The notes under the pieces: model-generated | Database searches by the model: none | The model's input: the letters and a program-made list of their open reading frames with translations, nothing else | Told to the model about the DNA's origin: nothing | In this document: positions 1 to 64,000 of the stretch, piece by piece | Layout of the letters: the number at the start of each line of letters is the position of its first letter | How positions within the stretch are numbered: position 1 is the first letter of the stretch | Translations under genes and position numbers: made by a program | NCBI GenBank assembly: GCA_026936335.1 | Contig: JAPMXV010000067.1 | Coordinates: forward strand, 1-64,000 | Direction: 5' to 3' | Length of the DNA: 64,000 bases | From: Mantamonas sphyraenae STR306 | Lineage: Eukaryota > Protista > CRuMs

Positions 1-221
1 CCTAACCCTACCCTAACCCTAACCCTAACCCTAACCCTAACCCTAACCCTAACCCTAACCCTAACCCTAACCCTAACCCTAACCTAACCCTAACCCTAAC
101 CCTAACCCTAACCCTAACCCTAACCCTAACCCTAACCCTAACCCTAACCCTAACCCTAACCCTAACCCTAACCCTAACCCTAACCCTAACCCTAACCCTA
201 ACCCTAATCCTAATCCTAACC
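1..221 (-). repeat. Telomeric repeat (CCCTAA)n / (TTAGGG)n, chromosome end
   Basis: About 36 tandem CCCTAA units from base 1, with a few single-base deletions. Degenerate CCTAAT variants at about 203-216 lead into C-rich subtelomeric DNA. Confidence 0.99.
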
Positions 222-864
222 CTTCACCCCTCCTCCACCACTAACTTCTACCTCTGTTGTTTCTTCACCGCGCTCCCACTATCCCTCAGAACCATTTCAT
301 CCCACCAATACCCATCCAAGGCCCATCCAGTGTCATCGAGCCCCCCTTCCCCGTCCGCGATATCTCACAGTCACATGGCCAGACCATCTCCCACCCCAAG
401 TGACAAAACCACTTACTTTCGACCACTGCTACACCCATACACTGCTGCTCTACCTGTCGAAATGTACATGTGATCCATTCCGCAACCGTCCAATGAGAAA
501 GTTGCCAAAAAAGGCAAGTTTTGTCGGTCGGCCTGAGTCATGCTCAGAAAAGTGTACAGATCCTAACGTGCAATCGCATCCGTAAGCTTCTCATCCTGAC
601 GATGTTCGATCATTGATGTGATGAGTCTGGTCTAGGTCAGGTGAGTTGTGAATGTGTTTGCTGGCGGGTGGCTGAGTTGCGTGGTGACATGGGGCAGTGG
701 GCAATGGGTGGTAGTGGAAATGTCGCTGGGTTAGTGGCCGTCGTCCTGCAACGCCGCTCAGTCAGCACTGCCCATCCGCCTTCAACCAAAGTATCACCAA
801 CACCCACAACAGCCTCCACCAGTCCAACACATTCCACATACACTCCAGTATCTCCACCACCACC

Positions 865-3800
865 ATGGACAAAGACTACTCAAGCACTCCGAAGCTACAT
901 CACACACCCAACACCTACCCAGCGTGCGTTCTGCCTTCCACTCCGTTTTCTGGCTGCCCGCTTCTCCCTCTTCCTTGCCCCTTCCATGCCTCCGTCGCTT
1001 CCCTGCCTTCTTCCCTGCATCTTCACTTCCCCATCACCACCGTTGTTGCGTTTTCCGCTCTTCTTCGATCCCCTCTCCCCTGTCACTGCCATCCCCGTTG
1101 CCAGTTTCCCCGTCTGCCAATCTCCTTCGTTTTCCCCTCTTTGCTCGTTCCGGCCTCCCTCCACCCCGCTTCTGCCCTGACGGCGTCCATGCCGCCTTGC
1201 GCTCACCGTTCCTACCCCGCCCTGCCCCTCCCTTCCTTCCCACAGCTACGGGTACATGGTCCCTCCCATGGCTGCCCAGCCGTTTCCGAGCATGCTGCCC
1301 GTTTCTGGCGTACAAAACCCGTACCAGCACCCACAACCACCCATCATCTGGGTCCCTGTCAACACCCACTCCCAGCAGCACCATGCATATGCTCATCAGG
1401 GCCACCCATACTACGCCTACCCTCCTCCGCCGCCTCCTCAGCCGCGACAAACCGCCCAGATGCACTTCGCTCAGACTCCGTTTCACCCTCCGCCTACTCA
1501 ACCCACCGGAAACCACAACCGCGTCCCCAAACGCATCAGCCCTGCCTTTGTCGGCATCACACGCACCACATCCACCACCACATCGTCGTCCTCCTCCCAC
1601 CCGGCCACACGGCAGGCTGGTGACAGCGACGACGACGACGCAGACCACGACACACACACACATGACACCGGCGACGTGGAGGACCTGATGTTCCTGAACT
1701 TTGGCCACCGTGCACCACGGTCGACCTCCAGCAAGTCAGAGTGGATGACCAGCTCAGGGATGGAGGCGTACGAAGAAGACGGCGAGGCAAACGAGGCAAC
1801 ACAGCAGCACGTGGATGACGAGTCGAAAACTCAGGGCACACTTGGCTTCGCAGACACTGATGATGCCATGGATGAGGAGTACATCCCGCAAGATGACAGC
1901 GACGACGACACAGATGACATGGAACAGGAGGACATGGACGAATGGCAGCCGAGGCGGACCAGTAGAGACCGCACACAACGTCGCAGAGGCCAGACCAGCC
2001 GACGTACTGGTCCTCACTCGATGAAAGGCAGCGGACAGCGCAAGCGCCCTGTCACGGCTGGCAGCGGCACAGAGACAGGAACGTCGAGCACACTGGCAAG
2101 GAGGGCCAAGAACGGAGACAACGGCGCACGGAAGAAAGCAGACGAGGAAAAGAAGAACAAGTTGCCAGATGGCGTTGTGCGCAAGGGGTGGACAAAGGGA
2201 GTCAGTGAAGAGCGCATGCACCGCAACAAGGAGGAGCACACGGCACTGCTGAAGCACATGCACACCCTGGCCAACGAGCATCCCATGGACGACATCCCCG
2301 ACATCACGACCCTGCAGGCGAGTGTTGTGGTCTGCCATGGAACTCTGCTGACGCTGGTCCGACAGATTCAGGTCGCTGTGGGCAACATTCCTCTCTCCCA
2401 GGGCGACATGGCCATCTGCCTCACCCTTCTCGGTCACGACATTGATCAACAGGAATGCAGCCATGCCATCCTCCACGCTGGTCTGGCCATGGGTGTGACA
2501 AAGGCTGGGTTGAAGGTGTGCTGGCTGGAGGAGCCACATGACCACGGCGACACCAACTACGCCCTTCTCCACCTCCTCATGACAGAGATGGACACTCTCG
2601 GCGACAGGCCCCATCCCACCACCTGGAAGGAGCACGAGCAGACCCAACTGTGGCTGCAGAAGGCACGGCGCCCCTCGAACAACGACAGTGACCCACACTG
2701 GACTCAATGTGACTACGACCACCACCTCAACACCACCGAGGTGGAGAAGTGGCATCCAGAGTCTGTGCGCAGAGGCTGGAGCAGTGCCTCTCCCAGCAAC
2801 GAGCGTGGTAGCTGCACGGCGCGGGAGTTCCAGATGCTGCTGGCACACATGAATGCACGTGCAGCCAAGCACCCTCGTCATGAGCACACACACGAGAACA
2901 ATGCACTGCGTGAGCTGATCAACAACGGCAGCAAGATGTCCCTGGTGCGACACATCATCCTTGCGCTGGGCAATGTTGGCGTGCCGCCTGTCGACCTGGC
3001 CTTCTTTGTCCGCCTACTCAGAACACGCCTCACCTACCAGCAGGTTCAAGTTGCCATCAGCAACACCCTCACCCGCGGCGTCACCTCCCTCTCCCTCAAG
3101 ATCGCCTGGCTCGACAAGCCCAAACCCAGCGACGCCACACTGCACACCCTCCTCCACACCCTCATCGACCGCATCACACCCCACATCACCACCCGCCCCA
3201 CCACCACCGACGCTGTCAATGCCCTTGCTATCACCGAGCTTGTTCTCCCCGAGCCCACTGAGGAGGAGATGATGGCCGAGGAGGATGGACCGCCAGATGG
3301 CGTTGTGCGCAGTGGCTGGACAAACTGGCGCAAGAGCGAGCGCAGCCACAGCAACAAGGAGGAGCACACGGCACTGCTGAACCACATGCACACCCTGGCC
3401 AACGAGTATTGCATCGACAACATCTCCGACCTCATGACCCTGCAGGCGCGTGTCGTGGTCTGCCATGGCACCCTGAACACGCTCGTCCGACAGATTCAGC
3501 TCGCTCTGGGCAACATTCCCCTCTCCCAGGGCGACATGGCCTTCTGCCTCACCCTTCTTGGCCGGAACATGGATCAACACGCGTGCAGTGCTGCCATCAA
3601 AGACGCTGGTCTGGCCATGGGTGTGACAAAGGTTGGGTTGAAGGTATGCTGGCTGGAGGAGCCACACGACCACGGTGACCCCAACTACGCCCTCCTCCAC
3701 CTTCTCATGACAGAGATGGATACCCTTGGCGAATGGCCCCATCCCAGCACCTGGAAGGAGCACAAGCAGACCCAGCTGCGGCTGCAGGAAGCACGACGCC

Positions 3801-4429
3801 CTCCTGACAGCGACAGCGACCCACACTGGACGCAATGTGACTACGACCACCACCTCAACACCAACGAGGTGGACAAGTGGCATCCAGAGTCTGTGCGCAG
3901 TGGCTGGTGCACGACCGCAGACGAGCGTGGCAGCTGCACGGCGCGGGAGTTCCAGACGCTGCTGGCACACATGAAGGCACGCGCAGCCAAGCACCCTCGC
4001 CATCAGCACACACACGAGAACAATGCACTGCGTGAGCTGATCAACAACGGCAGCAAGATGTCCCTGGTGCGACACATCATCCTTGCGCTGGGCAATGTTG
4101 GCGTGCCGCCTGTCGACCTGGCCTTCTTTGTCCGCCTACTCAGAACACGCCTCACCTACCAGCAGGTTCAAGTTGCCATCAGCAACACCCTCACCCGCGG
4201 CGTCACCTCCCTCTCCCTCAAGATCGCCTGGCTCGACAAGCCCAAACCCAGCGACGCCACACTGCACACCCTCCTCCACACCCTCATCGACCGCATCACA
4301 CCCCACATCACCACACGCCCCACCACAGTCGCACTCGTCAACGCCTACCCCATCACCCCCTTCACCCTCCCCAAGCGCAAAGACCCTTCCTCCTCCTCCT
4401 CCTCCTCCAAACGCCAACGCCTCGAATGA
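865..4429 (+). CDS. Unrecognised telomere-adjacent protein, ~1080 aa; join(865..923,1246..4429); P/Q/H-rich and acidic N-terminus followed by four copies (A-B-A-B) of a ~170-aa domain
   Basis: 1057-aa ORF at 1256..4429. An upstream ATG in CCACCATGG context at 865, a GTGCGT donor at 924, CTGAC at about 1177 and a pyrimidine tract plus CACAG acceptor ending at 1245 join in phase (…NTYPA|YGYMVPP…). Basic, NLS-like segments include RKKADEEKKNK and the C-terminal KRQRLE. Confidence 0.75.
2164..4326 (+). repeat. Direct ~1.1-kb intragenic duplication (about 2164-3205 vs about 3291-4326)
   Basis: Both copies start CCAGATGGCGTTGTGCGCA (PDGVVR). The 3' parts (about 2884-3190 vs about 4006-4312, offset 1122) look identical at the nucleotide level. 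Confidence 0.95.
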
Positions 4430-4445
4430 ACAACTTCATTTCCAC

Positions 4446-6557
4446 TCACCCTCCCCTCCCCATCCACTCCACCACCCTCTCCATCACCTCATCCGGCAGT
4501 GTCACCCACCTTTCCCACCCACCCTCCTCCACATACTCATCCATCCCTCCACACTCAAACATCGCCTCCCTCTCCTCCCCATTCATCACCAACGCAACCT
4601 CCATCGCCTCATCCACCTCCACACCCCACCCAATCCAATGCCACGCCTTCCTCCACCCTTCCTCCCTCACCAACTCCACCGTTTCCATCCTCGGCTTCGC
4701 TCCCCACGCCCGCAACACCTCAACCAACCCCTCATTCCCTCCCTTCACCCCTCTCTCCAGCGCAGTCTCCTTCCCACAATCCCTTGCAGCCGTATCCACA
4801 GGCACTCCCCACTCCCTCAACTCTCTCATCTTCTCCACATCCCCACACTCCAAAAACTCCACATGATGCTCCTTGTTTCTCTCCAACAGCAACTGCAACG
4901 CGTTGTTCTGCACGCCCTCGATCCTGCAGCACGACCGATTGCCTTCCATCGCCTTTGTCAGGGCTTCTGCTCCTTCTGCGCCGATGCCGCTGATCCCGAG
5001 AAGCAGTTCCTGCAGGCTACGGTTCGCACCCAGTGCCTGCGCAAGGGCTTTTGCTCCTTCGTCCCCGATTCTGTTGCGGCCGAGGCCCAGTCTCTGCAGG
5101 CTACTGTTCTCACTCATTGCCTGCGCCAGTGCTGCCGTACCTTCGACCCCGATGCTGTTGTTGTCGAGGTACAGAATCAGCAAGCTGCTGGTCTCACTCA
5201 GTGCCCGCGCGAGTGCTGCTGCTCCTTCGTCCCCCATACCAATGTCCCACAGGTTCAGTGTCTGCAAGCTGCGGTTCACACTCAGCGCCTGTGCCAGTGC
5301 TGCTGCTCCTTCGTCCCCGATGCAGTTATTTCTGAGGTTCAGTCTCTGCAGGCTGTTGTTCTCACTCACTGCCTGCGCCAGTGCTGCTGCTCCTTCTGCT
5401 CCGATGCTGTTGTCCCAGAGGTTCAGCGTCTGCAGGCTGTTGTTCTCACAAAGGGCCTGCGACAGTGCTGCTGCTCCTTTGTCACCGACGCTGTTGCGGC
5501 TAATGTTCAGTGTGTGCAAACTGCGGTTCCCACTCAATCCGTGCGCAAGTGCTACCGCTCCTTCGTCCCGAATACTGTTGTTCCAGAGATCCAGCGTGTG
5601 CAAGGTGCTGTTCTCACAAAGTGCCTGGGCCAGCGCTGCTGCTCCTTCGTCCCCGACGCCGTTGCTCTGGAGGTTCAGTGTCTGCAAGCTGTTGTTCCCA
5701 CTCAATCCCTGCGCCAGCGCTGCTGCTCCTTCGTCCCCGACGCCGTTGCTCTGGAGGTTCAGTGTCTGCAAGCTGTTGTTCCCACTCAATCCCCGCCCCA
5801 GTGCTGCTGCTCCTTCGTCCCCGATGCTATTGTTCCAGAGGTCGAGTATCCGTAATTTTCGGTTCCCACTCAATCCCTGCGCCAGTGCTGCTGCTCCTTC
5901 GACCCCGATGCGGTTGTTTTCAAGATCCAGTCTCTGCAAGCTGCTTTTGTTCTTGCTCAGTGCCTGCCCCATTGCTGCCGCTCCTTCGTCCCCGACGTTG
6001 TTGCTACCAAGGTAGAGTCTCTGCAAGCTGCTGATTTCACAGAGTACCTGCGCCAGCGCTGCCGCTCCTTCTGCCCCGACGCTGTTGCTGCTGAGGTTCA
6101 GTGTCTGCAAGCTGGCTTTGTCCTCTCTCAGCGCCTGCGCCAGGGCTGTTGCTCCCTGTGCCCCGATGCTGTTGCGGCTGAGGTTCAGTGTCAGCAAGCT
6201 GCTGTTCTCACTCAATGCCTGCCCCATTGCTGCCGCTCCTTCGTCCCCGATGCTGTTGTTCCAAAGGTCCAGCGTTTGCAAGCTGCTGTTCGCCATCAAT
6301 CCCTGCGCAAGCGCTGCTCCTCCTTCTGCCCCGACGCCGTTGCTTTGGAAGTTCAGTGTCTGCAAGCTGTAGTTCTCCCTCAATGCCTTCCCCAGTGCTG
6401 CTGTTCCTTTTGTCCCAAACCTGTTGTGCCTGACGTCCAGCCTCTGCAAGCTGCTGTTCTTCCCCAGCGCCTTGGCCAGCGCCACTGCCTCGTTGTCTCC
6501 AATCTGGTTGGAAGGAATACACAAACTCTGTGGCCCACGTGTCAACATATACTCCAT
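4446..6557 (-). CDS. Ribonuclease-inhibitor/NLRC3-type LRR protein (19 repeats of 28 aa) with ankyrin-like repeats and a C-terminal F-box-like motif
   Basis: Repeat consensus LQTLNLxxNSIGDEGAAALAQALSENSS. Ankyrin-like segment GDVEKMRELREWGVPVD…ETALERGVKGGNEGLVEVLRAWGA. Tail LPDEVMERVVEWM. The start at 6557 is the nearest ATG to the repeats; the frame stays open to 6959, so the true start is uncertain. Confidence 0.85.
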   Translation of the reverse strand: MEYMLTRGPQSLCIPSNQIGDNEAVALAKALGKNSSLQRLDVRHNRFGTKGTAALGKALRENYSLQTLNFQSNGVGAEGGAALAQGLMANSSLQTLDLWNNSIGDEGAAAMGQALSENSSLLTLNLSRNSIGAQGATALAQALREDKASLQTLNLSSNSVGAEGAAALAQVLCEISSLQRLYLGSNNVGDEGAAAMGQALSKNKSSLQRLDLENNRIGVEGAAALAQGLSGNRKLRILDLWNNSIGDEGAAALGRGLSGNNSLQTLNLQSNGVGDEGAAALAQGLSGNNSLQTLNLQSNGVGDEGAAALAQALCENSTLHTLDLWNNSIRDEGAVALAHGLSGNRSLHTLNISRNSVGDKGAAALSQALCENNSLQTLNLWDNSIGAEGAAALAQAVSENNSLQRLNLRNNCIGDEGAAALAQALSVNRSLQTLNLWDIGMGDEGAAALARALSETSSLLILYLDNNSIGVEGTAALAQAMSENSSLQRLGLGRNRIGDEGAKALAQALGANRSLQELLLGISGIGAEGAEALTKAMEGNRSCCRIEGVQNNALQLLLERNKEHHVEFLECGDVEKMRELREWGVPVDTAARDCGKETALERGVKGGNEGLVEVLRAWGAKPRMETVELVREEGWRKAWHWIGWGVEVDEAMEVALVMNGEEREAMFECGGMDEYVEEGGWERWVTLPDEVMERVVEWMGRGG
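4940..6530 (-). repeat. 84-bp (occasionally 87-bp) tandem repeat array encoding the LRRs
   Basis: GCTGCTGCTCCTTCGTCCCCGA…AGGTTCAGTGTCTGCAAGCTG recurs with an 84-bp period. Units at about 5630-5713 and 5714-5797 are almost identical. Confidence 0.92.
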
Positions 6558-7088
6558 TGTCACCCTTCTTGACGTGCAAACGCTCCCTTTCCGTCCCAGT
6601 CCCAACCCACCTCTCCCTCTGCCTCCAGTGCACCACAAACCCGTGCATGATCCTCGCTCTCCAGTAGAGCTTTCCACTTGGACTTCCTCGTGCTCATTGC
6701 GTGTTCTTTGCCCTTTGTGAGCGAGTGCGCCGCACCTTTTCCCCTTTTCTCTTCTCCCTCCATGCCCACCCTTCTCCCCTTCTTCCAATCCACCACCCAG
6801 TCCATACCCACCTTGAGGTTTCCGCGAGGATGTGACAGTTCCAAGATGTGTTGCATCCTGCTCCGCATGCCAACTCCCTACCTGCCCGTGACACCTTTCC
6901 TGCCTTCCGACCCCAACCACATCAAAAACCCTTCCATTCCTCCTGCTGACCACCTCCAATCTCCCGTTGCCTCTTCCCCAACCCGCACCCGAACCCCCAA
7001 TCCACCGGCAGCACCCTCATCAACGACTTCGCTCCCTTCCGCCCCCCCCTCCATTGAAACAACCCCAACCCCAACCCCCCCAACCTCG

Positions 7089-10000
7089 ATGAAGCCATCT
7101 CGCTTCTTCGTGACCATTTCCTTGGTCCTCTCTCTCATCGCACTTTGCGCTGCAGGTCCGTCCCCGCGTTTTCTCGACCGCCTCCCTTTTCCCAGATTCC
7201 CGTAGCCTTTCCCCTTTTCTCCCCCTTCCCACCCCCCTCACCCCTCCTCGCACCGCTCCCCTCCCCCGCCACCCTCCCCCCACCCTGCCCTCTAGACACA
7301 CCCTACACATTCCAGATGTCCGCAACGGCATCAGATGATCTCTTTGTCGATGCCGCAGTTGCCGCGGACGGGTCAGCATTTCTGGCCGGAACCACCTCTG
7401 GCGCCGTTCCTGGCCACGCCCACGCAGGCGCCAAGGATATCCTAGTTGCGCACGTCCACGCAAATGGCTCTCTCGACTGGTCGCTGCAGACTGGTACTGC
7501 CCTCGACGACGAGGCATTGGCCATTGTCCTCGACGAGCCCTCTGCAACAATCTACGTCGCCGGCTACGCCTCAGGCTCCCTTCACGCACAGCCAGGCCTC
7601 GGCGCCCAGGACGCCGTGGTCATTGCTCTCGACACAAACGGCACCACAAAATGGACGCGTCTCTACGGCTCCTCGACCGACGACCGAGCCAACGATCTTC
7701 TCCTCGTCGCTGACCGCCTCTTCCTTGCTGGCTACACATCCGGCACACCAACCCCGAACCTCGCCGATGCAAACAAAGGAGGCCATGACGGTTGGCTCAT
7801 GTCTCTCCACCTCAACGGCTCGGTCGCATGGAGTCTCCTCAAGGGCGGCTCTGGTGACGATCGTTTCGCGCGTCTCGCCTACTACCAGCCCACAGACACC
7901 ATCTACGTGAGTGCCATCACTGCCTCCACAGACGGCGACGTCGTTGGCACCGCCCTCACAACAAACTGGAAGACATGGCTCCTCCGCTTCGATCGCAACG
8001 GCACTCAGCTCCAGCAGGCCGTTTTCCAAATCGACGGCGTCCAAAACCTCGGCCAAAACGGCCTCGCCGTCCTCGACCAGGACCACGTTTTCCTTGCAGG
8101 CCACTCCCACGGCCTCCATGGCTCCGGCGCCGCCACCCCAGGCGCAAACGATTCCTTTGTCATGCGAGTCGACTCCAATATGAACCAAATCTGGCGCTCG
8201 CAATGGGGCGGCAGCGGCGACGACTTCCCGGGCCGCCTCGCCTTTGACCTCGCCCAATGGCGCCTGTGGGTCCCTTCCACATTCACAGGCCCCGTACCCA
8301 ACGCCACTCTCGCCCAGTCTGTCATTGCCCTCTTTGAGCTCCACCCAGAGACAGGCCGCCTTCTGAACGAGGCGTACCTAGGCACCTCAGCCACAGACAT
8401 GGCCTTTGGCACAATCAACACCCCCCATGGTCTGTACACGTGGGGCTCCACCACAGGCTCCCTCCCGGGCTTTGCCAATCAGGGCAACGCGGATCCGATC
8501 CTTTTCCGCTCCCGCGACACCACGCTTTGCAAGCCCGCAAAGCACTGGGGCAGACAGCCCATTCGCACAACCAACGAGGATCGTTCCTTTGCAAACACCA
8601 TCCAGTCCAACGGTGTTTTTGTTCCCGGCTTTGACTCCTCGGCAGCCCTGCCCGGCCAAACCCATGTGGGAGGCAGCGACTTTGCTGCCGTCGCCTATGA
8701 CCGCTTGGGCAACCAGCTGTGGACCTATCAATCCGGAAGCACTGCAAACGACTTTAACCTCGTCATGGAAACTGGCCCAGACGACAGCATCTACATCGGC
8801 GGCACAACCCTCGGCTCCGCTTTCTCCGCCTCCCAGGGCGGCTATGATGCTGTCGTCATCAAACTCAACGCCACCGGACATCAGCTTTGGGCCTCACAAT
8901 TTGGCGCCTCCGCCGATGACCAGATCCGTGGCATTGGCGTCGCTGCAGATGGTGCGCTCTACGTTGGCGGGTACTCAACCGGCTCCCTTTACGGCACACA
9001 CGCGGGCAGTGTCGACCTGATCCTGCGCAAACTTGACCCAACTACCGGTAACCCCATTTGGTCCACCCAGCTTGGTGGCACCGGCATGGACTATCCGGTC
9101 CGCATGTGCATCGACCAGAACCAAAACCTGTACATCGTTGGCCTGACCTCTTCGCCTTCTATCGATGGCCAGACCCATAGTGGCGGCACAAACGATGCTC
9201 TCGTCTCCGCTTTTGACAAGAACGGAACCCACATCTGGACACGCTTCATTGGTTCCACCGCCTCCGATTCGGCCGAGGGGTGCGCCGTCCTCGATGGCCT
9301 CCTCTACGTCTCCGGTCACACCCTTGGCACCCTTAACGGTCAAACAAACGCTGGAGCCAACGACATCTTTCTGGTTGCCCTTGACCCTGTCTCCGGCTCC
9401 ACTCGCTGGACCAAGCTCTACGGCGGCACCGGCGACGACCTCCCCGTAGGCCGCCTAGTCGCCTCCGACGGCTATCTCCTCCTCTCTGCCTCCTCTACAA
9501 ACTCGTTCGGTGGCTACACAAACACGGGTGACCTCGACTCCATCCATATCGCCCTTTCCCCCGTCGACGGCGCCCTCCTCTGGGTCAAGGGTATTTCAAG
9601 CTCCAACGCCGGCGCAGACACTCTCCGAGAAGCAGATCTTGCCTGCGACGGTACTATTCTCGCATCTGGCTCGACTTCTGGCGTCATTGAGCTCCCCGTC
9701 ACGGGCACCGTCGATGGCTTTGCCGCAACCACCTCCTCGGCAAATGTCCCACCCACTCTCCACGGCCTGCCTGTGCTTGTCCACAATCCGCCCACTGCGT
9801 TTGGTGCTGCCCATCCGCTCTCCATACGCGACCCAGACACCATGAACCTCCTCATGCTCGTCTCCTGCACTCCCAATTGCCAGACCTCCTTCGCCTCTGC
9901 TTCGGGCAACGCCTACGCACTTGCCCAAGCCTGGTCCGCTCTCAACCTCGGCGTTTCAGATTACTCCATCAACTCTACTCTCACCGTCGCCATCTATGAT

Positions 10001-13000
10001 GGCCACGTGTGGGCCAACTCCTCCTCCACCCTTGCGTTCGGTTTCAGTCCCAGTCTCACGGGTCTCCCGGCCACAATCGATGCTGCCGTCACCAAGCTCG
10101 GTGCAACGTATCCCTTGACCATCGGCGACTCTGGCGGTTGGAACATGACCCTCACGGCCACCTGCCATTACTGCACCTTGTCCAACACCTCCTTCACCGG
10201 CACTGCCACGCAGCTCATGGCCCTGTGGTCTGCGGTTACCGTCTCTTTCAACAACACCCGCTACAACGACACACTGAGCCTCACGCTCTCCCTTGCTTCC
10301 GCGTCTGCCACCCAGTCTAGCGCAGTCCGTGCTTGCCCTCCCACTTCCCTCTCCAGCCTCCAGATCGGCACCACTGCAAACGACTATTCGTACCACGCCA
10401 TCCAAAACAACGCTGGCGAACTCATTGTCACCATCCTCACCCAAGGGTCGTTCCCCACCTACACAAACGCAGGCGACTGGGATGTCGTCGTCCAAAAGTA
10501 CGGCACAGACGGTTCCCTCCTCTGGACACGCCAGACCGGTTCCACCGCTCAGGATAACCCATACAAGGTCGCCGTCGATGCAGCCGACAACATCTACGTC
10601 GTAGGCATTGCTGACGCCACCTTCAACGGCCAGCCCCTCACAGGCACCCGTGACGTCTTTCTCATGAAACTCGACACTCTCGGCAACACCCTCTTCACAA
10701 AGCTCTATGGCAGTGGCAGTTCCATCCCCTTTGTTGTCGCCATCACAGCAGACCAACAACGTGCTCTCATCGGTGGCAAAACGACCGGCACATTGGGAGG
10801 CGCCAACGGCGGTGCCGATGATGTCTTTGTTCTCGCTGTCAACGTCACCAACGGCGCCATCCTGTCCAGCGGTCAGGTTGCTGCTGCCGGCGCACAGTCT
10901 ACATGGGCAGGGTGCATGGATGACCACGACAACCTCTACGTCGTCGGCGGTACAGCCGCTTCCATGGACGGCCAACCATTCGCGGGGAGCAATGACGCCT
11001 TTGCTGTCAAGTTCAACGCCGCTGCACAAAAGCAGTGGGTCAAGTTGACCGGTGCAGCCGGCTCAGATCTCTTCCATGGTTGTGTTGCGCACAACGACAT
11101 GCTCTTTGTCGCCGGCAGCGAAAACGGAAACGCAATCGTGGCCATGCGCCAAGACACAGGCGCCATCCAGTGGACCACCCCGCTCATCGAAAACGCAGAC
11201 CTCGTTATTGGCATCGATGTCTCACCGGGAGGAACCATCATCGCTGCAGGACGCACCAGTGGAAGCCTGCCTGGCTTCACAAACGCTGGCTCCTCCGACT
11301 ACTATGTCCTCCACGCACTCCCAAACAACGGTTCAGTTGTGTGGTACTCCCAGTATGGCTCAAGTGGCGGTGAGACCGCGCAGGCAATGACCACCACCTG
11401 CAAACCTCAGGCTCTCGTCGCAGGTTCCACTGCGGGTGCCCTGCACGGTTCCAATGCCGGCGCTGCCGACGCCTTTGTCTCCGTCATCGATATCCCAAAC
11501 ATTGCCCCCGTTCTCACTGGTCTCTCGCAATCGATCTCCGTGCACACGACCGACCTTGGTGCCGCCCACCCCATCACCATCATGGATGACAACCGTATCC
11601 TCACCTTGACACTGTCCTGCACATCGTGCACCCTTTCCAGGACCTCTCTCGAGGGTACAGCTGCACAACTCGCCAGCCAGTGGGCACAAGTCACCTCCTC
11701 CTTCCCTGTTCCCGACACCCTAACCGTCCAGCTTTCCGACGGTCAGCTCACGACCGTCCAACACATTGCCATCGTGAACTTCTCACCCACTCTCTCTGGC
11801 CTTCCCGCCACCCTGGACTACACAGTGACAAACCTCGGCGCACTCTACCCGATCAACATCACGGACGACACCCCCCTCACCCTCACCCTCAACATCTCTT
11901 GCTCCTTCTGCACCTTGTCCAACACGTCCTTCACTGGCACTCCTGCCCAGCTCCAGGTTCTTTGGACACAGGTCACCGTAGCCTTTGCGCCTGACCATGC
12001 AAACGACACTCTCACGCTTCTTCTTTCTGATGGCTTCTCGTCAGCCCAGCAGTCTGCCTCGGTGCGCGGCGGGTGCGATTCTGCAGGCCCCAATCTCGTC
12101 ATTCAGTACGGAACCACTGCAAGTGACACGGGCTACGGTGTCGCTTTTGACGCGTACGGCAACGTCTACGTCACCGGAAACACAGCAGGCAGCCTGCCAG
12201 GTTTCACCAACGCTGGCGGCCAGGATATGTACACAATCAAGTACGACCGACACGGCGCCGTCCAGTGGCGATACCAAGTCGGCAGTGCAAACGACGATTA
12301 CGCCACCGGAGTTGCCGTCGATCTCGATGGGAATGTGTTCGTGGTGGGCTTCGCCTTTGGCTCCATTGACGGCCAAGCCTATGGAGGCTCGTACGAGATG
12401 GTCGCCTACAAACTCGACAAGGACGGCAACAAGCTGTGGACTCGCATGTACGGCAACGCCGGCACTGACCTTCTCTACCACGTTGCCGTTTCCTCCGACC
12501 TCCAGCACATCTACGTGGCCGGCCAAACAGAGTCGTTTGCACCTGGGGGTGCCGGCAGCCATGACGCCTACACCGCCAAGCTGCTCACCAGCAACGGCAA
12601 CATCGTTTGGCAACAGGTCCTCGGTGGCACCCTCGACGACACCACCACCGGATTTGCACGCGACGCCGACGAAAACCTGTACCAATGCGGCTACACAAAC
12701 TCTGCCTCCTTCGATGGCATTGCCATCATTGGCAGTTTTGACGTCTACGTGTTCAAGCGCGACAAGGACGGCAACAAGCTGTGGTCAAAGCGCTACGGCA
12801 CCACCGCAGGCGACTATTGCAAACGTCTCGACGTCCGCGCAGGACGTGTCGTCCTTTCGGCAGACATCGGCGCTGCCACGTTCAATGGTCAAAACGTCGG
12901 CGGTGCCTCTCATGGCCTGCTTGTTCTCAACGCCACTACAGGCGACATGTTGTGGTCCGACTTGCAGAGGTCCACGGCTGACACTTATGCCGAGGGCGTC

Positions 13001-16000
13001 GGCCTGACCTCCACAAACCTCATTGCGACCACTGGCGTAACCGTAGGTTCATTCCCGGGCTACAACAACGCCGGTGGAAACGATTGGTTTCTGTCCATCT
13101 ACACCCTCGACGGCACCCGCGTGGATCGTCGCCAGTTTGGCAGCACCGGCGCAGACGCACTCCGCTACATGGCCACCGGCTGCGACGGACAAATCGCAGT
13201 CTCTGGCTCTGCAGGTGCTTCCATGCTTGGACAACCTGTCATCGGTGGCGGCGACGCATTCGTGTGGACCGAGCGCGTCAACATTGCGCCGACTCTCACG
13301 AATCTGCCCGCGCGTGTTCTCGCCTCCACACCGCTGTATGGCTCCCAGCAGCCGCTGACGATTCATGACTACGAAGACGACGTGATCCAGTTTACTGTGT
13401 CGTGCACCCGTTGCAATGTGAACGGTACGGGGACGCCGTCGGTGACTCTGAGCGGACGCGCAGCGGAGCTCAACGCCGCTTGGCTTACCATGAGCGTGAC
13501 CTTTGACGCCTCGTATGCCAACGACACGGTGACATGGACGGTTGCAGACGCATGGCACACGACCAGCTCGCGCCGTCAGGTGGAGGCGTGCACGTACCCG
13601 CGTGTGCAGCGCGTAGCCCACTTTGGTGGCTCTGGCAACGACAACGGTGAAAGTGTGACGGTGGACAGGTTTGGCAACATTTACGTGGGATCGACCACGA
13701 CGGGTTCGCTCGGTTCCGCCAACGCCGGTGGTTGGGACGCGTATGCGCGCAAGATGGATTATCTTGGCAACGCGCTGTGGACCAAGCAGTGGGGCTCGGC
13801 AGGCACCGAACACGTGTACAGTGTGGTGGTGGACCTGGACGAGAATGTGTACCTTGGCGGTACCACCACCACGACCTTGGTCGGCACACATCTGGGCGGA
13901 AACGACGGCTTCCTGATCAAACTCGACAAGAACGGAAACCAGCTGTGGGCGAAGCAGGTGGGCTCCACTGGAAGCGACGACCTTCGTGCACTGCTCATTG
14001 ACCCTGATGGAAAGCATTTCTACGCCGTGGGTCTGTCGGCAAGCACCACGTGGACTGGGCGCACAGGGTACGGAAGCCACGATTTCGTGTGGGTCAAGTA
14101 CACCACCAGCGATTGTGCATTTGTGGTGGGTGCTCAGGGAGGCGGTGCTGCGGATGATTGGATGCGCGGCGCCGCTTTGGATGAGCACGGCAACGTGTAC
14201 ATGTCCGGTTACACGACGGCCAGCGTGAATGGCCAGCCGTACGCAGGCAGCAACGACTTTTTGACCATCAAGTTTGACCGCGACGGAAACGTGGTGTGGA
14301 CACGTATGTTTGGTGGCACCGGATCAGATGTTGTGCATCGCATGACCTACCACAAGGGCATGGTGTTTGTGGACGGATACGTGAACAGCGACGTCAACGG
14401 CGTGCAGCGTATCGGTGGGCAGGACGCAGCCGTCGTGGCCTACAACGCCACCACGGGTGACCTGTTGTGGAACAACGTGTTTGGCACCCATGCCCTGGAC
14501 TACTCGCACGGCGTGGCCGTCACCTCTGGCGGTGTGCTTGTGGCTGCTGGTCTCACGCAGGGCTACACGCCGTACAACGACTACGGTACGTCCAACGACG
14601 TGTTTTACGCGCTGATCGAAGCGACCACGGGACGTGTGCTGAAGTATGTGCAGCAGGCGCTTGCTGGCGACGACTACCCGCGTCACGCGGTGTGCAACTG
14701 CCACGACCAGGTGGTTATCTCGGGTGGCTCTGGCAGCTCGTGGCCCGATGGATACACCAATCAGGGTAGTTACGACCTGTTTGTGTGGGTGGCCGACGCA
14801 AATGCGCCGCCAGAGGTGTCGGGCCTCCCGAACAAGATCGAAGCGTCGTTGGGATCCTGGAACGCGGCTGCCTCGCCGCTGACCATCGTCGACGTGGACA
14901 CGTCTGTGCTCAGCATGAACGTGTCCTGTGCGTACTGCAACGTGAACGGCACCGGAGTGTTGCTGCAAACCAGTGGCACTCCCGCGCAGCTCATGGCGTT
15001 GTGGAAGACGCTGACGTTTACTCTGGACGCAACACGTGACAACGACACCCTGTCGGTGTCGCTGAACGACGGGTTTACGACCGCTCGCGTGCATGTGCCC
15101 GTTGTGGCGTGCTTGGGTCCGCGCTCCACCCTGGATGCAGTCATTTTGCAAACCAGTGCGGACGACCGCGCTTGGGGATCGAATGTGGACAGGCAGAACA
15201 ACCTGTACATTGCGTCTTCGACCAGTGGGGCGCTGGCTGGATCGGCCATTGGTGATTGGGATGCGTACGTGCGCAAGATGGACCGCAACGGCGTCACCCT
15301 GTGGCAGACACAGTTTGGCACGACCTCCACCGACTATGGGTACAGCATCGACACCGACTCGTTGGGTAACATGTATGTGGGTGGAGCGACATCGGGATCG
15401 CTGTTCCATGCCAACTTTGGCGGACAGGACGCCTTTATGGTCAAGTTCGATGTGAATGGCAACGTGATGTGGCAGAAGCAGTACGGCTCTGCGAGCACTG
15501 ACGACTTCCGTGCCGATGCAGTGGTCACCCCTGACGGCAAGTTTGTCTACACTGCCGGGTACACGGCGTCATCGTTCCACGGGGACACCGCCCTGGGCAG
15601 CAACGACTTCCTGATTGTCAAGGTGGACACAGAAACGGGCAACTTGGTGTGGTCGCGCCAGTGTGGTGGCAGCGGAGATGACGTTGCACACGGCCTGACG
15701 ATGGACGACGAGGGCAACATCTACGTGGTCGGTTACACATCCAGCAACCCGTTCAACGGCGTGGCTACCAACGGAGGCTACGATTATGGCATTGTCAAGT
15801 ACTCTCCAGACGGGGCCATCATCTGGAGTGCTACGGTGGGCTCGACCACGACAGACTACGGATACCGAGTGGCGTACGACAACGGCCGCGTGTTTGTCAA
15901 TGGTGTGGTCAATGGCGCCGTCAACGGTGTACCGCTTATTGGCGGACAGGACAACATGGTGGTGGCACTCAACGCAAGTACGGGTGCGCTGCTGTGGAAC

Positions 16001-19000
16001 AAGATGTTGGGTACGACAACCACCGACGAAGGTTGGGGCGTGGCCGTGGCTCCATCGGGTCTCGTGGGCGTGTTTGGCGACGTGGGCGGCACTCTGACAG
16101 GTGTAAACAACCCCAACGGAGGCCAGGACGCATACTATGCCCTTCTGCACCCGGTTACGGGTGAGCTGCTGTACGAGTTCCAGTACGCAGACAACACGGG
16201 GACGCTCCTTCCGCGCGCTGCGAGCATGAACTGTTTCAGTCAGATGTTCATGACGGGCGCCACCACGGGCAACTTTGCTGGAGTGGCCAACCAAGGCAGC
16301 TACCAGGCCTTTGGATGGATGCGCGAAGCAAACGCCCCGCCGCAGATCAGCGGCCTGCCGACAAGTTTTGCCAGCAGCATTGCGCAGGTTGGCACCACGT
16401 ACCCGCTCCTTATCAAGGACTTCGAAGACGCGGATATGAACATGACGGTGGTGTGTGCACATTGCAACGTGAACGGCACGGGCAGCACGACGCTGGTTGT
16501 GCGCGGAAAGGCTGCACAGCTGATGAGCGCCTGGTCGACCATCAGCGTGGTGTTTTCCAACGACTACGCTAACGACTCGCTGACAGTCAGTGTCAACGAT
16601 GGCTTCAACACGGTCAGTGACTCGTCGTTGATCATTTCGTGTTTCCTGCCCAAGCCCGAGCCGCGCTACATTCAGTTCGGCACAAGCTCGGACGACCGTG
16701 CATACTCCAGCACAGTGGATCGCGAAGGCAACCTGATCATTGCGGCGCACACTACGGGGGCTCTTGCCACAGCCAATGCTGGCGGATGGGACAATTACAT
16801 TCGCAAGTACGATCCGACAGGCACGCAGGTGGCGTGGACCATCCAGAGGGGTGGTACGGGCACAGAAGCCATCCACGAGGTGACCACAGACGCCGCTGGC
16901 AACATTTATTGGGTTGGATACACCAACGGGGCGTTCCCGGGTTTCGCTCATGCGGGAAGCAACGATTTCCTGATGGGAAAGGTGAGCCCGACCGGCCAGT
17001 GGGTGTGGACTCGCCAGATGGGCACGGCCGCAAACGAAGTGCTGCATGGAGTGGGCATGTCGCCCGACGATGAGCACATGTACGTGTTTGGGTACTCCTC
17101 GGGAACAATTGGCGGTGCCAACGCCGGTTCAGAGGACCTGTATCTGGGCAAGTACAAGGCATCGGACGGTGCCACCGTGTGGCAACGCCAATTGGGAGTG
17201 AGCGCCTCGGACATCTTTTTGAACGGTGTTGTGGACGAGAACGAATTTGTGTACGGCGTGGGCAGGGTCACGGGTGCGCTGAACGGCCAAACGTTTGCCG
17301 GAGGAAGCTACGATGTGGTCCTTGTCAAGTATGACAAGGATGGCAACCACCAGTACACAAGGCTGTGGGGTGGTGCCAGCAACGAGGAGGCATACAGGGT
17401 TACGCTCGTGCCTGGAGGCCGCTTGGCTGTTGCGGGGTACACCGACAGCAACCCGTTTGCAGGCCAGGCGTCGCTGGGCGGCCGTGATGGCTTTGTGGTG
17501 ATGGTCAACAGGACCACTGGTGACACTGCATGGGTAAGGATGGTTGGTACGGACAAGACCGACACCCTGCACGCCATCTCCTCGCTTCCGAACGGCCTGG
17601 TGGCTGCGGGTGGTGACTCGGGTGGTGACGTTTCACTCGGAAACCAAGCTGGAGGCAATGGTAACGACGCTGCTGTGTTTGTGCTGGACGCAGACACGGG
17701 CACGCTGCAGTTTGCACGTCAGCTGTCGCTGTACGGCACAACCTTTTTCACGGATGCAACGTCCACGTGTCACAACCAAGTGTTCTTTACGGGACGTGCA
17801 AACGTGGCATTGCCTGGAAACACGGCGAGTGGAAGCTGGGACCCCATGGGCTGGCTGATGGACGTGGACGTGCCGCCCACGGTGACGGGCATGCCTGCAA
17901 CCATGGCCAACACAGAGACGTTTGTGACCAGCAACTACCCGCTGACGATCAGCGACTATGAAAACTACGGCACCATGCAACTGACGGTGTCGTGTGGCAA
18001 CTGCAACGTGAACGGTACCGGATTGCAGAGCAAGACGATGCAAGGCAACTCGGCACAGCTCATGGCCGCCTGGTTGGGCATGAGCATTACCTTTGACACG
18101 AGCTTGGGCAACGACACACTGTACGCACGCGTGTTTGACGGAGTCAACACGGTGGCGGCGCAGACGGCGGTGACCGGATGCAGCGCGGTCAAACCTGCCG
18201 ATTGGACGCTGCAGTTTGGCACGGGATCGAACGAAGACGCATACTCTAGCACGTGGGACCACGAGGGCAACCTATTGGTCGGAGCCAACACGTACGGATC
18301 TCTGTATGCAACAATCCAAGGAGGAAATGACTGGTATGTGGCCAAGTTCTCGCCGCAGGGCACCCTTCTGTGGGGCCGCCAGTACGGTACCAGCGCAAAC
18401 GACGCGGTGCATGACATCGATGTGGACGATCATTCCAACGTGTATGCTGGTGGTTACACCGGGGGTACCCTGTTTGACACCGCGTTGGGAAGCAACGACT
18501 TTGCAGCGGTCAAGTTTGATCGCGATGGCAACATGATTTGGAGGAAGCAGTGGGGTTCGTCAGGCAACGACGTGCTGCATGGTGTGGCCGTGAGCACGGA
18601 CAACACACATGTGTTTATGGCGGGCTACACAGGCGGGTCGTTGGGTGCGGCCAACGCAGGCGGAGTCGACTATGTGGTCATGAAGATGACCGCACACGAC
18701 GGCGCAGTGCTGTGGTACAGGCAAGTCGGTAGCGCCGGCAGCGACCATGTCATTGACATGGACATCGATGCCATGGACAACCTCTACTTGATAGGCTACG
18801 GCCAGGGTTCGATCCATGGCCAACCGTACCAGGGCAGCGAGGAATCCGCCGTGCTGTCGTACGATAAGGATGGCAACCACAGGTGGACGCGCATGATTGG
18901 TACGAGTGGGTCGGATACGTTCTACCGCGGTCAACAGAGCAACGGAGTGTTGTACGCCACTGGTCACATCCGTGCATCTGTGAGTGGCCAACCGTACTCA

Positions 19001-22000
19001 GGCGGTGCCTCGGACGTGTTTGTCGTGGCATACAACGCCACAGATGGCACAGAGTTGTTTGTGCGCCTGGCGGGCACGGACAACGAGGATTGGGCACATG
19101 GATTGACGGTGACGCCGACCGGCCTCGTGGTGGTCGGCGGCGACACGCGTGGATCGCTCGCGGGCTTTGAAAGTCCCAACACCAATTTGGACATGGCGTA
19201 CTGGGTGTGGGACACCCAAGGCAACTTCCAGTACCATCATCAGTGGATCGATGTGACATCCAACTCGCAAACGCGCAACGCAGAGTCGGATTGCCACAGC
19301 CGAGTGGCGTTTACAGGCTACGCCGCCTCCGCCATGGCAGGACAGACCGCTTATGGAGGCAATGATGCCGCCGTGCGTGTGACCAGTGTGGACGTGCCAC
19401 CCACGGTGACCGGCTTGCCGCTGACGTTTGACGAGGCGTCCATGGCGGCGGGTAGGTATCCGCTGGCCATTGCAGACTTTGAGGACTTTGCCACCACGCA
19501 ACTGGTTGTGTCGTGTGAAAGCTGCAATGTGAACGGCACGGGCAGCAACCGCGTGGTTGTGCAGGGCAAGGTGGCCCACTTGATGGCCGCGTGGATGACC
19601 ATGCGCGTGGATGTGGACACTGCGACGACCAGCAACGACACCCTTGTGGTGAGTGTGTTTGATGGCGTCAACACAGTGACCCAGCGCATGGCACTGCTCG
19701 TGTGTTTGGACAACAGCGGCATGCGCAACTTTCTGTCACAGTACGGCACCAGTGGCACCGACAACGGCTACTCGGTCACCGTGGATCGCGAAGGTGGCAT
19801 CCTCATTGGTTCCCACACATATGGTGCGCTGGGTGCGGCCAATGCAGGCAGTGCAGACGCATACGTGCGCAAGTACAGCCGCACGGGCGAGATGCTGTGG
19901 ACGTGGCAACAGGGAGGCGCCGGAAACGACGTCGTCCATGCAGTTGCCACAGACAACGATCTCAACGTGTACGCTGTTGGATATGCAACCGCTGCCTTCC
20001 CCGGCTGCTCGTATGTCGGTTCGAATGACTTTTTGATTGTCAAGTTGAACCAGCATGGTGTGCGCCAGTGGGCCGTCATGTATGGTAGCACGGGCAACGA
20101 TGTGCTGCATGGCGTGGTGGTGACCAAGGATGGTTCGGCCATTGTGGTGAGCGGCTACACCGACGGCAACGTCGCCGGAACGAATCTGGGTGGCATGGAT
20201 TGGCCTGTGATGAAGCTGCGCACGTCGGACGGCGCCAAGGTGTGGCAGAGGCAGATCGGTACAGCCAACCATGAGCACTCGCACTGGTCGGTGATCGACG
20301 AGGAAGACAATGTGTACATCTTTGGCAACTCGCAGGGCGCCTTTGGCGGCAAGACCAACGCTGGAGCATACGACATGGCCGTTGCCAAGTTGGACACCAA
20401 CGGCAACACGGTGTGGACGTGGTTGGCAGGTTCGAACCTTGATGACTCGCTGAGTCGTGGCTACTACAGCAACGGCATGGTGTACGGAGCGGGTTACTCG
20501 CAAGGCACAGGTGTGTTGGGCGACCAGGTGCAACCTGGAGCGGCCGACATGGCTGTGGTCAAGATCAACGCCACGACAGGCGTTGCATCGTGGCTCCGCC
20601 TCCTGGGTGGACCCAGCAATGACTACGCGCACGCCGTGGTGGTGAACAAGTACGGCACTGTTCTGGCGGGCGAATTGTCTACCAGCCGCATGGACGGTTT
20701 CTCTGCGCCCAACAGTGAAGACATGGCCTACTACCTTCTGGATGCCGATGGAAACAAGCGCTACGAGTACATGGATGTGCTGCCGGGTATCCACAAGATC
20801 AGGACGGCACACATGCTGTGCGGTGACAACAACCTGGCCGTTGCTGCTGGTGACACCACCACGGCTCTGCCTGGCCAATCGTTGGCTGGCGGCTGGGACG
20901 CGTACGTGCGCACGTTGGCGGTGGATGCGCCGCCCATCCTGCGAGGCCTGCCCAGTTCGGTGTCGTCCACGCAGAGTGCGTTTGGACAGGCACACACCCT
21001 GCGCATCGATGATCCAGACAGCCCTGTGCTGAACATGACGGTGTCGTGCACGCAGTGTGTGCTGAATGGTACCGGCGGGACGAGTTTGACCGTGACGGGC
21101 AGCCGCCTGCAGCTCGAGGCTGCGTGGAAGACGCTGAGTGCAACCTTTTCGCAGGATCCGGCTGTGCATGAGGCAGTGGTCGTGACTGTGAGCGATTTGT
21201 ACAGCAGCCGCGACCATGTGATGTCTGTGCTTGCGTGTGCAGGCGTGCAGCCGACGTGGAGCCAACAGATCGGCACGACGAGCAGCGACTACCTGCGTGG
21301 CATGGCACGCGATGGCTTTGGGAACCTGTATGTGACTGGTATGGCCACGGCGGCGTTCCCGGGCAAGGCGTTTGGTGGCACACGCGATGTGATTCTCATC
21401 AAGTACAACTCGACGGGTGCGGAGCAGTGGGTGGTGCAGGACAACCACGCGGGCCTGCAGGATCCGTACGAGGTGTGGGCCGACTCGCGTGGCTATGTGT
21501 ACGTCACGGGTCTCACGCAGCAGTCGTACCACGGCCAGGCGTTTGCAGGCAGCAACGATGTGTTTGTGAACAAGTATCGTGCGTCGGACGGCGTGCGTCT
21601 GTGGACAGGTGTGATTGGTTCCACATCCAGCGATGTGCCGCAGAGCATCTGGGGCTCTGCTGACGGAAAGGCCGTGTATGTTGCAGGCTACACGAGTGGC
21701 GCTCTGAGTGGAGAAGGCAATGCCGGTAGCCAGGATGGCTTCTTGGCCAAGTTTGGCACGGTGAACGGCATCCCCGAGTGGGTGCGTCGTCAGGGCACGG
21801 CTGGCGCGGAAACGACGTTCAGTGTGACTGTGGACGAGGATGCAAACGCGTATGCAACCGGTAGGACAAGTGGTGCCCTGTATGGAAGCAACGCGGGTCT
21901 GAACGACGTGTATGTGCTCAAGGTGAACCCGGACGGATTGCCATTGTGGACGGTGCAGTTTGGCGGCACGGGAGCCGAACCTCTGGATGACATTCCGGTG

Positions 22001-25000
22001 CTGGTGCACAAGGGCGTGGCCTTTGTGGCTGGCAGCACAGGAAGCACAACCCTGAATGGACAGACGGCAACCAACGGTGCGCCGTTTGTGGTGGCGCTGG
22101 ATGCAAACACGGGCGCGCAGCTGTGGACGTCGATTGTGGCTACGGTGACAAGCACGACGTACGTCAACGGCGTGTCGATGACACCCAGTGGACACCTGGT
22201 GGTGGGCGGCTACACGCAGGGCACGATGAATGGCCAGGTCAGCGCAGGATCCAACGATCTGTGGTACGCCGTGTTGGACACGGCGCAGAACGGCAGTGTG
22301 CTTGTGGTGAAGCAGTTTGGCACGAGCGGCGCTGATGTGGCGCAAGGGCTGGCCGTGACATGCGCAGGCGAGGTTGTGCTGTCAGGCTACACGACGGGTG
22401 TGTTTGGTGAGGCAAACGCGGGCGGCTACGACTTTTTCGTGGTGAAGCGCGATCTGGACAGGCCGCCCGAGGTGGCACTGAGCACGACACGTTTCGAGGT
22501 GACGAGTGGCGACACAGTGGTGCTGGGCGAACGCCTGAGTGCCAATGTGACCCAGCTCACGTTTGGTGTGGAGGTGCCACGTGTGTATCTGCAGGTGTCG
22601 TGTGTGGAGTGCACCATGTGGATGCCTGCGGTGACCACGCTGGTCAACGGCAGTGTGATGGTGGTGGCCAACAGCACGGGCATGTCCACAGTGGCCGAGG
22701 TGACGGCCAACGTGACGCAGGTCCAAGCATGGCTGCGTAGCCTGCACGTGCGCTTCAACGGCAGCAACGCAGACGAACCAATCACCCTGAAGCTCAACAA
22801 CGTTGGCAACACGGGCGCCAACGACGTGCGCGAGTACGTGGTGAATGTCGACGTGCTGTGCGGTGACGTGACGCCCTTTTTGGTGCGCCAAGGCACTGCA
22901 TCGAACGAGGTGGCCCAGGCTGTGGCTGTCGATCGCTACGGCGATGTGGCAATGGCCGGATACTCGGACGCCGCTCTGGCCGGAGCCCATTCGGGCTCGG
23001 CCGATGCGTTTGTGCGCGTGTGGAACAGCCAGGGCAGCGGCGGCTGGCAGGTGCAGTTTGGCACCGCCGGCGCCGATGTGGCCAACGACGTGGTGTATCT
23101 GTCAGACGGCGGTGTGTTGGTGGCAGGCTATGTCAGCGGCGCCCTGTTTGGTCAGACGTACAACGGCGGCGGACGCGATGCCTTTGTGGCGCGCTATTCG
23201 TCGACGGGTGCCCAGATGTGGTTCCGTCTGGTGGGCAGCAGTGGCAACGACGAGGCCAGCAGCATGCAATTGAGCACCTCGCAGGAGTATGTCTACGTGG
23301 TGGGCTACGCAATGGGTGCGGTCAACGGAGCCGCCAACAACGGCGGCATGGATGTGCTTGCATTCAAGATGCGCGTGTCGAACGGCAGCGTGGAATGGAC
23401 AAGCCAGCATGGCGCAGGCGGCAACGACGTGGCCGAACGTGTGTCTCTGACCATGGATGGCACCACGCTGATGGTGGCTGGATCCACCACGGCCGAGGTG
23501 CATGGCCAGCCATACCAGGGCGGAAGCAACGACGCCCTGGTGATGGCCCTGCGCTCGAGCGACGGCACACGTGTGTGGACTCGCACATACGGTGGCGACA
23601 GCGCCGATGTGGTGACCCTTGGACGCGCCGTGGTGGTGCAGGACCTGTTTGTGGTGTCCGGATCCACCGACTCGAGTGTGTTCCTGGGCATGGATGCACT
23701 TGGCAACGCCGATGCGTTTGTGGTCGCCGTGCATGTAGCCAACGGCAACGTGGCGTGGAAGCAACGCGTGGGCACGGCTGCACTGGACCAGGCCATGAGC
23801 ATTGCGCTGATGTCCAACAATGTGCTCGTGGTCGCTGCGGTGACCCAGGGTGCACTGCCCGGCCAGTCTTCACAGGGTGGCCAGGACATTGCATACCTTT
23901 ACATGGATGCGTTCAGTGGCCAGCTTCTGCGCACGGAGCAGGTGGGTGGTTCGGGCTTGGACACCGTTCAGGATGTCGCCGTGACTTGCACAGGCGATGT
24001 GGCCTCGGTGGGCATGACCCAGTCCACCAATGGTATGTTTGCAGGCACAAGTGCGTCTGGAAACAACGACGTCTTTGCAGCAGTGCGCACAGGCTACCGC
24101 TCGCCGCCTTCGGTGGTGGGTCTGACAGACGCGCGTCTGTCGGTGTTCCCCGACCAGGTGCTGCATGTGGGTGTCACACTCCCCGTCAGCATCCACGGCG
24201 TTTCGCTGCCTGGTGACGGTGTGGATGTGTCGTGCACTGCGTGTGTCCTCACACTTGCACCTGCTGCCAACGCCGTGGCCGGTGTGTCTGTGAGTGGCAA
24301 TGGCACGACGCGTGTGACGCTGCGTCTGACGGGTGCGGCCCAGAACGGCTCTGCACTGACTGCCGTGTGGTCTCACCTGCATGTCATGGTGGCCCTGGGT
24401 GCAGGTGGCCCTGTGGATGCCCTTGTGGTGGACACTGTGAGCAGCACCTCGAGTCTGGCAGCAGGTGAAACACGTCGCTACACTGTACCTCTGGCGGTGC
24501 CCTGTGCACCATTGGAGCCGTTTAGGCGCCGTGTGGGCACGTCCAACGGCGAGTGGACGGAGCGCTTGCGCCTTGGCCACGATGGGTCGTTGTACACGGC
24601 CGGTGGCACGTCGCTGAACGCAGCAGATGCGCTGATGCGCAAGTTCAACGCATCCGGAGTGCAGGTGTGGGAGAACCAGTTTGTGAACGCGGGTGGCTCT
24701 TGGGGCCACTACGCCGTTCCTGACAACCGCGGCTCGGTGTTTGTATCGTCCAACTTTATCGGCAACTACGGCTCGCTGGTGAACAGCGGTGGCACGGACA
24801 CACTCATGGCCAAGCTGGACGACACGAACGGCAAGGTGGAGTGGGCGCGTCTGTTGGGCTCGTCGGTGGGCGAGGCATGGAACCTGGTGGAGCTGTCTGA
24901 CGACGGCCAGTACCTGTACCTGGTGGTGGCCAGGGACGACAGCCGCAACCTGGAGGTATCCAAGTTCCACGCAGCGTCGGGTGAACTTGTGTGGTCGCAA

Positions 25001-28000
25001 CTCCATGCTGGCAACGGCACGGTTGCAGGACACGGTCTGCGTGTGGCACCGAATGGTGACGTGGTGGCAGGTGGCTTCCTGATTGGCGCCATGTTTGGCA
25101 CCAGCTCGCAGCCGGGCAACGTGCAGGACGCATGGGTGGCACGTTTCAACGGAAGCAACGGCGACCTGGTGTGGTCGCACGTGTTTGGCGGCTACGGCAC
25201 ATACGACTGGGTACACGACGTGGTGTTCCTCACCGACGAAACCAGCAACGACGTGGTGATCACAGGCATGACAAACGGCAACGTGACGCTGCCCGCATCG
25301 ATGGCCGGTGCGCCTGTCACGGCATGGCCGGTGATCCACGGCGGTGACGACGGCTTTGTGATGCGTCTGGGCGCCATGGATGGCAAGCCCAAGTGGGTGA
25401 CGGTGCTGGACCAGAGCGCAGCGAACGAGCTGGGCCACGGTGTGGCTGTGGCGTTGGGCGACGACGGTCTGTTGTACACATCGGGTCGCTCGCAAGATGA
25501 TCTTGCCCTGTGGCGCCTGACGCGCGAGGGCACCCTGGTGGACTCGTTGACGCTGGGTGGACCCACTGTGGAGTGGAGCAAGGGTGTGGTGCGCAGCTGC
25601 AACGGCCTGGTCTACGTGTCAGGATCCACGCACGGCGCGTTCCCGGGAATCGACACACCGCACGCCGGTGGCGAGGACATGGTGCTGCTGGCGTTGCAGA
25701 CCGCCACCTTTGGCCCTGTGGTAAACTTTACGCAGCCGAGCACATCGCTGACGTTGCTGGAAGGTGTGGACGCCACCATCAAAGCGACGGCGAGCGACCT
25801 TGACAGGAGCATCTTTTACGGCGTGCCGCGTCCGTATGCGGTGAATGTGACGTGCGAAGCGTGCACGTTGCATGCGCTGTGGATGCCTGGAGCCAACCAG
25901 ATGATGGAAGGCAATGGGACAAGCACGCTGCGCTTCATGGCGCACGAGGCCGAGTTTAACGCCTGGATGGGCGGCGCCGGTGTGCGCTACGTGCAGTGGA
26001 ACGAGTCCAATGTGGCGGTGGACACGGTGCGCATTGGCATGCGCCAGTACGACGGCGTGGCCAGTGTTGCGTCGCTGCCGGTGGTGGTGACACTTGTCAA
26101 CGATCCGGTCCATGTGCTCACGGGTCTGCCTTCGGGGCTGTACAACGTGAGCGAAGAGAGCGCGCTTCCGTTTGGCATTTCCGTCTCCGATGTGGATGCG
26201 GTGCTGGGCGACCTGAGCGTGCATGCCGAGGCCTCGCTGGGTACACTGCGTGTGTTTGCTGGCGTGACCTTTGCCGGCGCACAGGTGAGCGGAAACGACA
26301 CACACGTGCTGAACTTCAACGGCACGCTGGCGCAGGTGAACGCTGCCCTGCTCAGCATGGAGTACCTCGCAGGCAGTCTGCCCGGATTGGACATTGTGCG
26401 TGTCGTTGTGAGCGACAACGGCGCAGGTGGCATCGGTGAGGTGTCCACACGTACATTTGTGTTCAACGTGACCATCCCCAACTCGGGCAACGACCCCGTG
26501 CGCTTTGTGCACCTGCCGCCGTCCTGGTTCACCGTGGCTGAGGACAGCAGCTTCCACGTGCCCTTTATGCGCGTGGCAGACCCCGATGCCGCGGCTGGTG
26601 TGCTCACCCTCAACGTGAGTGCCACGCTGGGCACGGTGGAGCTGGCAGCCGGTGCCGCGGGCAACGGATCCGTGGTGGTGAACAACGGCACGCTGACGCA
26701 GATCAACGCGTTGCTGACAACACTCGTGTACCATGCGCCTGTGCATCACGTGGGTGGCGACACCGTGACTGTGGTGGTGAACGACAACGGCTTCACCGGC
26801 GGCCCTGCCACACAGGCCGTGTTTGTGCTCACTGTCAACGTCACCGCCGTGAACGACCCCGTGCACATTGTTGGCATGCCCACAGAGCTCACTGTGGACT
26901 ATTTGGACAGTGTGCACGTGGCAGGCATCTCTGTGACGGATGTGGATGCCGCACAGGTCGATGGCAACATGCGTTTGGTCATCAGTGCCACCCATGGACG
27001 CCTGTCGACGGTGTCGCATCCAGACAAGCTGCAAATCGATGTGGTGGGCACTTTGGGCTCCATCAACGCCCAGCTGGCCACCCTGCACTACGCAAGCGTC
27101 CCTGGCCTGTCCTCGGGTGTCGATCCCCTCGTCGTCAGCGTCTACGACCTGGGCAACCACGGCGCTGGACCGGCCTACTCGCGCCAGGCGGTGGTCAACG
27201 TCACCGTGGCGCCGTTTGTGCCCACGCTGACCTTTGTGGGCGCAGCCGGCGGCGACTGGAACGTCAGTGCCAACTGGGATGCCGGGCGTGTGCCCAACGC
27301 CACAGACAGTGTGCTGGTTCCCGCAAATGCCTCGGTGGTGCTTTCGCAGGCCACAGTGGCACGCGTGGACCGTGCGCTCGCTTGGGGCAACGTCACCGTG
27401 CTGTCAGGAAGCGTGCTGGAAATCGTGCGTGGCGCAGCTCTCGCAGGCGACACACACGTGCACGGCACAGGCAGCGTGGTGCAGGGTGCGTTCACTGGTG
27501 TTGCGCAGGACCCGCAACTGTGGATGAACACAGTGACACTGTCGGAAGGCGGTGGAGTGAGCGGAAACACGACGCAGCTGCGTGTGGTGAACATCCTGAC
27601 AAGCAACAACGGCGTGTTGAGCGTCGGTGTGAGCACACAGGTGCTGAATGCACGCGTGCCTGCGGGCGGTGTGCTTCAAGTGAACACCGACGTGCAGGTG
27701 ACGGGTGTGTTGGACATGGCATCCAACGCATGGCTGCGTGGAAACGGTGTGACGACGCTGACAGGCGCCGATCTCGGCGGCTCGATGCACACGCTGTCCC
27801 AGGCCCGTGTGAGCAGCCATGTGCATGCCTTTGGCTCCATGGCTGTGCACAACCTGGTGTGTGACAGCAACGCCATCGTGTCCATCTACGGCGAGGCCTC
27901 GCTGTACGGCTCGGTCAACGGCACCGCGGGTGCATGCGAGCTGCGTGTGATGGCAGGAGCCAACGTGACATTGGATGGTGTCGCCACCATGAACAGCAAG

Positions 28001-28429
28001 GTGACCATCATGCACGGCGCAACACTCAAGGGCAACCCTGCCGCACAACCGCCGTTGCGTGCATTCGCAGCGTGGCACGTGGAGGGACAGACGTCGCGTC
28101 TGCGTTTGCATGTGACTGCTTCCACAGTGACGTGGCTCAGCAACGCCGTCCTCGACGACCTCGTCGTGGCCCAGGGTGGCGAGGTGCGCGTCCACAACAC
28201 TGGCGCTCGCTTCGATGCCGTACACATCGGCCAGGGCGGTACTCTGCGTGTCCATGGATCCATGCAAGTGGGTACGTTGACGCTGCTCAGTGGCACGTGG
28301 GAGGTTCTGGGCTCTGTCAAGATGCTGGGCGCCCTGGACCTGCGCGACGGCAGCTTCCTGCGCCATGCAAATGCCACCGTCTATCTGGACACCCCAGTGT
28401 CCTTTGGAGTGGATGCTCAAGGCAAGTGA
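7089..28429 (+). CDS. Giant secreted protein, ~7066 aa; join(7089..7155,7296..28429); signal peptide, 12 SBBP-type seven-bladed beta-propellers, about 16 Ig/cadherin-like domains, C-terminal beta-solenoid
   Basis: The 21-kb ORF is uninterrupted. Exon 1 encodes the signal peptide MKPSRFFVTISLVLSLIALCAA; donor G|GTCCGT at 7156 and acceptor CTAG at 7295 join in phase (G+AC=Asp). Blade motif WxxQxGTxxxDxxxxVAVDxxGNxYVxGxTxGxxxGxxNAGxxDxFxxKxDxxG matches the SBBP repeat family. Linker domains read PPxVxGLP…SCxxC…NDT. Cadherin-like VNDP / SDVDA / GTLAQVNAAL / VSDNG domains lie at about 26.1-27.2 kb. N-x-S/T sequons are abundant. Confidence 0.9.
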
Positions 28430-28499
28430 TCTGCAGCAACGTGGAGATGAGGCTTTCAATCCATCCAGCAATGCACACGTCCATTTCCCCCCTCTCCCA

Positions 28500-31400
28500 C
28501 TACGACACCCACGGACTCCTGCACAGGGGACACTCGCTCTTGCCCGCACTGCTGAACCACTTGACCAAACACCCGGCGTGGAAGCGCATGTTCTTGCACA
28601 CCCTGCACTGCAGCTTGGGCATCTTGTTGGAAGCATCCATGACAGCGTAGCAAATGGGGCAAGGCTCCACTCCCGCAAACCGCTTGTCGACGCCACTCTT
28701 CCACAGCAGGATTGCGTCCAGTGCACTTCCGTCCCTGAATGCAACCAATGTGTGCATGGCCAACACCCACTGGCTGACCATCGCTTCGCTCATCCCCTTG
28801 TTCCCTCCCTTCACCGCACACACCTTGGCCACCTCCAGAGGGTACGCCTTGGGCAACTCCACACGCACCTGCAGCATCATTTCATCCACGCAGTACTCTG
28901 CTGCCACGGCTCCCCCACCTTCCACCCACACACGAAACTCTTCCGCCTCCGCCTCGTGATCCCGCGCGTACGCTCGCACCTGTTCCATCTCCGCTTCAAT
29001 CAACCCCTCGCTCAGACCGCTCTCCTCCACCACTCGCCGCACCTGCGCCACCACGCCCTTGTCTGCGTATCGCAACCACTCACGCAACTGCGCCGGCAGT
29101 CGCTGCACCGTCCAGCAGAACAGCCGTCCTGCCGTCCTTGCCAATGACTCGCTCCGCACCATCTCTTGCACCCAATCTCGCTTTTCCAGCCACTCGCTGC
29201 CTGTAGAGGCGCCTTGCACGCCCAGAAACGGCACGATGCACGACAACGCGTTGCCCAAAACACCCTCCTTGCTCACGTACTCCACCAGCTCGTTGCGAAC
29301 GTCCACCTCTTCCCAGCACGCCTCCAGCATCTCCAGCACCACACACCACCCACACATCATCCCAAACCGCTCACTGTGCAGCCGTTCGTAGTAGTCCACC
29401 GCATCTTCGATCTCCTCGTCTTCCATCACAATCGTCTCAAACACACGCGTGTCCTCCACCACTGCCGGCACCCTTCCCACAAATCCGTCCATGTTCCTCA
29501 TCACTGTCACGAAGCCACACTTTTGCACCCATTCTCCCTCCTCCTCCAAAAGACCGTACACGCGATCCACGTCCTCCGCGCCGCACACTCTGTCCACCAC
29601 TCCTTCCGTCAGCGCACTCACCACAACCCGTCCGCTCTCACGCCGCACCTCTCGCGACCCTTCCCCTTCCAGCAGCCGCGTCATGCACGCCGCACACACA
29701 CGCTCCACAACCTCCTGCTCCAATCCGCCAAGAGCCCTCTGCACACACCGAAGCACATCCACACGCTCTTCCACGCCCCAACGCTCCACCACTGCTCCCA
29801 ACACACTCCACTCGTGCGCGCCCACGTGTGCCTTTTGTGTGGGCAGCAACACACGCTCCCAAAACACGCACAGGCCATCCGCCACGCTCGCCTCCTCCAG
29901 CGCCTGCCTGCCCACCAGGGCACAAACTTGCTTCCCGACATCCAAAACGTCTTCGTCCCGCAAGTCCCCGTCCTCTTCACCCTCGTTCGACGACGCAAAG
30001 CAGTGGCTGAGCATCGACAACGCTCGGCCCATGTTGCTATTGCCCGCCTCAAACGCTTCCAAGCAGTGCAGCCGGAACTTGAGCATTTCCTGGCTCGCAG
30101 ACACATACTTGGCCAGTGTTGGCATGATAAACGCCACCAACTGTCGCCCCGTTTCACTTTCAAACGACCACACCGCCGGATGGCCCGTGACCTGGCCAAA
30201 CACGCCCTTCGCCGCCATCAGTCGCTCCATCGAGCTTTCTTCCCCTCCAAACACCGCGTCTTCCAACACCAGCTTCAGCGCCCCGGCTCCCACCTCCCCT
30301 TCCTCCACCGCCCAGTTTACACACGTTTCCACCAGCCTCTCCTGTACGCTTGCGGACATCGTGCGCAGCAGCGGCACCATCTCGCCGCGCCAAAACTCCA
30401 CCAATGGCTCCAAGAGGTACGTTTGGCCCAGTGGCGAGCGCAGGGCGCGACGCAGAAACGTACCTGCCCCCGCATCCGACCCGCTGCGCGACATTTGCAC
30501 CACTTTGTACAGATCGCCGGTCCACTGTTGCAACACCGTCACCACCGCCGCCTCCTCCGCTTCCTCGTTGCCCATGCCCACCTCCTCCAGAACCATTTTC
30601 ACACTGAACAGCATGCGCAGCACCACGCGACCATCCCGCTCCACTCCCCGTCTCGCTTCCACCATCTTTGCCGCCACACGCATGGCGCTTTCACCGATGC
30701 CCATCACCACCTCGTGCACAAGGGTCTCGTTGTACAGTCTGCTCGTGTCCTCAATGCTTTCGCACACCACAGCCACCTGCTCGTCCACAAACCGGCCGTC
30801 GCTGCGGTTCACAAAATCGCTCCCCACTCGACGCCACACTTCCCGTGCCACTTTGCCCACAGGCGACTGCGTCACGTACCAAATGCTTGCTGCTTGCGCC
30901 TCAAAGTCCTTGATGGATCGCAGCGAGTCCAGCAGCGAGTCCATGCTCAGCGTCGCGTGTTCCAGAATCTCCGCCTTGTCCATCCTTTGTCCACCCGCAC
31001 GGCCCTTGCGCTTGCGTCCACCTCCGTCTGCGCTGCTGATCATCTGGGTTTCCATCTGCAGTGCAAACACCTTGCGCGCCACATGCCACACCGTCTCTAC
31101 GTCCACATGGTGTGCTGCCAACAAGGCCTCGGCCACAGAAAACACGCGCGCCGTCTCTTCGCTCACCACAAACCCCTCGCTCGTGCCGCTCACTGTGTCC
31201 AGCGAACTCTCCACAGCCTCCACCACCCTCTGCAGCAGCGACTCCTCCACCACGTGTGCACCTGCAGGTGCACGCACACGGAGCACAGCCTCCACCACAC
31301 TCATCTCCTCGGCTCCCAGAGCATCCTCCACAAGTGCTTGCACGTGTGGCAGATCCTTCGCACTCATATGCTCCATCGCTGGCGCTGCACCCACAAATTC

Positions 31401-33224
31401 GCCCACAAACTCACGTGGCACCTGCAACAGCGGTCCATCCAACAGTCCCGCCACATCCTGCGCTTCACTGCCCCAAAAGTACAGCGCTGCGCCTGCCCTT
31501 GTCCCTTTCAGCACCCCCTGCAACCCCACCTCTCGCGCTTCGTCAACCTCCATCAGCGCCGCCTCGCTGCCGCACACCACATCCGCGAGTTCCTCCAGCT
31601 TCTCTTCCTGTGCCAACCTCGTGGCCATGCTCCTCCCAATTTGCACCCCTGTGGCCCGTGTGTGTTCTGCCCTCACCAGCGCCTGCACAAACTGCCGCGC
31701 CTCGCGTGTGTCTGTACATGCCACATGCGCCTCCAGCACCGCCCCTGCTGCCTCCATGGCATCCACCAGACGCACGCCGCGTGCTGCGTGCCCATACAGA
31801 GTGTCCAGCAGACCCACCACCTCGTCTGCCGCAATGCCGTGCGGTTGCACCACCGCCACGCACAGTCGTTCCACCCACTCCTCCACGACGTGCCTTTCCC
31901 AAGCCACACTGCCCACCTCTTCGCCCCACCGCACCAGAATCAACAACAGCACGTCGCACAGAGCCTCTGTCTCCCCGGCTGCCCAAAGTGCATCCGGTAC
32001 ACGCCGCACCACATTCAGCGGCTCCCGTTGCGTTTTCAGATTCCCACTCTTTTTCTTCTTCTTTCCCTTCTTGCTGCTCTTGCCTGAATCCTGTCCAACG
32101 CTCTCTTTCTGGCCACCCTGGCCATCCTGGCCATCCAACACGATCCCCGGCGCCTTGACCGGCAGTCTACTGAGCAGCGTCACCACCGCTTCATACGTCC
32201 CCTCCGCCACATGTCCCTCTTCCAGCGTACGCACCAGCTCGTGGGCCAGCCACAACGGCGCGGTGTCGTGCTCAGCAAACGCCAACCCCACCTCGGCCGA
32301 CTCGGCCACAGCCACCACCGTCGCCCACGCCTCGGCTTGCAACGAAGCAACTTCTTCCTCCACCGCCCTGATGGTTGCCGTCAGCACCGCGTCCAGCCCT
32401 CGCTCCACCACCACCTGTCCAGACAGCGCACACGCTGTGCGCATGAAACTGTACATCGCCCTGCGCACAACCGTCAACTTGCTTCGTGCAAGCTTGAAAA
32501 AGAAGCTCGCTTCGTACAGCGCCCCGAGCTCCTCCGCCACAACCTCCACCGACGACACCTCTCGCAGCACAAACTCCAGTGCCGCCAACGTGCACGACTG
32601 CACACGGCCCAGCTTCTCCGCCACCTCCGTCTCGTTCAGCGCCCGGTCCAGGCCCACCGCCGATTCCGTCAGCCGAAGATTTTCCTCGAAACGAAAGAAC
32701 AGCTCGCCCCGCGCAAACTCCAGCAGCGCCGCACGGCTCTTCACCTGCAACGCTCCCATGGCCTCTTCCGCTGCACGTCGCACACTTGCCACTGGGTCGT
32801 GCACATTGCACAGCCACGCAGGCAGCACCAGCCGCAGATGCGGAGCGTACGCCTTTCCCATACGTGTCACCAGCGTGCCGTGACACACGTTCAGCGTCTC
32901 GCGTACACGACGGTCCACGTCGCTGCTCACCTTTGTGTACGCTGCACTCCACGGTGCCATCGCCAGCTCCAGCTCCTCGTTGCTCAGCTCTTCAAACAGC
33001 GCCTTTAGCGCCCCGAGTGCCTTCAGCTTTGTCGTCGCGTCCTTCTTGCCCAGTCGACGGATGCCTACTTGCACGTCTGCATTCAGGTTGACGTCAAACA
33101 GCTCAAGTTCGTTGGTCGTTGACGCCGAGCTCGAGCCGCCTGCCGCCGCCGCAAAACCCACGAATCCACCCCCAGCATACGCAGTGCTACTCGCTGCCTT
33201 TTGACCTTTCTTCTGTCGCGACAT
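28500..33224 (-). CDS. LTN1: E3 ubiquitin ligase listerin (ribosome quality control)
   Basis: N-terminal GFVGF and RRLGKKDATTKLKAL, SSDVDRRVRE motif, RWD-like ELPKAYPL, and C-terminal RING CPICY…CRVCKNMRFHAGCLVKWFSSAGKSECPLCR. First ATG at 33224. Confidence 0.95.
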   Translation of the reverse strand: MSRQKKGQKAASSTAYAGGGFVGFAAAAGGSSSASTTNELELFDVNLNADVQVGIRRLGKKDATTKLKALGALKALFEELSNEELELAMAPWSAAYTKVSSDVDRRVRETLNVCHGTLVTRMGKAYAPHLRLVLPAWLCNVHDPVASVRRAAEEAMGALQVKSRAALLEFARGELFFRFEENLRLTESAVGLDRALNETEVAEKLGRVQSCTLAALEFVLREVSSVEVVAEELGALYEASFFFKLARSKLTVVRRAMYSFMRTACALSGQVVVERGLDAVLTATIRAVEEEVASLQAEAWATVVAVAESAEVGLAFAEHDTAPLWLAHELVRTLEEGHVAEGTYEAVVTLLSRLPVKAPGIVLDGQDGQGGQKESVGQDSGKSSKKGKKKKKSGNLKTQREPLNVVRRVPDALWAAGETEALCDVLLLILVRWGEEVGSVAWERHVVEEWVERLCVAVVQPHGIAADEVVGLLDTLYGHAARGVRLVDAMEAAGAVLEAHVACTDTREARQFVQALVRAEHTRATGVQIGRSMATRLAQEEKLEELADVVCGSEAALMEVDEAREVGLQGVLKGTRAGAALYFWGSEAQDVAGLLDGPLLQVPREFVGEFVGAAPAMEHMSAKDLPHVQALVEDALGAEEMSVVEAVLRVRAPAGAHVVEESLLQRVVEAVESSLDTVSGTSEGFVVSEETARVFSVAEALLAAHHVDVETVWHVARKVFALQMETQMISSADGGGRKRKGRAGGQRMDKAEILEHATLSMDSLLDSLRSIKDFEAQAASIWYVTQSPVGKVAREVWRRVGSDFVNRSDGRFVDEQVAVVCESIEDTSRLYNETLVHEVVMGIGESAMRVAAKMVEARRGVERDGRVVLRMLFSVKMVLEEVGMGNEEAEEAAVVTVLQQWTGDLYKVVQMSRSGSDAGAGTFLRRALRSPLGQTYLLEPLVEFWRGEMVPLLRTMSASVQERLVETCVNWAVEEGEVGAGALKLVLEDAVFGGEESSMERLMAAKGVFGQVTGHPAVWSFESETGRQLVAFIMPTLAKYVSASQEMLKFRLHCLEAFEAGNSNMGRALSMLSHCFASSNEGEEDGDLRDEDVLDVGKQVCALVGRQALEEASVADGLCVFWERVLLPTQKAHVGAHEWSVLGAVVERWGVEERVDVLRCVQRALGGLEQEVVERVCAACMTRLLEGEGSREVRRESGRVVVSALTEGVVDRVCGAEDVDRVYGLLEEEGEWVQKCGFVTVMRNMDGFVGRVPAVVEDTRVFETIVMEDEEIEDAVDYYERLHSERFGMMCGWCVVLEMLEACWEEVDVRNELVEYVSKEGVLGNALSCIVPFLGVQGASTGSEWLEKRDWVQEMVRSESLARTAGRLFCWTVQRLPAQLREWLRYADKGVVAQVRRVVEESGLSEGLIEAEMEQVRAYARDHEAEAEEFRVWVEGGGAVAAEYCVDEMMLQVRVELPKAYPLEVAKVCAVKGGNKGMSEAMVSQWVLAMHTLVAFRDGSALDAILLWKSGVDKRFAGVEPCPICYAVMDASNKMPKLQCRVCKNMRFHAGCLVKWFSSAGKSECPLCRSPWVS

Positions 33225-33275
33225 TTCCTGTTTACTTTTCTTCTTCGGAGAGCGGTCGTTGCCCCGCACGGCGCA

Positions 33276-35188
33276 TCACTCGACTGTCTGGTAGGAATTC
33301 TTCGTTCCACCCAATGCACTCAACGCGTTGTCGCCGCCGGCCCCCTCTGGCTCTTCGTCATCCATGTCCTTCCCTGCAGTCTCGCGCAACATCAGCGCCA
33401 GCAGCGACGACACAACCGACGCAGCACCATAAATCCCAAGAGGCACTCCTGTTCCGTCGCGCACGAGCACCTGCGCCACATACGGCGTCACCATGCCACC
33501 CACGCGACTCAACGAGCTGCATGTGCCCAGCGCCGTCGAGCGCACCCGTGTAGGGAACGACTCGGGCGTCAACACATACGTTGCCTGGAACCCGCCTGCA
33601 ATCATTGCACGCAGCACAAAGCTGAACACCGCCTCGGTGGGACGCCCAAAGCACGGGATGAGCAGGAAGCACATCAACCCGGCAATCATAAACTCCAGAC
33701 TCAGCGTCTTTTTGCGTCCCAGCCTGTCGATGAACAACACCGTGAAAATCAGGCCCGGCGCCTCGGCTGCACTCGTCACAAGCACCTCAATGTAGTCTTC
33801 CACTGGCAGAGAGCACGCCTGCACACCGCTACGCACCAACGGTTCAACCCCGTACTCGGGACACCGGTTCCCTGCGCGCTCTTCAATCAACAGCTCGTTC
33901 ACCATCAACACCGAACCGTAGTACACAAACGAGTTGGCAAACCACAGAAACCACAGCAGCAGCGTGTTCTTGCGCACCCCGGGCTTGAACAGCTCCCTCA
34001 CGTCGCCCACCTCGTGGCCGTCCTGCGTCGCCGCGCTTTCGCTCACTCCCAGCGTCCAGCCTTCGCTTAGCTGCACTCCGTTCGCCTCTGCAGCCTGATC
34101 CAGCACGCGCTTGGCTCCCTCCAGGTCGCCTCGTGCAAGCAGGTAGCGTGGCGACTCTGGAAGCACCGGGTACAGCAGACAAAGGATCAGGAGGGGCACC
34201 GCCGAAAAGATCAGCAGCCAGCGCCAGCCCAGCGTGGGCATCACCAACGCGGCAATGCCACTCTCAAAGATTGTACCCACCGTCCAAAAGATCTCAATGG
34301 CCACCAAGTACCTTCCTCGCTTACTTGCTGGCAGAAACTCTGCGAAAAGCGTGAACGCCACGTGTGCACCCGCTGCGCCCACACCCACCATGAACCGCAG
34401 CAGCAGCAGCCACTCAAACGACGGCGCAAACGCAGATGCAATCCCAAACACCAGCGTAAACACGCCTGTGCACAGGTAGCCCATTCGCCGACCGTACTTG
34501 TCTCCGATCCAACCCCACAGCGACGCACCCACAAGCATGCCCAGAAACACAAACTGCTCGCATGTAATCCCACACACACACATGGTCGCACACGTGTCAG
34601 CCACACACATCTCCTCTGGCTTCACCATGTCGGCAAGTTCCGCTCGCCCCCTCGTAGCCGCCAACACCTCACCGCGCCTTCCCCTCGCGTCCCCAGCAGC
34701 TCCCACCAGCCTCTTCTCGCACCCCACACCAATCCCATCTCCATGCCATGCCCCACACACCCCTGTGCTCTCCCCGCTCGCACAAAGAGGGTTTTGCTCA
34801 TACCGTCGAGATCATCGCTTCCTGCTCTCGCGTCAGCGCCCATTCACACCGGATGGCCGGCGAGAGAATGCTCAACACCATCAGTTCCATGGCGTCGGCC
34901 ATCTGTGTGGCACATCCACGCACACATGTCAGTGGTCCGCTGCCAATTTCCGCGCCCGGAGCCCACCCCTCTCCAAAAAACCCCGCCACAACCTACCCAA
35001 CAAAGACCTGACAACAACATCATTTTGGCTTGGAACCTGCCAAAGCCCAGCTCGTCCACAACCTCTTCCACAGAGTACACGCGTGCCGGTCCGCCGTCGC
35101 TACCCGAATCACGAAACGTCTGCGCCGCCATGGCGTGTGACCGCTCCTCCTCCTCCAGCTCACTCATGTCTCCATCACCATGCATCAT
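33276..35188 (-). CDS. SVOP-like MFS organic cation transporter; complement(join(33276..34553,34804..34902,34997..35188))
   Basis: Motifs VDELGFGRFQ, MADAMELMVLS, GWIGDKYGRR, PESPRYL, DRLGRKKT, ESFPTRVRSTALG. Two phase-0 GT-AG introns (34903..34996 and 34554..34803) link three ORF fragments. Confidence 0.92.
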
Positions 35189-35603
35189 TCAAATTGGGCT
35201 GGGTTTTGTTGTTCACAATCGCGCGCTCTCCACACACAGCCCCAACCTGCTCCCACAACCAGAAACAAACAGACCCCTGCGTGCTGCGCGGGCCGCGCCT
35301 GACCCTTGCCAGCAGTCGCATTTGATCCTTGTCTGTCCGCTTCTTTGTTTCCAACGGTGCTCTCGCTCCCGCCAAGCTCAGACGCAGCTGTCCCGTGCGC
35401 AGCAGCAGATCTCGCGCCGCCCGCTCAAAAATGTGGTTTCCAGCCCCGTCGTCATAGCTTTGTGGTCCCAGTGTTGTTGCTTTCGTTGGTGCGCCTCTTG
35501 CTTTGAGCTCCCGGCATGTTGTCATCCTTGGAAACACGCCCCACAACCCACCCGTCCTTTCGCCTGCTTGCTTCCATCCCCCGAAAATCCCCCCGTCGGC
35601 CAA

Positions 35604-35903
35604 TCACCCTTTCCACTCGCCGTTGATCCACGCCTCGATTGTCTCCTCCAAATCATCTGCATCCACGTGCATGTGTGTTGCAAGCTTGCTGTAGAGGAGG
35701 TCGCCGTTCTCTGTCGTCACCTCAAACGCACCCGTTCGCGGTTTCGGGGTCTTCACATTTCCACTCCACTCGATGGCCACGTTGGCCACCTCTGGCAGGT
35801 CCAAGGCAAGGGCGCGGTACCTTGGACCGTAGTTTCACTTGATGCAGTACTCCACATGCAGAGCCAATGTTTTCAAGGCCTGTTTGCCGTTCGACGAGGA
35901 CAT
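35604..35903 (-). CDS. Selenoprotein W-like Rdx-family protein, 99 aa, with in-frame UGA (Sec) at 35837-35835 in a CxxU motif
   Basis: Manual translation: MSSSNGKQALKTLALHVEYCIK-U-NYGPRYRALALDLPEV…PRTGAFEVTTENGDLLYSKL…WKG*. VEYCxxU-xY and (T)GAFEV…LxxSKL are the SelW/SelT/SelH Rdx signatures. Confidence 0.9.
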
Positions 35904-35965
35904 CCTTCGTTTCGCTTTCCACTTGCTCCACCTGCGCCCTGCCACCCACCCACACTCTCCTGCCC

Positions 35966-36973
35966 ATGTCCACCACTGCAAAGTCCACTCTGCCCACCAC
36001 CATGATGGCTGTCCGTGTCCATGAACACGGCGACAGCGAAAAGCTCGTCTACGAGGAGGTCGAAGTGCCCTCCCTCCAACCCGGCGAGGTCCTCGTCCGC
36101 AACGCCGTCGCGGGCGTCAACTTCATCGACACCTACCACCGCAGCGGCATCTACCCGCGCGAGCTGCCCTTTGTTGTCGGCCGCGAGGGTGCCGGCGAGG
36201 TTGTCGCTGTCGCCGAGGACGGCGTCGAGTCCATCGCTTTGGGCGACAACGTCGCCTACTTTGGCTTTCCGGCCTATGCCCAGTACACTGCAGTCAAGGC
36301 CGACAAGTGCGTGGCCATCCCAGACTCCATCGACACAAAGACTGCCGGTGCCGTCCTCCTCCAGGGCCTCACTGCACACTACCTCGCCACCTCCTCCTTT
36401 GAAATCAAAGAGGGCCACACCGTCCTCATTCACGCCGGCGCAGGCGGCACAGGCGGCCTCCTCATCCAGATGGCCAAGATCCGAGGTGCCACCGTCATCA
36501 CCACCGTCTCCACAGAGGCCAAGGCGGATGTGGCCCGTGGCCATGGCGCAGACCATGTCATCAACTACACCCAGGAAGACTTTGTCCAAAAGGTCCTCGA
36601 AATCACAGACAACAAGGGCTGCCACGCCGTCTACGACGCCGTCGGCAAAGCCACCTTTGACCAGAGTCTCGAGTGTGTCGGTCTCCGTGGCTCTCTCGTC
36701 TCCTTTGGCCAGGCCTCGGGCCTTGTCGAGCCCTTTGTCATCAACCGCCTCGCTGCACGCTCCATGACCCTCATCCGCCCCAAACTCGGCGACTACATTT
36801 CCACACGCGAAGAATTCGACCAGCGCTGCGAAGAGCTGTTTGCCTGGATTGCCGACGGCAGCGTCAAGGTTCAGGTTGGCAACTCCTACGCCCTCGCCGA
36901 TGCAAAGGACGCCCACGATGCCCTTGAAGGCCGCAAAACCACAGGCAAGGTTGTTTTTGACTTTGAAATGTAA
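35966..36973 (+). CDS. NADPH:quinone oxidoreductase (zeta-crystallin/QOR, MDR family)
   Basis: Motifs GVNFIDTYHRSGIY, GREGAGEV, LLQGLTAHYL, HAGAGGTG, VYDAVGKATFDQSL, SFGQASG, LEGRKTTGK. Confidence 0.95.
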   Translation: MSTTAKSTLPTTMMAVRVHEHGDSEKLVYEEVEVPSLQPGEVLVRNAVAGVNFIDTYHRSGIYPRELPFVVGREGAGEVVAVAEDGVESIALGDNVAYFGFPAYAQYTAVKADKCVAIPDSIDTKTAGAVLLQGLTAHYLATSSFEIKEGHTVLIHAGAGGTGGLLIQMAKIRGATVITTVSTEAKADVARGHGADHVINYTQEDFVQKVLEITDNKGCHAVYDAVGKATFDQSLECVGLRGSLVSFGQASGLVEPFVINRLAARSMTLIRPKLGDYISTREEFDQRCEELFAWIADGSVKVQVGNSYALADAKDAHDALEGRKTTGKVVFDFEM

Positions 36974-36991
36974 TCAATAATCTCCGTCTTC

Positions 36992-39900
36992 TCACAAATA
37001 CGACGGACTGAACCGGTTTGGCGAGTGCACCCTCCTGCGACTCCTCCTTGTCGGCGTCTCCTCCACCATCACCGTCAGCTTCTTCTTTCCCTTTGACTTG
37101 TCCTCCTCCTCCCCTGCCCCATCCTCCTCCTCCTTCTCCACCACCTCCTCCTCATCCTCATCCTCCTCCCTCCCTTTCACACCCCCACTCCTACCCTTGC
37201 CCCGACCCTTGCCCCGACCCTTGCCTTTACCCTTGCCCTTACCCTTGCCATCCTCTGCTTCATCTTCCTGCCCAGCACCCCTGCTCGCCCCCCCGGCCCC
37301 TGCTGTCTTGTACTCCTTCGCCTCCAGGCTGCTCTTGGCCTTCTTGCGTGGCGACCGTCCACGTCCCTTGGCCCTGCTACGCGTCACACGCTTCCCTGCA
37401 GGCGACTTCTCGTCCATCGCCTCTTCCAGCGCCTCGGCTTCTCGCGCCTCCTCCTCCGCGTCGCTCTCGTCCTCCTCCTCTCCTTCTCCTGCCCGCCGTT
37501 TCCTCCCGTCGTTCAGAAACAGCGACCGATTCGTCGGCGCGTCCTCGTCCATCCCGTCGCCCGATGTCTCCTTTGCATCGCTGCTCAACGACTCGTCGCC
37601 TCGTCGCGGCGTTGCTCGCAGCAGCTCAGGCGACTTGAGCAGCGGCCGCGGCGAAGCAACCACCGCAAGTGCGGATTGATCCGCCGGCCGACGCCCTGCC
37701 CCTGTCCGTTTTGGATGCACAGCCACAGGCGACAGTGGGCTAAACACAGGATCTTTGTAGCCCTGCCCACTCTTCCCTGTCCCCACAATCGTCTCGGCGA
37801 GCACTTTGCTGCGCCGCTCGGGCGCCGCCGCCTGCGCCTCAATCATCTCCACCTGCACCCGCGGCAGCTGCGCCTTGATTGCCGTCCACATCTCCTCCAC
37901 CTTGGGAGCATCCACATGCTTGCCGTTTTCCCCGTTTTGCAGCTCGGCCAGCACGCTGCACGCCTCCACGTACTTGTTGCGCTTCAGGTAGTACACAGCC
38001 AGATGGGCGAGATTCAGCGACAAGTCCTTCTCGTTGTTGCGCACAAATGCCACAAAGCAACGTTCCTCCAGCGTGTCCAGTGGCAGGCTCACGAGCATCC
38101 GCACGTCTTTGCTCACACACATCATGTGTGCAAAGAAGTGGAACAACAGCGTCTGGCGCATCTTGTCTGCGATATGCTCCTGCAGCGATGCCTCCTTGGC
38201 ACAAGTACGTTGGAAAAAGAATGCCTCTTGCACGCGTCCGCACCCGTTCAGCACCGCCATGTGCGTCACCATGTCCTGCAGCGTCTCCAGCTTCGGCGCA
38301 CACGCTCGATACACCGTGTGTGCACACTCCATGTGCGCTGCGTCCCGTGCTGCGTCTGCAAACGCACGGTACACAAGTCCCGGCCACTCCACGTTTTCCA
38401 GTTTGCAGCTTGCAAACCACTGCGCCGCCTCACGCAGCGCCTCCAACGACTCGCCGGCCTCCTGCGACGCGCTCACCTCGCTGTCCCAGTAGCTGTCCAG
38501 CGCATAGTACGCCCCCACCAGCTGCCTGTACGATGTGCTGATGCGAAACCGTGCACAGTACCCGTCAATCAGCTCCGGCCGGTGGTGATGCAGCCAGTAC
38601 AACAGGATGCACTGCTTCAGATCAAACTCCGCCGCCGCATCCCCAGCCGCAAACATGTTCAGCATCACAAATGCGTCCCGGGGATACATGCTCTCGCGTT
38701 CCGGGTCTTCAAGATTCAGCCCAAAACTCACCCGGTGCGCGTCCTGGCTCAGCGATCCGATCAGCAGGTCCACAAACAGCGCCGCCTCGCTCTCTCCTCC
38801 CTCTTCGCCTGCCGCTGCACCCGCCGACGACGATGCTCCCTGTGCCTCACATCGCATGTTGTTGGACACCATCGCCCACTTGCGGTGTGCCTTCACTCGG
38901 TTTTCCCTGCGCGCCATGAAGCGGCGTGCATCCTCCTGCAGCTGTTGCTGTGCCACACTCAAATCATCCAACAGGCCGTTGGCATAGAACCACTGAGCAA
39001 CCTCCAGCCTCTGCCACGTCAGCGTAATCTCCGCCAACTTGGTTTCCAGGTTGCTGTTGCCCGTGGCCGTGCTCAGTCGCGACAGCAGCGTCTTGAAGAT
39101 TGTGTAAAGAGTGGACAGACGCGTCCACGCTGTGTGAAACACGTTCTCCTCCGCCGTCTGTTCCTCGGCCAAGATGGCGTCGTACGCTTCGTCCAACACG
39201 TCTCGCACCTGCTCGAACCGCTTCCACGCCCATTTCAGCACCACAATCGGGTTGCTCAACACATACTGATCCTGTTCCTCCAGCGAGCTGGCGATCGACG
39301 ACTGGCTGCGCTGCGTAATAAACGCACAAACAGCCCCACTTCGCCCGTTTTCCAGCGCCACGTCCAACAGCGCACACAGCTGGTCGTCTGGCGTGTCCAG
39401 TGCCACTCGTTCCGGCAGCAGCGTGCACTCGCGCATCCGGTGCAATGTCTCCACCAGATTGGTGCCCAGAAACGGCGTCGCGCTGCTTGCAAACGCACTC
39501 AACGCAACTTCCGGTTCGCTCCGCACCGCGTACGACAGCTCACGCGTGTCTGCCAGCAGCACAAAGGCACAGGAGAGCAGACACATCGATCGCCGCACTT
39601 CCTGTTGCTTCCGCGTCACCTTGGCGCCGCTGCCCACACCCACACCCACAGGCGCAAACGCAAACATCGACACACTCGACGTGTCCAGCGCCGCTGCACG
39701 TACACTCGGGTCGTGTTTGGGCAGAGGCACCTCCAGCGACCAGTGCATGTCTGCACTCACGTCCAGCACCACCAGGTGATGGCCGTCATCCGCCTCGGCC
39801 AGACACAAAGCCATGTTCAGCTCCTCCACAACCTCCACAGCGTGCACGTGGCCCGAACCACCGCCACAGCGCACCGCCCCCGCCCTACTACCCACAACCT

Positions 39901-40874
39901 CGACACAGGCTGCGTGTGCGTGGTGTGTCATCAGCCTGTGGCTTCCGGTGGCCAACAACACCCCTCCGTCCGGAAGTTGTGCCAAGTGTGTCACCGGTCC
40001 CTTTGCCGACGCCTTCTTCCACCCCACCAGTCCCGTCGGCTCCTCCACTTGGTTGGCTTTCAACACCTGGCCATCTGCCAGCCCCACCAGAAGCGAGTGT
40101 TCCGTCACTGCCAGCGCGGTGATCAGCCCTTCGCTTCCGGCACGCCCCACCTCGCTCACCTCCTCGTCAAACGAATCTGCCACCACACACAGCCGCCCGT
40201 CGGTGGTGCCCAACAGCACTCGCGCGTGTGCTGCGTCTGCCACTGCACACGCCACCAAAAACTGCGTGTCCATCTGCACCTCCACGTTGCCCGACGCCGT
40301 GTTCACAACCACCAGCGTGCATGACTCGGCCGACGTCGACACAATCACAAGCAGCTGATCCGCACTCACTGCACACACATCCACCACAATTGCCGTCTGT
40401 CCTCACCAGCCCCGCTGCCTCGTTAGCCCCTCCTTGGCCTTTTGCATTTTGGCGCGCCAAATCCCCCTCCCCTTTCCCCGCTGCCATCCCATCCTCCTCC
40501 TCCTCTTTCCCCTTTCCCACACTCACCTCTTCAAACATGTCCACCAGTGACAGCGTGTACAGCAGCTGGTGCGAGTGCCGCAGATACACGTGCAGCTGGT
40601 GCGCAAAGCCGATCCAGTAGTAGTTGCGATCAGCGCTGTATCCTGCCACAGGACCCATAGTCAGCTGCAGCTTCCCGTACGCCACATTCAACACGTGGGT
40701 TGCATGCGACCGCGTGTCCACTGTGCTGTGCACCACAGACACCCGCGACTCCTCCTGCTCCAGCCCCACGTGCTGTTCCGTGTCTTCAAACACCGCCACA
40801 TCCTTTGGATACCGTGCGTGTGCCGACGAAAACGCAGGCGGACTGTGAGCAAACTGTTTCTGCAAACTCGCCAT
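36992..40874 (-). CDS. Nucleoporin ELYS/MEL-28-like; complement(join(36992..40396,40527..40874))
   Basis: N-terminal beta-propeller-like region. Helical ELYS motifs ILLYWL…FRISTSYRQLVGAYYALD, EAFFFQR, LVSLPLDTLEE and YYLKRNKYVEA. Basic/acidic tail with SP/TP sites and GRG repeats. Phase-0 intron GTGAGT…GCTAAC…CAG at 40397..40526. Confidence 0.8.
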
Positions 40875-40934
40875 TATTCCTTTCTTCGGCTCCCGTTTCC
40901 CTTGCGCCGGTGCGTGCAGCTCCACCCCGCACAC

Positions 40935-41447
40935 ATGTCCCGCAAGCGCTCCGACCTCAGCGACGACGAAGCGGACGTGTTTGACATTGACGAGCACGGT
41001 CTGGAACACAGGGTCTCCAGAAGCCGTGCACGCAGGGAGAAGCGAGCTCGCTACGACAACGCCGCCGCCTCCTCGTCAAGTTCCATCTCCCCGGCTTGCC
41101 CTTGCTCTGCCGGCTTTCTTCTCGTCGGCGCAGGCGTACTCGTCAAAGAGGGCGACCGAGAGTGCTACGACGAAAACATCGGCGACCGTCTCATCAACAT
41201 GCGCCTCTACTCACAGATCACCTTTCTCGACGCCGTCGACATTGCCGTCGCAGGCCAAGACGGAAAATTCGCTGGACGAGCACTCGCCAACGTCGCCGAG
41301 TTTTGGCGCTGGAGCGACGTCCACATGGCACAGATCCGCTGTCTCTGTGTCGGTTATCTTATTCCCAGCATGGACGATCTGCATGCCCAGTGTGTCGACG
41401 CCGTCGGTGCTCTCCTCGGCACCCACCAACAGACTCCGCACATGTGA
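40935..41447 (+). CDS. Hypothetical protein, 170 aa
   Basis: ATG-started ORF that fills the gap between ELYS and ES1. It has coding-like codon usage, a charged N-terminus (MSRKRSD…RREKRARY) and a globular-looking C-terminal half. Confidence 0.6.
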   Translation: MSRKRSDLSDDEADVFDIDEHGLEHRVSRSRARREKRARYDNAAASSSSSISPACPCSAGFLLVGAGVLVKEGDRECYDENIGDRLINMRLYSQITFLDAVDIAVAGQDGKFAGRALANVAEFWRWSDVHMAQIRCLCVGYLIPSMDDLHAQCVDAVGALLGTHQQTPHM

Positions 41448-41514
41448 CCCAGAGTCCTGTGCAAAATGCATTCCATTGTTGCCAATCCCCCTTGTGCCCT
41501 CAACATGCCCCCCT

Positions 41515-42303
41515 TCACTTTCCCAAGCTCTTGTTGCGCTCCACCAGCGCCAGAACCTCCTTGACCATCTCCCCGACCGCCTTGAACACCACCGCCGGCG
41601 TCGTGTTGGCCATGTACGCTGGCACAGTCACCACTTGCTGGTCCTCGTCCACCACAGCTTCCACAGGTGTGTGGATGTCCACGTGCTTCGCTCCCATGGC
41701 GGTGCACGCCTCGGCCGTCCCTGCATATGGCCACATCTCGTCCCCCTCCCGGCACTCCTTGCCCACGGTCAGCACCACACTCTTTTCGCCCAACACGTTG
41801 GCTGCCAGCACCGGTGAGATGCAACACAGGCCCACCGGCCGTTCAAGGTTGTTGAAGCCGCGGATCACTGCCTTCACATCTGCCCTCACCATCATCCCAG
41901 CTCCCTTCACAGCAAAGTCGCTCAAATTCTTGGCTGCTCCGAACCCACCCACGAATAGCACAGCGTCATGGTCTTGCCCGTCCAGCTCAGAAAGCGCACG
42001 CACCTGCCCTCTTGCAATTCTCGCACTTTCCACAAGCACGTTTCGTTTCTCCGGCATTTCCTCGCCCGTAAGATGATTCACCACGTGCATCTGCTCCATG
42101 TCCGGCGCAAACATCGTCGTTTTGACTCCTGCCTGGTCCAGATGGATCAGCGCACTCACGGCCTCTGTGATCTCGCTTCCGTCGTACACCCCCGAGCCAC
42201 TCAGCACCAACGCCACGCTTGTCTGCTCGCCCCCGGCTGCTGCGCCTGACGACGCACACACTCGGCTCACTTGCACTGCTTTGCTCGACGTTCGCTTGAA
42301 CAT
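41515..42303 (-). CDS. ES1/ElbB/GATD3-like DJ-1/PfpI (class I glutamine amidotransferase-like) protein, probably mitochondrial
   Basis: Motifs VALVLSGSGVYDGSEITEA, FAPDMEQMHVVNH, RNVLVESARIARG, GGFGAAKNLSDFA, PVGLCCISPVL. The R/S-rich N-terminus resembles a transit peptide. Confidence 0.95.
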   Translation of the reverse strand: MFKRTSSKAVQVSRVCASSGAAAGGEQTSVALVLSGSGVYDGSEITEAVSALIHLDQAGVKTTMFAPDMEQMHVVNHLTGEEMPEKRNVLVESARIARGQVRALSELDGQDHDAVLFVGGFGAAKNLSDFAVKGAGMMVRADVKAVIRGFNNLERPVGLCCISPVLAANVLGEKSVVLTVGKECREGDEMWPYAGTAEACTAMGAKHVDIHTPVEAVVDEDQQVVTVPAYMANTTPAVVFKAVGEMVKEVLALVERNKSLGK

Positions 42304-42369
42304 TGCTTTTTGATGCGATGCCCCGCCGCATCGCAACTGCAACCACTCCATTTTGCAGTGCACCCTCCC
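42304..42369. promoter_or_regulatory. Candidate 66-bp bidirectional promoter region (ES1 / F-box-WD40) containing two adjacent inverted repeats
   Basis: Lies between divergent ATGs. Repeats are TGCGATGC(42314-21)/GCATCGCA(42328-35) and ACTGCAA(42336-42)/TTGCAGT(42353-59). Confidence 0.45.
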
Positions 42370-43848
42370 ATGTCAGACTCTCCCGAGGACTCCATGGACA
42401 CCGAGGGATCACCGAATCTCACCTCCCATCTCTCGGGTGCTTCCGTCGAAGAGCTCCTCGCCCTGGACGTGTTTGAGGACGACGACGACGACCTTGCCTC
42501 CGACAACGACACGTCCCTCCTTCTCTCTCTTCCGGAAGAGGTCTTTCTCCACATCCTCTCCTTCCTCGACGCCCCAGACCTCGTTGCCATGGCCCAGGTC
42601 TGCCGTCTCACACACACTCTCTCGGCGGACCCTTTCCACTGGCACCATCTCGTCCTGCGCGACTGGGTTCGCCGCTGGCACACTCCACTTCCAAAAGCCT
42701 ACAAACAAGACGCCGACCTCGCTTCCAACGCACATGCCATCGACTGGCGCGAGCACTATGTCGAGCGAACCCGCATCCACCAACGCTGGAACGACGGCGA
42801 TGTCACACGGAAATTCCGTCTCCCGGCAAGCACCAACGGACCCCTCTTCAACGTCAAATTCATGGAGGACGATCTCCTTGTGTGCAGTGGACAGGCCACA
42901 GAAGTCACCGTCGTCAACTGGCGAAAAGAAGAGGTTGAGGCCCGCATCGACGTTCACTCCCAGGGCTCCCTGGGCATGGGCTACGACCCGCTCAACAAGC
43001 GTGTGCTTTATGGCGATTTCGCAGGCCATGTCCAGCTCGTCGACCTGCGCCTTGACACACCCAAGCGTGATGTGCTTCAGTCCATGCGCATCCGCGAGTT
43101 GAAGGATCTGCTCGGCGACGCCGGCGTGCGCTACGACGACTGTCTGGAAAAGAGCGACCTTGTCAACCGTGCCGCTGCACGTCTACCACGCTACAAACCC
43201 AAGGCCACTCTCTACGGCCACCAGGGGGTCGTCGTTTCCCTCCAGCTCGACGCCCAGGGCGACAACAACCGCCTCGCCACCTGTTCCTTTGACCACACCC
43301 TTCGCCTGTGGGACATCGAACGCAAGGAGTGTCTCTCTGTGCTCGAAGGCCACGTTGGTCCTGTCGACGATTGCAGACTGTTCGGCGATCGACTCATCAG
43401 CTCCGGCCACGACGTCCACATCCGCCTCTGGGATCTCAACCGCAACGAACAGCTGCACGCATGGTCCTTCCAACAGTCCTGGATCTGGAATTGCGACTGG
43501 GACAACCAAAACACCGTCGTCAGCGCAGCATGCGACGGCACAGCCGTGCAAATCGACCTCCGCCAAGGCACCGACCAGAGCCCAACCTATCTCGGCTACG
43601 CATCCGCCGAGATCTCAGGCCTCCATGTCGACTTTGACAACGGCCCCATTCTCATCAGCTCCTTTGACGGCTCCGTCCGCCAGTACGACCTCCGCAAACC
43701 GGGCGACCTTGTCTGGAAAAGCCTGGTCACCGCCTCTCGCTGCACACGCCTCGACAAAAACGCAGACGCCGTCGCCGTCGGCTCATTCGACGGCAAACTT
43801 GCCGTTTTGCGCTTCGACGATGTCCAACAACAAACAAACAAACAGTGA
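42370..43848 (+). CDS. F-box/WD40-repeat protein with an inserted SAP-like helical motif
   Basis: F-box LLSLPEEVFLHILSFLDAPDLVAMAQVCR. WD40 repeats GH…TCSFDHTLRLWD and GH…SSGHDVHIRLWD. Insert MRIRELKDLLGDAGVRYDDCLEKSDLV. Confidence 0.92.
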   Translation: MSDSPEDSMDTEGSPNLTSHLSGASVEELLALDVFEDDDDDLASDNDTSLLLSLPEEVFLHILSFLDAPDLVAMAQVCRLTHTLSADPFHWHHLVLRDWVRRWHTPLPKAYKQDADLASNAHAIDWREHYVERTRIHQRWNDGDVTRKFRLPASTNGPLFNVKFMEDDLLVCSGQATEVTVVNWRKEEVEARIDVHSQGSLGMGYDPLNKRVLYGDFAGHVQLVDLRLDTPKRDVLQSMRIRELKDLLGDAGVRYDDCLEKSDLVNRAAARLPRYKPKATLYGHQGVVVSLQLDAQGDNNRLATCSFDHTLRLWDIERKECLSVLEGHVGPVDDCRLFGDRLISSGHDVHIRLWDLNRNEQLHAWSFQQSWIWNCDWDNQNTVVSAACDGTAVQIDLRQGTDQSPTYLGYASAEISGLHVDFDNGPILISSFDGSVRQYDLRKPGDLVWKSLVTASRCTRLDKNADAVAVGSFDGKLAVLRFDDVQQQTNKQ

Positions 43849-43894
43849 CAAACACACAGGCATTTCATCGTCCCTCACCACACCTCACCTCACC

Positions 43895-46800
43895 TCACCT
43901 TGTCTGCAACACCACCATGCGCCCATTCACATCGCCCACATACATCTTGCCACCATCCATCGTCACACTCGACACGCCTGCATCGCCCACCCACTCCACC
44001 ACCAGTTCCATCTCCATCGAACGACCGAATCCCCCGTTGCCGCTCACCACGTTCCACACAGCCACTCGCCCGTCCTGCCCACTGGTCACCACATTCACGC
44101 CACTGTGGCCCATCTCCAGCACATGCAGCGACAGCACAGGCTCCTCGTGCGCCTGGCACTCGTACACCAGCGACCTCCCCGACACAGACCAAACCTTGAC
44201 CATCCCGTCCATACCTGCACTCACCACATACGACTCGTTCTCGCTCAGTTGCACCTCGGTCACACGTCCCTTGTGCGATCCCAGCTCTCGCTTTGTCTGG
44301 TTGCTCAGTGCATACGGCAACACCGTCACCGTGCCGTCCCAGCTTCCAACCACCGCCACCTCCCCACTTGCGCTGGCGTCCACACACGACAACCAGTCGT
44401 TCATAAACACCTCGTTGCACACGTCCAATTGCTCGTAGTAGAAACGGTGCACAAACAGCCGGTAATCCCAACCCACCGAAAACAACACCGTCCCGCTCTT
44501 GTTCCAATGCACCGCCTTGGCTGCCGTCGCATGCTGCACTGTCGTCACCTTGCTCGATCCACCCGCTGCGTCCAGCTTCCACACAACCACCTGTCCGTTG
44601 TCCGCACTCGTCGCAAGCATCTCACCACACGCGCGCCACGCCACCCCCGTGCCCGCTCCCCCCAACGATCGCTTCACGTTCACATTGCGCACCTCTTCGT
44701 CCCACACCAGCAGCTGTCCGTCCTGGCCCACGCTTGCCACACGCCCACTCAGCACGCTGATTCCGTTCACACGCTCGCCGTGGCCCACAAACTCGGAACG
44801 CACCCCGGCGTCCCACACCTTGACCCGCTTGTCTTCCGCTGCACTCACAATCTTGCCCTGCTTCCAATCCACACTGCCCACCCCGTCTTCGTGGCCCGTC
44901 AGGCTCACCAGCTTGCTTCCCGCGCGTGCAAACCAGATCTTCATGCTGCAGTCGTCCGATGCACTCACCACGTGCACTCCATCGCGTGTGTACATCACAC
45001 AGTTCACCCTATCCTCGTGGCCGTGCATCGTGTTGATTTCCACCCCGCTCTGTGCGTCCCACAGCTTCAGCGTCCCGTCAAAGCTGCTGGTCGCAATCGT
45101 CACCTCGTTCGGGCTAAACACCGCGTCCGACACCGCTCGCTGGTGGCCACCAAGCACCACATTGTACACTTCGTCTTCCGATTCCTCCTCCGGGTCCTTG
45201 GTTGCATCCCACAACTTCACCGTAAAGTCCCAGCTGCACGTCAGCAGACGCTCCACCTGTTTGCCGAAGCGGGCACTCGTCACCCAGTCCATGTGTGCCG
45301 TAAACGCATGCTGCACCTGCATCGACTCCAAATCATACATCACCACCTGTTTGTCCCGCCCGGCACTCACCAGCGTCCCCTCTTCATCCCCGCTGATCGA
45401 TGAGAACGCCACGCTGTTCACACGCCTCGTGTGTTCGTTAAACACCGCCCGCAGCGCCTTTCCGTTCCCGCTCACAATCGCCTCCACAGACCACACACGC
45501 ACCGAAAAGTCGTCCGACCCGCTTGCAATCCACTTTCCGTTCGGGCTCGCCGCCACACACGTCACCGCCTCGCTGTGGCCTTCGAGTTCCATCACCTCAG
45601 TGCCACTTGCTGCGTTCCAAACCTTCAGCACACGGTCTTCGCCACTTGTCACCAGCATCTCCACGCCTGCGTATGCAAAGTACGCCAACCCGGTCACATT
45701 GGCCGCGTGTGCTTCCCACTTGCTCGTCACACGCCCTCGCGACATGTCCATCACACGCACCGTGCCGTCGTTCATCGCACATCCCACCAGATGATCGCTT
45801 CCAGGCACCATCTCCATCCTGTTCACCCACGATGTGTCGCCCGTCGTAAACTCGCGCACCAGCCGCCCACCCAGCGCATCCCACTGCACCATCGTGCCGT
45901 CGTACAGGCCTGCCACAATCTGTTTCCCGTCGTCGCTGAATCGACACGTGTTCACAGCCTGACCCTTGCCATTCAGCGTCACCAGCTGCTTCCCGTTCGA
46001 CACCTCCCAAATGCGCACCGTCCCGTCCATCGACGCCGTCGCCATCTGGTGCCCGTTTGGCGCAAAGCACACATCCCGCACGCTCTTGCTGTGGCCCACC
46101 ATCGTCGTCGCCTTTTCTTCCTTTTCCACGTCCCACACAATCGTCGTGCTGTCCCACGACCCGCTCGCGAGCAACGACCCGTCCTTGTTGAATGCCAGCG
46201 ACGTCACCGGCTTGTTGTGACCACGCAGCGTGCACTTCTCACGCTCCTTGTTTCCTCCCCCACGTCCGCCGCCGCGCGCAGATCGCTTCCCTGCAATGTG
46301 GTGGCCCAGTTCCCACAGCTTCACCACACTGTCCCACCCGCCCGTCGCCAGCAACCGCCCGTTTCCACTAAACGCCAGCGTTGTCACACGTCGTCGATGT
46401 CCCTCGAAAATGCGCACCTGCGCTCCGGTCTCCATGTCCCAGATGCGTGCTGTGCAATCCCACGAGCCACTCGCAAGGTAAGCGTCGTCCGGCGACCACA
46501 CCACGTCGCACACTGCGTTCACATGGCCCAGCAGACGCAGCTCCTGCTCGCCCGTCTCTGCGTTCAGCACGCGCACCGTGTTGTCCTGCAGCGCAACTGC
46601 CATCCTCTTTCCGTCGTTCGACACACGTGCTTGCAACACAGGCCTCTCAAACCCGCCCAGTGTCAACACACACGCCCCACGCGCCTGCGGCTTGTTCAAC
46701 CACGCCAGCCACGGCCCAGGTGCACTGCTCGCCTGCGCAACCTGAGCCACCAGCGATGCGTCCGCCTCGTTCGACGCCATCTGATACGTCAGCTCCGCAT

Positions 46801-46907
46801 GCTGCGTCAGCTCCTCCGATCGACTCATCACAAAGAACTGAAAGTCCTCCACCAGCTCACGCAGATTCTCCACGCCGCCCACATCGTCGCTTCCACCACC
46901 ACCACTG

Positions 46908-46939
<32 letters not shown>

Positions 46940-49900
46940 TCCCAATCCCATCCCTCCGGCCAACATCAACTCCAGCTCCATGCGGTCTGCAAACCAGTGG
47001 TCCTGAATCAAGTCGTAGTCCGCCAACAAATCATACACCATTCCCGCACGACACTTGTCCTCGACAAAGCTCAGGTTGCACACCGTGCCCAGCACCGCCG
47101 ATCGCTTGTTGGCCAACACCTGATGGTACGGCAGCTCACGCAACGCCTTTGTTACCAGGCCATCATCCGTCGCCTCGTCGTCCGCCTCCTGTCCACGAGC
47201 ACGGCTTTCCTTCCACACCTGACCATAGTACCACGCCAGCCGCTCGTGAGCCAGCTCCGCCTGGCTGTCGAAGCGCAGGTATCGCGAAGCAGCAGCCTCC
47301 CTGCACGCCTCGTTCGCAAACGCAATCACAGGCTCGTCTTCGTTGTCGTCTGCCGGGCGAAGGAAGAACTCCACGTTGCCTGCCACACGAGACCACTTGG
47401 ACACTGGCAGCGTCGAGATCTTTGCTGGCATTGCGCTGCCCACACCGCCAAGCAGCCCACTGTCGGAATCGCCTCCACCACCAAACGAGCCCAACAGATC
47501 CAACAACTCGTCTTGACGCAAGCCGTACCGCGAGGTCGCCAGCAGCCCCAGGCTCAGCTCCAGCAGTGCACGTTCGTCCTCGCTCGTCTGCGCCTCGATG
47601 CGCGACAGAATCAGGTCGTGAAGGGGCAGCAGCGTGTTGGGCAGGTTGCGCACGTGCTCGCTCAGCTCTTCAAACACGCCAAACAGACGCAGTTCCTCAC
47701 ACGCCGCATGCAGGTACAGCGGCTTCCACGAGTCTGTCTTGCTCAACAACGTGCCCATCTGGTCGTTGAACGGATCCTCACTCAGCGTTTTGCGGTATTC
47801 GCCCAGCATCTGTCGCACAATGTCCTTGCGTGCCTCCATGCCCAGCGGGTTCATCACCAGCTCCTTCGGCACGGGCCTGCGCCTCCTCAGCGACTGCACC
47901 AACGCATTGTCCTCCGGAATCGACAGCTGTTGGCCCGCCTGCGCATACGCACTCATCGTACTCATGTCCTGCGTCTCAATCGACATCGTCATCACCACAC
48001 GCACCCGCTTCGGCAAATCACTCGGGATCCAATCAAAGGACAGTGCGCGCTGACGCGGATCCAGCGCGTTCACTTCGTCCAGCACAATCAGAATGCGGCT
48101 GTACTGCGCCGCCTTGTTCAGGATGTTCTCAAACACAAGCTTCAGATCCTGCAGCTGGTGCGGCACCTCCTCCTTCAGCTCAAACCGCTCACACAGCTCC
48201 AGGCACAGCCTACGCAACAGCTGTCGCACGTCTGCACTCCTTTGCGACGCTCCCACGTAGTGTTCCACACAAAACACAGCCCGGCCCTGCTTGCGAGTGC
48301 GCACGTGCTCCACCAGGTTCGCCACAATGGCACTCTTGCCCGCCCCGCTCGCAGACGCCACCAGCAGCGGACCCGACTCCTCGCCGTCCACAAAGCGCAC
48401 CAGCTTGTCCGTGACAAAGTAACTGCGTCCGTGCAGTTGGCCCAACCGCAGCGTCGCAAACTGGGTGTGCAGCGCACGTTCACGCTCCACCTCGCTCATC
48501 GGCGCCTGGTTGGCAGGAAACACACTGCTGATTGCCTGCCACAGGTCCTCCTGCACCATCTCTGCAAACTCGTCCAGATCCACAGCCATGCGCGTCTCCG
48601 CGTCGTATGTCGCCGTGTACGGACGCACCGGCAGCTTGCTGTCCATCACGCGCTGCTTCAACTGTGCCAGCTTCTCCCGGTTCGCCTCTTCCGCTTCCAC
48701 AAAGCGCGCACGCTCCTCCGTCGGCACCTGCTTCACAAACCGGTCGTCGCGCATGTAAAAGAACGCCAGGCAGTTGTTGGGCGATCGCAGCGCGCCGTGA
48801 AACATCTCCAGCTCCGTCACACTGCGACCCGCAGGATACGAACGCGCCCAATCGTACCTCGACTTGGGTGGCAGCCAGTACTCGTTGTACACGTGGCCGT
48901 AGCGTTCGCCCAGCAATCCCACAAAGAAGGGCCTGCAGTTGTCCACCTCATCCAAACAGATCTGCAAGCCTCGCCTGTGCCGCGTGTCTTCCTCCGTCAC
49001 TCCCCAGCGCAGATCCACCTCTGCCAGCTTGATGTGGATGTTGGCCTTGCGGCAGCGGCGTCGCAGCTCCGGAAACACGCGCTTCGCCAACACCTCACGC
49101 TCGCCAAACATGTCCAGAAACGTCGACGAGATAAACACACGTGCCACGCTGCGCTCGCCCGACTGAGCTGCACTCACCGCCTGTCGGAACGCACAGTCTC
49201 CCTCGTGCGTCGCCAGCTGGTGGAACGGCACCATCTGGTTGCAGAACGCGTGCGAACACTCCACCACTCGGTACTCGCATTCGTGGTCCATGTGTGCGTT
49301 CAGCGCACTCCTGTCAAACCCGCGAATCTCCAGCTGCACCTGGCACCCTTTGTTGCCACACGTCACCATCTTCACGTCCGAGCTGCTCAGAGTGGTGTAC
49401 GAAGAATACGACGACGACGACGACGACGACGACGCGCCCTGCACCTTGCGTGCACGCCCACGCGATCGCACTTTGCGGTTGTTGTTGGCCCGCTTCGGTT
49501 CCGGGGCCTTGGACACACGGTGCGGAATCTTCATCGTCTTGTCGATGTTGTTGATGTGGCTCAACACGTTTGTTTCCTTGCGCTGAGAGATGAAGCGCAG
49601 GATGGCATCGCTGTATCCTGTGAGAAAGACGTCGTCCGGGTGGCTCACAGCAACCTGTTCGCCGAACCAATTCTGCCCAGCCAGATCTGTGGCCGACATC
49701 ACCTCACCCGAGCGGCCCGCCATGTCGATGCTCACATACAGCAGATCCGGGTTCACCTCGGCACGGTAGCGTGTCAGGAACTGAGACAACGAGGCGTTGG
49801 GACTGTTCACAGAGTGGTTGCCCGGATTGCCGCCGGGTCCCCAGTGCTGGCTGTCCACCACAATGATGTTGTCCACGTGCACGCGGTCCCGGATCAGGTC

Positions 49901-52224
49901 CAGAAACATGTCCAGCGGAAACATGTGTGCGTACCCTCCAGCCAGGTCGTCCATGGCCGACATGCAACGTTCCATGTTGTGGAGGATGGTGCCCTCCTCC
50001 AGGTGCACGTGTTTGGTCTTGTAGTCGTTGCTGAACATCACAAAGTCGCAATCCTCACAGGCGTACTTGCACATCAGCGCCGTCAGCACAGCCACCTCTG
50101 CCACCTGCCGCTTGCCGCCCATTCCGCGTGCCGTCGAGCACGGCACACGCATCTCGTTGCTTCCGCTCACCAAAATCAGGGTCTTGCCTCGGATCGGCGA
50201 CACGTTGTGCGTCGTCGCAATCTTCACCGCAGTGTCCAACGCGTTGCGGTACCGCTTGAACAGCTGCTCCGTGGGAGGATTGGCCGGCGCCTTCATCTTC
50301 TTTTTCGGCCGTCCACCTGCACCTCGTCCCGCACCGCCTCCTCCACGTCCGCCTCCTCCACGTCCACGTCCGCGCCCACGCCCTGCGCCACGTCCTCGTC
50401 CCGCCCTTGCGCTGCTGCTGCTGCTGCTTCCGTTTTCTTTCTCCTCCAGATACTCCGCCCACTGCTTCTCCGCGTCGTCGATGGCTTCGTAGGCGGAAAA
50501 GAAGCGGAAAGGGAACTGCCGCGACGAAATGACTGCGCGTTCGTTCGACAGCTTGCGCAGCACCTGCGTGTGGTGCTTCTCCGAAATGCCCGTCAAGATC
50601 ATGTTGCGCAAGTTGCGCAGCATCGCCATAAATGGCAGCTTCTGATGGTCCAGCAGCTGCTCCCAGGCTGCTGCGTTGTTGCCCGTGGCTGCCAGCAGCG
50701 TCTCCCAGGTTTCGGGTACGGGCAGACGCATGCGCTTGCCCGCCAGCTCCGCGTCGTACTCTCCGGGCAGACGCGACCGCACAAACTCTTGCAGCGACGA
50801 AGGATACTTTTTGCCCAGGATGCCCATCACGTGGTCCACGGGCGCTTCGATGTGCAGCTGCCGCACCATCTGCTTGATTGTAAACGTGGGCACCGCCTCC
50901 TGTTCGCTCAGCGACTCGCCTGCGTTCAGCTTGGCCTTGCTGCGCTTGCGCTTCTTCTTGAACGCACGCTCCTTGTTGTACTTGCCCAGCTGGTAGGTGT
51001 CAAACTCGGCAAACTTGCGCGCCATCGCTTTGCGCAGCGACGCAGGCAGCGACACACGTGTGTTCAGATTCTTCAGCCTGTCTGCATCCACCGTGCGCAG
51101 CGCATACAGCGTGGGCACATCCAGCCAGTCCGAAGGCAGCCGGATGATGTGTTTGTAATACTTTTGAAGGTAAGGCTGTGTGCGCTCGTCGCACGACGCA
51201 AGCATGAGCAGGTAGTTTGCCGTCGATCGCACATTCAGCTCATGACGCGTAAACACGGCCAGTTTCAGCGAGAATTCCGGATCATATCCACTGATGGCAT
51301 CCACCAACGACCCAATCGTCTCCTTTGTGCGCGAGCTCTGGCTCGAGTAGTAGCGGGGCTCGTTGATCAGCGCCCCGGCAACCGTGTTCACAAGCGCCGT
51401 CTCTGCTCCTGCCAGATCAAACAACTCCCTGTGGATGGTTGCATCGCCTGCGCCTTTGGCCTTGTTCTGCTGCTTCTGTTGCTCCACGTTCTTCAGCGCA
51501 GCCTGCAGCGCCTCCGCCGAGCTCTGTTGTTGCCGTTCTTTCGTCCCTTTGTTGGTCAGCAAGTCAGACCAATCGTCGTCGTCGTCGTCGTCGCCCCACT
51601 TGCTGCTGTCCCATGCCAGCTCCTCCTGGCCAGCAGACGCCTTGGTCGTGGTTTCCTCATCAGAAGACAGCAGGTCAAACAGATCACCTATAAAATCCAT
51701 CGACTCAACCAAGGATTCCAGCGACAGACTAGGCTCCTCCTCTTTGGCATCCGCAGAGACGGAAACGGGCGTGGGGTCACCCACCCGTGCTGCCTGGTTG
51801 CCACTGGACGTGCGCTTGATCACCTTTTTCTTCACCACCTTTTTGGGACGCATTGGCGCTCCCGACCGGCCTTGTGTCTCGACGGGCTTCGACAGGGTGG
51901 CAGACGATGTGCTGGTCACTCCCATCGACATGCCCAGACTGCCCCAAATGCTGTCCGACGCGTTGGAGTACGCGGATTCCGAGGATTCGGTTCGTCCCAG
52001 GCCTTCGCTGCCCTTGGACTCGCTCGCGCCAACATCTTCGCTCATGTTTTCACTCCACAGACCTCCCATCAAAGCGCCCGAGTCGTCCGACGATGCATCG
52101 CTATCTGAAGACATGTCTTCGCTCTCCAGCGGCGTGGTTTTCGCGGTAGTTTGCGCAGGCCCCAAATCTTCGGCTGCCGAGAGGCCCACGTCACCCAAGC
52201 CTGCCACGCGCCCCGTCACACCGC

Positions 52225-52257
<33 letters not shown>

Positions 52258-52642
52258 GCTCTTTGTCCTTGTTGCTGCTGTTGCCTGCGCCGCTGCTCTC
52301 CTTCACCTTGCGGATTACACGCACCACTTTCTTCGGCGCATTTCGCGTTTGCGTCGATGTCGTTGATGCGCCCACGGTCCCCTTTTGCGGTCGGACTCCT
52401 ACGCCTCGGCCTGCTGCCTCCTTTGTGGCCTTGCTCTGGCTCTGGGCCCCGATGCCACTGCTTTCTCCTCCACGCTTGCTGGTTGCTTGCTGTGTATGCT
52501 GACCTCGCTGCACGCGCTTGATCACACGCTTGCGCACAGGCTTTCCACTGGCCGTCTTCTTCTCTGGTTGCTCCTCTTTCTTGCTGCTGCTCGTCGAGCT
52601 GCTGCTGCTGTTGCCAAGGAAATCGTCGAGAAGGTTGCTCAT
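43895..52642 (-). CDS. TEP1: Telomerase/vault-associated protein TEP1-like, ~2915 aa: TROVE, vWA-like, TRAF-type zinc finger, DUF4062, NACHT-like NTPase, WD40 repeats
   Basis: TROVE motifs DPEFSLKLAVFTRHELNVRSTAN, KFAEFDTYQLGKYN, PETWETLL, KLPFMAMLRNLRN, SRQFPFRFFSAY. DUF4062 motif RVFISSTFLDMFGERE…DLRWGVT…FVGLLGERYG. Walker A ASASGAGKS. Many WD40 repeats. Single exon. Confidence 0.93.
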
Positions 52643-52711
52643 TGGTGGAAAGGTGCTGGTGTTGCGTTGCCTTCTCAGGCGAGGCGGCGAACCAGCCACG
52701 ACAACTTGACG

Positions 52712-53979
52712 ATGGACGATCTGCGCGTGCCCGATTTCCACACAGAGTACTTTGACAAGGCCTTCTCTGCAGACTCGATGGACTGGTCGCAGCTGTGGCA
52801 GGTCGGCAATTCCACCTTTCGATGGGAGTATGGCGTGTCGCCCCTCACCAGCTGGCAGGTCATTGTCTCAACCTGGATTGTTTACCTCTCCTGCGTCTTT
52901 GTCGGCTACGTACGTTGTCTGCCCGCCTGGCGCACCGTTTCTACCATCCGTTTCTGACCCTCGATGCTCGTCCCCGTCCACACACACACACACACACACA
53001 GTGGATCATGACAAAGGTGCCCAAGGGCCTCGAGTTTGCCAAGTCGATCAAGCCCGCCCACAACCTGTTTCTGTGCCTTTGGTCCCTTGCCATGTGCGTG
53101 GGCATTGCCTACGAGTCCTTTTTCATCTACAGGGTACGTGTGTGTGCCTGCTGTGCGATGTCCCAACCCATTCCTGGCGCCTTTGCGCGTTCGCTGCTGA
53201 CACGGCCCCCTCTTGCTTCCCCGCGACAAACAGGACTTTGGCGCACGCCGTCTCTTTTGCACCAACGGCATCGAGGAGGCCACCGGTCCCATCTACTACT
53301 GGAGCTACCTCTACTACTTCTCCAAGTTCTACGAGCTGTTTGACACCGCCTTTATCATCGCCAACAAGGTGGGCTCTCTCCACCGCACAAAAAACTCTCC
53401 GCTGCGTCCACACCCGCCTGCTGACACACAGACGCCGCACACCACCCTGTCGCCATGTACATGCAGCGCAAGCCATCCTTCCTCCATGTCTACCACCATT
53501 CCATTGTCATCCTTATGGTCTGGAGCTGGATGGAGGGCCGAATGGGCTACCACATGTACGTGCCACCACCGCTGACATTCTCACTCACTGCCCAACCGAC
53601 AATCCTTGCCCAAAACACCACTCGCTCACCCTTCCGTCACACACACAATCATCACACACACAGCATCGGCGTGTTTGCCAACACCTTTGTGCACGTGATC
53701 ATGTACTACTACTACTTCCTCACCTCCCAGGGCATCTACCCGTGGTGGAAGAAGTACATCACCATGCTGCAGATTGTCCAGTTTATCAGCAGCTTTGTCC
53801 TCTCCATCCCGTACGTCTACTACCACCTCCACGGCGGTTGCGACGGCTTCTGGTCCTTCATCTACTCGGCCTGTGTCAACTTTTCCTTCCTCACCCTCTT
53901 TGTCAAGCTCTTCTTTGACAACGAGGCCAAAGCCAAGGCCAAGAAGCTGGCCGAGGCAGACGCCAAGAAGGACAAGTGA
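52712..53979 (+). CDS. Fatty acid elongase (ELO/GNS1/SUR4); join(52712..52909,53002..53133,53234..53368,53467..53555,53664..53979)
   Basis: Motifs HNLFLCLWS, SKFYELFDT, FLHVYHH (HxxHH), NTFVHVIMYYYY, KKYITMLQIVQF, and a di-lysine ER-retention-like tail KKDK. Four GT-AG introns splice in frame. Confidence 0.95.
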
Positions 53980-54102
53980 TGAAGTGAACAAACTGGGAAT
54001 ATGAAACAACTGTGTTGTTCATGCCAACCCACCACCACCATCATCATGTTGCACCACGTGGCTGTTCGTTCCCTGTCCATCTCCATGCACATCTCATCCA
54101 TC

Positions 54103-55446
54103 TCATTCCTCCAGCAGTCCGTCCAGCTCCCCCTCCTCGGCCATCTCCAGGATGATGTCGCAGCCGCCCACGAGCTCGCCATGTACATACAGCTGCGGGA
54201 ATGTCATCCAGTTCTTGTACGTCTTGATTTCTTGACGCAGCTCCGGGTCGCTGAGGATGTCGTAGCTGGAGTACTTGATGCCGGCTGCGTTGAGGGCGTT
54301 CACAGCCTTGTTGGAGAAACCGCACTGTGGATACTCCGGCGTGCCCTTCATCAGCAACACAGCATCCGACTGCGTCACCACTTTGTCGATGCGAGCTCGA
54401 ACGGCGTCTGTCAACGCCTGCTCGATGGTTGCACCCAGCTCCTCGCTTTCGTTCAGCTGCGCCACCACGTCTGCGCCACCCACCAGCTCGCCACCCACAT
54501 ACAGCTGCGGGAACGTGCCAAAGTTCTTGTACGTTTTGATCTCCGCCCGCATGTTGGGATCCTTGAGGATGTTGTAGGTGGAAAACGCCACTCCGTTGTC
54601 CTGCAAGATCTCCACCGTCTTGCGACTGAACTTGCACTCGGGCTTCTCTGCAGTGCCCTTCATCACAAGCACAATCTTGCCCGAGTTGACCACACGGTCG
54701 ATGCGAGCCTGCACCTTTTCTGCGCTCTCCTCCGCCTCCGGTTCGTTGTTGCCGCTGCTGCTTCCGCTTGTGCTTCCCCCGCTTCCGCCTCCACCTGCCC
54801 CTTCTTCCTTTGCCTTGGCCGCATACTCCTCCACCAGCTTGCTCAGATCCCGAGCCTTGGCTCCCATCACGCTGCCCAGTACCTGGTCCCGTCGCTTGCC
54901 TTCGGCCGACTGCAGCACCACAAACATCGGCACCTCCTCCACCTCGTACCGCTCCGCAATCTCCGGAACCTCCTCCGCCTCGATCTGTATGTGTCAACCA
55001 CCGCGCAACACCGTGGCCCGTGTGTGTGCCGTTTGTTCACAGGTGCCATCCGTTCGAATGTGTGTGTGAGTGTCTGTGTGGATGGAAAGGGTGGGTGCGG
55101 CCCGTCGCGGAACGTACATTCAAGAAAACCATCTCCGGGTGGTCTGTCGCCAGCGTGTCAAATACCACGTTCATCTGCTTGCACGGTACGCACCACGGTG
55201 CCCAAAAGTTGATAAACTGCAGCCAAGCAACAGCAAAGGGGGGGGGGTTGTGCACAGTGCGGGCGGTCCACGGGTGAGCATCAGATCTTCCGTCTCTTCT
55301 ACCAAAACCTCTCTCTCGCTCGAGATGCACGGAGCACACCACACACACGCCCTCCCTCTGCCTCCCATCGCACGTACCACATAAGAGCCGTCATGAGACT
55401 GCAGCAACTTGACATAGTCGCTCTCGTTGGTCACAGACAAGCTCAT
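54103..55446 (-). CDS. GLRX3: Multidomain monothiol glutaredoxin Grx3/PICOT (thioredoxin plus two Grx domains); complement(join(54103..54984,55118..55216,55378..55446))
   Basis: Trx domain FINFWAPWCVPCKQMN. Grx domains MKGTAEKPECKFS and MKGTPEYPQCGFS…WMTFPQLYVHGELVGGCDI. Two phase-0 GTACGT…CAG introns. Confidence 0.92.
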
Positions 55447-55563
55447 TTGCACGGGTTGCTGTGGCAGCTCCAGCGCCCGCAGCGGAAAGGCAGGCCATCC
55501 AACCACCCCCCAACCACCCCACTCTGCACCCGGCGCAGCACTCGTCACACATTCCCACCAGGC

Positions 55564-58500
55564 ATGGACGAGAGTGGAACCGAAGCGCCGGCGAGGAAGA
55601 GGTCGCCGCAGAGAGAGGAGGAGAAGGCAAAGGTGGCCGAGACGTCAGGCGACGTGGACGGGCAGACACACCGTTCAACACGTGGACGTACCATCCGAGC
55701 AAAGACAGACAAGGATATGCTTCGATGGACAGCGGTCACTCGGCCGGAAATGACGTCGTCAGCCAGCAAGCGGCCGCGCAAGAAAAAGGCGAGCAGCAAG
55801 CGCAAGTCGCCGCCCTCTCGCTCCAAGTCGGCGAGAGCGAGCCCGCAGACGTCGCTGGCCAGCCCACGCTCGGCACGCCTGGCCGCACGTGCTGCAGCAG
55901 ATGGACAGGCAGCAGCTGAGCTTTTGCAGTCGCCCAGCGAGCGAGGAGTGACCAGCAGTGGCGGCGCACAGCGACAAGGTTCGGGCGCGTCAGGTGGCAG
56001 CCAGCGCGACTCGCGCAAGCGCAAGGAGAGCGGACCACTGATGGTGGCGGGGTACACACTGCCGTATGCACCCTATGCGGAGGTGAACCCGTTGTACCCT
56101 GTGATTCCAGGCTCCACGCTGACGTATGCACACCTGGGAGCGCAGCAGTCAAATGCGTGGCACTTTCACCACTCGGTGTACCCACCACGCACTCACATGG
56201 CCCAAAAGGTGGCCCGTTGGCGCACAGATCGTCCTCCCGTCCCAGTATACTACACACGCAGCCACGCCTCCATGGCTGCCCTCCAGCACGACCTGCCGTT
56301 GCGTCCCACCTCCGCTCGCAAACGGCAACGCGTGTCCCACGATGCCCAGGACACGTCGGCCCCGTCCTCCATGGCCATGTTTACGCGTCGTGGGGTCTCC
56401 CTCGCATCCTTGGCCGACAACGACGATACGCAGGCGGCTGCGGCCGGCGAGACCGAGTCGGAGGTTGTCGCAGACGACTACGACGACGACGACGACGACG
56501 ACGACGACTTTGCCACCCTCAGCGACGACAGCGAGGCCACGTTGGAACCGGACGACCTGATTGCAGAACTGGATGCTGCGTTGGGAGTGGCACAGGACTC
56601 ACATCACACACTGGCGGACCAGGAGTTTGAACGAGAAGTGATGGACATCCGCTGGCGGTGGGTGTGGCTGAAGCGCAGCATGACACGCTTGCAGGAGCAA
56701 GAAGCAGACACAATTCAGACGGTGGAACGACTCAAGGAGGAGCTGGAAAACCCAACATCCACAGAAGATGTGGAAGGCACGGCATCCAAACATGACAGCA
56801 GCGCAAACATGGAACCCAAACCGCGATACAAGCCACGCAAGGTGCTGGAGGTGGACAACATGCTACGTGGGGTGGAGGCACGCCATCCGGTCCTATACCA
56901 TCCGTACCTTGCAGATCTGCGCGCCAGACGGCGAGTGGACCGCAGGAAGCAGCGGGAGGAGCAGGAACACGCACACAAGGAGGCGCTGAAAGAACGGACA
57001 AAGGCAATGGCACAACTGGACAAGAAGCGCAAGCAGGAGGAGATTCACAGGAGACAGGCAGGCGAAGCAAGGCGAAGAGAGCTCAAGCGGTTGGAGAACG
57101 CACGCAAGGCGGAAGAACGACTGCTGTCCAAGCGCAAGCGTCTGCAAGAGGTGCTGGAGAAGCAAAAGAACAAGCAGGGTGTGAAAAAGTGCTACTCACG
57201 CATCCTGCGCCTGCTGGACGACAAGAGGCGGCAGCTGCGTCAGTTGCTCAAGACTCTCAGGGCACAGGAGGCGGATGAAGAAGCCAAGGCAAAGGCAGCG
57301 ATGGAGATGGAGGTGGAGACAAAGACAGCTGGAGATGAAGCATCGGGTGCATCGGCAGTGGCAGTGGAAGACACAGCCAAGGCTACGGCTGAAGCAGAGG
57401 CAAAGTCGGAGCCCGAGGTGCAGGTGGAGGTGGTGATGGGAGCAGGATCAAGTGCAGGAGCAGGTGAGGCCAGCAGCAGCACGCCTACACCAGCAGTCAA
57501 GACAACCAAGGCCAGCAGCAAAGCCAACGGAGGCGGTGAAGGGGTCACCGCCGACAAGGTGAAAAAGGTGTTGGACGAGTTGAACAGGCTGCGGAAGCGG
57601 ATCGTGCGATCGTACGACAACAAGACGCAGGACAGGCGGAACAAGCAGTCGAGGCTGCGGGAGCGTGCATTGCGCAAGGAAAAGCAGGCGGAGCGTGTGC
57701 GCAAGCGTGCGGCACGTCTTAAGAAGGATCAGAGGCGCACTCTTGTGTTCAAACGGGTCGGATACGACGAAGCGATGGAACAGGAGGCATTGCTGTCGCC
57801 CACGGGCCGACGTTCTATTGCAGCAGGGTCTGCGATGCGAGCGGCGCTGAGTTCGGGTCCGCTGAGCCGTTCGTCGTCGCTCAACTCGCTGCCCAGTTTT
57901 GATTCGCAGGGATCGGCACAGAAACAGAAAAAGACACCCAAGCATGGGTTGATCCACTCGGGCATTCGACAGAAGGGTCGCGGACGCACCTCGGCCGACT
58001 TTGACATCAACAACATTGTGATTCCCAACCAGCAGTCGGAGGAGCGAGACATTCCGCTGGTGCAAGTGCGCGACATCCACACGCCCACCTGGCGCGAGCT
58101 GGGAGACACGACAGAGCCCACCGGTGGCAGTGGCACCACCACATCGAACACCTCAACCACATCGGCATCCATGGATGTGGACAGCGAACCGGAGCTGGAC
58201 GACCGCGACTACTTTGAGTTGCACTCGAAGCGCGAGGTGCAGGAGCGTTTGCGATACGAGACGCCGCTGCAGCTGGGCTCGTCCTCCGCCTCCTCTTCCT
58301 CCTCTTCTCGAAAGCACAAGAAGCGCAAGGACGGAAGTGAGGAAGGAGGCGAGCGACGAGGAAGGGCACAGACGGGGTTGCAACTGCTCCCGGATGTGGC
58401 AGACGACGAGGTACAGGCCAAGCGCAAGGAACTGGGTCTGCCCGACTACCAGGAGCCAGGAGGGTACGGAGAACGGCAGGTGAGCATTGCAGATGGATAC

Positions 58501-58768
58501 GTGGGCGACGTGCGTCCATTTATGCTTGAGCTGCCTCCCATGCCGCGACAGCGGGCAAAGTATGCGTGGCAGACAGACTTTCCCACCAACTGCGCCAAGC
58601 TGGTGGTCAGCAGCAGGATTGTGCCGTCGAAACTGCTCATGCGCAACAAAGTGCGCATGTACACAAGTCAGGAGGCAGCCACAGCAAGCCAGGAGGACGG
58701 AATGGTGGTGGAGGGGGAAGCTCAGCAGTCCACCCCAGGAACGCCCCCAGGACAGATGCTGTCCGGCA

Positions 58769-58808
<40 letters not shown>

Positions 58809-59291
58809 GAAGAAGAAGGATGGAAAGATGGTGGAGGGTGCCACGATGGAGATGCTGGGTACGCACGAGGTGGACGTCCACGGTGATCCTGTGAAGGAGG
58901 AGGCACTATTGAATCCTGCCAATGCACCTGAGGAGGACGACAAGGTGCACCTGCTGTACGATGCGGCCATGAACGTGTACCTGGACTGCCAGGTGATCCA
59001 AACGGACGTGGTGAACAGCGATGGCGAAGAGAGCAGCGACGGCGACGACGACGCAGACGTGTTTGCAGAGTCGGACGACGAACTGTCGGATTCGGACGAA
59101 GAGGAGGACATTGTGCGTGTGGAAAAGGGCGACCTGGCCAAGTTGGACGATGCAGTCAAAAAGTTGGCGGCGTGGCGACGCCAAGCTCCAAGCACACCCA
59201 CCGCCAGCGCTGGCACTCCCAGCAAGAGTGCATCCAAAAAGGCATCGTCGTCGAAAGTGGTAGCCAAGTCACCTGCGGTGGTTGCCGAGAT

Positions 59292-59341
<50 letters not shown>

Positions 59342-59616
59342 CACCCACGAAGAAGCCAACAACATCAAAGGCGACGACGACGGAGCAAACAAACAAGAAG
59401 ACAACAGGTGCAACAGCCACCACCACCACCACCACCACCACCACCACCACCACCACCACCACCACGGTCGTGGCAATGCCGTCATTAACGACAACGACAC
59501 CGACAACGACACCGACACCGACAACGACAACGACAACCACGAGGACGGATGTCACCAGTGGACACAGCAGCAGGAAGGATGACGATGATGAGAATGCGAT
59601 GGACACAGAGGCATGA
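55564..59616 (+). CDS. KANSL1/NSL1-like PEHE-domain protein (MOF acetyltransferase complex scaffold-like), ~1350 aa
   Basis: FDINNIVIP…RDIHTPTWREL…LDDRDYFELHSKREVQERLRY matches the PEHE region of KANSL1/MSL1 proteins. An upstream acidic stretch plus RWRWVWLKRSMTRLQ resembles KANSL1 RWNWLQ. Long coiled-coil and low-complexity tracts. Confidence 0.75.
59296..59463 (+). repeat. Coding microsatellites (AGC)15 at 59296-59340 and (ACC)15 at 59419-59463
   Basis: Perfect trinucleotide runs encoding poly-Ser and poly-Thr. Similar runs occur at about 46907-46938, 52227-52256, 56480-56508 and 58775-58806. Confidence 0.9.
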
Positions 59617-59634
59617 AACCCGGATTTTGCCGAT

Positions 59635-60567
59635 TCACTTGCCTGTGAACACAGGATCACGCTTGGCCTTGATGGCAGTCAGGCCTTCTTGCATGTCCTG
59701 AGTGGCATAGGAGTGAGCCTGACTGTCGGCCTCACGCCACAGGGCACGCTCCAAGGCACCATCCTCTTGCCCCATGCGCAGCGATCGCACACAGGCCTTG
59801 ACAGCCACAGGCCCACTCTGGGAAATGTCTCGTGCCATGGCCAGCGTGGTGTCCAACACCTGCGACGGTTCCACAGCCTGCAGGACCAGCCCCAGACGCT
59901 CGGCCTCCACACCATCAACCAACTCGCCCGTGAGCAGCAGACGGGCAGCAATCTGCGGTCCAACCACAGTGGGCAGGAAGTAGGTGACTCCCATGCCCGG
60001 ATGGAGACCCAATCGAGTAAAGTTGAAGCCGATGCGGGCCTTGGTGGAGGCGATGCGGATGTCGGTGGCCATGGCAAGACATGCGCCTGCACCCACGGCG
60101 TGGCCGTTCATGGCCGCCAACACAGGCACTGGAAGGGTACGCACACAGAGGAAGGATTGGTAGAAATCGCGCATGACCATGGTGTTGTGCAGGGGGTTGT
60201 CCTGGGTGCGGTCCCACAGAAACTCAAGGTCGCCGCCAGCAGAGAACCCGGCCCCCTCTCCGGTCAGCACCACAGCACGCACGCCATTGCCATCCTTGGC
60301 CTCACGTGCCACAGTGTCCACCACCTGTGTAAACTCGGCCGCCATGGCCTGTGACAGTGCATTCAGCTGCTTGGGGCGATTCAGTGTGATGACACTGACC
60401 CCGGTCTCCCGACCCTCGTCGTCCACATCTTTGCTCAGTTTCACCAGTTGTGTCTCCTCTGTGGCCATCATTGCCCTTGAGGACACTGCAAAGGAGCGTG
60501 TGGTCATGCCAAGGCCCACCGCAGCCATTGTCGTTGTCGCTTTGGCACCTGCTGCCCGCTGGAACAT
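59635..60567 (-). CDS. Enoyl-CoA hydratase/isomerase (crotonase family), probably mitochondrial
   Basis: Motifs ITLNRPKQLNALS, LTGEGAGFSAGGDL, PVLAAMNGHAVGAG, DIRIA, LGLHPGMG, EAERLGLV, EGLTAIKAKRDPVFTGK. Transit-peptide-like N-terminus. Confidence 0.95.
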   Translation of the reverse strand: MFQRAAGAKATTTMAAVGLGMTTRSFAVSSRAMMATEETQLVKLSKDVDDEGRETGVSVITLNRPKQLNALSQAMAAEFTQVVDTVAREAKDGNGVRAVVLTGEGAGFSAGGDLEFLWDRTQDNPLHNTMVMRDFYQSFLCVRTLPVPVLAAMNGHAVGAGACLAMATDIRIASTKARIGFNFTRLGLHPGMGVTYFLPTVVGPQIAARLLLTGELVDGVEAERLGLVLQAVEPSQVLDTTLAMARDISQSGPVAVKACVRSLRMGQEDGALERALWREADSQAHSYATQDMQEGLTAIKAKRDPVFTGK

Positions 60568-60607
60568 CTTGTGAGGATTGCGCTGCCCCCCACGACGCAA
60601 AAGAGAG
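60568..60607. promoter_or_regulatory. 40-bp divergent spacer (enoyl-CoA hydratase / YEATS gene), candidate bidirectional promoter
   Basis: Only 40 bp separate the two inferred head-to-head start codons. Contains TTGCGC. Confidence 0.45.
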
Positions 60608-62323
60608 ATGAGCCAACGGCGTGTGGAGGGAACGGAGGCGGAGGAGAGGGACAATGGAGATGGAGGCCGGTGGAGCCACACGGGCACACAAACGTTGCCT
60701 GTGCATGTGACGATGGCCAGCGAGGAGCGAGAAGAGGTGGAGGTGACGACGGGAGGCAAGCGAAGGCTGCTCAGCCTCCCCTGCGGACAGGAAGCGTTGA
60801 AACGCATGCGTGTAGCCCTTACGAGGCAGATTGGCAACGAAGTGGAACACAGACGCAGGGAACGGAACCTGATCACCATGCGTCTTGAGCTGTGCACACG
60901 CCAGCTGCACGAATTGCTTCGCTTCCACTTTGACTGGCAACGCCAGTCCATGGACGACGACAGAGTCATCCAACAGGCACGCAGACTGCTCTTTGATTGC
61001 CACCGTGGCCAGTTTTACCAGTAAGCGCGGGGGGGGTTAATGGGGGGTGTGTGGAAAGAAGGTGAGCGATGACGGATTTGGAGGTTCCTGACACGCTCCT
61101 CAAGGCTTTCCTGTCCCATCTGCAAGCGCTACGACTTTGTTGATGCCACAGCACTTCTTGTACATTGTTCGACGGTGCATCAGACACGGTTCCACTCGAT
61201 GGACACAGCACTGTCTGCATGCGGACGTCCGGTGCCTGAGTCACGCGTTCCTGCAGAGCACCCGTGCCGCTCCAGCACACGACCGCTGCTGTTTCGCAGT
61301 CTGGCTGCCCAGTGGTTGGTGCATCTCAAGGCACATGAGCACAGGATAGGCGTGCCCCAACCCACTGTGACTGCCACTTGGAAGACACGGGCAGAAGACG
61401 CCAGCGAGTACGCCAGCGACGAACCGCAGCTGACCCCAGCCCTCCTGGCCCAAGGGGCCACAGAAGAGGACACATGGGGTGTCGACACTCTTGCCAGGCA
61501 GCTTGCGGGCCATTCGAACACAGATGCAAAAGGGGATGACAACGACGACGAGGACGACGACTGTGAACCGGAAGCACAGGGAAAGCACACAGGGTACAGC
61601 ACGACCACCACCAACAGCAACACGCGCACTGAAATCGACCCACGGTGGCCCACCACTCGCACGTTTGGCACTGCGTTGGAATCGGAAGCACAGATGGCAG
61701 TGGAATACCACAACCAAACGTCACGCTTCCACGTGCGCAAGCTGGTGGTGGTTGGCAGCAATGCACGACGCACAACACAAGGAGAACACACCAGGGACAC
61801 ACAGGATAGCAATAGTGGCGAAGCGGACGACAACGTGGTGACACCCATCACACACAAGTGGAGCCTGTACCTGCGTGGAACAGACGTGGAACAGGACATC
61901 GATGCATGGGTGGCCAAGGTGCGCTTCTTTCTTCACCCGTCGTATGCACCGAATGACATTGTCGACGTCACCGAGCCTCCGTTTCGCATTGCACGTCACG
62001 GCTGGGGCGACTTCAACACACGCCTGCAGATACACTTTGTCGACCCACGCAACAAGCCCATCAATCTCTACCACGACGTGCTGCTCAACCATCCCGTGCA
62101 CGAAAGTCCCTACATCCTCGAACTCGACAAGCAATGGTTTCTCGACCGCAACCTGCTTCCCTCGCCCCCCTCCACCGATGATGCTCACACAGACCATGAC
62201 CATGACGACCATGACGGTCACACGCATGCGGGGCAACACCACACATCCTCCTCCTCCTCCTCCTCCTCTTTCTTTGACGCTGCTGACCTTGCCACAATGG
62301 CCTCGCTGGCAGCGAGTGAGTGA
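60608..62323 (+). CDS. YEATS-domain protein with N-terminal coiled coil and C2H2-type zinc finger (YEATS2/AHC1-like); join(60608..61020,61105..62323)
   Basis: A phase-2 intron GTAAGC…CCTGAC…CAAG (61021..61104) gives GQFYQ|LSCPICKRYDFVDATALLVHCSTVH…ACG. YEATS motifs RKLVVVGSNA, THKWSLYLRG, KVRFFLHPSYAPNDIV, EPPFRIARHGWGDF, NKPINLYHDV. Confidence 0.88.
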
Positions 62324-62391
62324 GTGAGACGCATGGGACGAATGAACGGTCTTGCGCCCCATCCCCACCACCCCATCCCCCGTTTCCAATC

Positions 62392-63123
62392 ATGGCGTTC
62401 CCTCTGCAGCCACTGATCATGATGCCTGTGCTGTTCTTGATGAACAAGCTGGACCTGGAGGACCCGCAGATGATTCTGTTCATTCGCATCGGGTACGGCC
62501 TGAGCGTGGCTCTGGTGATTGCCATGCACCTGTACATGCGCTCCAAGATCACGGCCAACTCAAGCAAGGACACTGTGATGGTGCCCAAGACCGACGAGAT
62601 GGGCCAGGTGCCCGACCCCAAGGACACAGAGCCCATCACCGTGCCCGAGTACGACATGCGCGAGTGGAAAAAGGGCGTCCAGCAGGCCGGCATGGGCATG
62701 CTCATCACCCTCTTTATCTCCTACCAGTGGGGTGCCATCCGCCCGCTTTTCCTCCAGGCTGTAAGCATGCCCGTCACCCTCTTGTCCAACAAGCTGGCCC
62801 GCATTTACCTCTTGGGCCAGGACCCCAAGGACAACAAGGACCTCAAGCGCCCCTTTGTCGTCGAGGGCTTCATGGACAACCTCAAGAAGCAGATGGAGGA
62901 GATGGATCCCAACGGTGACAACAAGGATGCCGCCAAGAAGATCACCAACAAGGGCAAGTCCCGTGGGGCAAAGGGAAGCCGCGCCGAACTGCTCAAGCGC
63001 GCCAAGAAGGGCGACAACGACGACGACGACGCAAACGACAACGACAACGACAACGACGACACCCAGCAGGACGAACAGGACGACGACTCTGCCGACCAGG
63101 CCGACACCAAGAAGGACAAGTGA
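62392..63123 (+). CDS. Pho88/SND3 family ER membrane protein
   Basis: Motifs KLDLEDP…IRIGY, ITVPEYDMRE, WGAIRPLFLQAV, LARIYLLG…DLKRPF. Acidic C-terminal tail. Confidence 0.88.
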   Translation: MAFPLQPLIMMPVLFLMNKLDLEDPQMILFIRIGYGLSVALVIAMHLYMRSKITANSSKDTVMVPKTDEMGQVPDPKDTEPITVPEYDMREWKKGVQQAGMGMLITLFISYQWGAIRPLFLQAVSMPVTLLSNKLARIYLLGQDPKDNKDLKRPFVVEGFMDNLKKQMEEMDPNGDNKDAAKKITNKGKSRGAKGSRAELLKRAKKGDNDDDDANDNDNDNDDTQQDEQDDDSADQADTKKDK

Positions 63124-63242
63124 GCACGCATTGCGCAGGGAGAAGAAGAGCCGGAACGGAATCTGCCGAAAACAATCCATTCCTTCTTCCCACCAGACAC
63201 GCCACGTCATCAGTCATGGCGACCACAACCCCAGCCCGTGTT

Positions 63243-64000
63243 TCATTCCCACCTCCGCAGCATTTCCCCATTCATCGACACCACGTTCCGGATTTTCTTG
63301 TCACTCCATCCGATGCGAGCAAGGTCGCTGCAGCTGCCAAAGCGCCCGCCTGCTCGCTGGTCGACAATCCGTTGCGCCGTCTTGGCTCCCACTGCATGCA
63401 GACGCATCAGCTCCTTACAGCTGGCCGTGTTCAACAGCTGCACCAGCATAGGACCCACACTCACCTGTGTGTGCATGTGTCAGTTCAGTGTGTCGACACT
63501 CACCCCCCACCCCCCCGCACCCCATTTCTACTTCCCTCAAGTGGAAACACCCCTTCACACACTTACCACCAATTGTGCATACAAGGCATCCGCCTCCTCC
63601 TCCTCCCTCGTTTTCACCTTGCTTTTGCTTCCTTTGCTGCGTTTCCGTGCCTGCTTGACTGCCTTGATCTTGCCCACATCCACCACCACCCCATCCACAA
63701 AATCATCATCATCATCCTCATCCTCGCCATACCCATCCTCTCCGTGTGCCTCCGGTGTCCACTCTCCATCCCCGTCTTCCTCCTGCACATCGCTCCACGA
63801 GCGTTTGAACAGCTTCCTCGACTGCAACGGCGAGTCTGTCGCCACCACCGCATTGGCCCCTGCGTTCTCCTTGTCCACCCCCACCATCCACTGCTGCTGT
63901 TGCTGCTGCACACCTCCCGTTCGATGTGCATCCCTCTTTTGTGCCTTGAGCTCCCTGCGCCATGTGTCCAGCTTCGCCTTGAGTTTGCGGTTGTTTGGCA
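63243..64000 (-). CDS. 3' end of a gene with a C-terminal helix-hairpin-helix domain, KIF22/kinesin-10-like tail (5'-partial); exons 63567..>64000 and 63243..63464
   Basis: LLNTASCKELMRLHAVGAKTAQRIVDQR…FGSCSDLARIG is an HhH motif. Phase-0 intron GTAAGT…CAG at 63465..63566. The motor domain is not in this window, so the kinesin identity is inferred. Confidence 0.65.

Follow-up and report, generated by a model that had tools for sequence, protein, structure and literature searches.

The window analysed here, the first 64,000 nucleotides of a contig (C67; JAPMXV010000067.1) of the Mantamonas sphyraenae STR306 genome, begins with a telomere repeat array and carries a giant gene on its forward strand between an LRR array and a Listerin/LTN1-like RING ligase, followed by ELYS and TEP1-like genes (Table 1). 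Mantamonas sphyraenae, a member of the CRuMs lineage, is a gliding marine flagellate that feeds on bacteria and was obtained from barracuda skin. Its assembly has been described as 25.06 Mb in 78 primary contigs (PMC10492846), and the version used here contains 25,061,354 bases in 78 contigs, with 59% GC and TTAGGG telomeres. A bacterial contaminant contig is ruled out by the telomere, an intron, the LTN1-, ELYS- and TEP1-like neighbours and a GC3 for the giant gene (0.73) that resembles that of neighbouring genes (0.70–0.76).

Table 1. Features in the 64,000-nucleotide window (position 1 is its first letter)
Feature	Position	Strand	Basis or remark
Telomere repeat array	1–223		
First gene from the telomere, 1,057 aa	1256–4429	+	no convincing Pfam match
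84-nt LRR array adjoining the giant gene (repeat at 4959–6460)	4446–6959	−	
Giant gene	7089–28429	+	2 exons
Exon 1, signal peptide, 22 aa hydrophobic	7089–7155	+	67 nt, phase 1 end
Intron, 140 nt, GT-AG, pyrimidine-rich	7156–7295	+	sequence only; alternative in-frame acceptor 7205
Propeller P1, joined directly to P2 without a spacer	7298–8524	+	profile/alignment
Propeller P2 and Ig spacers S1, S2	8546–10333	+	alignment, profile
Propeller P3 and Ig spacers S3, S4	10337–12073	+	alignment, profile
Propeller P4 and spacer S5	12077–13588	+	modelled 7-bladed propeller and beta-sandwich, pLDDT 93
Propellers P5–P10 (starts 13592, 15113, 16643, 18182, 19706, 21239), one Ig spacer each (S6–S11)	13592–22858	+	period ~1.53 kb
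Propellers P11, P12 (starts 22862, 24506), one spacer each (S12, S13)	22862–26092	+	alignment, profile
Three bacterial cadherin-like (Cadherin_4/Big_9-related) domains, NDP-type	26093–27214	+	homology searches
Right-handed beta-helix with G8/amnionless-like cap, W-N-W-P start, then stop	27215–28429	+	structure model, profile search
15-kb block, likely a recent gene-conversion tract	13286–28367	+	97–98% identical to C25 192754–176161
Listerin/LTN1-like RING ligase, apparently single-exon	28500–33269	−	by inspection
ELYS nucleoporin, apparently single-exon	36992–40387	−	
TROVE + WD40 protein, 2,948 aa, TEP1-like (telomerase/vault component)	43895–52741	−	

As a sequence-only reading of this DNA had proposed, a short signal exon precedes a separate long open reading frame, and the joined exons encode 7,066 aa with one stop codon and no internal stop (computed mature mass ~735 kDa). 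Exon 2 is a single 21.1-kb exon (7296–28429); the exons were joined for numbering and profile building only, and database searches used exon 2. When all upstream ATG/GT/AG combinations are scanned, the ATG at 7089 gives the best signal peptide. The donor at 7156 is in frame with acceptors at both 7295 and 7205, and use of 7295 puts the propeller directly behind the signal. The earlier placement of the intron gains support from paralogs on contigs C25 and C30, in which signal-peptide exons of 67 and 79 nt also end in phase 1 at AG/GT, but use of the acceptor at 7205 would likewise leave the frame open. The stop codon is genuine because the LTN1-like gene on the opposite strand ends only 70 bp away and because the C25 paralog shares the stop position, despite divergence of the last 60 nt; the same observations exclude a gene that runs past 28429 to a membrane-anchor exon. 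Apart from the signal peptide, no segment of the protein exceeds a hydrophobicity of 1.62, in agreement with the previous failure to see a transmembrane or GPI signal, which supports prediction of a secreted protein without a membrane anchor.

The encoded protein combines 12 seven-bladed SBBP propellers with 16 Ig domains and ends in a beta-helix. The propellers have lengths of 386–411 aa and pairwise identities of 20–39%. SBBP (PF06739) was the Pfam family expected, and it is matched at 201 and 86 bits against a cut-off of 20.5. Seven four-stranded blades are present in an AlphaFold2 model of P4 and its spacer (28 strands, an N-terminal closing strand and then a beta-sandwich; pLDDT 93, pTM 0.90) and are assigned to the other modules by alignment. 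Among solved structures, the CylK propeller is nearest to P4 (E 4e-26, rmsd 1.9 Å, 29% identity), well ahead of the next fold at E 5e-10, and CylK is also matched by sequence at E 7e-56. The number and starting positions of the modules in the sequence-only reading agree with these results at all twelve points, and its view of the modules as propellers agrees with the P4 model.

From the second module onward the propellers are followed by one or two spacers with an SCxxC-like motif, as had been noted; CxxC occurs in 12 of the 13 spacers, with CxxxC in the first. The three cadherin-like domains reported near the C terminus are present, but they are not separate from the spacers. Profile searches with the 13 spacers recover the three terminal domains and vice versa (E 7e-8 to 7e-6 in one direction, 2e-5 and weaker in the other), and because each set finds the other, the two sets are, by profile comparison, a single family that would form a 16-domain stalk. 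These domains match ten Cadherin_4/Big_9 proteins in phmmer searches (E 1e-39 to 2e-6) and their alignment has D-x-D and N-D-x-P motifs, although they fall below the Pfam gathering cut-off (best Big_9 score 19.1 versus 23.6 bits). A relationship to bacterial Cadherin_4/Big_9 repeats is indicated by these similarities. Related cadherin-like domains also make up one oomycete cluster in the Atlas, so the cadherin-like part is not unique to the Mantamonas lineage.

Potential glycosylation sites and cysteines are distributed unevenly over this architecture. N-glycan sequons are in slight excess in the whole protein (76 versus 65 expected), with enrichment on the Ig domains (45 versus 20) and depletion on the propellers (23 versus 41), neither of which was reached in any of 1,000 shuffles. 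Of 114 Asn residues on top faces, only 2 are in sequons. A Cys just ahead of each of P2–P12 is matched by a blade-7 Cys at a spacing of 355–376 aa, and the blade-7 Cys occurs in 20 of 21 Mantamonas modules versus 1 of 53 prokaryotic modules. From the topology, we infer a disulfide clasp at blade 7. The suggestion that the protein is adapted to eukaryotic secretion is supported by eukaryote-type changes that include the signal exon with its conserved phase-1 intron, added cysteines and stalk glycan sites, but not by total sequon number, which is only slightly above chance.

The beta-solenoid that had been predicted to end the protein begins at a W-N-W-P motif, and the last 404 aa are modelled with moderate confidence as a right-handed beta-helix (pLDDT 70, pTM 0.47). 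The model is closest to autotransporter adhesin passengers (Z 15.9–11.7), while a Foldseek search with it gave no match at E ≤ 0.001. G8 (PF10162) matches the tail cap at 24.2 bits versus a cut-off of 22.9, with only positions 2–30 of 124 aligned, and scores 21.4 bits on the C25 copy. The cap also matches Amnionless weakly (E 0.008) and many bacterial secreted proteins. Substitutions relative to C25 are clustered at window positions 27700–27800 and 28368–28429 (aa ~6925–6964 and the last 25 aa; dS 0.17), which suggests patchwork conversion or a variable surface.

The gene belongs to a family whose genes are spread over many contigs and are mostly not subtelomeric. A genome search with the first propeller gives 198 matches, distributed over more than 25 contigs, in open frames of up to 10,900 aa; members occur on C26, C2, C15, C58, C31 and others, and those on C25, C30 and C1 were read in detail. 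The C25 paralog has ~21–22 propellers and the same tail, whereas the C30 paralog has 11 propellers and a diverged tail. On C1 (58986–89740), long fibre repeats form the N terminus, ~16 propellers follow and the protein ends in a Peptidase_S74 chaperone (62.9 bits), an arrangement that suggests a trimeric self-cleaving fibre. Compared with C25, the C1 paralog also has a frame break of 1 bp near 78400, either real or a polishing error, and C25:208059–208204 has a frame break by small indels relative to the homologous C1 block. Paralogs lie at 25–45, 59–90 and 176–211 kb on contigs of 309–493 kb, so the subtelomeric setting described previously applies to this gene, which lies beside the telomere repeat, but is contradicted as a family rule.

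About three quarters of the gene belongs to a block that differs by only 2–3% from C25 (dS 0.043, dN 0.011, dN/dS 0.25). Its 5′ junction coincides with the P4/S5 boundary, where C:G at four-fold sites shifts from 708:126 to 983:1209 (p 4e-95); C25 composition at such sites is uniform over the matching point, and the window is C-rich again after the block. For the flip in skew at 13.3 kb, this homology junction is a better explanation than a replication origin. The last 20 codons are homologous to those of C25 and diverged. Given the 97–98% identity, the join at a module boundary and the foreign codon skew, the block is most simply explained as recent gene conversion, in which a donor of C25 type likely replaced three quarters of the resident homolog. 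C25 and C1 share 16 kb at 98–99% identity with a different block order. Propeller top faces hold no significant excess of the differences between recent copies (24 of 53, p=0.11). Long near-identical repeats and the frameshift-like breaks in two paralogs could alternatively point to an assembly chimaera or a dead gene, in which the 15-kb block was misjoined or is a collapsed repeat and the locus is non-functional. This is very improbable given the sequence difference from C25 and the low dN/dS, the in-frame junctions at homologous positions, C-rich sequence on both sides and an intact 21-kb frame.

Closest relatives of the propellers are prokaryotic, which upholds the earlier view that the protein is built from prokaryote-typical parts. 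The best 120 of 826 matches (28–42% identity) are apparently single-propeller prokaryotic secreted proteins or lipoproteins, with named relatives in Myxococcota, Acidobacteria and Nitrospirota, and Atlas structural neighbours are 94–100% bacterial clusters where taxa are recorded. In quick LG+G4 trees, the Mantamonas modules all group in a single clade (SH-aLRT 98–100), which implies one origin and then deep expansion. With distant SBBPs added, the Mantamonas modules fall among long-loop SBBPs of bacteria and away from two Asgard proteins, with support of 82–90 that represents weak nesting; a Mantamonas + Asgard grouping is not rejected by an AU test based on just two Asgard rows (p=0.138). 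Giant viruses have collagen-fused propellers that are 18–25% identical and could represent another transfer route; viral contigs sought by pattern were not found. The propeller is probably of bacterial origin, and the horizontal acquisition that had been proposed is likely but unproven, given a weakly supported placement among bacterial SBBPs, an Asgard grouping that is not rejected and the existence of giant-virus relatives. Any transfer must be old because GC and GC3 equal those of neighbouring genes. No giant homolog (3,900–12,300 aa) was found among 806 candidates from a 5.8-billion protein set, a search of limited sensitivity. The architecture had been considered unlike any described eukaryotic protein, and no eukaryotic string of 12–22 SBBP propellers was found in the databases or literature searched, in which eukaryotic coverage is thin.

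All of the parts are known already, and the working principle resembles that of giant adhesins in bacteria and of surface proteins in archaea. The C-terminal propeller of CylK/BrtB (PDB 7FH6, 7RON) is likewise a seven-bladed long-loop SBBP with the same loop motifs (28–29% identity, rmsd ~2 Å over 400 residues), but CylK is a cyanobacterial enzyme with one propeller and a Ca2+ beta-roll cap, whereas the giant protein carries 12 propellers without a cap along a stalk of Ig domains and has not kept the catalytic set. CylK matches are confined to its residues ~236–660; the N-terminal Ca2+ beta-roll that supplies Arg105 is absent and Ig domains flank the propellers instead. Under an assumed blade register, the equivalent of Asp440 is not Asp in any of P2–P12 and that of Tyr473 is Tyr in 3 of 11. 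Loop Asp/Glu motifs are conserved in most blades and, by sequence comparison, may correspond to the blade-bridging Ca2+ sites of the CylK propeller (PMC8916777). Prokaryotic SBBP proteins, including Myxococcus proteins and Leptospira LipL53 (NF047494), are secreted proteins or lipoproteins with the same repeat, but they usually have one propeller in 400–700 aa and seldom have the clasp Cys. The LipL53 equivalog cut-off is missed (106–110 bits versus 400), and the signal peptide here is eukaryotic and not of lipoprotein type. Giant Ca2+-dependent bacterial adhesins (LapA, SiiE, CabD, BapP) share tandem cadherin-like/BIg extenders with D-x-D motifs, but those adhesins are mostly Ig with one head and type I secretion, whereas here heads alternate with Ig domains and the protein has predicted ER secretion and disulfides, with N-glycan sites; searches for RTX repeats or type I secretion gave no Pfam/NCBIfam match, and an N-terminal ER signal exon is present instead. 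Methanosarcina surface-layer proteins (YVTN propeller, PKD and beta-helix; PDB 1L0Q) likewise unite a propeller, Ig-like domains and a beta-helix within a single surface protein (Jing et al. 2002); their propeller (13% identity) and Ig domains are from other families, so that the likeness is an analogy only. Autotransporter passengers (Vag8, TibA, Ag43) have a right-handed beta-helix like the tail (11–16% identity), but the giant protein ends in its beta-helix and lacks their C-terminal beta-barrel translocator. Animal LRP1/megalin and cubilin are also giant extracellular strings of binding modules, with unrelated module families (YWTD/EGF and CUB), and cubilin similarly lacks its own anchor. 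The giant protein lies outside the CylK, LipL53, RTX/Bap and autotransporter families.

With slightly better than even chances, the giant protein may be a secreted, non-enzymatic, multivalent adhesive filament that belongs to the extracellular matrix or lies on the cell surface. After passage through the ER, its 16 Ig domains would form a disulfide-fixed, N-glycosylated stalk that is probably stiffened by Ca2+ in seawater. Each propeller would be entered and left at blade 7, clasped there by a disulfide, and would present a glycan-free top face. Twelve different heads could each bind weakly to varied surface polymers and jointly attach strongly to substrate, biofilm or bacterial prey, on a filament that, from typical domain sizes, would be roughly 75–130 nm long. 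The terminal beta-helix might dock on its own copies or on a membrane partner and so replace an anchor, and ectopic recombination may renew the head set through exchange of module runs between paralogs. The propeller would most likely have come from bacteria long ago, with one expansion in the Mantamonas lineage. This explanation is favoured because LipL53 has been reported to bind matrix proteins, cadherin-like extenders of bacterial adhesins are rigidified by Ca2+ and BapP joins a propeller to 12 beta-sandwiches (PMC12153261), and because of the CylK blade Ca2+, the adhesin-like tail fold, the bare propeller faces, the glycosylated stalk and a surface-gliding life. Against it, surface retention is unexplained without an anchor and the only solved homolog is an enzyme; a shared fold does not give function.

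A structural role is rather unlikely as a full account but is compatible with an adhesive filament: strings could bind one another, by Ig-Ig contacts that depend on Ca2+ and by their beta-helices, and so build a glycocalyx or gliding trail in which the propellers would act as a shield or as spacers and not as specific binders. Ag43/TibA-like tail folds self-associate, the Methanosarcina triad of folds (1L0Q is among the fold matches) occurs in a surface layer and the C1 paralog ends in a trimerisation chaperone, but top faces without glycan sites and with blade-specific polar residues suggest exposed binding sites. Enzymatic activity was considered from the same faces, since CylK active-site residues sit at variable top-face positions, P7–P9 top faces have several His and acidic residues and many beta-helices are lyases. 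A chain in which some propellers digest biofilm or prey walls by hydrolase or CylK-like chemistry is nevertheless improbable because CylK requires the missing Arg105 and no residue set is conserved across modules. It is similarly doubtful that the protein is a scavenger co-receptor of cubilin/LRP type, in which an unanchored string traps dissolved proteins or polysaccharides and is endocytosed while its beta-helix is held to a membrane partner. Cubilin is anchored by docking of beta-helix to beta-helix (PMC6283879) and the tail cap has G8 and Amnionless similarity, but this covers ~30 residues of a cap that is common in bacterial secreted proteins, amnionless is not among the fold matches of the tail model and the membrane partner is hypothetical. 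Beyond the adhesive filament itself, a possible but tentative extension is a combinatorial fibre system in which a propeller-Ig cassette is exchanged between giant genes with alternative assembly ends (a beta-helix here, fibre repeats with an S74 chaperone of phage type on C1 and membrane anchors at other loci) to give a renewable adhesive or prey-recognising repertoire. If so, a free-living, deep-branching eukaryote would have a renewable fibre repertoire built from prokaryote-type parts.

This gene and the family around it offer specific candidates, open to experiment, for the molecular basis of sticking, gliding and bacterial capture in mantamonads and related gliding flagellates. Published transcriptome contigs of up to 32 kb indicate that some giant genes are transcribed, and no more than that (PMC10492846). 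A lineage near the base of Amorphea appears to build 0.7–1.2 MDa extracellular proteins from module families that are known chiefly in prokaryotes, and not from cadherin, EGF or YWTD parts of the animal type. The propellers are natural variants of the CylK type and could be used to ask what the widespread, uncharacterised SBBP fold binds, and the 15-kb block would be a dated example of module exchange between giant genes.

The same cadherin-like domain is also abundant in other giant open frames on C27, C29, C32, C44, C28 and C8, the longest of which has 9,721 aa. At C25:105700–178900, tandem 7.5-kb units each contain an LRR gene and a 5′-truncated copy of the giant gene end, and an inverted duplication of 2.3–2.5 kb lies among them. 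The truncated copies are 93–95% identical, consist of the second and third cadherin-like domains and the beta-helix tail, and have no obvious start. The LRR array of the window is ~80% similar to the LRR genes of these units, and LRR genes adjoin both copies.
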